IMG/VR virus record: IMGVR_UViG_3300042879_000407
Span: 1 to 57,173 of that record
Source of the DNA: a virus
Lineage: Duplodnaviria; Caudoviricetes
Length of the DNA stretch: 57,173 nt
Reading direction: 5' to 3' (one strand)
The translations under genes and the position numbers were made by a program. The notes under the pieces were generated by a model, which was not told the origin of the DNA, ran no database searches, and was given only the letters and a program-made list of their open reading frames with translations. How positions within the stretch are numbered: position 1 is the first letter of the stretch; every line of letters begins with the position of its first letter. This document shows positions 1 to 57,173 of the stretch, one piece after another.

Positions 1-117
1 ACTTCTACGATGCTACGGTTCTCGCGGCTATCTCCAACACGGACTACGAGGGCGAGATTCGCCAGTATGGTGACACGGTTAACATCCGCACCACGCCGGA
101 AATCACGATCCGCGACT
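1..117. repeat. Terminal overlap identical to 57057-57173 (circular assembly overlap)
   Basis: ACTTCTACGATGCT...ATCCGCGACT occurs at both ends and lies mid-gene. Confidence 0.97.
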
Positions 118-842
118 ACGTGAAGGGTCAGACCCTGACGGTTGAGAACCCGGACAAGCCGAAGATCCAACTCGTGATCGACAAGGGCGAGTATTTCGCG
201 TGCGTCGAGGACGATGTGGACAAGGTGCAGTCGGACATCAACCTGATGGACACTTGGACGAAGGACGCGTCGGAGCGCATGAAGATCAAGATTGATCAGC
301 GCGTGCTTACCGATATCCTCCCCGGCATTGCTGCTACCAATAAGGGTACGGCTGCTGGTGAGCAGTCGGCTTCCTTCAACCTCGGTTCGAACGCTTCGCC
401 GCTGACCGTCACGAAGGATGGCGCTGGTGGTACGGTCTCCGTGGTGGATCTGCTTGTCGATCTCGGTACGGTGCTTGACGAGGCCAACTGCCCTGAGCAG
501 AACCGCTTTGTCGTGATCCCGGCCAAGATGGCGGGTCTGATCAAGAAGTCGGAACTCAAGGACGCTTCGCTCACGGGCGACGGCACCTCGATCGTCCGCA
601 ATGGCCGCCTTGGTATGGTTGACCGTTTCACGCTCTATGTGAGTCACAACCTCAGTGTGTCGTCCGGCAAGTACAGCCTTATCGCTGGTAACAAGATGGG
701 CTTCACGTTCGCCTCGCAGATGACCAACATGGAAACCATCCGGTCGGAATCGACCTTTGGTAACATCGTGCGTGGTCTGCAGGTTTATGGCTACAAGGTC
801 GTGAAGGGCGAAGCCCTTGCTCAGGCCGTGGTGCAGTTCTAA
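1..842 (+). CDS. Major capsid protein, 3' part (full gene 56975..57056 + 1..842, 307 aa)
   Basis: The frame stays open across the junction (MSYPVSPGRPNYSGNFIPELWSGKLIENFYD...GDTVNIRT...VRGLQVYGYKVV). P22/T7-like coat motifs; follows portal and scaffold. Confidence 0.9.
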   Translation, partial: FYDATVLAAISNTDYEGEIRQYGDTVNIRTTPEITIRDYVKGQTLTVENPDKPKIQLVIDKGEYFACVEDDVDKVQSDINLMDTWTKDASERMKIKIDQRVLTDILPGIAATNKGTAAGEQSASFNLGSNASPLTVTKDGAGGTVSVVDLLVDLGTVLDEANCPEQNRFVVIPAKMAGLIKKSELKDASLTGDGTSIVRNGRLGMVDRFTLYVSHNLSVSSGKYSLIAGNKMGFTFASQMTNMETIRSESTFGNIVRGLQVYGYKVVKGEALAQAVVQF

Positions 843-859
843 TTCAGGAGTAAATTAAA

Positions 860-1315
860 ATGGCTGCTTATACTGATTCTTTGGGCTTTAATAAGGGAAC
901 GGCGGCGTTCCCCGATGGCCACGGTGTTTCCAAGTTCACGGTCGAACTCGACTTCGCTGAGATCGTTGCTGCTCGCGCTGCTGCTGGCGCTACGGCTTTG
1001 GTTGCGACCGATACGCTGCAGGTGATTTCGTTGCCTGCCGGGTCGGTTGTTCTTTCAGCGGGTCTCGTTGTGACGAAGGTGGAGTCCACCAACACCACGG
1101 CGACCTTTGACTTTGGCTACACGGGTGCCACGCCGTATGCGGCTGACGTTTACGCTAATAACGTTGCGTCGAACTCGCTCGGGCTGAAGGCGGCTGACCT
1201 TGCTAACCCCTCGGTCATCCCGACTGCGGACACGATTGATCTCCTGCTTAACACTGCGGTTCCGACCGATTGTGTTGTGGAGGCGTTCGCTCTTGTCCTC
1301 AATGCTAACGCCTAA
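860..1315 (+). CDS. Putative capsid decoration / minor capsid protein
   Basis: Strong SD (AGGAG), directly after the MCP, beta-rich, followed by a terminator. Confidence 0.6.
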   Translation: MAAYTDSLGFNKGTAAFPDGHGVSKFTVELDFAEIVAARAAAGATALVATDTLQVISLPAGSVVLSAGLVVTKVESTNTTATFDFGYTGATPYAADVYANNVASNSLGLKAADLANPSVIPTADTIDLLLNTAVPTDCVVEAFALVLNANA

Positions 1316-1323
1316 ACTAGGGT

Positions 1324-1347
1324 GGGGGGCTTCGGCCCCCCTCTCTT
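1324..1347 (+). terminator. Intrinsic terminator after the capsid genes
   Basis: GGGGGGC-TTCG-GCCCCCC followed by TCTCTT. Confidence 0.75.
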
Positions 1348-1359
1348 AAGGAGAGTAAT

Positions 1360-1932
1360 ATGGGTGTTTATCGTGGTATAACTCAAGACAACGTGACCAT
1401 TCAGGGTGGTACGCTGTACGACGTTACGCTTGATGCGGACGTGCTTAAGATTGCCGGTACTACCGTCAATGCGAGCGCCGCCGAGTTGAACGCTGCTGCA
1501 GATGTGTCCGCTCGTTTGGTGTCTGCGAGTGCTGCTACTTTGGCGGTTACGGTTGCTGACCATAGTGATCGTATTGTTGTGCTTAACCGTGCTGCTGGCG
1601 TAACTGCCACGCTTCCGGCTGCAACTGGTTCTGGCGCTGTGTTCCGTTTTACGACGGGCACCGCTGTTACCAGCAACAACAACATCATCAAAGTGGCTGA
1701 CGCTACCGACGTGATGTCTGGTTCACTCTACGTAACGGATCAGGCTGCTGGCACTGGTACTGAGTTTAGTACCACTACCACTAGCGATACGATTACGATG
1801 AACGGCAGCACTTCCGGTGGTCTCGTAGGCGGCATTCTTACGCTTATCGACGTGGCTACTGACCGATACGCAATTCATGGAAACATTATTGGTACCGGTG
1901 TTGAAGTTACTCCGTTTAGCGCGACTGTCTAA
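1360..1932 (+). CDS. Putative head fibre / decoration protein
   Basis: SD AAGGAG; Thr/Ala/Gly-rich, beta-rich, with ASAAELN and VTATLPAATGSG motifs common in virion appendages. Confidence 0.55.
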   Translation: MGVYRGITQDNVTIQGGTLYDVTLDADVLKIAGTTVNASAAELNAAADVSARLVSASAATLAVTVADHSDRIVVLNRAAGVTATLPAATGSGAVFRFTTGTAVTSNNNIIKVADATDVMSGSLYVTDQAAGTGTEFSTTTTSDTITMNGSTSGGLVGGILTLIDVATDRYAIHGNIIGTGVEVTPFSATV

Positions 1933-1934
1933 TT

Positions 1935-1963
1935 GGCGGGGGGCGCAAGCCCCCTTGCCTTTT
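1935..1963 (+). terminator. Intrinsic terminator
   Basis: GC stem with GCAA loop followed by TTTT. Confidence 0.7.
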
Positions 1964-1976
1964 CCGGAGATTTTGA

Positions 1977-2897
1977 ATGCCGACTAATCTCACTGGCAGT
2001 TCCGTATCTAGTACTTACGATCAACTGCTGCATGTTGACGATGGCCCTACCGCTACCGAAAAAACGGTATACAGCGGAACTGGCGTAGCCACCGCTCTCA
2101 AAGTCGGAACGGGATCTGTTTCCGTCGATAACATTCAACTTGACGGCAACTCAATAACTGCCACAAATACGAACGGCAGTATCAATCTCACTCCCAACGG
2201 CACTGGAACAGTCAATACGTCCAAGGCCAATATCACTGGTGGTTCAATCAGTGGCGTAGCCGTTTCAGGATTATCTGCGGATCTTGCTATTGCCGATGGC
2301 GGCACCGGTGCTTCTACTGCGCCTAATGCCAGAACCAATCTTGGACTAGGTACTATTGCTACGCAGAACGCAAACGCGGTTGCTTTGACCGGCGGTTCTC
2401 TTAGCGGTGTGTCTGTTCCGTTTGCGGACATCACCAATAAAAAGTACGGACAGTTTTACTCGACGCAGGATCAGACTCCTGCGGCCAACACTCCAACCGC
2501 TTTGACGCTGAATAACTCTTCTGCGTTTAACAGCGGAATCACAGTTGCATCTAGTTCCCAAGTCACTTATGACACTGCTGGAACTTATGTAATTACCGTA
2601 AGTGTGCAGTTTAATAACACAGATGCTGCCGACCATGATGCCTATCTCTGGTTCCGTAAAAACGGTAGTGATATAGCAAATAGTGCGTCTATAACCACAG
2701 TACCGAAAACTGGTGACGGTGGTAGAGCGCTACTTGAAGTAACTATCATGGAGTCAGTTACCGCGACTCAGTATATTGAAGCCATTGTCATGGTGGAGAA
2801 TGCCGGTGTAGACGTTGAGCATACGGCTGCGGCTGTAGGCCCACCGGCGGTACCGGCTATTCCGTCCGTAATCTTCGTAACTCATAGGGTAGCGTAA
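1977..2897 (+). CDS. Fibre-like virion protein with a C1q/TNF-like C-terminal domain
   Basis: ADGGTGASTAPNARTNLGLG fibre motif; C-terminal AGTYVITVSVQF...YLWFRKNG pattern. Confidence 0.55.
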   Translation: MPTNLTGSSVSSTYDQLLHVDDGPTATEKTVYSGTGVATALKVGTGSVSVDNIQLDGNSITATNTNGSINLTPNGTGTVNTSKANITGGSISGVAVSGLSADLAIADGGTGASTAPNARTNLGLGTIATQNANAVALTGGSLSGVSVPFADITNKKYGQFYSTQDQTPAANTPTALTLNNSSAFNSGITVASSSQVTYDTAGTYVITVSVQFNNTDAADHDAYLWFRKNGSDIANSASITTVPKTGDGGRALLEVTIMESVTATQYIEAIVMVENAGVDVEHTAAAVGPPAVPAIPSVIFVTHRVA

Positions 2898-3151
2898 TGG
2901 CTAAGTCGCCTGCATGGCAGCGCAAAGAAGGCAAGAATCCCGCTGGTGGGTTAAACGCTAAGGGGCGTGCTTCATACAACCGTGCCAACCCCGGTAAGCC
3001 GGGGTTGAAGCCCCCTCAGCCGCAAGGTGGCCCTCGCCGTGATTCTTTTTGCGCCCGGATGAAAGGCATGAAAAAGAAACTGACAAGCGCCAAGACGGCC
3101 AACGATCCGAATAGCCGGATCAATAAATCTTTGCGAGCGTGGAATTGTTAA
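2897..3151 (+). CDS. Small basic phage protein (DUF6321-like)
   Basis: KNPAGGLNAKGRAS...RRDSFCARM...RAWNC motif; coupled to the upstream gene. Confidence 0.7.
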   Translation: MAKSPAWQRKEGKNPAGGLNAKGRASYNRANPGKPGLKPPQPQGGPRRDSFCARMKGMKKKLTSAKTANDPNSRINKSLRAWNC

Positions 3152-3325
3152 ATGGCAAAGTCTACACCAAACAACAAGGCTCTCTGGTCGCGGGTTAAGT
3201 CTGCCGCCAAGAGTAAGTTTGATGTTTACCCCAGCGCATACGCGAACGCGTGGGCGGCCAAAGAGTACAAGAAGCGCGGCGGGTCTTGGTCTGGTGCAGA
3301 CAACCGGGTGCGACGTGGCAAGTAA
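3152..3325 (+). CDS. Small basic protein, 57 aa (not in ORF track)
   Basis: Hand translation MAKSTPNNKALWSRVKSAAKSKFDVYPSAYANAWAAKEYKKRGGSW...; starts right after the previous stop. Confidence 0.75.
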   Translation: MAKSTPNNKALWSRVKSAAKSKFDVYPSAYANAWAAKEYKKRGGSWSGADNRVRRGK

Positions 3326-3548
3326 GGGCGGCCTTGGTAAGTGGTTTGGAGAGAAGTGGGTCGATATCAAGACAGGCAAACCATGCGGTCGCTCAGGGGC
3401 TGAGAAGTCCAGTCGTAGTTACCCAGCATGTCGCCCGGCAAAAGCCGCAGGCAGAATGACAGCCGCTGAGAAGCGGTCGATGGCAAACAAGAAAACTAGT
3501 CCGGCAAGGCAGTCTTGGCCGGTATCACCGTCCGGAAAGAGGAAGTAA
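3315..3548 (+). CDS. Small basic protein (DUF5872-like), GTG start
   Basis: GGLGKWFGEKWVDIKTGKPCGRS...YPACRP motif. Confidence 0.7.
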   Translation: MASKGGLGKWFGEKWVDIKTGKPCGRSGAEKSSRSYPACRPAKAAGRMTAAEKRSMANKKTSPARQSWPVSPSGKRK

Positions 3549-3550
3549 TC

Positions 3551-3733
3551 ATGGCTAAAAATTGGATCGCTGGTGCTATCAAAAAGCCGGGTGCGCTGCG
3601 TCAGGCTATGGGCGTCAAGAAGGGGGAGAACATCCCCGCTGGCAAACTGGCAAAGGCCGCTAAGGCTCCGGGTAAGATGGGGCAACGCGCTCGTCTTGCC
3701 ATGACGCTCAAGAAGATGAACAAGGGGCGGTAA
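3551..3733 (+). CDS. Small basic protein
   Basis: MAKNWIAGAIKKPGALR...RARLAMTLKKM; SD GAGGA. Confidence 0.7.
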   Translation: MAKNWIAGAIKKPGALRQAMGVKKGENIPAGKLAKAAKAPGKMGQRARLAMTLKKMNKGR

Positions 3734-3734
3734 G

Positions 3735-3992
3735 ATGCCCCGATATCTGCGTAACCGGAAGGACGGTTTTATCTACGACTGGAACCCTATCCTTGCACAA
3801 AACGAACTGTGCGAGGAGGTTTCGGAGGAGGAAGCCTATCCCGAGCGGTTTGTGAAACCGGATGTAGTGGAGCGGGTGCGCAGGGGGCGTCCCAAGAAGG
3901 GAGCGCTGAATCTCGAAACTAATGACATCCCAGAAGCCCCGCCCTATACTCCCCCCGAGTTGGCGGCTGAAGCGTCGAGGCGGCTACCGTAA
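3735..3992 (+). CDS. Hypothetical protein
   Basis: Tightly packed ORF in the late operon. Confidence 0.65.
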   Translation: MPRYLRNRKDGFIYDWNPILAQNELCEEVSEEEAYPERFVKPDVVERVRRGRPKKGALNLETNDIPEAPPYTPPELAAEASRRLP

Positions 3993-4640
3993 ATGACTCC
4001 TCAAGATGTAATAACTGAAGTCCGGCGGCTCATTCAGGATGAGTCCGCGCCGTTGCGTTATAGCGACACGGTACTTCTTGGGTACGTTAACCAGACACTC
4101 AAGAAGATGACCATGCTGCGCCCGGACTTGTTTTCGGTTATTACGGATATCACGACAGTAGCCAATTCTGTAGTCCAGACCCTGCCTTCGACATCCATGC
4201 GCTTGGTGGAGATCTTCCAAGTCAAGAACGGGGAGTCGATTCAGGAAGTAAATCGGGATGTATTTGATCAGGTCTACCCGAACTGGACTAATGATGCAGC
4301 GGGTACGCCAACCAAGTACATGCGGCATGTTCGCAATCCTAACTCTTATTTTCTGTATCCTCGCCCGACATCTGGGATTATCCTTGTAGGCGAGTATGTG
4401 GCGTTCCCACCGAACTACACGCTTGCGCAGACAATTACTGCAGTGTCCGATGCGTACTTCCCGTCCTTAGTGGATGGCACTGTGTTTCTTGCCGAGTCGG
4501 TGGATAACGAGTACATCAACTCCGGACGGGCCAAGTTGTTCTTTGACTCCTTCGTGTCCGGGTTGGGCGTTGCTCTACAATCCCGCGTGATCACAGACAC
4601 AGAAAGTAGCGGCATTGGTACGCAACAGGCGGGTGGCTAA
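3993..4640 (+). CDS. Head-tail adaptor (DUF6682-like)
   Basis: VRRLIQD...RYSDTVLLGYVN...RPDLF and FLYPRP motifs; position. Confidence 0.65.
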   Translation: MTPQDVITEVRRLIQDESAPLRYSDTVLLGYVNQTLKKMTMLRPDLFSVITDITTVANSVVQTLPSTSMRLVEIFQVKNGESIQEVNRDVFDQVYPNWTNDAAGTPTKYMRHVRNPNSYFLYPRPTSGIILVGEYVAFPPNYTLAQTITAVSDAYFPSLVDGTVFLAESVDNEYINSGRAKLFFDSFVSGLGVALQSRVITDTESSGIGTQQAGG

Positions 4641-5413
4641 TGGCTGACCGAGAGTTTAGTACACTGTCCTCCAAGCTTGCGGCGAGTGTCCCCGGATGCC
4701 CGCCTCCGACGCTTATTCAGTACATCCGTGACTCGGCTATCCGCACTTGTGAACGCACCCTGTTTTGGAGGTATGCAGTTCCTCTGTTCAATCTGCAGCC
4801 GGGTGTACATGAGTATTTCTACAGTAAGCCGTCCAACACGGATGTTCACGCTATATTCGATGCGCTGGTAAATTGTGACGCACTGCAGAAACTTACTTTA
4901 GAACAGGCGTTGTTTCAGTACCCGTGCTGGGCTGATTTGTACAGCGGTATGAATCCGAACGACCTGTGGAGCCAGACTCCTAGTAGTACGTTCAACGACC
5001 CTGAGTACAACGAAAACCAGTTCAACCAGCAGAATACTTTCAATATTCCTACTGCTGCTCTGGAAGACGCTAGCACCCCCATGGCTATCTGCCAGTTGTC
5101 ACCGGACAAGTACCTTATCCTTCCGCTTCCGGACAACGATAAAGTCTATGAGATGCGGATGTTCTTGGCACTAAAACCCAAGCGCACTGCTACTGGGATG
5201 GATGAGGTAGTGTTTGACGAACTGGAAGATGTTATTCTTCACGGGGCGCTGCAGCATTTGCTGGTACTTCCCAACGTCAGTTGGTCAGATAGAGAACTGG
5301 CTGCCTATCACGCAAAGCAGTACGTTTACCATATCAGTGAGCGCAGGGCGCGGGCCAACCTAGGCAACATGCGCGGCGTTATGACTGCACGTATGCAGTC
5401 CTTCGGAGTTTAA
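4640..5413 (+). CDS. Second tail adaptor / tubular protein
   Basis: VPGCPPPTLIQYIRDSAIRTCERT and ILHGALQHLL motifs; position. Confidence 0.55.
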   Translation: MADREFSTLSSKLAASVPGCPPPTLIQYIRDSAIRTCERTLFWRYAVPLFNLQPGVHEYFYSKPSNTDVHAIFDALVNCDALQKLTLEQALFQYPCWADLYSGMNPNDLWSQTPSSTFNDPEYNENQFNQQNTFNIPTAALEDASTPMAICQLSPDKYLILPLPDNDKVYEMRMFLALKPKRTATGMDEVVFDELEDVILHGALQHLLVLPNVSWSDRELAAYHAKQYVYHISERRARANLGNMRGVMTARMQSFGV

Positions 5414-5414
5414 G

Positions 5415-5918
5415 ATGGGCATTAAACTTAAAAATAATGCCGTTTCGACGCTAGCAGTCGCCATTATAGAAACCGACGTTGGTTTAGTGGTCGCCTCTGG
5501 CGAAGGTTCCAAGTTCCCTACCCTTAGTGCGGGTGACTATTTCTACGCAACCATATCTAGCAGTAGCACTTTCTACGAGATTGTAAAAGTTACTGCACGA
5601 TCTGGCGATTCTATGACGATTGTTCGTGCGCAAGAAGGCACGCTACCGCTGGCGTTTCCAATAAGTTCTCGGATTGAACTTCGTGTAACCGCTCAGAGTA
5701 TTCTCGATCATTTGCCGTTCAATGTAGTAAATTTTAGCGGCACTGGTTCGCAGGTTGCGTATACGATGCCAGTCACTGTTGCTGAGAATTCCACCATGGT
5801 ATTTATCAACGGTGTCTACCAGCAGAAGAATACATACAGCGTGTCGGGAACTACGCTTACCTTTTCGCAAGCGCCGCCGGTTACTTCGACTATCGAAGTC
5901 ATGTATGGGATAGTCTAA
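5415..5918 (+). CDS. Tail-fibre anchor 1 (shared N-domain plus FSQAPP adaptor domain)
   Basis: N-terminal ~98 aa paralogous to the next two ORFs (EIVKVTAR..D.MTI.RAQEGT); C-terminal VFINGVYQ...LTFSQAPP. Confidence 0.65.
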   Translation: MGIKLKNNAVSTLAVAIIETDVGLVVASGEGSKFPTLSAGDYFYATISSSSTFYEIVKVTARSGDSMTIVRAQEGTLPLAFPISSRIELRVTAQSILDHLPFNVVNFSGTGSQVAYTMPVTVAENSTMVFINGVYQQKNTYSVSGTTLTFSQAPPVTSTIEVMYGIV

Positions 5919-6247
5919 TGGGTATCAAATTTGCAAATAATGCTTTTGCGACCATCCCGCTTGCTGTGACGAGTACGGCGACTAGTGTTACCGTCGCTTC
6001 TGGGCAAGGGGCTAGGTTCCCAGTTCTTGGGGCTGGGGATTATTTCTACGCAACTATTTCAAATAGTAATAACAACTTTGAGATTGTTAAAGTCACTGCA
6101 AGGTTTGATGACGTGATGACAATCACGAGAGCGCAGGAAGGAACTCTTGCGATCCCCTTTGCAGCGAACTCACGCATAGAACTTCGGATTACTGTGGCGA
6201 GTATCGAAGAGTATGTATTCCAACGTGGCGCACTTCTGTTAGAGTAA
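5918..6247 (+). CDS. Tail-fibre anchor 2 (shared N-domain ending LLLE)
   Basis: Same N-domain; ends GALLLE. Confidence 0.65.
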   Translation: MGIKFANNAFATIPLAVTSTATSVTVASGQGARFPVLGAGDYFYATISNSNNNFEIVKVTARFDDVMTITRAQEGTLAIPFAANSRIELRITVASIEEYVFQRGALLLE

Positions 6248-6251
6248 GTTA

Positions 6252-7946
6252 ATGGGCATTCAACTCAAAAACAATGCTTCCTCTACTCTTGCTAGTTCGA
6301 TTACGGCTAGCAACACCGGTATTGTTGTCGCCACTGGAGACGGCTCAAAGTTCCCAACGCTTACGTCTACGGACTACTTCTACGCCACGCTTGAAAGCAC
6401 TGGCGGTACTACTGAAATCGTAAAGGTCACGGCTCGCTCTGGCGACACGATGACTATCGTCCGTGCGCAGGAAGGCACCTCCGCTCAATCGTTCCTCGCC
6501 GGATCACGGATTGAAGCAAGAATTACCGCGCAGTCTGTGTTGGATGTTTCCCGGTACAGCCAAATGGTTAGTATCATGGACTTTGGTGCTGACCCGACTG
6601 GTGTTGCCGACAGTTACCAAGCATTTGTTAGTGCGCTGGCCGTCTCTAACTATGTGTTTGTTCCTGCGGGTTATTTCAAAGTTGGTACACAGATCAGTAT
6701 CACAGGAGATAAAACCATTAGCGGTTTAGGGGGTAACAATTTTGAATCGTTACCTTCTCAAATTAATTTTACGGCTGCATCCGGTAATTGTTTTTCGGCT
6801 ACTAGCGCCGAATTTGGCGGTATAGTAATACGCAATCTTTCCATCAATGGCGGTAATGGCGAATATGCTATTCGAAGCAGCCGACCGCAGTCTCTCTTTG
6901 AAAATTTGAAGATGGAAAATTTTAATGGCGGTGGTATTCAATTGTTTGAGGCTGGCACCGGTAGTCAGGCTTCTTGGAGTACCATGATTCGTCAGGTTAA
7001 GTGGGTAGCACCGGGTTCTCTAACATCCTATCGAGGATATGACATTACCCAAAATGGTGGGCATGTAACTCTTGATGGCTGCGTAGCAATCCGTGGTGCT
7101 ATTGGTATCAATATTAATCAAGGCGAAGCCATCAATATCTATCGTTGTAGCACCAACCAACAAAGCACTTTTTCGTCTGCAAGTCCTACTGATACTTGCG
7201 GAATTCGTCTTAGCGGCGCGGGATATAAAAAAGCCGTGTCTATTCGCCACTCATACATTGAAGGGTATGTCTACGGTATTTACGTTGAAAAGTGTGAGTC
7301 GTTGTCTATTGAAGATAACTATATTGCCGACTTAGGGCAATCTTCTAACTATTCCACTGTATACCTCAAAGATTCAAATGTTAATCACGTAACAATCCGG
7401 AACAACCAATTTAGCGACAATGGTGATAACCATTCTGTTATTGAAATTGGTAACGGCGCAAACAATGTTTACATATTAAATAATGATATTAGAACCGGTG
7501 GGTCTTTAAGTATTGGCGTTAAAAAGGGAACGACAACGTATTCATATGTTGAAAGCAATGAATTTGTTCTAAATCCTTTTAATGGCGTTGGATATTCCGA
7601 TCCAAACTATTTGCTAATTAATCTAAACTTTGCCCGAGAAGGTTTTTTCTCTTATCGCAGAACAGATTTTGTTTCTGCAGACAATACGTGGTACGACCTC
7701 GGGCCAGTTGGTAACGATCAGATTTGGCGTCTAACTATTGCAGATAGCAATACTCCAAGTACCAATCATGCTGCGTCAGATTTGTTTGTTAGCAAAACTG
7801 GAACCGCAAGTTTAGAGTCTATATACAACGTTAATCCGGGATCTGCGATTAGACAGTTTCAAGTTTCGGGTGGAAAAATTCAATTTCGTACTCAAGGTGC
7901 CGGTGGTAACACCGCAAACACTGTCGCCGCTATCAGGCTGGCGTAA
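6252..7946 (+). CDS. Tailspike: shared N-domain plus pectate-lyase-like beta-helix
   Basis: SIMDFGADPTGVADSYQAF...VFVPAGYF and repeated beta-helix rungs. Confidence 0.75.
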   Translation: MGIQLKNNASSTLASSITASNTGIVVATGDGSKFPTLTSTDYFYATLESTGGTTEIVKVTARSGDTMTIVRAQEGTSAQSFLAGSRIEARITAQSVLDVSRYSQMVSIMDFGADPTGVADSYQAFVSALAVSNYVFVPAGYFKVGTQISITGDKTISGLGGNNFESLPSQINFTAASGNCFSATSAEFGGIVIRNLSINGGNGEYAIRSSRPQSLFENLKMENFNGGGIQLFEAGTGSQASWSTMIRQVKWVAPGSLTSYRGYDITQNGGHVTLDGCVAIRGAIGININQGEAINIYRCSTNQQSTFSSASPTDTCGIRLSGAGYKKAVSIRHSYIEGYVYGIYVEKCESLSIEDNYIADLGQSSNYSTVYLKDSNVNHVTIRNNQFSDNGDNHSVIEIGNGANNVYILNNDIRTGGSLSIGVKKGTTTYSYVESNEFVLNPFNGVGYSDPNYLLINLNFAREGFFSYRRTDFVSADNTWYDLGPVGNDQIWRLTIADSNTPSTNHAASDLFVSKTGTASLESIYNVNPGSAIRQFQVSGGKIQFRTQGAGGNTANTVAAIRLA

Positions 7947-7959
7947 TTAGGAGCGTATC

Positions 7960-8856
7960 ATGGCCGATAAAAAGATTTCACAGTTGACGGGTGCTTCGAC
8001 GCCGCTTGCTGGTACCGAAGTGTTGCCGGTTGTTCAGAGCGGAAGCACCGTAAAAGTTTCTGCGGCCGACCTTACGGCTGGCAGAGCAGTAGGAGCGCTT
8101 TCGTTTACGTCAACGGCTGCCGGAAATGATACTGCGCAGTTGTTAGGTACAGGCCTTACTGTTACCCACACTGGTGGTAGAACATCGTTTGCAACTTTCA
8201 ATCAATTTCCCGGCTGGAATGGAACATTAGTCATAAGTTCTAGTGCAACTGAGTTCGGAATAAACTCAAGTCTACCGTTTGCAATCCGTGACGGAAGTGC
8301 TGTCGCACGACTTTCTGTTGCCGTATCTACCGGTAATACCACCGTCAACACCGGCAACCTCATCATCGGCACTGCCGCCAAAGGCATCGACTTCTCCGCA
8401 AATACCGGCGCGGCGGGAGAAACAAGTTCGTTGCTCAACTGGTACGAGGAGGGAAGTTACACCGCTACACTAACGTCCGCCGGTGGTAGCATCACAGTCA
8501 GCACCTCGTTTGACACATTAGGCTATACGCGGATCGGCCGCATGGTTTATGTGCATGGGTACATTACAGCAAGTGCCATCAATAGCCCAACTGGCGAACT
8601 TCGGTTGAATGTTCCATTTAACACCTGTACTTCAGCGCAAGTAGGTGAGCGCGGCTCTTGGGGTATAGGCGGTATTTCAATCGCGGGATCGGCATCAAGC
8701 GTTGCAAACGGTTTTCAAATTGCGTGGTCTGACAACAAATCATATGTAACTATTCATTTGGCTACCGGAAGCACATTGGCCGACGCATCAGCACAGATTC
8801 AGGGCAGCAGTAACACGGATATCCGAATCGGATTTTGGTATCCCTGCTCGGCTTAA
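7960..8856 (+). CDS. Putative receptor-binding / fibre protein
   Basis: MADKKISQL N-terminus; YEEGSYT...YTRIGRMVYV C-terminal domain. Confidence 0.6.
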   Translation: MADKKISQLTGASTPLAGTEVLPVVQSGSTVKVSAADLTAGRAVGALSFTSTAAGNDTAQLLGTGLTVTHTGGRTSFATFNQFPGWNGTLVISSSATEFGINSSLPFAIRDGSAVARLSVAVSTGNTTVNTGNLIIGTAAKGIDFSANTGAAGETSSLLNWYEEGSYTATLTSAGGSITVSTSFDTLGYTRIGRMVYVHGYITASAINSPTGELRLNVPFNTCTSAQVGERGSWGIGGISIAGSASSVANGFQIAWSDNKSYVTIHLATGSTLADASAQIQGSSNTDIRIGFWYPCSA

Positions 8857-8869
8857 TTAAGGATTTATC

Positions 8870-17615: not shown

Positions 17616-19511
17616 ATGGCACTTAATCTCGGGCAAGTTCTTGGTGGTGCAGGTGTCGTTGCTTCTAGGCAGCGGCAGGCGGAGGAGGCTGAGCGTATAG
17701 CCCGGCTGAATCAACTCCAAATCGAAGAAGCCAACCGCAAAGAACTTTTGCGTAGAGAAATGACGCAGGCTCCTATGCCTTCGTTTGCTCCCGGCTCTTT
17801 GGAATTTCCAGAAGCCTTGGGCGTTCGCCCGATGCAACAAGCCCCTGCTGCACCTGCAGCCAGACCTCCTGCTGCCCCTCAACCTTCTGCACCGGCTGCG
17901 CCTGCTGCCCCTGCTGCGGCTCCTGCAGTCGATCAGTTTGAATCGCTTTATGAACGCGTCAAGACTATGCGTCGAACTGGCCCAATGGGTCGGTTGGGAT
18001 ACAACAAGGAACTTGATGCACTCGTTGACAAACGGGCGTTCTCCGACGAAGACGTTGCACGTATCTATGCAATTGCACTGAACAAGCAGGACTACACGAC
18101 TGCCAATACGCTGCAGAATATTCTTGTGCGTCGAGGTGTTCCGCCTGCAGACCTCACTCAGATTGGCGCTATGGCACGGCAGGCCCAGCGGGCTTTGGCC
18201 GGTGTTAGGCGGGAAGAAGAAACTGCCGCTGCTGCTGCCGATGAACGTCGCCGTTTGTTTGAACTAAAGACCGGCAGACAAGTGGGGACTGCAGGCGTCA
18301 GTGAAGTTCTAACTCCGGGGGCGGCTGCGCCAGCGCAGTTTGACCGTATCGCTGCTGCCGTTAAGCAAGTTGAGAGCGGAGGAGATCCGAACGCCGTGAG
18401 TCCTAAGGGGGCAATCGGAACCATGCAGACGATGCCGGGTACTTTGGTTGATCCCGGCTTTGGCGTGACTCCTGCCCAGAACCGCACTCCACAAGAACTT
18501 GAACGGGTTGGCCGGGACTACCTTGCCGCAATGATCAGGGAGTTCAACGGTAACCTTGACCACGCACTGGCTGCTTATAACTGGGGGCCGGGTAATGCGA
18601 AACAGTGGGTATCTCGCGGGGCCAATACCAGTGAACTTCCATCTGAAACTCGCAACTATATCCAGAAGGTAAAGAGCCTGATCGGTGGCGCTGTTGAAGC
18701 GCTTATCCCAACTGCACAGGCTGCGCCTGCTGCGGCTCCTGCTGCGGCTCCTGCTGCCGCAGAAGTTCAAAGTTCCGATGTGTACCTCTCCAATCCGCAG
18801 GCTGTATCCAGAGACATGCAGGTAGCGTTGCAGCAGAGGCAGGAACTTGCTCGACTGGCTGGTATGTATCAGCGTTCTGGTATGGGTGCAGAGTTTATGC
18901 AAACTCGTGCCAAGGTCATGGAACTCGACAACAATATGCTTTACCTGCAAGGTATGCAGGGCATCCAAGAGTTCTACTTGGCCAATGATCCTCGTAGGCT
19001 TTCAGCCGTCTGGAGTCAGTACGCAGGTTTGCCGGTCAATGTGCAGCCGCGTAGCGACGGTCGGTTTGATGTTCTTGTTGGCGGTCGTCGTATGCGTGAG
19101 GGACTTTCCGATAGCGACATCACGAGCATGGCACGCTTGTCATTCGATACTGCCTACAGGCAGACGCAGGCTCAGGCTGGTGCGGAAGCCAACATGGAAA
19201 TGTTCAAGAGCCAACTGAAGATGGCGGAAAACCAAGCGCAGCAACAGGCTCAAATGATTCGTGAGATCGCTGTGGCTCGTACACAGGGCAACATAGATCA
19301 AGCCGTTGAATGGGCCAAGGCTAATTACGGTTGGGATATCAAACCGACTGGCGCTGGTGATGGCACGATCATTATCCGTCCTCCGGGGCAGGCTCCATAT
19401 CTATTCAACCCAAGTGGCCGCACTGTGGAAATCGACGGTGTTAAGATCACTACTAATTCCGCGTATCCAATCGCTGGACTGCCGTCTCTTGGCGGTGTGC
19501 AGGCGAGGTAA
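17616..19511 (+). CDS. Ejection protein with SLT lytic transglycosylase domain
   Basis: VESGG...GAIGTMQTMP...ALAAYNWGPG. Confidence 0.85.
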   Translation: MALNLGQVLGGAGVVASRQRQAEEAERIARLNQLQIEEANRKELLRREMTQAPMPSFAPGSLEFPEALGVRPMQQAPAAPAARPPAAPQPSAPAAPAAPAAAPAVDQFESLYERVKTMRRTGPMGRLGYNKELDALVDKRAFSDEDVARIYAIALNKQDYTTANTLQNILVRRGVPPADLTQIGAMARQAQRALAGVRREEETAAAAADERRRLFELKTGRQVGTAGVSEVLTPGAAAPAQFDRIAAAVKQVESGGDPNAVSPKGAIGTMQTMPGTLVDPGFGVTPAQNRTPQELERVGRDYLAAMIREFNGNLDHALAAYNWGPGNAKQWVSRGANTSELPSETRNYIQKVKSLIGGAVEALIPTAQAAPAAAPAAAPAAAEVQSSDVYLSNPQAVSRDMQVALQQRQELARLAGMYQRSGMGAEFMQTRAKVMELDNNMLYLQGMQGIQEFYLANDPRRLSAVWSQYAGLPVNVQPRSDGRFDVLVGGRRMREGLSDSDITSMARLSFDTAYRQTQAQAGAEANMEMFKSQLKMAENQAQQQAQMIREIAVARTQGNIDQAVEWAKANYGWDIKPTGAGDGTIIIRPPGQAPYLFNPSGRTVEIDGVKITTNSAYPIAGLPSLGGVQAR

Positions 19512-19514
19512 ATC

Positions 19515-22103
19515 ATGGCTAAAGCAGGACTGTCGTTTGCCAATCCGCTCCTTGCTCGGACGGGTGTGGGTGAAGTGCCGAATCCCTATGCTCCGCTGGC
19601 CCCCACTTCCAGTATTGGTATGGGTGGACTTGGGCAATCGGCTGCGGATATGGCGTTGCTTGGTGAGCAGTTAGCGGCTACTACGCAGTTTACCCTTCCG
19701 GAGATGCGCAAGCCTCCGGGTATTGCATTCAGTCCTTCGCGGAAGGAACTGTTTGTGCAGGGGCAGACGTTTGCTGCTGATGATGCTAGCCGAGCGTTGC
19801 AGTCTGAGGCGCTGCTTGGTGGCCCCGGTGTAGACCTACCAGCGGGTGGGGACTGGATGCCGCTTGATGAACAGGCATATCAGCAGTACCTCCAGTCTAT
19901 CCGTGAGCCGTCACTCGGGCGTCTTGCGTCCAAGTCATTCGGTCGGGGCGTCGATATCTCGCAGGCGCTCATGGGTCGTGGGTTGCAACTCGCCGGGGCG
20001 GAAGAACTCGGTGGTCGCATCGTCTCTGCACAAGAAGAAGATCTAGCCAAGACGCAGCCGTATGAACGTATGTTCACCGATATCGAGTCGGGGGGCGATG
20101 CAGTTGAGTGGCTGGTGGCAAACTTCGCCCAGCAAGGCCCGAACCTCATTGAGTCTATCTTCACCGCTGGCGTTGGCTTTTTGGGCGGCACGGCCGTTGG
20201 TGGCCCCGCTGCAGGCGCAGGCGCTGCACTCGCTGGACTCATGGGCAAGACTGCATTCAAAGAATCGGTCAAAGCCGCTGCTCGCAAGAAAGCCACGGGG
20301 CAAGCGCTAACCGCTGCAGAAAATAAACTGCTCCGTGAAGCCGCTGGTATTGCTGGTGCAGTTACCGCATCGTATGCTCAGAACCTTGCTACGGGGGCTG
20401 CTGATATCTATGGCGAACTCCGCGAACAAGGCGCAACTGCGGAAGACACTGACGCCAGAATCAAAGCGCTTTTAGGGTCAGTTCCTTATGCCGCACTTGA
20501 AACGCTCCCGGAATATTTCCTTGCTTCCAGAGTCCTTGGCGGCATTGGTGCGCCTAGTGCGTTACCTGCTGGTACTTCCCTTGGCCGCCGTGGGCTTGAG
20601 TTTGCTCGTCGCGGGGGTGTCGGTTTTGGTGTTGGTGGCTTGGCTGAGGGAACCACCGAGGCAGGACAAGAAGCCCTCCTACTGGGAATTTCTGGGCAAG
20701 ACCTGAGTAGCGACGAGGCAGTTAATCGCCTTATCAATTCATTTGCCGCTGGCTTTGGTATCGGTGGCCCGATTGGTGGTGTGGCTAACCTTCGCGGTAA
20801 TGCCCCTGCTAACCTACTCAACCCTGCACAGAGTACAGACCCAACACCACCTGCGCCGCCACCTCCTCCGAAACTGCCACTCGTAGTGGCTCCGGGTACA
20901 CAGGGGGAATTGTTTGGTGGAGTTGGGCCTGTTAGTCCCATTCCGGGACTTGCTGGTGGGGCTGCTGCCATTCCGGGAGTTGCCGGTCAGTACACTCAGG
21001 TTGGTGGTTTGGGTGTTGCCCCTGCCACTGAAGTTCCGATTACCCAGCAGGATTTGTTTAGCACTGACGTACTGCAAGCGGATATGTTTGGTGGGCCGCA
21101 AGTTCCAAGGGAGTACCCTGTAGGAGCGCCTGTTGAACCTACCGCAGAGTCGGTGCCAGTTGTTCCGGGGCAGTTGCCGTTTCAGTTTGCTCCCGCCGCG
21201 CCTACTGGGATGCGGTTTACCGATGTTCAACCTCCGCCGGATACCCAGATAGCGCAGCAGTTACAGGCACTGCAGCGGCAGGTTGAATTTGATCAAGCCA
21301 TGGCTCAACGCCGTGAGGCTGAGATCGCGCAGGCAGAAGCGCAGCGACAGTTACAACTTATTCCCCCCGCCCCAACGACACAACTACCCACACCGCGAAC
21401 GGTTAATCCTAGAGAACCACAGCAGTTGCCGTTGTTTGGGGCGCGGGGGCTTCCCCGCCCCTCTGGTGCTGAGCGGTTGCGCCGTGGTGCTACACCACTG
21501 CCTGAGACTGGCCCGACTGTACCGGTTACGCCACGCGAGAGCCTGCAGGTTGCTGGCCAGTTGCCGCTCTTTACCCAAGAAGGACAACCGTCAGTTGCTG
21601 CGCTTAAGGGAGCCGGGCTTCGCCGCAAAATAGTTCCAACGGAAGAGAAGGGTGGTAAGCAACGTCCGTCTGAACCAGCAGCGAAGATTCGTCAGGTCGC
21701 TGAGAAAATTAGCAAGCGGCAGCGTGTTGACCATACATACGATGACGGCAGTAGGTTTGTTGGAATTATAGACAACGAAGGCACTCTGATCAGCGGCACG
21801 TATACGTATGCTAATGGGGATGTGTTCGAAGGTACGTTCCGGGACAATAGCCCACACAACGGTCGTGTTATCTATGCAAATAAGTCTGAGGCCAAGTACA
21901 CCAAGGGCGAACCAACCTTAACCAAGGAAGCACCCGCTGGTGAAACCGCTGTAGAAACGCAGGAAGAAGGGCCGGTAGAAATTACATTGGAACTTGCCGA
22001 TGGTGACCGGATGACCATACCCGATGGGCAGAAATTCCTTGACAAACTCGACAAGGATATTGGAAAGTACGAGCGTTTTCTAGCCTGTCTCAATAGGAAA
22101 TAA
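19515..22103 (+). CDS. Large ejection protein (Gly-rich membrane segments, Pro/Gln linker, MORN-like repeats)
   Basis: AEGTTEAGQE motif, hydrophobic Gly zippers, YxxGxxFxG repeats. Confidence 0.7.
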   Translation: MAKAGLSFANPLLARTGVGEVPNPYAPLAPTSSIGMGGLGQSAADMALLGEQLAATTQFTLPEMRKPPGIAFSPSRKELFVQGQTFAADDASRALQSEALLGGPGVDLPAGGDWMPLDEQAYQQYLQSIREPSLGRLASKSFGRGVDISQALMGRGLQLAGAEELGGRIVSAQEEDLAKTQPYERMFTDIESGGDAVEWLVANFAQQGPNLIESIFTAGVGFLGGTAVGGPAAGAGAALAGLMGKTAFKESVKAAARKKATGQALTAAENKLLREAAGIAGAVTASYAQNLATGAADIYGELREQGATAEDTDARIKALLGSVPYAALETLPEYFLASRVLGGIGAPSALPAGTSLGRRGLEFARRGGVGFGVGGLAEGTTEAGQEALLLGISGQDLSSDEAVNRLINSFAAGFGIGGPIGGVANLRGNAPANLLNPAQSTDPTPPAPPPPPKLPLVVAPGTQGELFGGVGPVSPIPGLAGGAAAIPGVAGQYTQVGGLGVAPATEVPITQQDLFSTDVLQADMFGGPQVPREYPVGAPVEPTAESVPVVPGQLPFQFAPAAPTGMRFTDVQPPPDTQIAQQLQALQRQVEFDQAMAQRREAEIAQAEAQRQLQLIPPAPTTQLPTPRTVNPREPQQLPLFGARGLPRPSGAERLRRGATPLPETGPTVPVTPRESLQVAGQLPLFTQEGQPSVAALKGAGLRRKIVPTEEKGGKQRPSEPAAKIRQVAEKISKRQRVDHTYDDGSRFVGIIDNEGTLISGTYTYANGDVFEGTFRDNSPHNGRVIYANKSEAKYTKGEPTLTKEAPAGETAVETQEEGPVEITLELADGDRMTIPDGQKFLDKLDKDIGKYERFLACLNRK

Positions 22104-22106
22104 GCC

Positions 22107-22508
22107 ATGAAACAACGTCTTCGCTTAAGCGAATTGTACGATCTTGAAGACTTGGCACTGGAGACTGGGGCTAGTGTTGAATTTGCTGACGGGCGTAAGT
22201 TTAATACAAGTAAAGTTCAGGCTAAGCGTGTCAAAGAAGAACCGGTAGAAAAGCCTGTGGCCCGTGCGGACAACACTGCTGAAATTCTTAAGCAGATCGT
22301 ATTGCTACTCAGCCGCCCTGTTGAGGTGGTTGTTCCGCCCATGCCAGCACCACAGGTGACCGTAAGTCTTCCTCCCAAAGAAGAGGACGAGGACGAAGAT
22401 GAGTCCGAGGACAAACCGGTTCAGTGGGTCTTTGAGTTTGAGCGCAACTATAACGGCACAATCAAGCGCATTACTGCTACGCCGACTATGAAAGAGTCGC
22501 TAAACTAA
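22107..22508 (+). CDS. Hypothetical protein (Pro/Val and acidic stretches)
   Basis: 133-aa ORF directly after the previous stop. Confidence 0.6.
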   Translation: MKQRLRLSELYDLEDLALETGASVEFADGRKFNTSKVQAKRVKEEPVEKPVARADNTAEILKQIVLLLSRPVEVVVPPMPAPQVTVSLPPKEEDEDEDESEDKPVQWVFEFERNYNGTIKRITATPTMKESLN

Positions 22509-22516
22509 GGTGAAAC

Positions 22517-23254
22517 ATGACTGATAACGTAGGCTATACACCGGGCGTAGGTGCCACTGTTGCCGCCGATGAGATTGGCGGGGTACTCCATCAGCGAATT
22601 AAGTTGGTGCTTGGAGCAGATGGCGTTTCGGATGGCGACGTTTCAGCCACTAACCCTATACCAATCGCGACTCCAGCGCCTATTGATGTAACTGGGTCAA
22701 TAAGCGTTAGCAATTTCCCTGCGACTCAGCCGGTGTCTGGATCGGTAAGCGTTAGCAATTTCCCTGCGACTCAGCCAGTATCAGGCACGGTTAGTGTCGG
22801 CAACTTCCCCGCTACGCAGAACGTCAACATCGTCGGCGGGTCTAGCGGTAACGCAGCCGCAGGAGCGACTGGCGCGGCTGTTCCGGCGTCTGCCGATTAC
22901 ATTGGCTATAACTCCGGCGGCAACCTTGTCGGCGTCAGCGCGGCTAACCCGCTGCCGGTGGACATTGGCGCAGTTGGGGTGCTGGAAGTCACCGATGCCA
23001 ACGCTGAGTTGCTGCTGACGCGCATCCTGAACTATTTAAACGCCCCGCAAGGCTACGACAAGTCGTTGCAGCGTGGCAGGGTCACGGCGGTGCTGGAATC
23101 CGGCACGGTTACGACGGTAACCACGGTCACGACCGTTACGACCTGTTCGACGGTGACCAACCTTTCGACGATTGACACGCTTCAGGGCCGTATCCAAGTG
23201 TACGGGCAAAACCTTGCAGCATGGGCGGCAACTGTACGCTCTCGGATTACTTGA
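22517..23254 (+). CDS. Fibre-like protein with 15-aa repeats
   Basis: SVSNFPATQPVSG repeats, VSAANPLPV, TVT repeats. Confidence 0.6.
   Translation: MTDNVGYTPGVGATVAADEIGGVLHQRIKLVLGADGVSDGDVSATNPIPIATPAPIDVTGSISVSNFPATQPVSGSVSVSNFPATQPVSGTVSVGNFPATQNVNIVGGSSGNAAAGATGAAVPASADYIGYNSGGNLVGVSAANPLPVDIGAVGVLEVTDANAELLLTRILNYLNAPQGYDKSLQRGRVTAVLESGTVTTVTTVTTVTTCSTVTNLSTIDTLQGRIQVYGQNLAAWAATVRSRIT
22696..22830 (+). repeat. Three ~45-bp coding tandem repeats
   Basis: AGCGTTAGCAATTTCCCTGCGACTCAGCC twice plus a diverged third copy. Confidence 0.8.
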
Positions 23255-23263
23255 GGAACATAC

Positions 23264-24883
23264 ATGGCTAATACATTCAAGAAAGTCATAGACCGGTTGA
23301 TGTGGGCGCAAGTAGCGCCTACGCCTAACGCTCATGTTGCCGCGACGTCAATGTGTTCTGACCTCCGGTCGGACATCTCGCGTAACCCGTTTGTGTACCA
23401 GTTGGTTAGCAACACCGTACTGAACCGATACAACATTGTGTCAAAGGGATGGGCTGCAACGTCTTCCCCGGCCTTGGCTGGCACGTTTGGTGTTGGCTCT
23501 GCAATGGCTTTTGCGCCGTCATTTGGTCTTGTGGGTACGATTGCCGCAGGCGCTACAACGACTTCAGTTGTACTATCAACTGCGCTGCCGACCGCTGTTG
23601 GCCTCAATATGCTCGCCAATCGTGGCGGCTCGGGCGAATACGGATTCAAACTTCGCATCATTGACACGACCGCTGGCAAGACCGCTGAGCGTTACATCAC
23701 CGGCAACACCGCAGGCACGACGCCAACCATCACGGTGCTATCGTCGTTTGGATTTACTCCAGCCACAGGCGCAAGGTATGAAATCGTCGCTGGCCGCGTG
23801 TTTATGCTGGGTGCTGGTACGACGGCAAGCAACATTTGGCGCTCGTTCGAAGTTGCGTCGAACACGTTGTCAACGGGCCTTTCAACGACCGGTCTTCCCG
23901 CCACCATTGGTACGGACTCTGACATCCTTGTGCTAGACGAGCAGTACACGCCTTATGACTGCTCGCCCGGCGATGGAATGATTAAGGGCGCGTACAACTA
24001 TGACACAGGTGTTGTGTCACGTTATGCGCTGACTGCAACGGGCGCTGCCGCAGGCACTTTGACGGGCCAAGCGACCCTTGGTGACGCAGTAGTCGCAGCG
24101 AACGAGTACCGCAACTTTCAGATTCGTATTGTCGAGGACACCGTAAACACCACGGCAGTCGGACAGCGCCGCATCATTGCCTCGCACACCGCAGGTGCAA
24201 GCCCCGTTTACACGCTTGGGACGAACTGGTCTGTCACGCCGTCTGCCAATGCCAAATACGTTATTGAACTGCCGAACTTGATGCTACTCCGATCAAGCGC
24301 CACAACGACGGTATACACCTACAACTACACCGATGCCACGATCAACAACGGCACAAACAACATCACAGCGAACTCGTGGTCAACAACGTACTTTGGCGTG
24401 GCCCCGGCTGCTAACGCGGCCTCTGGTATGTGGATGCCGTCATGGGGCATCAAGCCAGATGCGAACCGTTACGCTCGTCATTCGTTTTGCTACTTCTTCC
24501 GTGGCGGCGCTGCAACGCTCGATGTGCTGGATATCGCTGCAACCATTACCGGAACTTGGACTGGCGCGATTACTTATGACGGTTCTCCGGGTACATTCCC
24601 GGCCACGGGATCATGCGGTGGTTATTCGCCATTTGAAAACGAGGGCCGTATGTTCTACATGAATTTGTACGTCGCCTCTGCGGTAAACCAGATATTCCGC
24701 TTTGATGTACAGAACCGCGTGTTGTCACCATTCACTGCAACGGACTTCTTGCAGGCTGGTACGGCTGCGGTCGGTAAGCGTATCGCGTGTTATGCGGCGC
24801 TGGATGGTACGGACACCTACGACGTCGTGCTGCTCAACTCGCACCTGTCCACGGTTTGTCAAGAAATGGTGGTGCTGGTATGA
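23264..24883 (+). CDS. Putative beta-propeller-like virion appendage protein
   Basis: 539 aa, Thr/Gly/aromatic-rich, internally repeated RIIxxT.G...R.I...T.G segments. Confidence 0.5.
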   Translation: MANTFKKVIDRLMWAQVAPTPNAHVAATSMCSDLRSDISRNPFVYQLVSNTVLNRYNIVSKGWAATSSPALAGTFGVGSAMAFAPSFGLVGTIAAGATTTSVVLSTALPTAVGLNMLANRGGSGEYGFKLRIIDTTAGKTAERYITGNTAGTTPTITVLSSFGFTPATGARYEIVAGRVFMLGAGTTASNIWRSFEVASNTLSTGLSTTGLPATIGTDSDILVLDEQYTPYDCSPGDGMIKGAYNYDTGVVSRYALTATGAAAGTLTGQATLGDAVVAANEYRNFQIRIVEDTVNTTAVGQRRIIASHTAGASPVYTLGTNWSVTPSANAKYVIELPNLMLLRSSATTTVYTYNYTDATINNGTNNITANSWSTTYFGVAPAANAASGMWMPSWGIKPDANRYARHSFCYFFRGGAATLDVLDIAATITGTWTGAITYDGSPGTFPATGSCGGYSPFENEGRMFYMNLYVASAVNQIFRFDVQNRVLSPFTATDFLQAGTAAVGKRIACYAALDGTDTYDVVLLNSHLSTVCQEMVVLV

Positions 24884-25044
24884 CGATTCCAGAACTGATT
24901 CAGATTGCGCGAACTCGGCTGACGTACCTTGCGGCGCAGCGGGAAACCGCTGTACGTTTGGGTGATGAACACCAGATTGCAGATATTGACAAAGAAGCCT
25001 CGCAGACGCAGGAAACACTTAACCAACTTCTGACGTTGGCATAA
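24880..25044 (+). CDS. Small helical protein (MTIPELIQ...)
   Basis: ATGA overlap with the previous stop. Confidence 0.6.
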   Translation: MTIPELIQIARTRLTYLAAQRETAVRLGDEHQIADIDKEASQTQETLNQLLTLA

Positions 25045-25048
25045 ATGA

Positions 25049-25234
25049 ATGTTTCTCACGCTTTTGCAATCGCAAGTATCTGTTGCCGAAGTAGAGCGTC
25101 GGCCTAAGCGGCATGTTAAGTTTCGTAAGTTTGAGGAAGATGTCACTCCTGACCTGTTGCAACAAGACGACGCATTGGCAACTGATCTGATAGTGGCACT
25201 GGTCACTAAGGGGTTCTTCGATGGCAAATTCTAA
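25049..25234 (+). CDS. Small hypothetical protein
   Basis: Fills the gap and overlaps the next start. Confidence 0.5.
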   Translation: MFLTLLQSQVSVAEVERRPKRHVKFRKFEEDVTPDLLQQDDALATDLIVALVTKGFFDGKF

Positions 25235-28200
25235 AGTCCAAGCCTGTCTTATCAATTCGACCGGCATCACCGCCAATGATCGTAAAAAGATCGCTGCGTT
25301 AGCCAAGCAGTATTCAACCGGTGACGTGACGCAGGACTACATTCTTGCCACGACGGATATGCTCACCTACTTGCGTGATGCTAAGACTGCCGTTGAACAA
25401 GCCATGGCTAACGTAAAAGCCGGTGGTGATAACGTAGCAGTGATGCCTGCAGAACCTACTGTGGAGGAAGACGGAACCCCAAAAGGCGAAGCGGCAGCAG
25501 CCGCCAAGACAGCCAAGATTGAGACTGAATACGGCTCGGCACAGGAAGCATGGGATGACTTTGCTCCGGATGATGTGCCGTGGTCTGCGCTTACTACCAA
25601 GGAAAAAGAAATCTGGTCGGAGAAGGTTCGCGCTAATCGTGTATCACAAGCACTTGCAATCAGCATTGCCGGTGATGCAAGAGACAGAATAACTAACCCC
25701 GATTTCCCGGAAGGGGAAGAGGCTACAGACCTTACCGTACTGGATGCGCTGAAGGATGATATCAGCGCGGCGGAGACTGCCAAGGATACCAAAACTTTTC
25801 GTGAGGCTATCCAGACAGTAATCTTCCATGCCTACTTTGATACCGACTCCAATAGTCGCAAAGAGATTACCCCACTGGCACTGGAGTTCCTGAGCCGTAC
25901 CGACTTTAGTCTTTCGCAGATTGGTGAGATCGACCGTATTATTGTCGAGCAAGCCAACGGTATGGAATCACTTGAGGCTGTATACACTCGCGGCGCTGCC
26001 AAGGGGGAGTACAAGCCGTGGTTCTCATATGCCATGAGCAGGCAGTTGCTACCGAACATCCAGACGCGTTTGGTTGGTTTGCCTCTGGATGAAGCCAAGC
26101 AACTCGTATCGGATAGATTGATTAAAATTACTCAATTGCCTGAGGAAACGCAAAAGAAGGTTACCAAGATCGCATCCACCGAAGTGCCGGGTGCCAAGGG
26201 TAAGATCACAAAAGACACTCTGGCTCAGATCGTGCGTACTCCGCAGGCTTTGTTGGCGCAGTTGATCGACGATCTTATTACGCGTAACCGTACTGTACGT
26301 AGCCTGAATCAACCGGTCGATAATCCGGATAAGGCCGCAGAACGCAAGTCGTTCCCCAACGTGGTGGAACTTGCCAAGTCGCTGTACGGTAAACTGTCCG
26401 AGGAAGGTCGCAACTACATCTACCGTGGCAAGCGGCTAAGCGAATACTTCGACGACAAGGGTAACCCCTACATCCTCAAGTCAGACGGGCGGTATCTGAT
26501 CGTTCCGGAAGCCATTACCCCAGAACGTCAGGCTGAGATCGAAGCGCAACAGAAAGCCGCCGAACAGCAAGACCTTGCCGATGGCATCATTACCAGTTTT
26601 GACGATGCAGAGGAAGGTAATTTTATTCGTGCCGATGGCGTTCCGCTTAAGGAACCTATGTCACTCGGTCGCATACGTCTGCTTGTAAACTCGTTCGTGA
26701 ATAAACTTTATGCGAAACCTCGCATATTCATCTTCCGTAACCGGGAAGATCTAAAAGCCAAGAACCCTGATCTATATGCTCGTGCTGCTGCAGCGCGTAG
26801 GCAAGGCGACTTCGACACCATCGAAGGTATGGGGTATTCGTTTGGCCCGAACGTGATCATCTTCACGGACTTCATCCGGACTGAACAGCAACTTAAGTTC
26901 GTACTGGCACACGAAACACTTGGCCACTTTGGATTCCGTGCGGTTCTACCCAAGGCGGAACTGGATAGAATTCTCAATAAGATCTATGACATTGATCCCA
27001 ATGTCCGGGCGGCTGTGGATGCTGCGGTTGAAATCCGCAAGATGGATAAACTTGAAGCCATCGAAGAATACATGGCTGACTATGCCGCTGATGTGGACGC
27101 TTCCATCCTGCTTCGTATTTGGAATGCGCTGAAGGATGTACTTAGCAAACTGACTGGGATTGAGTTCAAGGATAACGATGCCCGGTATCTCGTAAATCTT
27201 GCACGCAAGTACGTGCGCCGTGGAGACAACGGTAACATCCTCAGTGCAACCAGTATCGCGCAAGACCTGACGGCGCTTAACGATGACGCCTACTCTGGGC
27301 GTTTTGCCATGAAGGGAGTTGGTGATCTTGCTTCCCGTGCGTACAGCGCTGGTGCGATGAACCGTAGGTACGGCCCGACTGGTGGGTTGACCGGCGTCGT
27401 GCAAGCATTCAAGGATAAGTTTTTGGGAGCGCAGCAGAACGTACCCGGAACTGTCGCACGTATACTTGAACAGGTACAGACACTCGATAACAAAGCACGG
27501 CGTAGTCAGGGCTTGAGCATTATTTATAACATGCTTGAACGCCAGCAACAGCACGCCAGAGGGTTGCTCTCCAAGTACCAGCGCATGACCGAGTATAGCC
27601 ATCGTCCGGACTTCGGTACGTTTGGTGAACTGACCGGCGTTGCCGGTGTGACTGAGGAGGAGAAAGAGAAGGCCGGTGAACTACTGGCCCGTGCGGCTTT
27701 GTACAAGGCGGCGCAAGCGACTGACACTGCAATTAAATCCTACAAGAGTCTGGTTGTTATCGACCCGAACACTGGCGAGATTTCCATTGACCCAGTGGTT
27801 CGTGCGCAACTTGAGAAGGATGGATTTGTCACGGCTGAAGAGTTCCGCAAGGGCTTTGACATTACTTACTCCAACGGGGAGAAGATCAACTTCAGAGCGG
27901 ATGTGGATGAGAACAGCGATATCTGGAAGATCTACGTAGAGATGCGGCAAGCCGTGAACGAAGCGGCTATTGACATGATGCTGTCGAACTACGAAGCGTC
28001 TCAGGTGGAGAACAACCGTATCGTCAACCGCCTCAATGATGGGCGGCGCAGCGCCAACGTGTTCTCTGAAGATGATCTGAAGGCGATCCGCACTGCGGCA
28101 CAGATATACCAAGACATGCGCTACAAGGGTAGTGATGTCGCCAACGCTGGCGTGGAAGTAAAGAAGAAGGCTGCTGCTGAATCTGAGGCATTTGCCATTG

Positions 28201-30887
28201 CCTTCGGCCGTGCTTTGTTCAACGACGAAGTGTTCAAGGTATGGATGCGGGATACAACCGCAGACCCCGCCATCGTCAAAGATCTTGAGGAATTCCAGAA
28301 GGCAGAGTACGACGACATTCGGAATGCCCTGCCTAGCCTGCGAGCCAAGATCGTTGGATCCAAAGACGCCAAGCAGCAACAGTCGTTTGCTATTCAGAAA
28401 GCAGTACGTGATCTGTTCTTGTTTGACTTGCAGTCTCGCAACTCGGACTACTACGCCAAGAGAACAATCCTCGGATCGTATGTTCCGTTTACCCGCCGTG
28501 GTACTGAGCAAGTCAAACTCGTTGCCTACGACAAGAACGGAAACCCGATCAAGTTGGATGAGACCATCCGCGCTACTCTGCCGTACTTCCAGTTTGAGGA
28601 CAGAGCAGAGGCGCTGCAGGCTGCGGAGGACGTTGACAAGATTCTTGGCGGCGACCGTGAATGGACTATGCTGGATGACGATGGGGCAGAAGTCACTGTA
28701 TTCCTGCGTCCTGAAGTAGACCGTGTACGGCAAACTCCGGATCTCACCGAAGCCGTGAACTTTAACGAGTTCGTGTACGTGCTGAACCGGTTGAACATCA
28801 ACCTCACGCCAGAGGTGCGAGAGAAAATCGTTACGACTCTCACGGCACAAAACGCCAGAGCGCGTAAGAACTTGATGCGATCCGGTACGGAAGGTTGGGA
28901 TAAAGATGTTATCCGTTCTGTGTCGGAGTTCTTGGAAACAACTGCACACGTATCGGCAAAGAAACTGTATCGCCATCGTATTGATGACGTGATGCTGCGT
29001 GAGTCGTACTGGAAGGGAGATCGCAATCTTCTCAATAGTCTGAAGCAGGCTGTCGATAACGCCCAGACCGATGGCGAGCGAGCAAGAGCGCAGCGAGCGT
29101 ATGACGAATACGCTTACATGTATAAGTACATGGCTCCCACCGGGCGCGGACGCACGGTGCAAATCGCTGGTAAGGAAGAACCCACGTTGGGCCGTGGCGA
29201 AGATGCTAGGGAAGAAGCCAAGCAAGTCCTGCGTTGGTATAGCGAAACCAGCAACATCACCGATAGCACTGAAGATATGCTCTCGGGTGAGACCGGCTCG
29301 CGGCTTAAGATGTTGACGGTACTCATGCAGTTGGGTGGCTCGGTAGCCACTGCCGTCATTAACCTTGCCTCGCTTGCTACCCACAGCCTGCCTTATCTTT
29401 CCTACTACAACCCCAAGACTGGTGTGGGTGGTGGGTACGGAGAAGCAAAAGCATCTTCTGCTTTGTGGGCAGCGGCACGGGATCTTAAGAACCCGAACTT
29501 GTCTGAGGCGGAGTTCCTGCAGAAGATCCTCAACGACAACACGTATGCCGACTATGGTCTTACCGAGGACGAGGCTGAGTTCTTGTTCGACCAGACGGAG
29601 CAAGGCACCCTGCAGGCCGCGCAGTTCAATGCGCTTGTGGGTACAGCACGCGGTAAGGTGTTCTCCAACCGTGCGGCAGCGGCAATCAAGTTGTGGATGA
29701 GCATGTTCTCTTACACGGAACAGATGAACCGCCGTGCAACGGCACTGGCTGCATACCGCCTTGAGAAAGAACGTGCTGTCGCGCAAGGGATGTCACAACA
29801 AGTTGCTATAAAAGAAGCAACCGAGGCTGCCCGTACTGCGGTCAACACATCTCAGGGTGAATACGCAATGTTTAACCGCCCCGAGATGGCTCGCGGCAAC
29901 GTGCTGCAGTACGTGTTTATGTACAAACAGTTCGTGATCATCACGGTGCAGTTGCTTCGGGCTATGCCTAAGAAAGGCCAAGCCATGATGCTTGGCTTCC
30001 TGTTGCTAACTTCTGGCTTGAAGGGCTTGCCGTTCGCGGAAGATATCTTCGACATTATCGACACCATCATGCAGAAGTTGGGGCTTACCACCGCGAGCAT
30101 CGAAAAGGAAATGTCCGAGTGGATTGATGCTGTGGCTCCGGGGCTTACTCCGGTCGCCATGCGCGGCATACTTGATCAGATGACGGGGGCCACACTGTCC
30201 AGCCGCTTGGGTATGGGCGATCTGGTTCCTCTCACCGGAGCATTCCGCGCAGGCGCGTCTCCTATACGGGAGTTGGAGAACTTCGCTGGCCCTGTGGTCG
30301 GTGGTGTCAGTGGCCTTGTGGGTATGGCTGGTAACCTCACGCAGTACGGTGCGGAAGCAATTGGTCTCCGAGATGACACTACTTCGATGGAGTCCATCCT
30401 GCGAGAGTCTCCGCTTGCATTCGTCCGTGCAGTAGGCGACGGCTCTGCGTATCTAAGCGACGGCAGGATTACCAACACGCGTGGCCAAGTGGTAAGTGAA
30501 GATGCGCCGATTACAACAACACTTGCTAGGTTCTTAGGATTTTATCCGGCGATTGCTTCGCAGCAAAACGACATCGTGCGCTTGTCCAAGTACGTGTCTG
30601 ACTACGCTAAGGATATTAAAGCGGAGTACACAAGTGCTTACGTCAAGGCGCGACTTGATGGTGATGCCGAGCGCATGAACCAGATCGTGGCAGATGTTAA
30701 CGAATGGAACGCCGACGCAGAAGGCACTGGCCTTGTGATATCAAACTTCCGCAAGTCAGCCGAACGCGCTGCCAAAGAAGCAGAACGTCCGACCGCTGCG
30801 AGGTTTATGAAGTCTGCGTCTAAGGCAGTACGCCCGGAGACTGCTCAGTTACTGGAGATCTACGGCATCCCGGTCGAAGAGTTATAA
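25221..30887 (+). CDS. Giant polyvalent ejection protein (zincin-like metallopeptidase motif, PLxRFG-like region)
   Basis: 1888 aa; AHETLGHFG...EEYMA; YVPFTRRG. Confidence 0.7.
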   Translation: MANSKVQACLINSTGITANDRKKIAALAKQYSTGDVTQDYILATTDMLTYLRDAKTAVEQAMANVKAGGDNVAVMPAEPTVEEDGTPKGEAAAAAKTAKIETEYGSAQEAWDDFAPDDVPWSALTTKEKEIWSEKVRANRVSQALAISIAGDARDRITNPDFPEGEEATDLTVLDALKDDISAAETAKDTKTFREAIQTVIFHAYFDTDSNSRKEITPLALEFLSRTDFSLSQIGEIDRIIVEQANGMESLEAVYTRGAAKGEYKPWFSYAMSRQLLPNIQTRLVGLPLDEAKQLVSDRLIKITQLPEETQKKVTKIASTEVPGAKGKITKDTLAQIVRTPQALLAQLIDDLITRNRTVRSLNQPVDNPDKAAERKSFPNVVELAKSLYGKLSEEGRNYIYRGKRLSEYFDDKGNPYILKSDGRYLIVPEAITPERQAEIEAQQKAAEQQDLADGIITSFDDAEEGNFIRADGVPLKEPMSLGRIRLLVNSFVNKLYAKPRIFIFRNREDLKAKNPDLYARAAAARRQGDFDTIEGMGYSFGPNVIIFTDFIRTEQQLKFVLAHETLGHFGFRAVLPKAELDRILNKIYDIDPNVRAAVDAAVEIRKMDKLEAIEEYMADYAADVDASILLRIWNALKDVLSKLTGIEFKDNDARYLVNLARKYVRRGDNGNILSATSIAQDLTALNDDAYSGRFAMKGVGDLASRAYSAGAMNRRYGPTGGLTGVVQAFKDKFLGAQQNVPGTVARILEQVQTLDNKARRSQGLSIIYNMLERQQQHARGLLSKYQRMTEYSHRPDFGTFGELTGVAGVTEEEKEKAGELLARAALYKAAQATDTAIKSYKSLVVIDPNTGEISIDPVVRAQLEKDGFVTAEEFRKGFDITYSNGEKINFRADVDENSDIWKIYVEMRQAVNEAAIDMMLSNYEASQVENNRIVNRLNDGRRSANVFSEDDLKAIRTAAQIYQDMRYKGSDVANAGVEVKKKAAAESEAFAIAFGRALFNDEVFKVWMRDTTADPAIVKDLEEFQKAEYDDIRNALPSLRAKIVGSKDAKQQQSFAIQKAVRDLFLFDLQSRNSDYYAKRTILGSYVPFTRRGTEQVKLVAYDKNGNPIKLDETIRATLPYFQFEDRAEALQAAEDVDKILGGDREWTMLDDDGAEVTVFLRPEVDRVRQTPDLTEAVNFNEFVYVLNRLNINLTPEVREKIVTTLTAQNARARKNLMRSGTEGWDKDVIRSVSEFLETTAHVSAKKLYRHRIDDVMLRESYWKGDRNLLNSLKQAVDNAQTDGERARAQRAYDEYAYMYKYMAPTGRGRTVQIAGKEEPTLGRGEDAREEAKQVLRWYSETSNITDSTEDMLSGETGSRLKMLTVLMQLGGSVATAVINLASLATHSLPYLSYYNPKTGVGGGYGEAKASSALWAAARDLKNPNLSEAEFLQKILNDNTYADYGLTEDEAEFLFDQTEQGTLQAAQFNALVGTARGKVFSNRAAAAIKLWMSMFSYTEQMNRRATALAAYRLEKERAVAQGMSQQVAIKEATEAARTAVNTSQGEYAMFNRPEMARGNVLQYVFMYKQFVIITVQLLRAMPKKGQAMMLGFLLLTSGLKGLPFAEDIFDIIDTIMQKLGLTTASIEKEMSEWIDAVAPGLTPVAMRGILDQMTGATLSSRLGMGDLVPLTGAFRAGASPIRELENFAGPVVGGVSGLVGMAGNLTQYGAEAIGLRDDTTSMESILRESPLAFVRAVGDGSAYLSDGRITNTRGQVVSEDAPITTTLARFLGFYPAIASQQNDIVRLSKYVSDYAKDIKAEYTSAYVKARLDGDAERMNQIVADVNEWNADAEGTGLVISNFRKSAERAAKEAERPTAARFMKSASKAVRPETAQLLEIYGIPVEEL

Positions 30888-33713
30888 CGCACGTAACTGA
30901 CCAAGGGCCAGATCCTCTGCGGTCTGGCTTTCCTTGTCCAAGATGCCATGCAATCTAGGGTGATTGAGATTGACGCCGACGACGTAAGTCTGCCCGAGTT
31001 TGATGGGCGAGTCCTTACCCAAGTACGCCTTCTGGGTCTTAGGGGTAGCGATCACGCTTTCGTCAGTAAGTTCTTGTATGAACGATTTGTAGTCCGCGCC
31101 ACGGGAAGCAAGCCATCGGCGGAAGTGCGCCCGGTCGAACATAACAGTACCGTGGTCGAAGTAATCCCCGGCGCTCTTGCGGTACAGATCGAACCTAACG
31201 ACCACGCCTGACCGGGGTAGCCGCGAGAAATCCACCGTTGGCTTCTGGTTAGTCTGATGGAAAACGGTAAGCGCCTTGTCTGCTGTGTCACTAAGATACT
31301 CAGCAATGATGTCAAAGGCGTCAGACTTCTGCTCTGCCACTGTTCTCCTTATTGCACCCACTTGCGCCAAGACCCATTCAATCCCATGGCGGTGGTCGAA
31401 TTTGATCAGTCCCCATTCACTGGCAAACCTACCGGCCAAGTCTGCAAGGATCAAAGCCTGTTCCCAGTAGCGTTCCTCACCTACGAACTTGCATGAGTAC
31501 CGCTTGTTGAATGTAGTCGTGGCTTCGGCTATCGCCGCTCGCACACCGTCTGGCCCCATAGCGATAAGGTTATGGATGAACACGCGACCGGCTGCGCCAT
31601 GGTTGGCCGCTAAGAACGTGTAGATCTTTCTGCCTGCCTCGCTGTCTGCAACAAACAAAGGACTAGGACGGACGCTAACCTCAAGCAGTCGAGCAAGTTG
31701 TGCGTCTGTATCCAAACCGGATGCAAGTAGTTTACTTGCCATTGACTTATTAGTAGACAGAGTTACTGGCATGGCGAACGTCTTGGCGTCTCGTTCTTCG
31801 GCGTTGCGGTTGAGCCTAGCCTTGTCGCGGCCCTGACTTACCCAGTACAGGAAGTCACCCACATCCTTGTCGGCCATCATCGTGGCCTCGTCAATCGTCA
31901 TAGGCATGTTGGAGTACAGACCCATGCGGCCGAACAAAGTGTTCTGTGTGTACTTGGCAGCGAAGTGCAACTTGTCGGGAGTACCCCAGATGGATTGCAT
32001 CCACAACTGAGCAAGCGTCTTGCCGCCACCGGTCGGGCCGTAGAGCGAAATGGTCAAGCCCTTCAGTCCACTGAATGCGTACAAAGGAGAGGAGAAACTT
32101 ACGCAAAGTGCAAACATATGGGTGGATAGTGTTGCCTTCTCCAGAAGCCTAGTGAACTCCACCCACTCTTCCAGTTTGCCAGCGGTAGCGTATAGGTCAT
32201 TACCAAGTTTGCTGGACACAGCGGCCAGTGTGGTCTTGTCCTCTTCAACGCTTCCGTCTGCAGCGCGGCGAATGATCGTGTCACCGATTACAAACTGGGA
32301 GAAGTTCTCCTTCCACCCCATGGTAGCGTACATGTTGGTCATGGTGCGGCGCTGCCGCAGTTCATCCATGTAGGCTCGTAACATATGTTGAAAGTATCCG
32401 GTTTGATGTTTGCCGTTAAGTACAATCCCTTGATCAGCAATCGCGCCGGGGAACTCCCGGCTGCCCTCGGCCAAGTACGCTTGTCTCAGTACAAGTTCTT
32501 GCCACCCGATATGGGGGCGCTTCCAGTGGTACCGCACAACTTCGTAGCCAAGTGATTCATCCCTACCATACGACACCGGATAGATATCGAACTTGCATAC
32601 ATCAATATCCGAATCGTCTATGGTCAACTTAATCCCATCAGCGGTACGCTTGTAGGGTTTCGGCACCGGCACATCCGTTGCCGCCGGGTCAATGGCGTCA
32701 GTCGAGACGGCGACCTCTTGGTATTGCACACCAAGTCGGGCGGGGCTACCGATCTTATCCTTAAACTTACAGCCCTTACATCCACCGGGGCGGTCGGAGT
32801 CGAACTTGGCGCAGGTCGTGGGGCCAGTAGTCACCCGCTTCCATTGGTGCAGTTTGCTAATGGTCTGAGCCGGGTCAAACTGCGGGTGGTTCTCGCTCCA
32901 TGCAATAGCGGTAGCGTCCGGGTCAGCGGTGTACGCCGCAATACCCAGCAAGTTGTACCACTGAGGCTCGCTCACCTCGCTCTGGTTCTTGATCGCCCAG
33001 CCTATCTGCTGGCACTTCGCAGCCACAATCGTTGCATTGGCGGGAGGAAACTCAGCCGCTACCTTCAGACTGTCTGATAACTTACTAACCCGTTTCGTAC
33101 TAGGGTGGCTCATTAAATGAGCCTGTAGTGCAGTCTGCACTACCTCTACTGTAGTTGGGGCAGAGTCAAGAAGTAGTGTGACCTCATTGCCATTCTTGGG
33201 GTTGTGCGTCCCTATTGGGCGCAGCACAAGGGCGCTGTTGGCAGTAAGCCCAGCGTCCACATCAAACCCATGCGCGGCCGTAGCGGCCTTCAGCGCCTCT
33301 GCCAGTGGCTTCCATTCATCCGGTGGCAGTTCACGATCCAATACCCAGTAGACATGCAGCCCGTTACCAGAATGCACGATCATGGGTTTAGGCAAGTCCG
33401 CATCCTTGACGAACTTACCTAATGCTTTGAGTCCCTCCTTCCATGAAGGGAACGGCTTACCTTCGCCACAGTCAACGTCGAGTACCAGTACCTTGGTAAG
33501 TTTTACGTTGTCCTGCTTGCGGCTACCTTTCTCCACGAAACTGGAGATTGCGAAATATGTGTTGTTGCCTCGTCGATCTGCGACGACGACGGCCTTGGCG
33601 AGTTCTTCTACAGTCGAAAAGAATCCCTGCTTGTTACCGTCAGGGTTAATGACAGTCGTAACAAAGAAACCTTCCGATGGTAGAACCCGCTGAAGAAAAT
33701 TCAACGTGTCCAT
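30882..33713 (-). CDS. Primase-helicase (AEP-type primase, Cys cluster, DUF927-like helicase)
   Basis: VLDVDCG, HSGNGLHVYW, TC..F.....GCKGC, YGPTGGGKT, TIDE. Confidence 0.85.
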   Translation of the reverse strand: MDTLNFLQRVLPSEGFFVTTVINPDGNKQGFFSTVEELAKAVVVADRRGNNTYFAISSFVEKGSRKQDNVKLTKVLVLDVDCGEGKPFPSWKEGLKALGKFVKDADLPKPMIVHSGNGLHVYWVLDRELPPDEWKPLAEALKAATAAHGFDVDAGLTANSALVLRPIGTHNPKNGNEVTLLLDSAPTTVEVVQTALQAHLMSHPSTKRVSKLSDSLKVAAEFPPANATIVAAKCQQIGWAIKNQSEVSEPQWYNLLGIAAYTADPDATAIAWSENHPQFDPAQTISKLHQWKRVTTGPTTCAKFDSDRPGGCKGCKFKDKIGSPARLGVQYQEVAVSTDAIDPAATDVPVPKPYKRTADGIKLTIDDSDIDVCKFDIYPVSYGRDESLGYEVVRYHWKRPHIGWQELVLRQAYLAEGSREFPGAIADQGIVLNGKHQTGYFQHMLRAYMDELRQRRTMTNMYATMGWKENFSQFVIGDTIIRRAADGSVEEDKTTLAAVSSKLGNDLYATAGKLEEWVEFTRLLEKATLSTHMFALCVSFSSPLYAFSGLKGLTISLYGPTGGGKTLAQLWMQSIWGTPDKLHFAAKYTQNTLFGRMGLYSNMPMTIDEATMMADKDVGDFLYWVSQGRDKARLNRNAEERDAKTFAMPVTLSTNKSMASKLLASGLDTDAQLARLLEVSVRPSPLFVADSEAGRKIYTFLAANHGAAGRVFIHNLIAMGPDGVRAAIAEATTTFNKRYSCKFVGEERYWEQALILADLAGRFASEWGLIKFDHRHGIEWVLAQVGAIRRTVAEQKSDAFDIIAEYLSDTADKALTVFHQTNQKPTVDFSRLPRSGVVVRFDLYRKSAGDYFDHGTVMFDRAHFRRWLASRGADYKSFIQELTDESVIATPKTQKAYLGKDSPIKLGQTYVVGVNLNHPRLHGILDKESQTAEDLALGQLRAL

Positions 33714-33728
33714 AGCGCCCCTGCTATA

Positions 33729-33750
33729 GCGGGGGGATTGCTCCCCCCGC
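33729..33750 (-). promoter_or_regulatory. 9-bp hairpin with GCAA loop just upstream of the primase RBS
   Basis: GCGGGGGGA-GCAA-TCCCCCCGC; no U tract. Confidence 0.6.
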
Positions 33751-33755
33751 CACCT

Positions 33756-34031
33756 TTAGCCTATCAATTGCTGTAGATGCTGCAGTCGTACCTTCTGATT
33801 AGCGGCGATCACTTCCGGGGTAGGCCAGTTGTGTTCCGTCATAACCCACAGTAACTGTTTTAGAACGCGTCTGACAGTAGCATCGTTAGTGGCCCTAAGT
33901 TTCTTACCCCTAGTCCAGCCATAGTACGTCATCCGCGAAACACGAAACAGCGTGGCCATATCAGAAGTAGATAGCAACATATGTTTACGCAGCATCTCTA
34001 CCTTACTGAAGTCCAGCGGTGTATTAGTCAT
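33756..34031 (-). CDS. Cro/XRE-like HTH DNA-binding protein
   Basis: LSTSDMATLFRVSRMTYYGWTRG; start corrected to MTNT. Confidence 0.75.
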   Translation of the reverse strand: MTNTPLDFSKVEMLRKHMLLSTSDMATLFRVSRMTYYGWTRGKKLRATNDATVRRVLKQLLWVMTEHNWPTPEVIAANQKVRLQHLQQLIG

Positions 34032-34980
34032 CCGCTGCCTCACCCACAAGGGCAGCAATCTCATCAGCCAAGGAACTAGCCGCCTGTGGTGCCGACGCAA
34101 CTGCCGCTGGAGCAGTAGACTTCTTTACCGAAGGGGCGGATTTAGATGCACCGAAACCACGCTTTGGGGCAGCAGCCGGGGTAGCAGGGGCGACTGGTTC
34201 CTCGACAGGGGGAGCCTTAACAACGGGTTTCGGAGCAGACTGGGGGGCGATCTGCGGCACAGCCACAGGTGTACGGGGGTTCTCGCCGGTAATCTCTTTG
34301 ACCTTGGCAGTACCGAACAGGTCATCCACCACGGCTTGCACTTCAGGCTCCAAGAACCCGCCAAACCCGAACTTCAGTTTCGGGAAGGACGCATCCGTGT
34401 CAAACGACACCTTGGTCTTGACGATCTCGGGAGGAATGCCACGCACAGTAAGTTCTTTCTGGTACTGGTTCAGTCCCTTCAACGCCGCCGGGGTAACCTG
34501 CAGCAAGTACACCGGGCCGCTTGCATCCTCCGCAGCAACCACGGCAAGCCGCTTGTTATCCGAACAAGCCTTGATCTGCTGGCCAGTCGGAGTCACTTTG
34601 GAACCCCATGCGTTTTGCGGACACGACGCACAGAGATCATTCTGCGGGTCAGTAGACTGCGGGTCAGGGCCGATACCGTCCAGAGAGAAACAGTCTGGGG
34701 CAGACGGCTCTGAGTCCTTGCTCCACTGCTTGGCGTACCAAGTCTTGGACAGGCGGGGGTTGGCTCCAACGATCACCACATCCAACGTGGTCGAATCAAG
34801 CACGGTCTCAGTATCGCCATCGACAATACGGAAACGCGCACCCTTGATGCTGATACGCGGATAGGATTCCCCGCCGCTTCCAAGTCCACCGGTAAGGGAT
34901 TGGGCAAGGGCGGATGGCGCACCCATTCGGCTAGCGAGATGGGCAGGGACTTGAATGTTAACAGGAATGATATTGCTCAT
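34024..34980 (-). CDS. Conserved replication protein (possible ssDNA-binding protein)
   Basis: PDCFS, CASCPQN and KACS Cys motifs; Pro/Ala linker; acidic end. Confidence 0.5.
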   Translation of the reverse strand: MSNIIPVNIQVPAHLASRMGAPSALAQSLTGGLGSGGESYPRISIKGARFRIVDGDTETVLDSTTLDVVIVGANPRLSKTWYAKQWSKDSEPSAPDCFSLDGIGPDPQSTDPQNDLCASCPQNAWGSKVTPTGQQIKACSDNKRLAVVAAEDASGPVYLLQVTPAALKGLNQYQKELTVRGIPPEIVKTKVSFDTDASFPKLKFGFGGFLEPEVQAVVDDLFGTAKVKEITGENPRTPVAVPQIAPQSAPKPVVKAPPVEEPVAPATPAAAPKRGFGASKSAPSVKKSTAPAAVASAPQAASSLADEIAALVGEAADD

Positions 34981-34982
34981 AC

Positions 34983-35384
34983 TTACTCCACTCGGGCAAC
35001 AGGTTTACGAATGTTCACGTCAAGGCGGGTTCCATAGTTAACGCCCGGCGGAACGGTCTTGGTCTGCTCAATATATCCACGCACAGCGACCTTACTGATG
35101 CGCTTCTCAAACAAATCAAACGCTTCGTTCTCGCGGACAAACTGGAGAATTGCATCCCAGTCAGCCACGTTAGCGAAGTCAGTAGTGGTCAGGAAAGCAG
35201 TGCCGTGCTTGGTCTTGAAACTCGTAACACCTTGCACATCAGCCTGCTCTTTGATCCACGCTTCCAACTTGTCCATCTTCACCTTGATAACCGAAACCTT
35301 TTCTTTTGTCTCGGCTTCAATGGCGTCCTTCTGTCCGCGTAACTTCATGTACGCAGCGATTACATCGTCTACATTTACAGACAT
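34983..35384 (-). CDS. Hypothetical replication-module protein
   Basis: Coiled-coil N-terminus, PPGVN motif. Confidence 0.6.
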   Translation of the reverse strand: MSVNVDDVIAAYMKLRGQKDAIEAETKEKVSVIKVKMDKLEAWIKEQADVQGVTSFKTKHGTAFLTTTDFANVADWDAILQFVRENEAFDLFEKRISKVAVRGYIEQTKTVPPGVNYGTRLDVNIRKPVARVE

Positions 35385-35386
35385 GG

Positions 35387-36949
35387 TTACCTCTCAGTTT
35401 GCTCCTTGATCATATCCAGCAGTAAGCCTTGCAACTTCTGCTTGTTCTTCAACCTTTCATACATCTTATGTTCTAACTCGGTCGCCTCAATGTGTATTAC
35501 GTTTGACACGTAACGCTTACCAATACGCTCAATCCGACCGTTAGCCTGAACGTACTGTTCGTTCTGATTGATAGGGCCATACCAAATGATCGTCGATGCT
35601 GAAGTAAGCGTAAGCCCGTGCGCCATAGTGCCGGGATGCGCGATCAGCACATGCGGTTCTTTAGTATGTTGGAAGTTGTGGAAGATGATGTTTCGTTGAG
35701 ATGCGGATACTTCACCATTCACCACGCCAATAGGCCAGTGCTTCTCAAGTTCCCGCTTCAACATGTGCAGCGTACCGGTCAGCGGCACGAACACAATCAC
35801 CTTCTCACCCGCTTCCTCTATCAACTCTTTGACCAAGTTTACACGCGGTGACGCGTCGATTTCAAGGTTTTGTCCGTTGTCATCGTAGGCCACACCGCAG
35901 GCAATCTGCACAAGTTTCTGAACCTTCACGGCCTCATTGACTGCAGTGATGGTTCCCTGCTTGCGCTCTGCAGCCAGTTCCGTTACGAAATGTTTGAGCA
36001 TCTGTTGGTAGTGCTTCTTCTGTGCCGGTGTCAGTTCCACTGCCCGTGTCTGTATAACGGTATCCGGTAAGTCAAAGCACTCTTCTCTGGTGTACCGCAC
36101 AGCCGGTTGCAAAATATGCTTGACAGTTTCAATTGCATCTGGGCGCGGCACGTACTTCCACTGGCCTACCTTCATCATTACCTGATCACGGAAGTTAGTG
36201 AAAGTGTTAGTGCAGTAGGGGCTGTTGACTAATTTAGCCAGTGACCACGCATCGGTTGGTGCATTGGGTGTAGGTGTGCCAGTCATCAGCCACAAGCGTG
36301 TCGAAGGATTCAACTCCATCCACTTGCGGAACACTTTGAATCTGGTAGTGGATGGGTTACGCAGCACCGCCGCCTCGTCCACGATAACAAGATCAAACAT
36401 CCCAACACATGCTTGTGAAATGATTTGAAATCCGTCGTGGTTGATAATGTAGAAGTCGGCTTCTGTCTTCAGCAGTTTGCGCCTGCGCTCTGCAGTCCCG
36501 TGCAAAGTTACGAACCTGCGGTTGACTAGCCCGGTGAAGATGCCGTCGCCCCACACTCGTTCAAGCGTAGACAAAGGGGACAGAATGAGTACCTTCTTGA
36601 CCTTCTTTGTTTTGATCAAATAGTCCGCAGCCCACAAAGCCGATTGGGTTTTGCCAGTTCCGATCTCGTTAAGTACAAGCCCACGAGAGTTAAGGGTAAG
36701 GAACGCAGCAGTTTCTTTCTGGTGGTTGTATGGCTTGTGAGGGCCGGGCCAGTCGTAATAATGCAGGATAGGGGACGGCGCACGAATACCCAAGTTGTTG
36801 AGTATCTTCACCTCGTCCAATCGGTGCGGCGTTACAACTATATCAATACCCCGAATGTTATACGGCTTAGCCGTAGGTATGGTGCTAAGCACCCGCTCGG
36901 GGTTGTTTAGTTTTAAGGCTAGTGATCTAGCACTCTCGACAACAAGCAT
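35387..36949 (-). CDS. SNF2-like SF2 helicase
   Basis: EIGTGKT, VIVDEA, MTGTP, HGLTLT, QANGRIERIG. Confidence 0.9.
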   Translation of the reverse strand: MLVVESARSLALKLNNPERVLSTIPTAKPYNIRGIDIVVTPHRLDEVKILNNLGIRAPSPILHYYDWPGPHKPYNHQKETAAFLTLNSRGLVLNEIGTGKTQSALWAADYLIKTKKVKKVLILSPLSTLERVWGDGIFTGLVNRRFVTLHGTAERRRKLLKTEADFYIINHDGFQIISQACVGMFDLVIVDEAAVLRNPSTTRFKVFRKWMELNPSTRLWLMTGTPTPNAPTDAWSLAKLVNSPYCTNTFTNFRDQVMMKVGQWKYVPRPDAIETVKHILQPAVRYTREECFDLPDTVIQTRAVELTPAQKKHYQQMLKHFVTELAAERKQGTITAVNEAVKVQKLVQIACGVAYDDNGQNLEIDASPRVNLVKELIEEAGEKVIVFVPLTGTLHMLKRELEKHWPIGVVNGEVSASQRNIIFHNFQHTKEPHVLIAHPGTMAHGLTLTSASTIIWYGPINQNEQYVQANGRIERIGKRYVSNVIHIEATELEHKMYERLKNKQKLQGLLLDMIKEQTER

Positions 36950-37221
36950 CGTTCTACCTCTTTTATATCATCAATACTTCTTACCAAGAACCACAACCCA
37001 CCTGCGGCTTCAATCTCCTCGCCGCACTTCTTCTGTAATTCTGTAGGTTTCTTTTTCGGATCAGCCTTGCACTCAATACCAACGAACCTGCCACCGACAA
37101 TGGCAATGATGTCAGGGATACCCGACTTGCCGAATCCGTTATTGCCGGGGAAGAAGTACCAGATATCGTGCATCCTCAGTACCTCAACTACTTTACGTTT
37201 GATCTTACCTTCGGGTGTCAT
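36919..37221 (-). CDS. VRR-NUC endonuclease
   Basis: TPEGKIK, GIPDII, GIECKA, PTELQ. Confidence 0.85.
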   Translation of the reverse strand: MTPEGKIKRKVVEVLRMHDIWYFFPGNNGFGKSGIPDIIAIVGGRFVGIECKADPKKKPTELQKKCGEEIEAAGGLWFLVRSIDDIKEVERCLLSRVLDH

Positions 37222-37877
37222 AGCGCAGCGTAGTCACAGTCGTGTCGTGCAGGACAGAAGCGGCACAGTCCACTCGGTCGGGCTGGCCATACCCCATGCT
37301 CTGCAGAGTCATAGATGCGGCGAATCTTTTTCATTATGTCCGCCCACATGTCATTCGATTGGTCTCTTGTGTATTCCTCAGTATCCATCTGCAAGTGTTT
37401 CAGCCACACGAGACTGGTCTTGCACTTCTGTATATGTGGATAGTGTTTGAATACTTGACAAGCAAACATCTGCATCTGAAAGAAATCTGGGTTGCGCTTG
37501 CCGGTCTTCCAATCCATAACGTAGGCAGTATCGTTTCGCAATACCAGTACGTCCAACTTGCTACGCAACCATGCGTCGGGTTCCCACCATCCGGTTGGCT
37601 TTAACTCCTCCGTAAGTACCAGTTCCTTTTCGATATGAAGTTCTCCGCCATTGGAGATACATTCGACGGTTGTGCATAGTACCTCGTAGTGTGCAATGTC
37701 CTGCGGTAACTCGGCGCTCTCCTTAAGTCTGCACTCAAGATACTCGTGGATCCGCTCCCCATAGCGGCTTGCTTCACCACCATCATCCACAACATCCTTG
37801 GCGATACGTTGACGGTAATATCGTAGCGGACAATTCTCATATAATTTTATCGAAGAATATGAATGGCTCAGACGCAT
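37218..37877 (-). CDS. PD-(D/E)xK (Cas4/RecB-like) exonuclease
   Basis: SYSS...CP, KLDV, DWKTGK, CRFCP...C. Confidence 0.85.
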   Translation of the reverse strand: MRLSHSYSSIKLYENCPLRYYRQRIAKDVVDDGGEASRYGERIHEYLECRLKESAELPQDIAHYEVLCTTVECISNGGELHIEKELVLTEELKPTGWWEPDAWLRSKLDVLVLRNDTAYVMDWKTGKRNPDFFQMQMFACQVFKHYPHIQKCKTSLVWLKHLQMDTEEYTRDQSNDMWADIMKKIRRIYDSAEHGVWPARPSGLCRFCPARHDCDYAAL

Positions 37878-37886
37878 GTGGGTAGA

Positions 37887-37909
37887 ACCCGGAGGGGTTA
37901 CCTCCGGGT
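37887..37909 (-). promoter_or_regulatory. Hairpin with AGG-TAACC-CCT head, copy 1
   Basis: ACCCGGAGG-TAACC-CCTCCGGGT. Confidence 0.7.
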
Positions 37910-37939
37910 CTCTTGGTTACTGGAAGTTCCGTTTATACG

Positions 37940-38170
37940 TCACTTCAACATCCGTGTCAAGCAATCGAACTTGGCAATTTCCAGTGTGGCGATAAGGTCA
38001 GTGGTGTCCCGCACCGTCGTTGAAAACCTGTGGTAGTCAGGCCCAATCCGTACAAGTGCGAATACCTCAATGACATTCTTATCACTCTTTACTAAGTTAT
38101 AGATTTCCTCGACAATCTCCAAGGATTCACTATTGCGTTTGTCGAACTCGACTTCTTTTACTGTGTTCAT
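37940..38170 (-). CDS. Hypothetical protein
   Basis: Coupled ORF. Confidence 0.6.
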   Translation of the reverse strand: MNTVKEVEFDKRNSESLEIVEEIYNLVKSDKNVIEVFALVRIGPDYHRFSTTVRDTTDLIATLEIAKFDCLTRMLK

Positions 38171-38460
38171 TTATGGTTCTTGATCTGCTTGATGTTGTGG
38201 TTGATGACCCATGCGTACAGCCCAGTGACTACTAGCCACAGCCACACAGGAATTTCGGTGTGGAAATACGCAAAGAAACAAATCATTGCGCCCTTGAACA
38301 CAACAAGCCCCGGCACTACGCCAACCAAGTCAAACACCGTCCTGAGTACGGGGTTAAGTTCAGTGCCTTTCATCCGCACTACTATCTGGTATGTCGTTAG
38401 CCCGTCTGCAATCTGCAGCAGTACGAACAAACTTAAGAACCCATATGTTATTTCATCCAT
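38167..38460 (-). CDS. Small membrane protein (DUF5658-like)
   Basis: ADGLTT...ELNP motif and three hydrophobic segments; start overlaps the polymerase stop. Confidence 0.65.
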   Translation of the reverse strand: MDEITYGFLSLFVLLQIADGLTTYQIVVRMKGTELNPVLRTVFDLVGVVPGLVVFKGAMICFFAYFHTEIPVWLWLVVTGLYAWVINHNIKQIKNHK

Positions 38461-40364
38461 CACGTATCTCCGTAGTTGTCTGCCTGCCCCGACTCGCAGG
38501 CTACTGGTAGGTCGGACGCCCACTTGGGCGGAGTAGACATCACATCAACCAAATACTTCTCGGCTACATCTGCATCCGCAGCGTCAACAACAATGATGAT
38601 TTCGTCGTGTACTTGGAATGCAACCTTGTACTTCTGTCCTGCCGTAGCCATCTGCTCACGTATAACCAAGGCGGCTAGTGCTTGAACAATATTCTCTACG
38701 ACCTTGCCCCCGTAGATTTTCGTCCACTCTATCTTTATGGCAGGGCCACCGCTGATCTTATTCTCTATGTACTTCTTGTATGTACGTGCGTCAGATATGT
38801 ATTCGAACCCGTTGCTGCTTGCACGTAAGGCTGTGTATCGAATCTTGAATCCGTTGGGCAGTACGATTCCGTCGTAGTCATAGTCTATAGACTTGTTAAT
38901 AGTTCCTGATCCGCCGTTCAAGATCCCTTGCAGGGCATAGCCACACCGCTGCCACAACTCCACAATTTTCCAGTTTTTTTGTCGGTACAATCTGACTATG
39001 CGCTCGGCTTCGCTTATATCTATCTTTACAGATATGCCGCCCTGTCCTATCTCAAGGGTGCGTCGGAACTTCTCTGCGCCCATGCCGTAACCCAGACCCA
39101 AGACGCAAGTCTTACCTACAAACCTCTCCACCTTGTCGGCCTTGGTGATGGTGCGACCGTAGACTTCAGTAGCAAACTCGGAGTACACATCCCGCTTCTG
39201 GCGGAAGGCTTCAACCAAATCATCCTGCCCCGCAAGCCACGCAACCATACGGGCTTCGATCTGACTGGAGTCACAAGCGATTATCTTGTGGTTGCTCGGC
39301 GCTCGCAGCGCCTGTCTGATCTTGTTATTCCCACGGGCAGGTAGATTCTGAAGGTTGATCTTATCCCCCCCACTAAAGCGGCCAGTGTGTGCGCCATAGT
39401 AGTTAAGCATGATCGGCAGTGCGCCACGCTCGGCTATCCCCATGAAGGCTTTAGTTCTGGTCTCTTCGATGGTGGACTTAGTACCCAGTCGTGCAGAAAC
39501 AGCCAACTGAACCCGCTCGTCAGGATGTTCCAACAAGTCAGTCATACCTTTGTCTGTCTTGCTAAACGCCCATGTTTGTTTGTTAGTGCGGGGACTTATC
39601 TTGGTCGGCGGCTCGACGCCATAAGATTTCAGAAGTTGTGCAAACTTATCGTTGCTCATCAGGATACCTAACGTATCCAGTGGGTCTTGGTATCCGATAC
39701 CACCTAACGCTGCCATTACAGTCTCGCCAAGGTTAAGCAAAAACGCATCCTTACGTTCCTTGACTTCGTTCATATGCTGCGCCAGCAGGGCTGTATCCAA
39801 TTGGATACAAGGTTCAGTGTACATCCGTATGGTCTGGTCGATGACCATGAGTTCGGAGACAGGGAATCCCTGCTTGAGTTTATTGAATAACTTGTAAGTT
39901 AACTCTACGTCATTGACACAGTATTGTCCGTAACGATCTAGTTCTTCTGTTGTGAAATCAGTGCGGCGTTTGCCTTCAGCATGGATAACTTCATCCCCTT
40001 TCCTACCAAGGTTGTAGTAAGCGGCAAGCGCAGCAAGTGAACCACCAACCATAGCACCATGCAGGGGCCGCGCCATACTCAGAGTGTCAAGCCAGAGTTT
40101 AGGTTTGATCCCGTACTTCCATGACAGGATTGCGCCATCGAATGCAGTGTTGTGGCAGAGAACCGCGCACTTGCTGAAATCCAAAGACTTAAGAAACCGC
40201 TCAGGGTCATGCCCACAGTACCAATCGGCATCGTAGTTGTTGTACTTAACGCCCACGCCAATGACTTGAAACAACGGGCTACGAATGTATGCTTCCGTCG
40301 TCATCTTCTTAAGGCTGTAGTCCTTGTCGTAATAAGTTTCGAAGTCTATGGTTATGATGTTCAT
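38460..40364 (-). CDS. polA: Family A DNA polymerase with 3'-5' exonuclease
   Basis: IDFETY, HNTAFD, HTGRFSG, DSSQIEAR, KTCVLGLGYG, VHDE; start corrected to MNII. Confidence 0.93.
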   Translation of the reverse strand: MNIITIDFETYYDKDYSLKKMTTEAYIRSPLFQVIGVGVKYNNYDADWYCGHDPERFLKSLDFSKCAVLCHNTAFDGAILSWKYGIKPKLWLDTLSMARPLHGAMVGGSLAALAAYYNLGRKGDEVIHAEGKRRTDFTTEELDRYGQYCVNDVELTYKLFNKLKQGFPVSELMVIDQTIRMYTEPCIQLDTALLAQHMNEVKERKDAFLLNLGETVMAALGGIGYQDPLDTLGILMSNDKFAQLLKSYGVEPPTKISPRTNKQTWAFSKTDKGMTDLLEHPDERVQLAVSARLGTKSTIEETRTKAFMGIAERGALPIMLNYYGAHTGRFSGGDKINLQNLPARGNNKIRQALRAPSNHKIIACDSSQIEARMVAWLAGQDDLVEAFRQKRDVYSEFATEVYGRTITKADKVERFVGKTCVLGLGYGMGAEKFRRTLEIGQGGISVKIDISEAERIVRLYRQKNWKIVELWQRCGYALQGILNGGSGTINKSIDYDYDGIVLPNGFKIRYTALRASSNGFEYISDARTYKKYIENKISGGPAIKIEWTKIYGGKVVENIVQALAALVIREQMATAGQKYKVAFQVHDEIIIVVDAADADVAEKYLVDVMSTPPKWASDLPVACESGQADNYGDT

Positions 40365-40365
40365 C

Positions 40366-40557
40366 TTATCCTTCACGGTGCAGCCACTCGCGTTCTGATA
40401 TAAACACTTCAAGCGTCTTACGTTCTTCAATCAACGCTTCCATTAAATCCGCTGCCTCGCAGAGACACTCCACAAGTCCTGCCTTGGGTTCATACTTGGC
40501 CCACCCGCGCATCTCTTTGATGATAGTCTCTGCTTTAATATTAAGTTGCTGATTCAT
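40366..40557 (-). CDS. Hypothetical protein
   Basis: Packed early ORF. Confidence 0.55.
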   Translation of the reverse strand: MNQQLNIKAETIIKEMRGWAKYEPKAGLVECLCEAADLMEALIEERKTLEVFISEREWLHREG

Positions 40558-40562
40558 TTGCT

Positions 40563-40743
40563 TTACCTTTGTATGCTGAGTACCACTAGCCCAATGACGA
40601 ATGCCAACAACGGCAAGATAACGTAAAGAACAATACCTATCCTATCGAATACCCAAGGACGCTCTGCGTCGTATGACCAAGCCCAAACAAAGTAACCTAT
40701 GAAATAGGCAAGACCAAGGGCTGCGATAAGGGATCGGGTCATT
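40563..40743 (-). CDS. Small two-TM membrane protein (start approximate)
   Basis: SD AGGAG before MTRS; two hydrophobic helices. Confidence 0.55.
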
Positions 40744-40755
40744 TGCTTTCTCCTG

Positions 40756-40959
40756 TTAAGAACCAATCCCAACATCGCCAGTCTCGGGGTCAATTCGGAT
40801 TTTATGTTTGCCGTCGTGGCCGTAGTATTCGATGGGGTTTTGTTCCAACGCAGCGCGTAGGGCGACAGTTACAGCCCAATCCTCTGGGTACATGTCCATC
40901 TGCCCGATTGACTCCAAAACCTTTAGCGCATCCTCGGCGGCTTTGCGTAGGTCGATCAT
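40756..40959 (-). CDS. Hypothetical protein
   Basis: Coupled ORF. Confidence 0.55.
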   Translation of the reverse strand: MIDLRKAAEDALKVLESIGQMDMYPEDWAVTVALRAALEQNPIEYYGHDGKHKIRIDPETGDVGIGS

Positions 40960-41282
40960 GTCATGCTCCTCCCAATCTCCGCAGCGGCACGGACAATGGC
41001 TCGGCGGGTGGCGACGAGTGGGTCTAATTCCTTCATCTGGGCCACACCAACTTCGGTAGGAAACTCACGTTCCGCAACAACCATTGATTCACTCTGTCTT
41101 AAATCAAGCCTCAACGTCACCGCCAATCGCAGCGCGGTGCCGTCGTCAGTGAGGGGATTCCATCGTGGCAGCAGCCTATGCCTGCCGTTTTCGGTAATGC
41201 TGATACCGCAATCTAAACGATCTGCGCCACGCTCAATCCCCGCCGCCTTCGCAGCGAGTTCAAGCAATTCGCGGTCGGTCAT
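40956..41282 (-). CDS. Conserved phage hypothetical protein
   Basis: MTDRELLELAAKAAG...WNPLTDDG.ALRLAV...RRAIVRAAAEIG. Confidence 0.7.
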   Translation of the reverse strand: MTDRELLELAAKAAGIERGADRLDCGISITENGRHRLLPRWNPLTDDGTALRLAVTLRLDLRQSESMVVAEREFPTEVGVAQMKELDPLVATRRAIVRAAAEIGRSMT

Positions 41283-41500
41283 GGCTTGCACTCCCGTATC
41301 ATCTGGTCAATCGCTTCGCGCACCCTGTCCCATTCATAGATATCGATTTTGATTTCTGCCTGCCCACCTCCAGTCTGCTTTACCAGCACGAACTCACCGC
41401 CTCCCTCGTCCGTGATCTCCACTTGCGTGGCGGACTCATCGAAGATCGGCTTGTCGTCTGCGACGACCGTTAATTGCGTTACGCGGATTCTCATGTCCAT
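41279..41500 (-). CDS. Hypothetical protein
   Basis: Coupled ORF. Confidence 0.55.
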   Translation of the reverse strand: MDMRIRVTQLTVVADDKPIFDESATQVEITDEGGGEFVLVKQTGGGQAEIKIDIYEWDRVREAIDQMIRECKP

Positions 41501-41724
41501 CCCTCCGCTTTGGCGATGGCTGCGCGGATGATTTCCCGGATCTGCGCGGGGGTGGCAAATGGCAACTGCAACGCAATCTCAATTGCCACCAATGTCCCCA
41601 ACAGTTCCGCGTTCACCTCATGCAACCGGCGCAGTTCGGCGGCGGCTTTGCGCTCAAGGGGCAGAACAATGCGGCAATCCTCCAGTTCATCAGCCAGTCG
41701 CAGGGATTCGGGTTGTTCAGTCAT
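41491..41724 (-). CDS. Hypothetical protein
   Basis: QPESLRLAD...AAELRRLH...RAAIAKAEG. Confidence 0.6.
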   Translation of the reverse strand: MTEQPESLRLADELEDCRIVLPLERKAAAELRRLHEVNAELLGTLVAIEIALQLPFATPAQIREIIRAAIAKAEGWT

Positions 41725-41909
41725 GGCTCTTGCACCCATCGCGCATCTTGCGCTCTCAGTTGTTTGACTTCTTCTTCCAGTTCTTCAATACGACCCACGT
41801 ACCACCTGATTCGCTCACGCATCTCACGGATTTCTTGCTGATATTCAGATATGGTGTGGGACATACGATCCCACTCACGATCCCAATCATCTTCTTCGTG
41901 GACTACCAT
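41721..41909 (-). CDS. Acidic coiled-coil hypothetical protein
   Basis: SD GGAGG; coupled. Confidence 0.55.
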   Translation of the reverse strand: MVVHEEDDWDREWDRMSHTISEYQQEIREMRERIRWYVGRIEELEEEVKQLRAQDARWVQEP

Positions 41910-42016
41910 ACATCCCTCCCGCTACGCTTACATGCCCAGTTAGGTGGTGGAACTCTGCGCCATTCGTGGCTCCGCGCTCGGCGTACTCGCCGGAAGATAT
42001 CCATTAACCACTTCAT
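41903..42016 (-). CDS. 37-aa basic peptide (not in ORF track)
   Basis: MKWLMDIFRRVRRARSHEWRRVPPPNWACKRSGRDVW; overlaps both neighbours. Confidence 0.5.
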   Translation of the reverse strand: MKWLMDIFRRVRRARSHEWRRVPPPNWACKRSGRDVW

Positions 42017-42258
42017 GCGCGTTCCCTCGCGGCAATCTCACGGTCAAGATACCAACGTGCCTTCTTCAAGTCCTTGATCGGGTCAGAGTCCTTCTTCCCA
42101 CAACGGCTCACGTACTTGATGACATTACCCAGTCGGTAGTTCAAGTCCTTCGCTTCGATGAAGTCGATAGTCTCAATGCCACCGGCAGTGTAGTGTGCAG
42201 GGTTGTTAATCATCTCTGGTTCGCCGTCGCCTTCAACTTCCCAAATCTTATTCGGCAT
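42013..42258 (-). CDS. DUF3310 (SaV-like) protein
   Basis: NNPAHY..GGIETID...GNVIKYVSR...DLKKARWYL. Confidence 0.85.
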   Translation of the reverse strand: MPNKIWEVEGDGEPEMINNPAHYTAGGIETIDFIEAKDLNYRLGNVIKYVSRCGKKDSDPIKDLKKARWYLDREIAARERA

Positions 42259-43063
42259 TTGCTTCTCCAGATTTTTCAAACACACCAAAGGATCTACGCA
42301 AATCAACACTATTATTATTAAGATACCTATACACAGCAGACTCAATGTCTTTGGAAGTTGCTGATCTACGCCACCACGGGCTTACAATGTATATATAAAT
42401 ATCTTTAATAAGATCAACCGTAACATGCTCATCGTTGATGGAGTCTTTGACCCGCGAAAACAAAACCGTACTAGAAGTAAGATGAGAAGTGTTTCCCCTA
42501 ACTTCAGCAGCAACAGGTTCAAAAGCACCCAACTTCTGTCGAATACTGACAGCCCGTTTGAACGCCTTAAGTTTACGCAACCATACCAGACGCGCATCCG
42601 TATTGATAGTCGGCTTCCCTATGTACTTAGGGTTAAGACACTTGCCTTCTTCCAAAGAAAAACTAATCCCTTGGTAGAACTCACTGGCTCTAGCCTTAAG
42701 CATTGACCTCCACGATTCGTCATCTTTACCCGCCCTGCGCTGTTCTTGTAACTCACGCAGATTCTTCCTGTCTATGATTAAGTACCGCCCCTTGGCAATG
42801 CGTAACCAGTAGAATGGAATTATACGATCTAACATGATAGACAGACACGCACCTTTAGAGTGAGCCTGTTCAGCAGACAATGTAAAAGTAACTTTATTAT
42901 CAGGAGTTATCTCAAAGACAGTTACTCCATGAACCTGAACGTAGAAATTACCGTCAGACCTATTAAACAACCTTATGTTAGTTGCTAGTGGCTTACCTCT
43001 GTCCGGAAAGCGACAAGATGAAAACCGTCGTTGGGCGTCTTTGTAAAAATATATTTTAGGCAT
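42248..43063 (-). CDS. Hypothetical basic protein (AT-richer)
   Basis: 271-aa coupled ORF. Confidence 0.65.
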   Translation of the reverse strand: MPKIYFYKDAQRRFSSCRFPDRGKPLATNIRLFNRSDGNFYVQVHGVTVFEITPDNKVTFTLSAEQAHSKGACLSIMLDRIIPFYWLRIAKGRYLIIDRKNLRELQEQRRAGKDDESWRSMLKARASEFYQGISFSLEEGKCLNPKYIGKPTINTDARLVWLRKLKAFKRAVSIRQKLGAFEPVAAEVRGNTSHLTSSTVLFSRVKDSINDEHVTVDLIKDIYIYIVSPWWRRSATSKDIESAVYRYLNNNSVDLRRSFGVFEKSGEANAE

Positions 43064-43215
43064 CAGTCTCTCCTAAAGAATTCACGCATTAGATCTTCAA
43101 GTTCAAGTTCCATTTGCTTGAACCTGTCACCATGTAACTCGGTTTCGAGTTCTTCCTTCAATCTGAGTTCTTGTTGTCGTTGCTCATGCAACGCTGCGCT
43201 ATCGTCGTCCTCCAT
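43063..43215 (-). CDS. 50-aa acidic helical protein (not in ORF track)
   Basis: MEDDDSAALHEQRQQELRLKEELE...FFRRD; fills the gap exactly. Confidence 0.55.
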   Translation of the reverse strand: MEDDDSAALHEQRQQELRLKEELETELHGDRFKQMELELEDLMREFFRRD

Positions 43216-43217
43216 AA

Positions 43218-43859
43218 TTACTTAACCAGTTTTGCCACGACAGTCATGGCAGTCATGCGGTTTAGCATCTCCGGGTCAATGCTCGGAGCAGGCGGCTTCT
43301 CTTGCTTGGCCGGTACTTTCAAGTGCCGCTGCTTGGCATCTTCTGGTACGTAATCCCACAGTGGTGGCCATGCTTTCAGTGCGCTGCTCAGTGTGCTATG
43401 TGCAGCCAAAAGTGTCATCAGAAAATTACGAAGTTCGTTAGAGTCGTTGTTCAGTTTAGTTAACTGAGTCTCAACCCTGCTGATCTCATCGTATATCTCT
43501 TGCTCCTCCGGAGTTGAAGGGGGAGTAGTGATCTTGTAGGAAAGCATATTGCACCGATACCCGCTATCAATACCGGGCAGTTTAGTTTTATCGGGGAACG
43601 GACGTTCTCTTGTCAAACGAAAGTCACGGTTAACACCGATACCACAGAAGGACACAATCGAAATACTTCCACTAGTCTCAAAGAACCCAGCAGGCAGCGT
43701 CTGCAATTCCGGATACTTGGAGTACAACAAGTGATAGAACTTGTCACCAATGTCAGGTGAGTAGGAACTTATAACTTTGGTTCGCCTGTCTTCAAAAATC
43801 CTTCTGCCATTACTGCAGATTTCATCTCTGAGAGAATCACTTATACGTACAACAGCCAT
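43218..43859 (-). CDS. Nmad5-like (nucleotide-modification-associated domain 5) protein
   Basis: MAVVRIS...TLSSALKAWPPLWDYVPE; SD GGAGG. Confidence 0.6.
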   Translation of the reverse strand: MAVVRISDSLRDEICSNGRRIFEDRRTKVISSYSPDIGDKFYHLLYSKYPELQTLPAGFFETSGSISIVSFCGIGVNRDFRLTRERPFPDKTKLPGIDSGYRCNMLSYKITTPPSTPEEQEIYDEISRVETQLTKLNNDSNELRNFLMTLLAAHSTLSSALKAWPPLWDYVPEDAKQRHLKVPAKQEKPPAPSIDPEMLNRMTAMTVVAKLVK

Positions 43860-43879
43860 AGTAGTTACCTCCGTAACAG

Positions 43880-45052
43880 TTACATCAACACTACTTCGCC
43901 AAAGGGAGCAGTACCTTTTTCCGTACTTACCCACAGCACCGGATAGTCCGGTGCATTACCAAAGTCATCGCAGCACAGGTCGGTTAGGAACACGCAAGCA
44001 ACAGGATTGATGTTGTTCTCCTGCATATACTTGAAGCACGGGCTGAACGCCGTACCACCACCGCCGCGAGGATTGAACTTGAACTCATCGTCACGCCCGA
44101 ATGAATCGTAGCCACATACATCATGGCTAAAGAAGATTATGTGCATCTTCGATGGGGCGCAGTCCTCAAACACGGTTCGCATTTCAGCAGCAAATTGATT
44201 CGCAGTATCCTGTCCAATTGAACCGGACATATCCACGCAGAAGGCAATCTCGCCCATCGTCTCGCCGCTGATCGTAGGCAGATAGATACCCTGCTGCACA
44301 AACCTACGGTTCGGTCGTGCGAAACTACGCTCATCGTTCTTAGCCTTCTCGACAAAGCGGTGCAGCACATCACGCCAGTTGACTTTAGGTTGTAGCACCT
44401 GATCGACAAGCCGCTGCATATTGACAGACAACTTGCCCATCATCTTGGCCGCTTGCGCTGCCTGTGCAACCTTGACTTTCCATTCAGCACGTTCCTGCTC
44501 ACGCTCAGCAGGCGAGCCATTGCCATCTTCCAGATCACCATCGAAGGGATCATCACCACCGCCACCGTCATCGGGTAGATCAGGCAGAATGTTGTAGATG
44601 CCGTCGCTGCTACCGCCGCCCGCGTCATAGGTAGCCTTATTCAACAGCCCACCTTCTGGCATCTTGCCGATCTTCTCATCGGTAAGTAATTGGTTGATGA
44701 CGTAATCGCCTGCCTGATTCCACTTGCGTGGGTCACGCTCACCGCGCCGATAGTTATGCTCCAACATGGGATGGAAGCACTCATGCGCTACAAGGAACTT
44801 GACTTCCTCATCGGTGAGTTTCTCCACAAAGTCCGGATTAAACTTAATGCACTTGCCATTGGTCGCTGCAGTCGGCACATCGGTCGTAATGTGATAGGGC
44901 AAATTCAATGCGACCGTACCCACAAACGGATGCTCCAAAACCAGTGAGGTCTTGGCTTTGGCCAACTTGGTGCGAAGTTTCTTCTCACGATCTGGGGTAA
45001 GCGGAGCAGGGGTTACCTGCTCCTTTCGTCGTGGCATTACGCTAGTCATCAC
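43880..45052 (-). CDS. DUF2201-like metallopeptidase plus vWA domain protein
   Basis: TAATNG, AHECFH, DMSGS MIDAS, GGGGTAF, LTD. Confidence 0.85.
   Translation of the reverse strand: MMTSVMPRRKEQVTPAPLTPDREKKLRTKLAKAKTSLVLEHPFVGTVALNLPYHITTDVPTAATNGKCIKFNPDFVEKLTDEEVKFLVAHECFHPMLEHNYRRGERDPRKWNQAGDYVINQLLTDEKIGKMPEGGLLNKATYDAGGGSSDGIYNILPDLPDDGGGGDDPFDGDLEDGNGSPAEREQERAEWKVKVAQAAQAAKMMGKLSVNMQRLVDQVLQPKVNWRDVLHRFVEKAKNDERSFARPNRRFVQQGIYLPTISGETMGEIAFCVDMSGSIGQDTANQFAAEMRTVFEDCAPSKMHIIFFSHDVCGYDSFGRDDEFKFNPRGGGGTAFSPCFKYMQENNINPVACVFLTDLCCDDFGNAPDYPVLWVSTEKGTAPFGEVVLM
45003..45023 (-). promoter_or_regulatory. Hairpin with AGG-TAACC-CCT head, copy 2 (inside CDS)
   Basis: GGAGCAGG-TAACC-CCTGCTCC. 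Confidence 0.65.
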
Positions 45053-45897
45053 ATACCTCCCATAAGAGCGGACATTTTGTCCATGATTGCCTTGGCTTCA
45101 GCCGCCGTGTCACGCCGCATCTCCGGATGCAGTCGCAGAATCTCAGGATGCTTCAACAACTTGGATGAAATCTCCTGCCGCATTGTTTCCAGTTGCGGGT
45201 CATCAGCAAAATTCAATCGCGGAAGCAAGTCACACAACTCCCTTGCATTGTCGATCATGCTGTCGCGAAAGATTGCCTTGGGGTCAGCACACTTCTCGTG
45301 GATATGCTTGACCTTCTCATAGACCCGATTCCACAAGTCCTTCATAGCCGTAGCCTGTGCGCTACGCACCCGCTGCTCAACATCCTGCTGAATGCGTACC
45401 AATTCATCGGCACCAATCTGCACTCGAAAGTCTGATGAAGGCACGGGCATGACCTGAATATCCATGTAGAACTTGCGTTCAATTTCATCCGCTGCAGGGT
45501 AGTCAGACTCGCAGTAGAGCGGCCCCAAGTCCTGCTTGGCCTTGGCTTTGAGCGTGGGGTAGTCATACGCAAACCTCGACACAAGCAACGTGCGCTCAGC
45601 CTTCTCCTTTCGGAAGGTGGTCATAAAGCCAAGGTAGTTGCTAGTCGGAAGCAGGAAGGTGCCTTCAATACCCCACGGCAAGGTGTTCTCATAGAACTTG
45701 TTACGCACAAGCCCATCCTTGCTGTGGATATCCTCGAGCAACGTGCAACCCGGAAGCAGGCATTTGTTATAACGCCCTGCGTTAGTGCTAACCCCGTTGC
45801 TACGGGCAACGTCCTGAGTTACCCGCTTATCCAACTTGCGGCCAGCCCACCCGCCTATGTTCAACTGGACTAGTAGTGCTTTGTCATTCAGATTCAC
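45049..45897 (-). CDS. Helical protein of the AAA-vWA module (DUF3150-like)
   Basis: GTG start with SD GAGGAG; YENTLPW, YP, FRDSM. Confidence 0.55.
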   Translation of the reverse strand: MNLNDKALLVQLNIGGWAGRKLDKRVTQDVARSNGVSTNAGRYNKCLLPGCTLLEDIHSKDGLVRNKFYENTLPWGIEGTFLLPTSNYLGFMTTFRKEKAERTLLVSRFAYDYPTLKAKAKQDLGPLYCESDYPAADEIERKFYMDIQVMPVPSSDFRVQIGADELVRIQQDVEQRVRSAQATAMKDLWNRVYEKVKHIHEKCADPKAIFRDSMIDNARELCDLLPRLNFADDPQLETMRQEISSKLLKHPEILRLHPEMRRDTAAEAKAIMDKMSALMGGM

Positions 45898-45927
45898 AGT
45901 TAATACTCCTCTGTTATCGGTTATCGA

Positions 45928-46227
45928 TTACCGGAACTTCCGTTCGTTGTATTGCAGCAAGTCAAACGGATACCGCCGCTTGCCATCGTTCTCCCAGTGG
46001 ATGACCACCGTACCGGCATCAACCTTCCAACACCCATCGGAAGTGTGGTTGTCACGGGTGTAGTAGAAGGCACGCTTCATCACCTTGGTCTTGTCGGTCT
46101 CGCACGGCTCATCAAGCAACACGATCTTGCCCTTACCCATGTTGTTCATCGTAGCCACAACGGGCGTATCGAACTGGGCATGTGCCGTGGAACACAACAA
46201 CGCTGTCAACGCAATATACTTCTTCAT
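45928..46227 (-). CDS. Secreted / periplasmic protein
   Basis: Sec signal MKKYIALTALLCSTAHA; two Cys in the mature part. Confidence 0.7.
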   Translation of the reverse strand: MKKYIALTALLCSTAHAQFDTPVVATMNNMGKGKIVLLDEPCETDKTKVMKRAFYYTRDNHTSDGCWKVDAGTVVIHWENDGKRRYPFDLLQYNERKFR

Positions 46228-46239
46228 ACAGTTACTCCT

Positions 46240-47238
46240 TTAGAACAGAACATTCTGATGGTTGACTGCCCACTTGGTGAACGCTGCCGTATTGCACAGA
46301 TCAGCGTTGCGCCGCACCGCAGTTGACATGGCAAGGACGCTGAACTCCGGAGGCATACGCTCGAAATAGGTGCAGGCACGATCCAGATTGGATTCGGTAC
46401 ACCGCTGTGCAAGCGCACCCGTCAAGGCATACAGCGTGGCAGGGTCTGTCGGTACGTCAGCACCAGTCGGGTTGAGCATGATGCCATCGGGGTTGGGAAG
46501 TTTACGGAAGATACGCAAGAACCCAACGAACTCGGCGGCAGCACCCTCACCGACTGCACCCTTGAATGACTCAAACTCTGATTCACTTGGCACAACACCA
46601 AGCACATCGGACACACCCTCAACCCACGAACGCGGCGTAGGATTCTGGTCACGCTGTGCATCGAAGTCATGCAGCAGGCCCGGACGGAAACGGATAAACG
46701 AAATCACCTCGGGCTTTACGTCATGGCTAATGGCCCACGCAGTCCAGTCATCAAGGTGAGTCTCCAACTCATACACCGTCTCGCGGTTACGCAGATGGCT
46801 AAGCACCCGACCTGCACCTGCCCGATCAGACTGGCGATTGCCAGTGCCAACAACCATCCAACCATCGGCAATCAAAGCACCGTGCAAGTTACGCGCTTGG
46901 CAGATGTTGGCAATAACTTTCTGGATGTCAGCACCTGCTTGGTTACGATCGTCAAAGCACAAGATGCCACCCCGACCATCGTCATGCTTGCTGCCCTTGG
47001 CAGGAAACCAGTCGGGCAACTTGTACCCAAAGGACTGCGAGGAAGTCATCATGTCGGGAACACCGAAGTCCTCGACCAACATCGTAGGTACGTGCTTTTC
47101 GATGTACCCTACACCCAGATCCGTTGCGGACTCCTCGACGATGGTAGTCTTGCCACCACCCGGTGGGCCTTCGATGCAGACGGTACGATTGATGGGGAAT
47201 AAACTCTTGATCGTGTTTTTTAACAGTGTCGGACGCAT
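46240..47238 (-). CDS. MoxR-like AAA+ ATPase
   Basis: GPPGGGKT, CFDD, TGNR..DRAG, LRNR, PTPRSW. Confidence 0.85.
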   Translation of the reverse strand: MRPTLLKNTIKSLFPINRTVCIEGPPGGGKTTIVEESATDLGVGYIEKHVPTMLVEDFGVPDMMTSSQSFGYKLPDWFPAKGSKHDDGRGGILCFDDRNQAGADIQKVIANICQARNLHGALIADGWMVVGTGNRQSDRAGAGRVLSHLRNRETVYELETHLDDWTAWAISHDVKPEVISFIRFRPGLLHDFDAQRDQNPTPRSWVEGVSDVLGVVPSESEFESFKGAVGEGAAAEFVGFLRIFRKLPNPDGIMLNPTGADVPTDPATLYALTGALAQRCTESNLDRACTYFERMPPEFSVLAMSTAVRRNADLCNTAAFTKWAVNHQNVLF

Positions 47239-47239
47239 T

Positions 47240-47416
47240 TCACTTATCTCCATGCTTGTGTTTGTCGTGATCAGGGCCGTAGGACACTACGGTTCCACTC
47301 CGCTCATCCCTAGCAGCCTTGGCTGCAGGCTTACTCTCAAAGTACAGAGGCTCGTTACCCTCGCCCCTTACAATTGCTCCACCTTTGCCGTGCCGTAGCA
47401 CGAATAAACGCTTCAT
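47240..47416 (-). CDS. 58-aa protein heading the AAA module (not in ORF track)
   Basis: MKRLFVLRHG...YFESKPAAKAARD...VSYGPDH; SD GAGGAG. Confidence 0.75.
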   Translation of the reverse strand: MKRLFVLRHGKGGAIVRGEGNEPLYFESKPAAKAARDERSGTVVSYGPDHDKHKHGDK

Positions 47417-47426
47417 CAGTATCTCC

Positions 47427-47546
47427 TCAGTTAAACAACAACCACACCGTAGCCGTGGCTACAGCGACCAACCCCCCGTGGATTGCCCCACGGCGGTACA
47501 CCATCCAGAGGATGGCTTCGTACTCCTCACGAGTCACGATTCTCAT
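47427..47546 (-). CDS. 39-aa membrane peptide (not in ORF track)
   Basis: MRIVTREEYEAILW...GLVAVATATVWLLFN. Confidence 0.5.
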   Translation of the reverse strand: MRIVTREEYEAILWMVYRRGAIHGGLVAVATATVWLLFN

Positions 47547-47739
47547 TCCGCACGCCCTTCATCATCACTTTGAACAGCAAAGACTTCCAGCCATGCTCAT
47601 TGGCCTCTGCCATATCGTGTAACTCCTCGTAGGCTTTACCTAGCACGGGTAACCGCATGGACTCCACCTCCATCACCTGTGCAGTTCTGGCTACGGCCAC
47701 CCGTAGGGCTATAAGTGCTTTACGGTCTTCGTCGTTCAT
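47527..47739 (-). CDS. Hypothetical protein
   Basis: SD GAGGAGG. Confidence 0.6.
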   Translation of the reverse strand: MNDEDRKALIALRVAVARTAQVMEVESMRLPVLGKAYEELHDMAEANEHGWKSLLFKVMMKGVRNENRDS

Positions 47740-47906
47740 GGCTTACCCTCCTCTTTTAAGACATCTAAAATGTTGTGATGGGTGGGATGCACCTCGTAAA
47801 ACTGTTCCACGGCATCGTCATACACCTCTGCCTCGCATCGAAACTCCAACGGCGGGTTGGGATGCACGGTCACTTCGTCTCGATATCTGATTAGATATTT
47901 GCTCAT
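47736..47906 (-). CDS. 56-aa hypothetical protein (not in ORF track)
   Basis: MSKYLIRYRD...; stop overlaps the next ATG. Confidence 0.55.
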   Translation of the reverse strand: MSKYLIRYRDEVTVHPNPPLEFRCEAEVYDDAVEQFYEVHPTHHNILDVLKEEGKP

Positions 47907-47908
47907 CT

Positions 47909-48127
47909 TCATCGCACTAACCCCCCTTTGTTCAACTGCTTAAGCAGCGACATATCGGTAATCACCATCGCATTGGATTTGTGGAACTGGCCGATAGTCC
48001 ATTTGTGTTTCCGTGCCACGGTCTCGGCACAGTCCTCGCAGAGGAACTCACCCCCATCGCTACGACGTTGCCTTGGTGCAGGCACTTCCGTGAAGATTCC
48101 ACGGGACTTACATGGACGACAGTACAT
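47909..48127 (-). CDS. Zn-finger-like small protein
   Basis: CRPC...CEDC; SD GGAGG. Confidence 0.6.
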   Translation of the reverse strand: MYCRPCKSRGIFTEVPAPRQRRSDGGEFLCEDCAETVARKHKWTIGQFHKSNAMVITDMSLLKQLNKGGLVR

Positions 48128-48140
48128 ATAACCTCCGAAG

Positions 48141-48160
48141 AAAAGGGGGCCGAAGCCCCC
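48141..48160 (-). terminator. Intrinsic terminator
   Basis: GGGGGC-TTCG-GCCCCC-TTTT on the minus strand. Confidence 0.75.
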
Positions 48161-48165
48161 CATGA

Positions 48166-48423
48166 TTAGGCTTTGAGTTTCAGACCGAGCAGTGCAATCT
48201 GCGCGTCCTTGAGGGCGGCTTCGATGTTCTTGATCTTACGCTCGGTAGCGTCCCACGGACTCTTGCTGTACTCACCACTGGCTGCTGCCAGAGCAGCCTC
48301 AAGCCGCTGAATGTGGGCCGTGATAGCCCGACGCTTATTGCTGTAGGTGCGACCGTACTGGACGCTGTACTTGGGGCCATTGGCACTGGCCCGACGCTTT
48401 TTAGCCTTGTTCACATCAGCCAT
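48166..48423 (-). CDS. Basic helical early protein
   Basis: SD GGAG. Confidence 0.65.
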   Translation of the reverse strand: MADVNKAKKRRASANGPKYSVQYGRTYSNKRRAITAHIQRLEAALAAASGEYSKSPWDATERKIKNIEAALKDAQIALLGLKLKA

Positions 48424-48469
48424 ACTTCAATACTCCATATGTTAATGATTGGTCTCATCAGGTGCCGCT

Positions 48470-48682
48470 TTACCAGCACTCACGCTGTCGTTCATTCGTC
48501 CACTCCCAATACTCCTTGAGTTCCTTTTTGGCTTCATCTACGTTGAAGTCGTTGTGCTCAAGAACTTCTATATAGTCCTTGTAACTGTACGTCTCAGCGA
48601 CCCAATGACCACCGGCTTCGTAGTGGGAAAAGGCATACTGCTCAAGGGTATTGACTACAGTTCTGAATGATTCAAGCGACAT
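48470..48682 (-). CDS. Acidic/aromatic early protein
   Basis: SD GGAGG. Confidence 0.65.
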   Translation of the reverse strand: MSLESFRTVVNTLEQYAFSHYEAGGHWVAETYSYKDYIEVLEHNDFNVDEAKKELKEYWEWTNERQRECW

Positions 48683-48700
48683 AAGTCCTCCAGAAGGGAA

Positions 48701-48721
48701 GGGGCAGGGGTTACCTGCCCC
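48701..48721 (-). promoter_or_regulatory. Hairpin with AGG-TAACC-CCT head, copy 3
   Basis: GGGGCAGG-TAACC-CCTGCCCC. Confidence 0.7.
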
Positions 48722-48728
48722 ATGTGGA

Positions 48729-48992
48729 TTAGAACAACTTGACCTTCTGCGAAACGGCAGCGGCCTCAGCGTCCAGAACAGTCAGACCCTCAAGGCTGTC
48801 AACTTTGAGGTAAATGGAACCACCGCCTTGCGGCGGGATGGACACCTTGAACGTACCGTTAGGGCCAGAAGCCTTCTGGACAACAAAGCCAGAGAACGTA
48901 CCGTTCTCGTTTACACGGGTAGCCTGTAAAGTTACCGTGATGGTAACCGGCTTGATGGGACGCTTGACGGTCGGGGTGAACTTTGTACTCAT
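48729..48992 (-). CDS. Early protein paralogue A (87 aa, beta-rich)
   Basis: SD AGGAG; about two-thirds identical to 49839..50099 by hand alignment. Confidence 0.85.
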   Translation of the reverse strand: MSTKFTPTVKRPIKPVTITVTLQATRVNENGTFSGFVVQKASGPNGTFKVSIPPQGGGSIYLKVDSLEGLTVLDAEAAAVSQKVKLF

Positions 48993-49042
48993 CGCTATTT
49001 GCTCCTATAAAGTTTACATATAGTCCCGGCTGGGACACCCCA

Positions 49043-49075
49043 ACACTGGCCGACGGGTCGCCGGACGTCAAGTTT
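49043..49075 (-). promoter_or_regulatory. Early promoter PA
   Basis: AAAC-TTGACG-N17-CAGTGT. Confidence 0.6.
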
Positions 49076-49181
49076 CGCCCCACTTGACATTGTGTGATCT
49101 AACCGCGCGCGCAGTTTAAGGTAAATAATCTAACTTTACTAGATCGTAGAACCCTAATGGAATCAATGACTTGGGCGCAAC

Positions 49182-49312
49182 AATCTAAATAATCTATGTT
49201 TTTGAAGATAATGTGGTGCTACATAGTTGGGGAGTAAGATACTGTATGGATATACAGTGAGAAAAAAAATTGTAGTAAGGCATATACACAAAAAACATAG
49301 ATTATTTAGATT
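49182..49312. repeat. Perfect 22-bp inverted repeat (49182-49203 and 49291-49312)
   Basis: AATCTAAATAATCTATGTTTTT versus AAAAACATAGATTATTTAGATT. Confidence 0.9.
49240..49259. promoter_or_regulatory. LexA (SOS) box, Gamma/Betaproteobacterial type
   Basis: TACTGTATGGATATACAGTG matches CTGT-N8-ACAG. Confidence 0.75.
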
Positions 49313-49583
49313 ATTTATATCATACTTTTCTTAGCACCTGTCTTTTCCCTTGTGGATTCAAGCACTTACGTAACCTTACATGTATAGTTAGTGATCTAAA
49401 TGTCAAGTTTGTGCGTAAGGTTTCACTTAGATCATTTAGATCATCCCTTTAAAATCAATGACTTAAATTCTTTGAGCGCTGTCCCCCTAGTTATTGCGAT
49501 ATAAAGCGACTGCGAGCCATGACCCCCCGACGTATAGTCTTACCTAAAACCTCCGTACAACACGCAACCGGCTGCACACAGGC

Positions 49584-49610
49584 AAAAAAAGACCCGCCTT
49601 TCGGCGGGCC
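49584..49610 (-). terminator. Intrinsic terminator
   Basis: GGCCCGCC-GAAA-GGCGGGTC-T7. Confidence 0.85.
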
Positions 49611-49615
49611 AGTGG

Positions 49616-49768
49616 CTACATTTTGTAGCGATGACGTTGGTAGTTCCAACTTATCCAAATCAGCCAAAGTGCTTCCCATTTTGTGTATGGGTGTTCATAC
49701 CTAAGACTCCAGTAGGTGTACCAGAATCCATACGCACCAAGACTACCGGCTACTTCAAACGGATGCAT
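49616..49768 (-). CDS. 50-aa Trp/Tyr-rich peptide (not in ORF track)
   Basis: SD GAGGA; lies between paralogue B and the terminator. Confidence 0.6.
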   Translation of the reverse strand: MHPFEVAGSLGAYGFWYTYWSLRYEHPYTKWEALWLIWISWNYQRHRYKM

Positions 49769-49838
49769 ATACGTATCCTCAGGCTAAGGGTTGAAGAGTC
49801 GGGCGGCCATCCTTGGCCGCCCTTCCCTAGGTTCTCCG

Positions 49839-50099
49839 CTAGAAGAGTTTAACCTTCTCGCGGGCAGTCGCTTCTGCGCCCGTCTGGACAGTCACGCCGT
49901 CCAGAGACTCCACCTTCAGGTAGATCGCACCGCCACCTTGTGGGGGGCTTACCGCCTTAAACGTGGCGTTCGGGCCTTTAGCCGCCTTGATCACGAAACC
50001 CGAGAACGTGCCGTTCTCGTTGATCCGGGTGGCTTCCACCGTCACCGTGAGAGTGACGGGCTTAATCGACCGCTTAACAGTAGGCTTGAAATCGCCCAT
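49839..50099 (-). CDS. Early protein paralogue B (86 aa)
   Basis: SD AAGG; paralogue of 48729..48992. Confidence 0.85.
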   Translation of the reverse strand: MGDFKPTVKRSIKPVTLTVTVEATRINENGTFSGFVIKAAKGPNATFKAVSPPQGGGAIYLKVESLDGVTVQTGAEATAREKVKLF

Positions 50100-50176
50100 A
50101 AAGCACCTTTACTTGTTAAAGAACCCGAGTGCCGCTCGGGCATCGGGTCGGAGGCGTTGTCGCCGCCGACAACTTC

Positions 50177-50208
50177 ACACTGACAGACTTTACACGAACG
50201 TCAAGTTT
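50177..50208 (-). promoter_or_regulatory. Early promoter PB
   Basis: AAAC-TTGACG-N16-CAGTGT, same boxes as PA. Confidence 0.6.
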
Positions 50209-50246
50209 GCGGAAGGGTCGCGGGTCGCGGAGAAGGAAGCGCGTGT

Positions 50247-50315
50247 GCGCGGGTGCGCGGGTGCGCGGGTGCGCGGGTGCGCGTGCGTGCGTGCGTGCGT
50301 GCGGGGGGGGGGGGG
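50247..50315. repeat. (GCGCGGGT)4-(GCGT)5-G13 tract at the divergence point
   Basis: Read directly from the sequence. Confidence 0.85.
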
Positions 50316-50415
50316 CACATGGACTGGCGACGGACGGCCCCCCCGGTTTAGAGTAAACCGCTTAAAGCAAGACCCAAAAAAACCAAAACTTTACATCAGC
50401 CACATCCGTCCCACC

Positions 50416-50424
50416 TGCTACACT
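50416..50424 (+). promoter_or_regulatory. Extended -10 promoter, probably leaderless
   Basis: TG-C-TACACT, 6 nt before ATG 50431; no SD. Confidence 0.5.
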
Positions 50425-50430
50425 CCCCCC

Positions 50431-50727
50431 ATGCGTAGAGACGGCATACCCAAACAGTTTCAACTCGCAGGCCACACCATCCAAGTGGTGAACGTCCCTG
50501 TTCGCAAGTGGAAGCACGGCAAGGATTGTGTCGGCATGTGGCTCCCGTCAGAAAATCGCATCGAACTTCTGACAACACTCAAGGGTACCCACCGCCAACA
50601 GGTCTTTCTCCACGAGGCTACCCACGCAATCCTCGACACCGCCGGATACTACGAACTCTCAGAGGACGAACCCTTGGTAGATCGGTTATCGCACCTGCTT
50701 CAGCAGATGCTCACCACAATGGAGTAA
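50431..50727 (+). CDS. Small HExxH zinc metallopeptidase-like protein
   Basis: VFLHEATHAIL...E; start corrected to MRRD. Confidence 0.75.
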   Translation: MRRDGIPKQFQLAGHTIQVVNVPVRKWKHGKDCVGMWLPSENRIELLTTLKGTHRQQVFLHEATHAILDTAGYYELSEDEPLVDRLSHLLQQMLTTME

Positions 50728-50729
50728 TC

Positions 50730-51098
50730 GTGCCATACAAGGACAAGGAACTAGCCCGCAAGAAGCAGAGAATTTACAGCCTCAACTGGTACTACAAGCA
50801 CCGCGAAGATCAGATAGCAAAGCAGAAGTTACGTAAGCGAGCCAAACGCAAGGAGTGGGAGGAGTACAAAGCCAAGCAGAAGTGCTCATACTGCGGGTTC
50901 AGTCATCCGGCGGTCATCGACTTCCATCACATCATCCGCAAGAACAAGAAGTCGGTAAACAAACTGGCGGCCGTCAGGAACAACATACCCGAAGCCATAC
51001 GCGAGGCGGAGACCAAGTGCATACCCCTGTGTTCGAACTGCCATCGGATACTGCACTGGAAGGAACTCAGACTTGACAGGAAAAGATCTCAACGGTAA
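50730..51098 (+). CDS. HNH endonuclease
   Basis: CSYC...DFHH...LCSNCHRILH; GTG start. Confidence 0.85.
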   Translation: MPYKDKELARKKQRIYSLNWYYKHREDQIAKQKLRKRAKRKEWEEYKAKQKCSYCGFSHPAVIDFHHIIRKNKKSVNKLAAVRNNIPEAIREAETKCIPLCSNCHRILHWKELRLDRKRSQR

Positions 51099-51101
51099 AA
51101 C
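51073..51101 (+). promoter_or_regulatory. Sigma70-like promoter, probably leaderless, for the small terminase
   Basis: TTGACA-N17-TAAAAC, 6 nt before ATG 51108. Confidence 0.65.
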
Positions 51102-51107
51102 CCTCTC

Positions 51108-51608
51108 ATGGACTACCATCCGCTTCGCCCTACGAAGTGGTCTGACCGACTAGCCTTTGACGTAGCATTGACTCTCGAAGGCAGCGGTGAGCCGCTGACG
51201 GACGTACTGACACGACACAAGATCACATCGACTGATCTACTGCGGTTCAACGCAGACCCTGTATTTTTGAAGAAAGTCGAACTCTTCCGCACGGAAGTGC
51301 GTGAGAAGGGCATAACTTTCAAACTCAAGGCCCGAGCGCAGGCCGAAGAACTCCTGACCACATCATGGCTTCTTATCCACGACCCAGTAGTTTCACCTGC
51401 TGTAAAGGCGGATCTGATCAAATCCACTGTCAAGTGGGCAGGACTTGAGCCTAAAGATACCCCCGTTGAGCAGGCAGGCGGTGGGGTCAAGATCACTATC
51501 AACCTTGGCAACAGTCCCGAGGACGCCCGCGTAATCGACCTAACCCCGGAGGAATCTCTTGGTGACTCTTCCTTTGAGCCTGAGCAGACGCTTTCACACA
51601 ACATTTGA
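51108..51608 (+). CDS. terS: Putative terminase small subunit
   Basis: Size, helical core, GVKITINLG C-terminal strand, position before terL. Confidence 0.65.
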   Translation: MDYHPLRPTKWSDRLAFDVALTLEGSGEPLTDVLTRHKITSTDLLRFNADPVFLKKVELFRTEVREKGITFKLKARAQAEELLTTSWLLIHDPVVSPAVKADLIKSTVKWAGLEPKDTPVEQAGGGVKITINLGNSPEDARVIDLTPEESLGDSSFEPEQTLSHNI

Positions 51609-51771
51609 CGGCTACGAGGCGGCCGTGTTCGACAACTCCTTGGAGTATCACAACTTCACGAGTGCGCTGAAGCAGCACGGATTATCGTTCTTGACACGCA
51701 TAACCAAGGGCAAAAGGAACGGCAAAAAAGTCCGTAGTTTCGTGGTGATGCTGGTCGAGGACGCCCAATGA
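51559..51771 (+). CDS. Hypothetical protein
   Basis: Overlaps both neighbours. Confidence 0.5.
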   Translation: MVTLPLSLSRRFHTTFDGYEAAVFDNSLEYHNFTSALKQHGLSFLTRITKGKRNGKKVRSFVVMLVEDAQ

Positions 51772-53156
51772 CGTTAGAAATTAACTACACGCCACCGCCT
51801 ACAGGCAAGAAGTTCATGCAGTCGGACGCCAAGATGCGCGTCCTCATGGGGCCGGTAGGTTCGGGCAAGAGCGTCACCTGCTCCTTTGAGATCATACGCA
51901 GGGCGAGTGGGCAACTACCCGACGAGAGAGGCAGGCGGCGCAGCCGCTGGGCCGTGGTGCGTGAGACCGCCCGGCAGTTGCAGGATACGACTATCAAGAC
52001 GTTTCTTGACTGGTTCCCGACCGGGACGTGCGGGACGTTTATGCGCACTACCAAGACGTACCTCTTCAAACTAGGGGATGTCGAGGCGGAGATCATGTTC
52101 CGAGCACTGGACGATGCCGATGACGTGGCTAACCTGAACTCACTAGAACTTACCGGCGCTTGGTTCAACGAGTGCAGAGACATACACCCCGACATCGTAG
52201 ACGCCATGAGTAAGCGCATCGGACGTTTTCCATCGGCCAAGGATGGTGGGCCTACTTGGTTCGGCATGTGGGGGGATACTAACCCGCCGACAATCGACAC
52301 TTGGTGGTACTACCAGATGGAGGGACTGGATCCCAAGGACGGAGTGTCTCCTAACGCAAATGGCTGGGCAGTGTTTAAGCAGCCGTCCGGACGATCGCCG
52401 TACGCCGAGAACGTGGAGAATCTGCCCGAGGGGTACTACGACACGCAGGGTCGCTCTGAGGAGTACATCCGCGTTTACATCGACGGTGAGTACGGGCTGT
52501 CACTGGCTGGTACGCCGGTGTACAAATACTTCAAGCCGGACTACCACATGGCTAAAAATGCGCTGCGGCATATCTCAAACGGGGTGCGGCCCATCGTGGT
52601 GGGGATGGACTTGGGACTTACCCCGGCGGCGCTCATCGGGCAGCAGGATCCACGGGGCAGGGCGCTGATACTTGACGAGTGCGTGTCGTTCGACATGGGC
52701 ATCCAGCGGTTTGTTAGGACTATGCTCAAGCCTAGGATCTACGAGCGCTTTCCCGGCGCTCCCATTTTGGTAGTCACCGACCCGGCTGGTGTGCAGCGAG
52801 CGCAGACCGACGAGCGCAGCGCGGTGGATATCATCAAAGCCGAGGGGCTTAAGGTAATCCCTGCAAAGACCAATAACATATCAGCACGTATTAACGCCGT
52901 TGACGAGTATCTCATGCGGCAAGTCGATGGCGACCCGGCCTTTGTCGTAGACCCGCGATGCACGCAGTTGAAAGCGGCCATGATGGGTGGGTATCGGTAT
53001 AAGCCCAGAGGTAACGGCGAGATCGACAAGAACAAACACTCACACGTCGCAGAAGCGCTTCAGTACCTCATGCTTCACATATCGAACGCGTCGGATGCCT
53101 CCAGCATTGGGCAGAAACGGGAAGTGAAAAGGATTGCAGCCGCCGGTTGGACTTGA
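51768..53156 (+). CDS. terL: Terminase large subunit
   Basis: GPVGSGKS, WFNE, DTNPP, GMDLG, HSHVAEALQY. Confidence 0.93.
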   Translation: MTLEINYTPPPTGKKFMQSDAKMRVLMGPVGSGKSVTCSFEIIRRASGQLPDERGRRRSRWAVVRETARQLQDTTIKTFLDWFPTGTCGTFMRTTKTYLFKLGDVEAEIMFRALDDADDVANLNSLELTGAWFNECRDIHPDIVDAMSKRIGRFPSAKDGGPTWFGMWGDTNPPTIDTWWYYQMEGLDPKDGVSPNANGWAVFKQPSGRSPYAENVENLPEGYYDTQGRSEEYIRVYIDGEYGLSLAGTPVYKYFKPDYHMAKNALRHISNGVRPIVVGMDLGLTPAALIGQQDPRGRALILDECVSFDMGIQRFVRTMLKPRIYERFPGAPILVVTDPAGVQRAQTDERSAVDIIKAEGLKVIPAKTNNISARINAVDEYLMRQVDGDPAFVVDPRCTQLKAAMMGGYRYKPRGNGEIDKNKHSHVAEALQYLMLHISNASDASSIGQKREVKRIAAAGWT

Positions 53157-53162
53157 TATGCT
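53134..53162 (+). promoter_or_regulatory. Promoter of the putative sRNA
   Basis: TTGCAG-N17-TATGCT with extended TG. Confidence 0.6.
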
Positions 53163-53168
53163 CTGCCG

Positions 53169-53235
53169 CGTTATCTCTTCGTTTCATCAGTTCTACTCCT
53201 ATTTTACCCCCGAAGTTCTTTCGGGGGTTCTTTTC
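53169..53235 (+). ncRNA. Putative ~65-nt anti-RBS small RNA
   Basis: Own promoter and terminator, no sense ORF, pyrimidine-rich seed UUUCAUCAGUUCUACUCCU. Confidence 0.55.
53206..53234 (+). terminator. Intrinsic terminator
   Basis: ACCCCCGAA-GTTCT-TTCGGGGGT-TCTTTT. Confidence 0.8.
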
Positions 53236-53238
53236 CTA

Positions 53239-53266
53239 TTGACATTGGGTATACTTGTGCTACAAC
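53239..53266 (+). promoter_or_regulatory. Promoter of the structural operon
   Basis: TTGACA-N16-TACAAC with extended TG. Confidence 0.6.
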
Positions 53267-53291
53267 CCGCATAACGCGGAGGAGTACGCGC

Positions 53292-53600
53292 ATGAAATGC
53301 AACAAGCCTTACACGGTTACGTCGTCGAACTCGAAAATGTCGGGTTCAGTTAAGCCGATCAAGTCCTACCAGAAGGGTGGCATGGTTACTAAGCCGCGCC
53401 AGATGAGCGCAGCGGAATTTAGCCGAAACATGATGGAAGACCCGCGTAAACCCGGCGCAATGATGCGAAATGCTCGCCGCGAAATTGAGAATGCCCCTAA
53501 GTACACCGAGAAGGAACGTGCGGCTATGCGAGAGGCTGAGGGCGCAGCCATGACCAAGAAAACGCAGGAAGGCTACAAGAAGTTCTACGGCAAGAAGTAA
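53292..53600 (+). CDS. Basic small protein with GGxV motif
   Basis: SD GGAGGAG; YQKGGMV. Confidence 0.65.
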   Translation: MKCNKPYTVTSSNSKMSGSVKPIKSYQKGGMVTKPRQMSAAEFSRNMMEDPRKPGAMMRNARREIENAPKYTEKERAAMREAEGAAMTKKTQEGYKKFYGKK

Positions 53601-53602
53601 AC

Positions 53603-55666
53603 ATGGCCGGTCTCACGTTTCTTCGCGTAGTCAATAACTCCGATCTTGCCAAGCAAGAGCAACTTGCTGCCGATAAGGCATTGGAGGCTAGGCAGAATCA
53701 GCCTGTAATTTTAGGGCTGGTTGGCTATCTGCGTGAGTGTTGGGATGCGGCCAAGATGGCCAAAAAGCCCATCGAAAATGAAATGCTCCGTGCGCTACGC
53801 CAAAGAAATGGCGAGTACGAGAACGACAAACTGGCGGCGATTAGGGCACAGGGTGGGTCTGAGATCTACATGATGATCACAGAGGTGAAGTGTCGCGCCG
53901 CCGAAAGTTGGCTTAGAGACATTTTGCTGGACAATGGCACCCCTCCTTGGGATCTCCAAGCCACTCCGATTCCGGATTTGTCCCCCGCCCAGTCCCGCGA
54001 GATTCAGGCTGAGTTTGCCGAGAAAGTGCTTCGAATCATCGAGGAAGGTGGACAGGCTCCCAACCGCGAAGAGATGTCGCAACTGAAAGAGACCGTCTCG
54101 CAGGACTACCGATTCCGTGTACTGCAAGGTGCGCAGCAGCGTGCCGATCGCATGAAGGTGAAGATCCAAGACCAGTTTGCGCAAGGCGGCTGGGAGAAAG
54201 CCTTCAATGATTTTATAACGGATGTCGTTACATTCCCGGCTGCGTTTGTCAAAGGCCCGATTGTACGTAGACAGCGTACTATTGGGTGGAAGACGCTCCC
54301 CAGTGGTCAGACAATTGTTGAGCCAATTGAGCGTCTTGGCCCGGAGTATGAGCGTGTCGATCCATTCCGGATCTTCCCCGAGCCGGGCATCGAAGATTTC
54401 AACGAAGGCTACATTTTTCAGCATCATCCGCTTACCCGCATGGACTTGTCCGATCTGATCGGCGTGCCGGGGTACGACGAAGATGCTATTCGCAAAGTGC
54501 TTGAGATCGGCAACGGCCAGTCTTGGATCAACGAAGATGTTGAATTGATCAAGGACGAGGAAGAGCGCAAGTATTACTCGTACATGCGGCCGACTGAAGT
54601 GTTCGATGCTCTGGAATTCTGGGGCAAAGTCAGTGGAAAGATGCTCATTGAGTGGGGCGTCTCTGAAGAAGAAGTACCCGACCAAGCGCGTGAATACGAC
54701 GCAAACGTGTGGGTAGTGGGTAACTACGTAATCAAGGCGGTACTTAACTATGACCCTCTCGGTGAAAAGCCGTACTCCAAAACCTCGTTCATCAAATGCC
54801 CCGGCGCGTTCTGGGGCAAAGGCATCCCCAAGATCCTCGAAGACCTCCAAAGTGTCTGCAACGCCGCCGCCAGAGCACTGGTCAACAACATGGGCATATC
54901 GTCTGGCCCGCAGGTGGAAGTTAATCTTGAGCGTATTCCACCGAATGAAGACATCACTCAACTCGCACCTTGGAAGATCTGGCAAGTAACCAATGACCCC
55001 ATGGGGTCTAGCGCACCTGCGGTGCGGTTCACTCAGCCTGATTCCCGTGCGTCTGAGTTGATGGCTGTGTATGAGAAATTCAGCCGGTTGGCTGATGATC
55101 ATTCCGGCATCCCCGGATATGTCTATGGTGACCTCGATGTGCAGGGGGCTGGGCGTACTTCGTCGGGCCTTTCGATGCTCATGGGTGCCGCTGGTAAGGG
55201 GATTAGGCAGGTTGTGATGCACGTCGATATGGACGTTGTTAAGCCGATCGTTACCCGTCAGTTCATCTACAACATGCGCTATGACGAGGACGAGAGCATT
55301 AAGGGCGACGTTGAGGTTGTGGCTAGAGGTGCTGTGAACCTCGCGGTGAAAGAGACCGTCAACCTCCGCCGGATTGAATTCCTCAATGCTACGGCTAATC
55401 CGATTGACGTTGAGATCATTGGCCGCGATGGACGCGCTGCAATCCTCCGGGAGATCGCTAAGGGGCTGCAGATGCCCGTCGATGAGATCATCCCCTCCCG
55501 CGAGAAGGCGTCCTATAACGGCCGTATGGAAGCCAAGGCCATGGCTCTTGCTGCCCAGCAGCAACCGCAGCAGCCCGAAGGTGGAACGCCTACAGCCCCT
55601 GATGGGTCTCCCAAAGGCGGCGTAGAGGCTACTACTGTCCGTGGCCCCAGTGGGAGGGCGGCGTGA
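53603..55666 (+). CDS. Portal protein
   Basis: 687 aa between terL and scaffold; VDPFRIFP, FWGKGI, RTSSGLSMLM. Confidence 0.9.
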   Translation: MAGLTFLRVVNNSDLAKQEQLAADKALEARQNQPVILGLVGYLRECWDAAKMAKKPIENEMLRALRQRNGEYENDKLAAIRAQGGSEIYMMITEVKCRAAESWLRDILLDNGTPPWDLQATPIPDLSPAQSREIQAEFAEKVLRIIEEGGQAPNREEMSQLKETVSQDYRFRVLQGAQQRADRMKVKIQDQFAQGGWEKAFNDFITDVVTFPAAFVKGPIVRRQRTIGWKTLPSGQTIVEPIERLGPEYERVDPFRIFPEPGIEDFNEGYIFQHHPLTRMDLSDLIGVPGYDEDAIRKVLEIGNGQSWINEDVELIKDEEERKYYSYMRPTEVFDALEFWGKVSGKMLIEWGVSEEEVPDQAREYDANVWVVGNYVIKAVLNYDPLGEKPYSKTSFIKCPGAFWGKGIPKILEDLQSVCNAAARALVNNMGISSGPQVEVNLERIPPNEDITQLAPWKIWQVTNDPMGSSAPAVRFTQPDSRASELMAVYEKFSRLADDHSGIPGYVYGDLDVQGAGRTSSGLSMLMGAAGKGIRQVVMHVDMDVVKPIVTRQFIYNMRYDEDESIKGDVEVVARGAVNLAVKETVNLRRIEFLNATANPIDVEIIGRDGRAAILREIAKGLQMPVDEIIPSREKASYNGRMEAKAMALAAQQQPQQPEGGTPTAPDGSPKGGVEATTVRGPSGRAA

Positions 55667-55890
55667 TCCGACCGGATGACAAAACTGTCAAGTCTATGGC
55701 ACTTGCAATTAGACAATATCCGGAGATACTTTCGTTTCTGAATGCTTGGCGCATTCACGAACTGGAGAATCTTCCCAGTGCGATTAACAACGCGGCAGTC
55801 TCGCAGGGGCGCTGCCAAGTGTTGGGTGAACTGTATAAGTTCGCCAAAGATGCCCCTGAAATAGCGGCAAAGATTAAACTCGCCGTCTAA
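55663..55890 (+). CDS. Small post-portal protein
   Basis: QGRCQVL motif; overlaps the portal stop. Confidence 0.65.
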   Translation: MIRPDDKTVKSMALAIRQYPEILSFLNAWRIHELENLPSAINNAAVSQGRCQVLGELYKFAKDAPEIAAKIKLAV

Positions 55891-55917
55891 TAACGCACAC
55901 CGAAGAGGAGCGTACAC

Positions 55918-56958
55918 ATGGCACTTCCAGAGCAAATTCGTAAACAGTCCGAGGCTGTACAGGAACTTTACAAGCAACTCAATGACGCTGCTGAGGGAGC
56001 AGGCAAAGACCAATCTGCCGATGAATCCTCCGCGCCAGAAGAGAGTGCAAGTCTCCCTGTTGCCGCCGACGTGCCCGCTGATACGAAACCTGCTGCTCCT
56101 TCACCAGTAGTTGAGCAGAAAACTGGTGATGAAAAAGCGCCGGAAGATGTGGTCTTGCAGAAATACAAGACGCTTCAAGGTATGTACAACGCTGAGGTTC
56201 CCCGGCTGCACGCGCAGAATCGGGAAATGCAGCAGCGACTCCAACAGATGGAACAGTTGTTGGCGTCAATTTCAGCACAGCAGGCTGCTACCGCTGCGTC
56301 CCCGGTACAGGTTGAGAAACTTGTTACGGATAAGGACGTGGAAGAGTACGGCGATTCGCTGGAGGTTATGCGTAAGGTATCGCGCGAAGAACTTGGTTCT
56401 GTTGCGCAGCGTATGGCCCAGTTGGAAAAGACGATTTCACAACTGCAGTCGAACGTGGTTCCGCAGATTCAGGCTGTAGCGCAAAAGCAAGCCGTCTCCG
56501 CAGAGCAGCAGTTCTGGGCTGATCTGTCTGCAGCCGTCCCGAATTGGCGGGATGTCAACGATAATCAGGACTTTCAGTCTTGGTTGTTGGAAGTGGATCC
56601 GCTGACAAACATCAGTCGTCAGACCTATCTTGAGGATGCACAGCGCGGGCTTGATGCTCGTCGCGTTGCAAATTTCTTCCGCGCTTGGCTTGATAAAACT
56701 GGACAAGTCACTGTTGCTCAGAACACTGGTCGTGTTTCTGTTTCTTCAGAGTTGGAAAAACAGGTTACCCCCGGACGTTCAAAGAACTCCGGAACCCCGT
56801 CAACCAGCAAGGCGCGAGTATATACTCCAGCGGACATTCAGAAGTTTTTCGCGGATGTTCGTCAGGGTAAGTACAAGGGCCGAGAGCAGGAACGAGACCG
56901 TCTTGAACGCGATATCTTCGCTGCACAGCGAGAGAATCGAATCCAACTTAATGCGTAA
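55918..56958 (+). CDS. Scaffolding protein
   Basis: Acidic disordered N-terminus, KYKTLQG coiled coil, precedes the MCP. Confidence 0.8.
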   Translation: MALPEQIRKQSEAVQELYKQLNDAAEGAGKDQSADESSAPEESASLPVAADVPADTKPAAPSPVVEQKTGDEKAPEDVVLQKYKTLQGMYNAEVPRLHAQNREMQQRLQQMEQLLASISAQQAATAASPVQVEKLVTDKDVEEYGDSLEVMRKVSREELGSVAQRMAQLEKTISQLQSNVVPQIQAVAQKQAVSAEQQFWADLSAAVPNWRDVNDNQDFQSWLLEVDPLTNISRQTYLEDAQRGLDARRVANFFRAWLDKTGQVTVAQNTGRVSVSSELEKQVTPGRSKNSGTPSTSKARVYTPADIQKFFADVRQGKYKGREQERDRLERDIFAAQRENRIQLNA

Positions 56959-56974
56959 TTAGAGGAGTTTTGTT

Positions 56975-57173
56975 ATGTCTTATCCTGTTTCGCCGGGCCG
57001 CCCGAATTACAGCGGCAACTTTATCCCCGAACTCTGGTCGGGCAAACTGATCGAGAACTTCTACGATGCTACGGTTCTCGCGGCTATCTCCAACACGGAC
57101 TACGAGGGCGAGATTCGCCAGTATGGTGACACGGTTAACATCCGCACCACGCCGGAAATCACGATCCGCGACT
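56975..57173 (+). CDS. Major capsid protein, 5' part
   Basis: SD AGAGGAG, ATG at 56975, continues through the overlap into 1..842. Confidence 0.9.
   Translation, partial: MSYPVSPGRPNYSGNFIPELWSGKLIENFYDATVLAAISNTDYEGEIRQYGDTVNIRTTPEITIRD
57057..57173. repeat. Terminal overlap identical to 1-117
   Basis: Exact match. Confidence 0.97.

What the first reader, a model, noticed from the sequence alone, without database searches (positions are those of the whole stretch)
20901..21572. Six sliding-clamp-binding-like motifs arrayed in an ejection protein
Seen: QGELF (20901), QQDLF (21045), QADMF (21075), QLPF (21171), QLPLF (21423) and QLPLF (21558) are spaced along a Pro/Gln-rich disordered linker. 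Established: the bacterial beta-clamp-binding consensus is QL[SD]LF. Inference: an injected, membrane-anchored, multivalent clamp binder that could sequester DnaN to stall host replication or recruit it to the entering DNA before any phage gene is expressed.
Basis: partly seen in the sequence, partly recalled or inferred. Interest (0 to 1): 0.77.

Follow-up and report, generated by a model that had tools for sequence, protein, structure and literature searches.

The report
Clamp-binding motif array in phage protein
A protein that this uncultured phage probably carries in its particle has a floppy middle section studded with conserved copies of the short peptide that bacterial proteins use to grip the DNA sliding clamp, so the phage may grab the host's clamp, though no binding has been measured.

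Summary
All six motifs sit at the stated coordinates in ORF 19515-22103 (862 aa), in a region AlphaFold2 leaves disordered. Q..[LM]F occurs 5 times against 0.2 expected; 0 of 20,000 shuffles reach that. It is not chance: in 135 homologous linkers the motif occurs 224 times against 10 expected. Patterns changed at position 1, 4 or 5 are at or below expectation. The alternative hexameric clamp motif (Q[LM]xL[PG]L) is also enriched, 17 against 0.5, sometimes at the homologous site. Four of the six motifs are conserved; the two QLPLF are nearly invariant and about 45 residues apart. A complex model puts them in the canonical pockets of both protomers of E. coli DnaN (score 0.71, best control 0.00), which may partly reflect memory of solved complexes. 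In 55 of 58 complete relatives this protein is the N-terminal third of a 2,300-3,000-aa PLxRFG/polyvalent-type giant protein encoded directly after the transglycosylase internal-virion gene; here it is split off. I read it as a multivalent clamp tether on a probably ejected virion protein (about 0.6). Sequestration that stalls host replication is untested and looks stoichiometrically doubtful. I found no published description and no cultured member. It is a new variant of a known kind.

The parts
19515..22103 (+). ORF P0001, 862 aa: N-terminal helical domain, disordered linker with the motif array, MORN-like repeats, C-terminal helix
   Evidence: 65 near-length and 335 total homologues
19698..20804 (+). 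Conserved helical N-domain (residues 62-430) with Gly/Ala-rich hydrophobic helices
   Evidence: Folded alone: pLDDT 80.7, pTM 0.71. No solved fold above Z 6.5. BFVD matches to N-terminal pieces of large phage proteins, some named 'large polyvalent protein-associated domain' (5 hits at E<=0.001).
20829..21245 (+). Disordered Pro-rich linker 1 (residues 439-577)
   Evidence: pLDDT below 50; composition
20901..20915 (+). QGELF (463-467), lineage-variable motif with non-aliphatic position 2
   Evidence: 11-12 of 24 rows; copy number 0-4 in relatives
21045..21059 (+). QQDLF (511-515), poorly conserved
   Evidence: Q in 8 of 24 rows
21075..21089 (+). QADMF (521-525), identical to the internal clamp motif of E. 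coli Pol III alpha as quoted in the review
   Evidence: Q 22 of 24, F 21 of 24; review passages
21171..21188 (+). QLPFQF (553-558), local form of the family's Q..L.F hexamer module
   Evidence: Q553 23 of 24, F558 21 of 24; Q..[LM].F 72 observed against 10.3 expected in 135 linkers
21246..21359 (+). Gln/Ala-rich long helix (578-615)
21414..21488 (+). Module 1: QLPLF (637-641, nt 21423-21437) with conserved basic Pro-rich flank
   Evidence: Q637 24 of 24, L640 and F641 23 of 24, P649, L655 and G658 24 of 24. Contacts DnaN copy 1 in the model through residues 634-641 and 645.
21552..21614 (+). Module 2: QLPLF (682-686, nt 21558-21572) with a conserved short helix flank
   Evidence: Q682 and F686 24 of 24, A700 24 of 24. 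Contacts DnaN copy 2 through 680-686, 688, 690-693 and 695-698.
21714..21932 (+). MORN-like beta repeats (734-806)
   Evidence: VIA-align Z 9.9 (rmsd 2.6, 73 aligned), 9.1 and 7.5 to MORN proteins. Pfam MORN in homologue P0078 (E 2.9e-7). No Pfam hit in P0001 itself.
22026..22097 (+). Conserved C-terminal helix (838-861)
17616..19511 (+). Upstream neighbour: internal-virion-type protein with an SLT transglycosylase domain
   Evidence: Pfam SLT E 4e-17. Directly upstream of the P0001 homologue in 74 of 80 viral loci.
25221..30887 (+). 1888-aa PLxRFG ('tail-700') protein with an HETLGH motif; the other part of the giant protein that is one ORF in relatives
   Evidence: NF032893 E 1.2e-55. 34% identity over 1456 columns to giant P0067. 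Same ORF as the P0001-like part in 55 of 58 complete relatives.
46243..46257 (-). C-terminal QNVLF of the AAA ATPase (ORF 46240-47253), a possible second clamp client
   Evidence: 118 of 120 best homologues end in Q..[LM]F

Best explanation
The array is a set of genuine beta-clamp (DnaN) binding motifs displayed on a disordered tether of a virion-borne, probably ejected, protein. P0001 is the split-off N-terminal third of a giant PLxRFG/polyvalent-type protein. Its helical N-domain belongs to the ejection or envelope-spanning part (inferred). The following ~280-residue disordered segment is then exposed to the cytoplasm (inferred). There, two near-invariant high-affinity-class QLPLF motifs about 45 residues apart engage the two pockets of one clamp dimer, and the weaker motifs (QADMF, QLPFQF, QGELF, QQDLF) add avidity or capture further clamps. 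The likely result is a physical tether between the entry apparatus (and, in fused relatives, the giant effector protein) and host clamps. This would either place the incoming genome and its cargo at clamp-loaded DNA or hold clamps for the phage's own early DNA transactions, while blocking other clients on the captured clamps. Shown here: the motif grammar, enrichment, conservation, spacing, disorder and synteny. Modelled: docking. Inferred: packaging, ejection, topology and consequence.
For: (1) Enrichment and specificity. In 135 linkers (of 193 family proteins; 58 were left out for lacking the anchor or being truncated) Q..[LM]F occurs 224 times against 10.0 expected (highest shuffle 20). Patterns with N, E, K, R, P, G or A at position 1, Y or W at position 5, or I/V at position 4, and the reversed pattern, are all at or below expectation. 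This parallels the substitution tolerances reported for clamp motifs (review passages). Asp at position 3 is 2.6-fold enriched, and the review notes a slight Asp preference. (2) The alternative hexameric clamp motif also appears. Q[LM].L[PG]L occurs 17 times against 0.53 expected, with controls at 0-2. It sits at the homologous site of QQLPLF in P0043, P0046 and P0051 and in P0083, judged by its PRPS flank. (3) Localisation. The density is 5.07 motifs per 1000 aa in linkers against 0.17 in the rest of the same proteins. In the window's proteome, 5 of 8 instances are in P0001 (66 crude ORFs, 18,032 aa). (4) Conservation. Q637, Q682 and F686 are invariant and L640 and F641 are in 23 of 24 rows, within a linker whose other positions average 0.44. 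The spacing of the two modules has a median of 45 aa, and 23 of 26 scorable proteins lie within 40-53. (5) Disorder. (6) Complex model with two E. coli DnaN chains: score 0.71 (runs 0.71, 0.71, 0.72) against a best of 3 controls of 0.00. This mark was reached by 58 of 80 solved complexes and 2 of 110 mismatched pairs. The runs agree in at least 86% of contacts, and the partner's pLDDT is at least 54. The interface residues cover 14 and 16 of the 18 pocket residues listed in the review. (7) Precedent: MuC of phage Mu works through two motifs with a non-aliphatic position 2 (QHDLF, QPDLF). (8) Virion context: the gene order phrog_511 internal virion protein, g418, SLT protein, P0001-like is conserved, with SLT directly upstream in 74 of 80 loci, and 55 of 58 complete ORFs are fused to the PLxRFG part. 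The H66 PLxRFG giant protein carries a record note of mass-spectrometric detection in virions. (9) No clamp family is found in the phage (PF00712, PF02768, PF02916, PF00705).
Against: No binding was measured, and the host is unknown. The complex used an E. coli stand-in, three chains and my own alignment, so the tool's calibration holds only roughly. Clamp-peptide complexes are solved, so the pass may be from memory. 37 of 135 linkers and 7 of 58 complete ORFs have no strict motif, so the array is not universal in the family. The homologues are related, so the shuffle counts overstate independence. The two best motifs carry conserved flanks (PRPS...RLRRG; PSVAALKGAG) longer than a clamp motif needs, which could mean another partner. 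The phage encodes its own family-A polymerase and primase/helicase, so it has no obvious need for the clamp. The cytoplasmic exposure of the linker is assumed. The H66 giant protein (3787 aa) and the two nearest cultured phages by polymerase carry no array. QGELF and QQDLF lack the aliphatic position 2, and QLPFQF has F at position 4, which the review lists as weaker.
Confidence: 0.6

Rival explanations
1. The motifs are short linear motifs for a different partner. Candidates are processing sites for the zincin-like metallopeptidase of the giant protein (cleavage before the Leu-Phe pair), or docking sites for a phage assembly component that loads the protein into the capsid.
For: The motifs lie in the inter-domain linker of a protein family whose C-terminal part carries an HEXXXH motif (HETLGH, seen; conserved as HESMGH in P0067). 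Iyer et al. 2017 propose that such peptidases process polyvalent proteins (abstract and passages). The conserved flanks exceed a minimal clamp motif.
Against: A cleavage or assembly site has no reason to reproduce both alternative forms of the clamp motif (pentamer Q..[LM]F and hexamer Q[LM].L[PG]L) or the same residue tolerances. Split proteins that no longer need separating from the C-terminal part keep the motifs: 123 in the query plus 65 near-length proteins. The paper's text holds no such site motif ('clamp' 0, 'linker' 0 occurrences). The two readings are not mutually exclusive.
Confidence: 0.22
2. The motifs bind a divergent clamp or other ring encoded by the phage itself, not host DnaN.
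For: The AAA ATPase of the replication module ends in a conserved Q.VLF (118 of 120), which suggests a phage-internal interaction network. Several replication-module ORFs have no family.
Against: No match to four clamp families at E<=1. The 282-aa neighbour looks like DUF3150, a lead only. The 271-aa ORF has no PDB sequence match below E 0.2. A virion protein acting at entry would meet only host proteins.
Confidence: 0.07
3. The Leu-Phe motifs are generic hydrophobic 'stickers' in a disordered region (for packing inside the capsid, membrane contact or self-association) with no specific partner. The likeness to clamp motifs is then coincidental.
For: Disordered Pro/Gly-rich context. Some motifs are followed by Gly, as in QGELFGG, QADMFGG and QLPLFG.
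Against: Stickers would not require Gln exactly four residues upstream (224 against 10.0, while E, N, K, R, P, G or A there give 0-6), nor exclude Tyr, Trp, Ile and Val.
Confidence: 0.08
4. Chance occurrence.
For: None beyond the short length of the motif.
Against: 0 of 20,000 shuffles; conservation and 22-fold enrichment in homologues.
Confidence: 0.01

Closest known systems
Clamp-binding motifs of bacterial clamp clients (Pol III alpha QADMF, Pol II, Pol IV QLVLGL, Pol V QLNLF, Hda)
   Same: Same grammar, Q-phi-x-[L/M]-[F/L] or Q-phi-x-[L/M]-x-[F/L], in disordered segments. QLxLF is the highest-affinity class. QADMF is letter-identical to the Pol III alpha internal motif (review passages).
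   Different: Known clients carry one or two motifs on an enzyme of DNA metabolism. Here up to six are arrayed on a structural or virion protein with no recognisable DNA enzyme domain, and the two strongest are held at a fixed spacing of about 45 residues.
Phage proteins acting on the host clamp system: MuC of Mu; Twort gp168 and G1 gp240; N4 gp8 (targets HolA)
   Same: Phage proteins that engage DnaN or its loader. MuC uses two near-consensus motifs with a non-aliphatic position 2.
   Different: Those are proteins made after infection (a transcription activator, replication shut-off factors). This one is encoded in the internal-virion gene block and would be present at entry. No sequence comparison with them was made.
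Polyvalent / PLxRFG giant virion proteins (Iyer et al. 2017; Pseudomonas phage H66 gp60, F116-like phages)
   Same: The split partner 25221-30887 carries NF032893 and an HEXXXH motif. The P0001 part is fused to it in 55 of 58 relatives. The N-domain model matches N-terminal pieces of 'large polyvalent protein-associated domain' proteins in BFVD.
   Different: P0001 itself matches no Pfam, PHROG or NCBIfam model. H66 gp60 has none of the motifs. The polyvalent paper's text does not mention clamps.
T7 ejection proteins gp14-gp16 and P22 E-proteins
   Same: Position in a block of internal-virion genes next to a transglycosylase-bearing protein of a podovirus.
   Different: No sequence or fold similarity was detected. 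Recalled, not searched for: no clamp motifs have been described in those proteins.

Membership tests
Beta-clamp-binding motif (CBM) class of short linear motifs | Sequence fits Q-phi-x-[L/M]-[F/L] or Q-phi-x-[L/M]-x-[F/L] (review PMC11139829) | tested here: met
   QLPLF twice and QADMF fit fully. QGELF and QQDLF deviate at position 2, as MuC's functional QHDLF and QPDLF do. QLPFQF deviates at position 4.
Beta-clamp-binding motif (CBM) class of short linear motifs | Lies in a disordered or exposed segment | tested here: met
   pLDDT below 50 over 439-578 and most of 617-720
Beta-clamp-binding motif (CBM) class of short linear motifs | Key residues conserved among homologues while the surroundings drift; pentamer and hexamer forms interchange | tested here: met
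   holds for 4 of the 6 motifs
Beta-clamp-binding motif (CBM) class of short linear motifs | Docks into the subsite I/II pocket of DnaN (in silico) | tested here: met
   Score 0.71 against a best control of 0.00; this mark was reached by 58 of 80 solved complexes and 2 of 110 mismatched pairs; contacts agree at 86% or more; partner pLDDT at least 54. 14 and 16 of 18 pocket residues are contacted. It may be from memory, and E. coli is a stand-in.
Beta-clamp-binding motif (CBM) class of short linear motifs | Measured binding to DnaN that depends on the Gln and Leu-Phe residues | not testable with these tools
   Needs peptide or protein binding assays
PLxRFG / polyvalent giant virion proteins | NF032893 PLxRFG domain | tested here: not met
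   P0001 alone has 0 NCBIfam hits. The domain lies in the separate ORF 25221-30887 (E 1.2e-55) and in fused relatives such as P0067. P0001 is therefore a split-off part, not a member by this criterion.
PLxRFG / polyvalent giant virion proteins | Part of one polypeptide with the PLxRFG region in relatives | tested here: met
   55 of 58 complete ORFs in 80 viral loci are fused, 2 are split, 1 has no such region
PLxRFG / polyvalent giant virion proteins | Packaged in the virion and delivered with the DNA | not testable with these tools
   The only support is the record note for H66 gp60 and the synteny
Podovirus ejection (internal virion) proteins, T7 gp14-16 type | Gene in the internal-virion block beside the transglycosylase protein | tested here: met
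Podovirus ejection (internal virion) proteins, T7 gp14-16 type | Sequence or fold likeness to known ejection proteins | tested here: inconclusive
   No PHROG hit. Best solved-structure match Z 6.5, generic helical hairpins.
MORN repeat | MORN profile or fold in residues 734-806 | tested here: inconclusive
   Fold match Z 9.9 (rmsd 2.6, 73 aligned), 9.1 and 7.5. Pfam MORN in homologue P0078 only. No Pfam hit in P0001.

The most novel reading that the evidence does not exclude
A widespread clade of uncultured podoviruses delivers, inside the virion, a multivalent beta-clamp trap. A pair of QLxLF motifs at a fixed spacing of about 45 residues plugs both pockets of a host clamp ring, and further motifs gather more rings, at the site of DNA entry and before any phage gene is expressed. 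This links the ejection apparatus and the giant polyvalent effector to the host replication hub. A conserved C-terminal Q.VLF on the phage's AAA ATPase would make the clamp a recurring target of this lineage.
Probability: 0.35. Interest if true: 0.8.

Novelty: new variant of a known kind. Interest (0 to 1): 0.66.

Why it matters
Clamp-binding motifs are known as single handles on replication and repair enzymes, and in a few phage regulators made after infection. An array of them on a protein that arrives with the DNA would be a pre-expression way for a virus to reach the host's replication hub. It would also give the large, mostly unannotated class of giant polyvalent virion proteins a concrete, testable host target. 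The motifs are short and the partner is conserved and easy to purify, so the claim can be tested quickly with peptides. A natural bivalent peptide that occupies both clamp pockets would also interest people who design clamp inhibitors.

Tried and rejected
- P0001 has no Pfam, PHROG or NCBIfam family and no tblastn match in 50,697 cultured-phage records, so no cultured model phage was found.
- The nearest cultured phages by polymerase (Rhizobium RHph_TM3_14A, Pseudomonas KPP25) were read whole. They have no open frame of at least 150 aa with two or more motifs.
- H66 gp60 has none of the motifs.
- Host assignment failed. There are no tRNAs. The only bacterial-genome hits are a 3-kb Verrucomicrobiota MAG contig and a 56-kb Burkholderiaceae MAG contig that is probably a binned phage.
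- Foldseek of the full model against the PDB gave nothing at E<=0.001. VIA-align gave only generic helices for the N-domain, both on the whole model and on the domain alone.
- A phage-encoded clamp was sought with four Pfam families and not found. Divergent clamps are not excluded.
- The Phi-GT1 podovirus paper (passages) and the PLxRFG literature hits (listing only) added nothing.
- Literature searches for a virion or ejection protein with clamp motifs found none. These cover open-access PMC and bioRxiv only, and supplements were not seen.
- I could not fold LF-to-AA or scrambled variants as negative controls.
Full report
**What the window is.** The window is a complete IMG/VR virus record of 57,173 bp with direct terminal repeats. 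Its gene content is that of a podovirus with a P22/T7-like structural module:
- portal/adaptor, major head protein, tail fibres and spikes;
- an 811-aa phrog_511 'internal virion protein';
- a 631-aa protein with an SLT transglycosylase domain;
- on the other strand, a family-A DNA polymerase, a DUF927 primase/helicase, a helicase, an exonuclease and an AAA ATPase.

The finding lies in ORF 19515-22103 (+), 862 aa, here called P0001.

**The observation.** All six motifs are in frame at the stated coordinates.
- Q..[LM]F occurs 5 times. Shuffling the whole protein gives 0.21 expected, and shuffling the linker 440-700 gives 0.10. In both cases 0 of 20,000 shuffles reach 5.
- In a crude proteome of the window (66 non-overlapping ORFs, 18,032 aa), 5 of the 8 instances are in P0001.
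- DNA repeats in the region cover only the 15-20 nt that encode the motifs, so the motifs are not a recent duplication.
- AlphaFold2 on a 24-row alignment gives this layout (fold matches):
  - a helical domain at 62-430;
  - pLDDT below 50 for 439-578;
  - a long helix at 578-615;
  - a mostly disordered 617-720;
  - beta repeats at 736-802 that match MORN proteins (VIA-align Z 9.9, rmsd 2.6 over 73 residues; also Z 9.1 and 7.5);
  - a C-terminal helix at 838-861.
- The linker is Pro-rich: 29 of 139 and 19 of 104 residues.

**Is it more than chance across relatives?** A word-indexed search found 65 proteins of similar length. An exhaustive profile-free search found 335 at E<=0.001, and 82 of the 127 listed proteins that were new to that search are 1,500-3,476 aa long.
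- P0001 plus the 65 near-length proteins hold 123 Q..[LM]F against 12.6 expected.
- The 82 giants hold 150 against 45, and 104 of those 150 lie between residues 400 and 800.
- I cut out the 380 residues after the conserved end of the N-domain in the 135 of 193 proteins where this was possible. The other 58 lacked the anchor or were truncated.
- In those linkers Q..[LM]F occurs 224 times against 10.0 expected (highest of 200 shuffles: 20).
- Every control pattern is at or below expectation: N, E, K, R, P, G or A in place of Gln (0-6 observed); Tyr or Trp in place of Phe (3 and 0); Ile/Val in place of Leu/Met (2 against 9.3); and the reversed motif (10 against 9.9).
- The density is 5.07 per 1000 aa in linkers against 0.17 in the rest of the same proteins.
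- These sequences are related, so the counts are not independent events. What they show is retention of the motif in a region whose other positions drift. In the 24-row alignment the Gln, Leu/Met and Phe positions of the six motifs average 0.69 identity against 0.44 for the other linker positions. Q637, Q682 and F686 are invariant.
- Four motifs (521, 553, 637, 682) are conserved. QGELF and QQDLF are lineage-specific, and the copy number of the QGELF type varies from 0 to 4 between relatives.
- Against my reading: 37 of 135 linkers have no strict motif. Some of these are truncated proteins, and others are distant members that keep only a Q-G-V-L-D-[IV]-F variant or nothing.

**Why the clamp and not another partner.** The review of the beta clamp (PMC11139829; I read passages) defines canonical motifs as Q-phi-x-[L/M]-[F/L] and Q-phi-x-[L/M]-x-[F/L].
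- It says QLxLF is the tightest class.
- It says Gln, the position-4 Leu/Met and the terminal Phe/Leu matter most; that Ile, Phe and Trp at position 4 and Trp at the last position weaken binding; and that Asp is slightly preferred at position 3.
- The family's own grammar reproduces each of these points, including a 2.6-fold excess of Asp at position 3.

The most telling result is that relatives also use the hexameric form. Q[LM].L[PG]L (for example QLELPL, QLDLPL, QLLLPL) occurs 17 times in the linkers against 0.53 expected, with changed controls at 0-2. In P0043, P0046 and P0051 it replaces the QQLPLF of module 1 at the aligned site. It does the same in P0083, judged by the PRPS flank. A protease site or an assembly signal has no reason to share this two-form equivalence. 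QADMF is letter-identical to the internal motif of E. coli Pol III alpha quoted in the review. Motifs with a non-aliphatic second residue are functional in MuC of phage Mu (QHDLF, QPDLF; PMC12867686, abstract and passages).

**Modelled docking.** I folded residues 628-700 (both QLPLF modules, with the 24-row alignment) together with two copies of E. coli DnaN.
- The score was 0.71 (runs 0.71, 0.71, 0.72), and the best of 3 controls was 0.00.
- That mark was reached by 58 of 80 solved complexes and by 2 of 110 mismatched pairs.
- The runs agree in at least 86% of contacts, and the partner's pLDDT is at least 54.
- Residues 634-641 sit on one protomer, and 680-686 plus 690-698 on the other.
- The DnaN residues contacted cover 14 and 16 of the 18 residues that the review lists for subsites I and II.
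- Limits stated by the tool: my own alignment and a three-chain job make the calibration rough, and solved clamp-peptide complexes exist, so the pass may show likeness from memory rather than binding. E. coli is a stand-in for an unknown host, although the review says the pocket is conserved and that clamps of different organisms bind the same ligands.
- The spacing of the two modules is constrained: median 45 residues, and 23 of the 26 proteins that match both strict module patterns lie within 40-53. This fits bivalent engagement of one dimer. That last step is my inference.

**What protein this is.** P0001 matches no Pfam, PHROG or NCBIfam model and no cultured phage. The giants align to P0001 at their N-terminus and to the window's 1888-aa ORF 25221-30887 further on (34% identity over 1456 columns for P0067). 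That ORF carries NCBIfam NF032893, the 'PLxRFG / tail-700' domain (E 1.2e-55), and an HETLGH (HEXXXH) motif (seen; HESMGH in P0067). Iyer et al. 2017 describe this kind of motif for the zincin-like peptidases of polyvalent proteins (PMC5512222, passages).

In 80 IMG/VR loci the gene order is conserved: phrog_511 protein, a 418-aa protein, the SLT protein, then the P0001-like gene.
- The SLT gene lies directly upstream in 74 of 80 loci.
- Of 58 complete ORFs, 55 are one giant ORF of about 2,290-3,030 aa, 2 are split as in the window (L010, L021), and 1 lacks the PLxRFG part.
- 51 of 58 carry at least one motif and 33 of 58 carry at least two.

The N-domain folded alone (pLDDT 80.7, pTM 0.71) has no solved counterpart (best Z 6.5). 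It does match N-terminal pieces of large phage proteins in BFVD: 5 hits at E<=0.001, one of them named 'large polyvalent protein-associated domain', with more such names at weaker E. The language-model atlas gave an LPD22 lead, present in 15% of one cluster. The PLxRFG giant protein of Pseudomonas phage H66 carries a record note of verification by mass spectrometry as part of the virion.

So P0001 is best described as the split-off N-terminal third of a polyvalent-type giant virion protein that sits in the internal-virion gene block. Packaging and ejection are inferred, not shown. The motif array belongs to the clade that has this N-domain, not to PLxRFG proteins in general: H66 gp60 (3787 aa) has none.

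**How it most likely works.**
- Shown: a conserved, disordered, multivalent array with the grammar of clamp-binding motifs.
- Modelled: occupation of both pockets of a clamp dimer by the two QLPLF modules.
- Inferred: the protein enters with the DNA, its N-domain stays with the envelope-spanning apparatus, and the linker reaches the cytoplasm and captures clamps.

I favour a tether or recruitment role over global sequestration. The reason rests on recalled figures, not on any call: internal proteins number about ten per virion, and clamp dimers number hundreds per cell. A variant worth noting is that, as a late structural protein made in large amounts, it could titrate clamps late in infection.

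The phage has no recognisable clamp of its own. Its AAA ATPase ends in QNVLF, and 118 of 120 close homologues (73% identity or more) end in Q..[LM]F with a variable second residue. This hints that the clamp is a recurring partner in this lineage. It is a lead, not a result.

**Rivals.** The main rival is another partner: peptidase processing sites or assembly signals. It is not excluded and may coexist with clamp binding. The conserved flanks of the two modules and the peptidase in the same polypeptide speak for it. The pentamer/hexamer equivalence and the retention of the motifs in split proteins speak against it being the sole explanation. A divergent phage-encoded ring, generic hydrophobic stickers and chance are less likely, for the reasons given in their entries.

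**Novelty.**
- Phage proteins that target DnaN or its loader are known: Twort gp168, G1 gp240 and N4 gp8 (PMC3594737, passages), and MuC. All of these are made after infection.
- Four full-text searches for clamp motifs in virion, internal-virion or ejection proteins returned nothing relevant.
- The text of the polyvalent-protein paper does not contain 'clamp'.

I therefore rate this a new variant of a known kind: a known motif and target, in a new carrier, valency and timing. Interest 0.66. The computational case is unusually coherent and cheap to test, but it rests on no experiment, an unknown host and no cultured representative.

Noticed in passing
window 46240-47253 (-), C-terminal codons 46243-46257: The AAA ATPase (weak AAA_5 hit, phrog_1297) of the replication module ends in QNVLF. 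118 of 120 best homologues (73-100% identical) end in Q..[LM]F, mostly HQ[DNS]VLF, with a variable second residue. This may be a C-terminal clamp-binding motif or another partner handle.
   Followed up: partly
window 22107-24883 (+): Three genes without any family (133, 245 and 539 aa) lie between P0001 and the 1888-aa PLxRFG protein, which form one ORF in 55 of 58 complete relatives. Only loci L010 and L021 share the split, with 3.6-4.0 kb between the parts.
   Followed up: partly
window 26907-26924 (+), within ORF 25221-30887: HETLGH (HEXXXH) motif, conserved as HESMGH in P0067. This fits the zincin-like metallopeptidase variant described for polyvalent proteins. No Pfam model matched.
   Followed up: partly
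window 22517-23254 (+): The 245-aa protein has three tandem copies of a ~14-residue unit (VSVSNFPATQPVSG-like) and a TVTTVTTVTT run near its C-terminus. No family matched.
   Followed up: no
window 43218-43934 (-): Weak match, below the curated cut-off, to Nmad5 (nucleotide modification associated domain 5; E 2.3e-4), next to a 390-aa phrog_1314 'HNH endonuclease' protein. This may hint at DNA modification.
   Followed up: no
window 30882-33713 (-): The DUF927 primase/helicase has a single QNTLF at residue 590. Its conservation was not checked.
   Followed up: no
window 3-842 (+) and record ends: The major head protein gene is open at the 5' end of the window (the profile match starts at position 91 of 410), so the record's terminal repeat cuts through it. 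The ends are an assembly artefact of a circularly permuted or circular assembly.
   Followed up: no
window 19698-20834 (N-domain of P0001): The predicted fold (pLDDT 80.7) has no solved counterpart but recurs at the N-terminus of many large phage proteins in BFVD with varied C-terminal cargo names (RelA/SpoT, helicase, ADP-ribosyltransferase, transglycosylase). It may be a common delivery or anchoring module of polyvalent proteins.
   Followed up: partly

What the first reader, a model, noticed from the sequence alone, without database searches (positions are those of the whole stretch)
53134..53235. Stand-alone anti-RBS small RNA complementary to early-gene start regions
Seen: promoter TTGCAG-N17-TATGCT, then about 65 nt with no ORF, then an intrinsic terminator, followed by a separate promoter for the structural genes. 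The seed CGUUUCAUCAGU-ucua-CUCCU (53180-53200) can pair with the start region of the 58-aa gene (47409-47427): 12 bp including one G-U over the AUG, plus 5 bp over the AGGAG SD. It pairs more weakly with the RBSs at 46223-46239 and 45897-45910, all in the AAA-vWA module. Established: antisense RNAs such as P22 sar block RBSs but are cis-encoded. Inference: a trans-encoded phage sRNA acting as an RNA repressor of an early module (early-to-late switch or immunity), possibly also of host mRNAs. Caveat: CUCCU pairs with any strong SD.
Basis: partly seen in the sequence, partly recalled or inferred. Interest (0 to 1): 0.82.

Follow-up and report, generated by a model that had tools for sequence, protein, structure and literature searches.

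The report
Conserved phage small RNA after terminase
Right after the large-terminase gene this uncultured lake phage and its relatives keep a short non-coding RNA gene whose exposed pyrimidine-rich stretches mirror ribosome-binding sites, so it probably turns down some of the phage's own early genes.

Summary
The -35 box lies inside terL (51768-53156). The terL stop TGA supplies the TG of an extended -10 (TGA-TATGCT). The terminator is also terL's terminator.

Comparison with relatives shows a conserved RNA gene. Of 48 distinct terL-downstream sequences, 42 have TGA followed directly by TAnnnT. Then come an optional hairpin, a single-stranded GUUGUCACCUCC-type motif, a hairpin with covarying stems and a CU-rich loop, and an intrinsic terminator. 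No Rfam family reaches threshold. The window's copy is a stripped version in which only the terminator folds.

It ranks first in this genome, but shuffled RNAs do as well in 53% (energy) or 6% (12-bp helix) of trials. Relatives keep the gene but lack the AUG-covering seed.

A different seed (53170-53178) and the start region of the Nmad5-like gene (43864-43872, same early module) change together across genomes (0 of 1854 derangements; p 0.00024 with 22 pairs).

Verdict: an apparently undescribed phage small RNA, most likely an anti-RBS regulator like P1 c4. Transcription is unproven. Unchecked scan notes describe similar RNAs on other DNA.

The parts
53134..53139 (+). -35-like hexamer TTGCAG, inside the terL coding sequence (Val-Ala codons); not conserved where the protein differs
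53154..53162 (+). terL stop codon TGA plus TATGCT, together an extended -10 (TGn-TAnnnT). 42 of 48 distinct relatives have TGA followed directly by TAnnnT
53168..53235 (+). predicted small RNA of about 65 nt. The start is inferred as 6-7 nt after the -10 and is not mapped. The end is at the terminator U-run
   Evidence: in relatives the first hairpin starts at the equivalent position
53170..53178 (+). motif 1, GUUAUCUCU. This is the window's version of the family's conserved single-stranded GUUGUCACCUCC / GUUCACUCC motif and the candidate seed for the Nmad5-like gene
The CUCCU corresponds to the CU-rich loop of hairpin P2 in the relatives. The AUG-covering 12-mer is specific to this genome
53206..53235 (+). 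intrinsic terminator (10-bp G+C-rich stem, UUCUUUUCC tail), shared by terL and the small RNA
53239..53266 (+). separate downstream promoter TTGACA-N16-(TGc)TACAAC for the 102-aa gene and portal. Not part of the RNA; it marks the RNA's 3' boundary
It is the best hit in this genome but has no comparative support
43864..43872 (-). GGAGGUAAC, the SD plus spacer of the 213-aa Nmad5-like gene (ATG at 43859-43857). This is the best conserved target candidate from covariation

Best explanation
The region is the gene for a small non-coding RNA of an apparently undescribed family carried by a clade of uncultured lake podophages. Host RNA polymerase would start at an extended -10 promoter built on the terL stop codon. 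Transcription would end at the terminator that also ends terL, so the RNA could also be cut from the terL 3' end.

In most relatives the RNA has three parts before the terminator. There is an optional 5' hairpin (P1), then a single-stranded pyrimidine-rich motif (consensus GUUGUCACCUCC, containing the anti-Shine-Dalgarno core CCUCC). Then comes a hairpin (P2) that presents a second CU-rich motif in its loop. In this window P1 and P2 are lost and both motifs are unstructured.

Inferred mechanism: the motifs pair in trans with the Shine-Dalgarno and spacer (and in some genomes the AUG) of early, opposite-strand mRNAs and block ribosome loading.

The best-supported conserved target is the Nmad5-like gene at the end of the 58-aa / MoxR-AAA / vWA-peptidase module. 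In this phage and its closest long relative, the 58-aa first gene of the same module is a plausible second target.

Shown: conservation of the promoter element, the structure and the motifs, and covariation with one start region. Inferred: transcription, action in trans, repression and timing.
For: (1) Relatives. The terL protein found at least 597 relatives in viral contigs and 80 loci were kept. I read the DNA downstream of terL in all 80. 72 of 80 gave a hairpin plus T-run with my first script. Seven more, including the window's close kin, have a TTCTTTTCC tail that my pattern missed; four of these were added to the alignment by hand and the other three repeat L031's sequence. L044 lacks the unit and L078 is cut off.

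(2) Promoter. 42 of 48 distinct sequences have TGA followed directly by TAnnnT, in non-coding DNA. Some of the sequences with other stop codons keep a TAnnnT hexamer nearby.

(3) Structure. 43 of 48 have a P2 hairpin of at least 4 bp, with 34 distinct 5' stems. The body MFE z-score has median -1.61 and is below -2 in 19 of 48. Four full-length relatives fold with z from -3.4 to -5.5. Around YYCCUUC loops, 21 of 32 contexts have flanks that pair over at least 5 bp, against 18% for non-cognate flank pairs.

(4) No coding explanation. Short ORFs are not conserved. No Rfam family reaches its gathering score. The sub-threshold hits are all base-pairing sRNAs: PsrR1 28.3 bits (gathering 42), Betaproteobacteria toxic sRNA 30.3 bits (gathering 50), anti-hemB and mmgR.

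(5) Target covariation.
- A rank combination over 7 genomes puts the Nmad5-like gene first of 37 orthologue groups.
- Cognate sRNA/start-region pairs beat non-cognate pairs by 4.8 kcal/mol, with 0 of 1854 derangements as good. This is the best of 27 groups.
- With 15 non-redundant pairs, 0 of 200,000 permutations match the cognate mean.
- With 22 pairs p = 0.00024. With one representative of the commonest type (16 pairs) p = 0.001.
- The window has GUUAUCUCU:GGAGGUAAC and relative G007 has GUUCACUCC:GGAGUGAAC. They differ by two adjacent double changes that keep pairing.
- G007 has 13-bp and 9-bp helices to the same start region.

(6) Strand bias. Early-strand start regions are predicted to bind better than late-strand ones in the window (p 0.0005), G006 and G009.
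Against: - No transcript is shown. The RNA-library contigs that I laid did not cover 53133-53674, which says nothing either way.
- Within single genomes the Nmad5-like start region is not the top RNAduplex hit (ranks 2, 8, 6, 4, 22, 25, 22 of 57-67). Shuffled sRNAs usually find some start region that is as good.
- 8 of 27 orthologue groups have p < 0.05 in the cognate test, more than chance gives. Genome composition may therefore inflate the statistic, or there may be several targets.
- Four of the seven genomes show no early-strand preference.
- Any CU-rich RNA pairs with any strong SD.
- On DNA the two covarying sites are a direct repeat, so a repeated protein-binding site could also covary.
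- The window's own copy lacks the family's hairpins and could be a decaying member.
- Gene starts come from my own simple gene finder, and some are wrong. The terL and portal starts were corrected by hand only for the window's 71-start set; the multi-genome scripts still use the miscalled starts.
Confidence: 0.55

Rival explanations
1. The region is only the terL 3' untranslated region and terminator. The hairpins protect the terL mRNA from 3' exonucleases or act in cis on it, and no separate RNA acts in trans.
For: The unit begins at the terL stop and uses terL's terminator. The -35 box is weak and unconserved. The consensus promoter scan finds nothing. No transcript data are available.
Against: A TAnnnT hexamer directly after the stop codon is kept in 42 of 48 distinct sequences, although it is non-coding. 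A 12-nt single-stranded motif is conserved, and it covaries with a start region 9 kb away. Stability hairpins alone do not need either feature.
Confidence: 0.2
2. It is a cis-acting leader: promoter, short RNA and terminator placed before the structural genes. Read-through into portal and capsid genes would be allowed by an antiterminator protein or by the RNA itself, as with lambda PR'-6S-tR' or the HK022 put RNAs (both recalled, not looked up).
For: The layout is promoter, then 65-95 nt of folded RNA, then a terminator immediately upstream of the portal operon. Other scan notes read similar phage units this way (unchecked).
Against: A separate, conserved TTGAC-N16/17-TAnnAC promoter lies between the terminator and the next gene in the window and in most relatives I read, so read-through is not needed. 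I saw no conserved -10-like pause element in the first transcribed bases. I did not test for alternative antiterminator pairings.
Confidence: 0.1
3. The covarying motif is a repeated DNA site (an operator for a phage DNA-binding protein) present both after terL and at the Nmad5-like gene start. It is not an RNA seed.
For: On the + strand the two sites read alike (GTTATCTCT versus GTTACCTCC in the window), so they form a direct repeat. Operator copies also change together.
Against: The two differences between the window's copies are both T/C differences that give G-U pairs in RNA. One copy sits exactly on an SD and spacer. The other sits between a promoter and a terminator, in a pyrimidine-rich RNA with covarying hairpins. 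No regulator is identified.
Confidence: 0.07
4. The reader's seed is the ribosome-binding site and start of a real minus-strand 39-aa gene (53068-53187), antisense to the end of terL.
For: The complement reads AGGAG-N8-ATG-AAA-CG. Of 137 public matches to the seed pattern, 111 are places where the complement starts an ORF of at least 60 aa, so the seed looks like a mirrored generic gene start.
Against: The ATG is absent from every relative read. There is no Pfam hit. I saw no convincing minus-strand promoter between 53190 and 53300 (by eye). My codon-usage gene finder did not select the ORF.
Confidence: 0.03

Closest known systems
c4 RNA of phages P1 and P7
   Same: It is a phage-encoded RNA of about 77 nt, listed as trans-acting. 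It binds complementary stretches around a ribosome-binding site in a phage mRNA and blocks translation. Its complementary segments are thought to sit in loops, and sequence differences between P1 and P7 set specificity (PMC12197685, section 7 and Table 1, read; PMC8546580, passage read). That is the same logic as loop and linker motifs that covary with a start region here.
   Different: There is no sequence or Rfam relation. c4 belongs to the immunity operon of temperate plasmid prophages and, by my recall, is processed from the transcript it regulates. This RNA sits after terL in the late region, about 9 kb from its candidate target on the other strand, with its own -10.
sar RNA of phage P22
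   Same: A small phage RNA that pairs with the start region of a phage mRNA (ant) and lowers its translation (PMC12197685, section 2, read).
   Different: Here the complementarity is short (9-20 bp) and the target is distant.
3'-end-derived sRNAs with a promoter inside the upstream gene, such as MicL
   Same: The promoter lies within or at the end of the preceding coding sequence, the terminator is shared with that gene, and the RNA represses translation by pairing (MicL: search listing and abstract only, PMC4102768).
   Different: MicL is a host, sigma-E-dependent, Hfq-dependent RNA. Host, sigma factor and chaperone are unknown here.
Bacterial sRNAs with C/U-rich anti-SD loops (Rfam Betaproteobacteria toxic sRNA RF02278, PsrR1 RF02701, mmgR RF00519, anti-hemB RF02837)
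   Same: They are short, fold into one or two hairpins plus a terminator, and carry exposed CU-rich motifs. These are the only families that give sub-threshold matches.
   Different: All scores are well below the gathering thresholds: 28.3 versus 42, 30.3 versus 50, 24.6 versus 41 and 25.7 versus 49.5. Different relatives hit different families. This is not membership.

Membership tests
terL-downstream CU-rich small RNA of this phage clade (family defined here) | Position directly after the terL stop, upstream of the promoter of the portal operon | tested here: met
   same position in the window and in the relatives read
terL-downstream CU-rich small RNA of this phage clade (family defined here) | TGA stop followed directly by a TAnnnT -10 hexamer | tested here: met
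   window TGA-TATGCT; 42 of 48 distinct sequences
terL-downstream CU-rich small RNA of this phage clade (family defined here) | Single-stranded GU..CUCC motif 1 near the 5' end | tested here: met
   window GUUAUCUCU aligns with GUUACCUCU (L002, L007) and GUUCACUCC (L016). It diverges from the majority form GUUGUCACCUCC.
terL-downstream CU-rich small RNA of this phage clade (family defined here) | P2 hairpin presenting a CU-rich loop | tested here: not met
   The window body has no predicted structure (0.0 kcal/mol). CUACUCCU matches the 5' stem and loop of relatives, but the 3' stem is missing.
terL-downstream CU-rich small RNA of this phage clade (family defined here) | G+C-rich intrinsic terminator with a U-run | tested here: met
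   nearly identical to the terminators of L002, L003 and L007
Trans-acting anti-RBS phage RNA (c4-like kind) | A discrete small transcript exists | not testable with these tools
   Only contigs of RNA libraries were available, and none covers the locus.
Trans-acting anti-RBS phage RNA (c4-like kind) | Complementarity to the ribosome-binding site of a phage mRNA encoded elsewhere | tested here: met
   47409-47427 (12+5 bp) and 43864-43872 (9 bp)
Trans-acting anti-RBS phage RNA (c4-like kind) | RNA and target change together between related phages | tested here: met
   Met for the Nmad5-like gene start, with a possible composition confound. Not met for the 58-aa gene.
Trans-acting anti-RBS phage RNA (c4-like kind) | Repression of translation of the target | not testable with these tools
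   needs reporters or infection experiments
Rfam PsrR1 (RF02701) | Score at or above the family's gathering threshold | tested here: not met
   28.3 bits versus 42. None of the 10 relatives scanned matches it at E <= 1.
Rfam Betaproteobacteria toxic small RNA (RF02278) | Score at or above the family's gathering threshold | tested here: not met
   30.3 bits versus 50 in one relative (L046) only; no hit in the window

The most novel reading that the evidence does not exclude
The majority form of the RNA (a hairpin followed by single-stranded UCACCUCC) copies the 3' tail of 16S rRNA. It would then act not on one gene but as a free anti-Shine-Dalgarno decoy. It would soak up strong SD sequences on early (and host) mRNAs and shift ribosomes to weak-SD or leaderless late messages, giving an RNA-only early-to-late translational switch. 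Alternatively, it could serve as a decoy for a factor that recognises the 16S tail.
Probability: 0.1. Interest if true: 0.85.

Novelty: new member of a known kind. Interest (0 to 1): 0.6.

Why it matters
The 2025 review's Table 1 lists about two dozen phage small RNAs with a described function (PMC12197685). Most come from temperate phages or prophages of cultured hosts.

This case is a structured RNA family at a fixed position, present in nearly all of the 80 closest loci kept out of at least 597 terL relatives among uncultured lake phages. It has a promoter built on a stop codon. It also has a natural series of compensatory changes pointing to a specific target, the start of an Nmad5-like gene in a MoxR-vWA module next to the replication genes.

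If confirmed, it would show RNA-level control of early genes in an environmental phage group. It would also supply ready-made specificity variants for testing how short anti-RBS seeds evolve.

The limit is that no cultured member is known. The two cultured relatives I checked lack the element.

Tried and rejected
- Expression. One search for sequencing runs found four RNA-library runs holding parts of 52300-54000. Laying them gave contigs over terL (52464-53132) and portal (from 53675), and none over 53133-53674. Contigs cannot show absence, so this is no evidence either way.

- Rfam. At gathering thresholds the whole window gave 0 matches. The relaxed searches gave only sub-threshold sRNA look-alikes. 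There are no tRNAs.

- DNA search of the phage collection with 52700-53700 gave no match.

- Extended target for the conserved 14-mer. I searched its complement in five relatives. The only recurrent non-self hit (GGAGGTGACGAC in G001 and G005) lies inside the coding sequence of the 282-aa gene homologue, where it encodes KEVTT. I rejected it as a coding coincidence.

- 15-mer scan of genome contigs. It listed 120 or more hits in unrelated taxa, about what chance gives by my rough estimate. Only one (L171, a contig of an uncultured actinobacterium MAG) has the family context. This is too weak to name a host. In viral contigs, 49 of 80 matches had the terL context and 31 were chance matches.

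- Scans for the window's own seed variant. No other contig carries it in the terL context. The two regex 'hits' were false.

- RNAalifold on a MAFFT alignment recovered only 4 terminator pairs, because the hairpins are misaligned. A second MAFFT alignment of P2 segments was also out of register. I therefore built no covariance model and made no count of structure pairs. The structure evidence comes from per-sequence folds and flank-swap tests.

- Cultured relatives. Pseudomonas phage Rollin has a 9-nt terL-portal gap. Rhizobium phage RHph_TM3_14A has a convergent gene after terL. Neither has the element.

- I did not use structure prediction, complex prediction, the protein atlas or the large protein searches, because they have no bearing on an RNA question.

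- Literature. Two searches bear on novelty. One used phage-encoded / sRNA / anti-Shine-Dalgarno and one used c4 RNA / bacteriophage P1 / antirepressor / icd. A third, on toxic small RNAs, returned unrelated tRNA-fragment papers. I found no description of a terL-downstream anti-SD RNA. The searches were few. [quoted passage not shown]

- Papers, and how much of each I saw:
  - PMC12197685: outline, sections 4 and 15, and passages from section 9 were read.
  - 10.1101/2024.10.31.621285: outline and abstract only.
  - PMC8546580: two passages.
  - PMC4102768: listing and abstract only.
  - Recalled and not looked up: lambda 6S/PR', HK022 put, details of c4 processing, and 16S tail-cleaving toxins.
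Full report
**What the window is.** The window is a complete IMG/VR virus record of 57,173 bp with direct terminal repeats.
- Genes on the + strand from about 50.4 kb, running through the record's end and on to about 30.9 kb, are packaging and structural genes. They include terL at 51768-53156 (Pfam Terminase_3) and the portal at 53603-55666 (SU10_portal).
- Genes on the - strand from 30.9 to 49.0 kb include DNA polymerase A, an SNF2-type helicase and a DUF927 protein. They also include the module 58-aa / AAA / 99-aa / 282-aa / DUF2201 peptidase-vWA / Nmad5-like (the last a weak hit, 21.9 bits against a cut-off of 27).
- The closest cultured phage by TerL is Pseudomonas phage Rollin at 45.6% identity. 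The DNA runs that hold half or more of the stretch (X1-X4) are lake-water metagenomes. The host is unknown.

**The observation.** Three facts change how it reads.
- The '-35' and spacer are the last codons of terL. The terL stop TGA together with TATGCT forms an extended -10.
- The terminator is also terL's terminator.
- The complement of the seed reads as a textbook gene start (AGGAG-N8-ATG-AAA-CG) and opens a 39-aa minus-strand ORF. Of 137 public matches to the seed pattern, 111 are places where the complement starts an ORF of at least 60 aa. The seed is therefore a mirrored generic start region. That makes it a good anti-RBS, but it also makes a match to some Met-Lys-Arg gene easier to get by chance.

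**Is the pairing above chance?** By energy it ranks 1 of 71 start regions (RNAduplex -26.1) and 1 of 67 (cofold ddG -20.8, next best -17.6). However, 52.6% of 500 dinucleotide shuffles of the RNA find an equally good best start region. By helix length, the 12-bp helix (one G-U) is unique in the genome, and 19 of 300 shuffles reach 12 bp against the 71 start regions. This is borderline.

**What relatives show about the locus.** The terL protein finds at least 597 relatives in IMG/VR, and the best 80 (83-88% identity) were fetched. Almost all carry a non-coding unit after terL. I aligned and folded 48 distinct versions.
- The common plan is: TGA-TAnnnT (42 of 48); about 6 nt; an optional hairpin P1 (ACUGC...GCAGU) starting where transcription should start; single-stranded GUUGUCACCUCC; hairpin P2; GUU; then a G+C-rich terminator with a U-run.
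- After the terminator comes a conserved TTGAC-N16/17-TAnnAC promoter.
- P2 is present with at least 4 bp in 43 of 48 sequences. It has 34 different 5' stems, and 29 of 48 loops contain a CU-rich tetramer.
- Around YYCCUUC loops, the true flanks pair over at least 5 bp in 21 of 32 contexts, against 18% when flanks are swapped between sequences.
- Full-length relatives fold far better than shuffles, with z from -3.4 to -5.5.
- This behaviour fits an RNA gene with its own promoter element, not a spacer. No Rfam family reaches threshold. The weak look-alikes are all base-pairing sRNAs with CU-rich seeds.

**The window's copy is atypical.** It aligns with L002, L003, L007 and L016 at the -10, at motif 1 (GUUAUCUCU), at CUCC and at the terminator. 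It has no P1, the 3' half of P2 is gone, and its body is predicted to be unstructured.

All ten relatives searched keep the 58-aa gene. In the eight whose start I could place, it opens with an ATG/GTG-AAR-CG or ATG-ATG start. Their RNAs lack the CGYUUCAU complement. Cognate pairs are no better than non-cognate pairs (n=8, -16.25 versus -15.43, p 0.16). The closest long relative (G006) does have an 8-bp match of its motif 1 to this start region. A clade-specific target therefore cannot be excluded.

**A different, conserved target candidate.** I called genes in the window and six whole relatives. I scored each RNA against each start region and combined ranks by orthologue group.
- The Nmad5-like gene came first of 37 groups. 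Its mean ln rank was -2.69 over 7 genomes, which I estimate by hand at p of about 6e-4 before correction for 37 groups.
- The sequence just 3' of GGAG in its start region changes in step with the bases 5' of CUCC in the RNA:
  - window GUUAUCUCU:GGAGGUAAC
  - G007 GUUCACUCC:GGAGUGAAC
  - G003 GUCACCCUCC:GGAGAGUGAC
  - G006 CUUUUCUCC:GGAGAAAG
  - G009 ACCCCCUC:GAGGGGGU
- Window and G007 differ by two adjacent double substitutions that keep pairing.
- Cognate-versus-non-cognate tests:
  - Over 7 genomes: -22.97 versus -18.15 kcal/mol, 0 of 1854 derangements, best of 27 groups.
  - Over 15 non-redundant pairs: 0 of 200,000 permutations.
  - Over 22 pairs: p 0.00024.
  - Over 16 pairs, after collapsing the commonest type: p 0.001.
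- G007 has 13-bp and 9-bp helices to this one start region.

**Caveats on the target candidate.**
- Within single genomes this start region is not the top RNAduplex hit.
- 8 of 27 groups reach p < 0.05, so composition or multiple targets contribute. The SNF2 helicase and a 133-aa gene are next.
- At the DNA level the two sites are a direct repeat, so a shared protein-binding site is a formal alternative.

**How it probably works.** The RNA is made from the -10 at the terL stop, or released from the terL 3' end. It exposes CU-rich stretches that cover the SD and spacer of early-strand mRNAs, above all the Nmad5-like gene, and here perhaps also the 58-aa first gene of the same module. This lowers their translation. 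In the window, early-strand start regions are predicted to bind better than late ones (p 0.0005). Timing, chaperone, and whether repression spreads along the operon are unknown.

**Comparison with what is known.** The nearest known system is the c4 RNA of P1 and P7. It is trans-acting, covers a ribosome-binding site, presents its complementary segments in loops, and has specificity differences between related phages (PMC12197685, sections read). The present RNA shares that logic but no sequence. It has a different genomic position and a different phage type. It is a new family of a known kind. The scan's own unchecked notes mention similar anti-SD phage RNAs on other DNA, one of them also directly after a terminase stop.

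**Verdict.** A better-supported target lies in the same module. Transcription and repression remain to be shown.

Noticed in passing
window 53239-53266, and the same position in L003-L081: The promoter after the terminator has a strongly conserved (T)GTATACTT, with a GTATAC palindrome, inside its spacer between TTGAC and TAnnAC. It could be an operator or an overlapping extended -10.
   Followed up: no
window 50230-50320: A run of simple repeats (GCGGGTGCGC units, then GTGC units, then a run of G residues) sits upstream of the packaging genes.
   Followed up: no
window 36949 (start of the SNF2-type helicase, 35387-36949, minus strand): This is a second candidate target. In relative G001 the conserved motif GUUGUCACCU pairs over 10 bp with the homologue's start region. 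The window RNA has two 8-bp helices to it. The cognate test gives p 0.049.
   Followed up: partly
window 53068-53187, minus strand: A 39-aa ORF with a perfect AGGAG-N8-ATG lies antisense to the end of terL. It is not conserved in relatives.
   Followed up: partly
L171 (genome contigs; contig of an uncultured actinobacterium MAG, 14 kb): This is the only hit in the bacterial and archaeal genome collection that has the full terL-stop / small-RNA / terminator / promoter context. It is probably a phage contig binned with that MAG and gives only a weak host hint.
   Followed up: partly
   Followed up: no
L611 (Pseudomonas phage Rollin) and L612 (Rhizobium phage RHph_TM3_14A): The two cultured terL relatives that I checked lack the element. 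Rollin has a 9-nt gap between terL and portal. RHph_TM3_14A has a convergent gene after terL.
   Followed up: yes
window 53267-53294: The leader of the 102-aa gene can form a small hairpin (CCGC-ATAA-GCGG) abutting its GGAGGAG ribosome-binding site. Similar CCGCG..CGCGG hairpins occur in several relatives.
   Followed up: no
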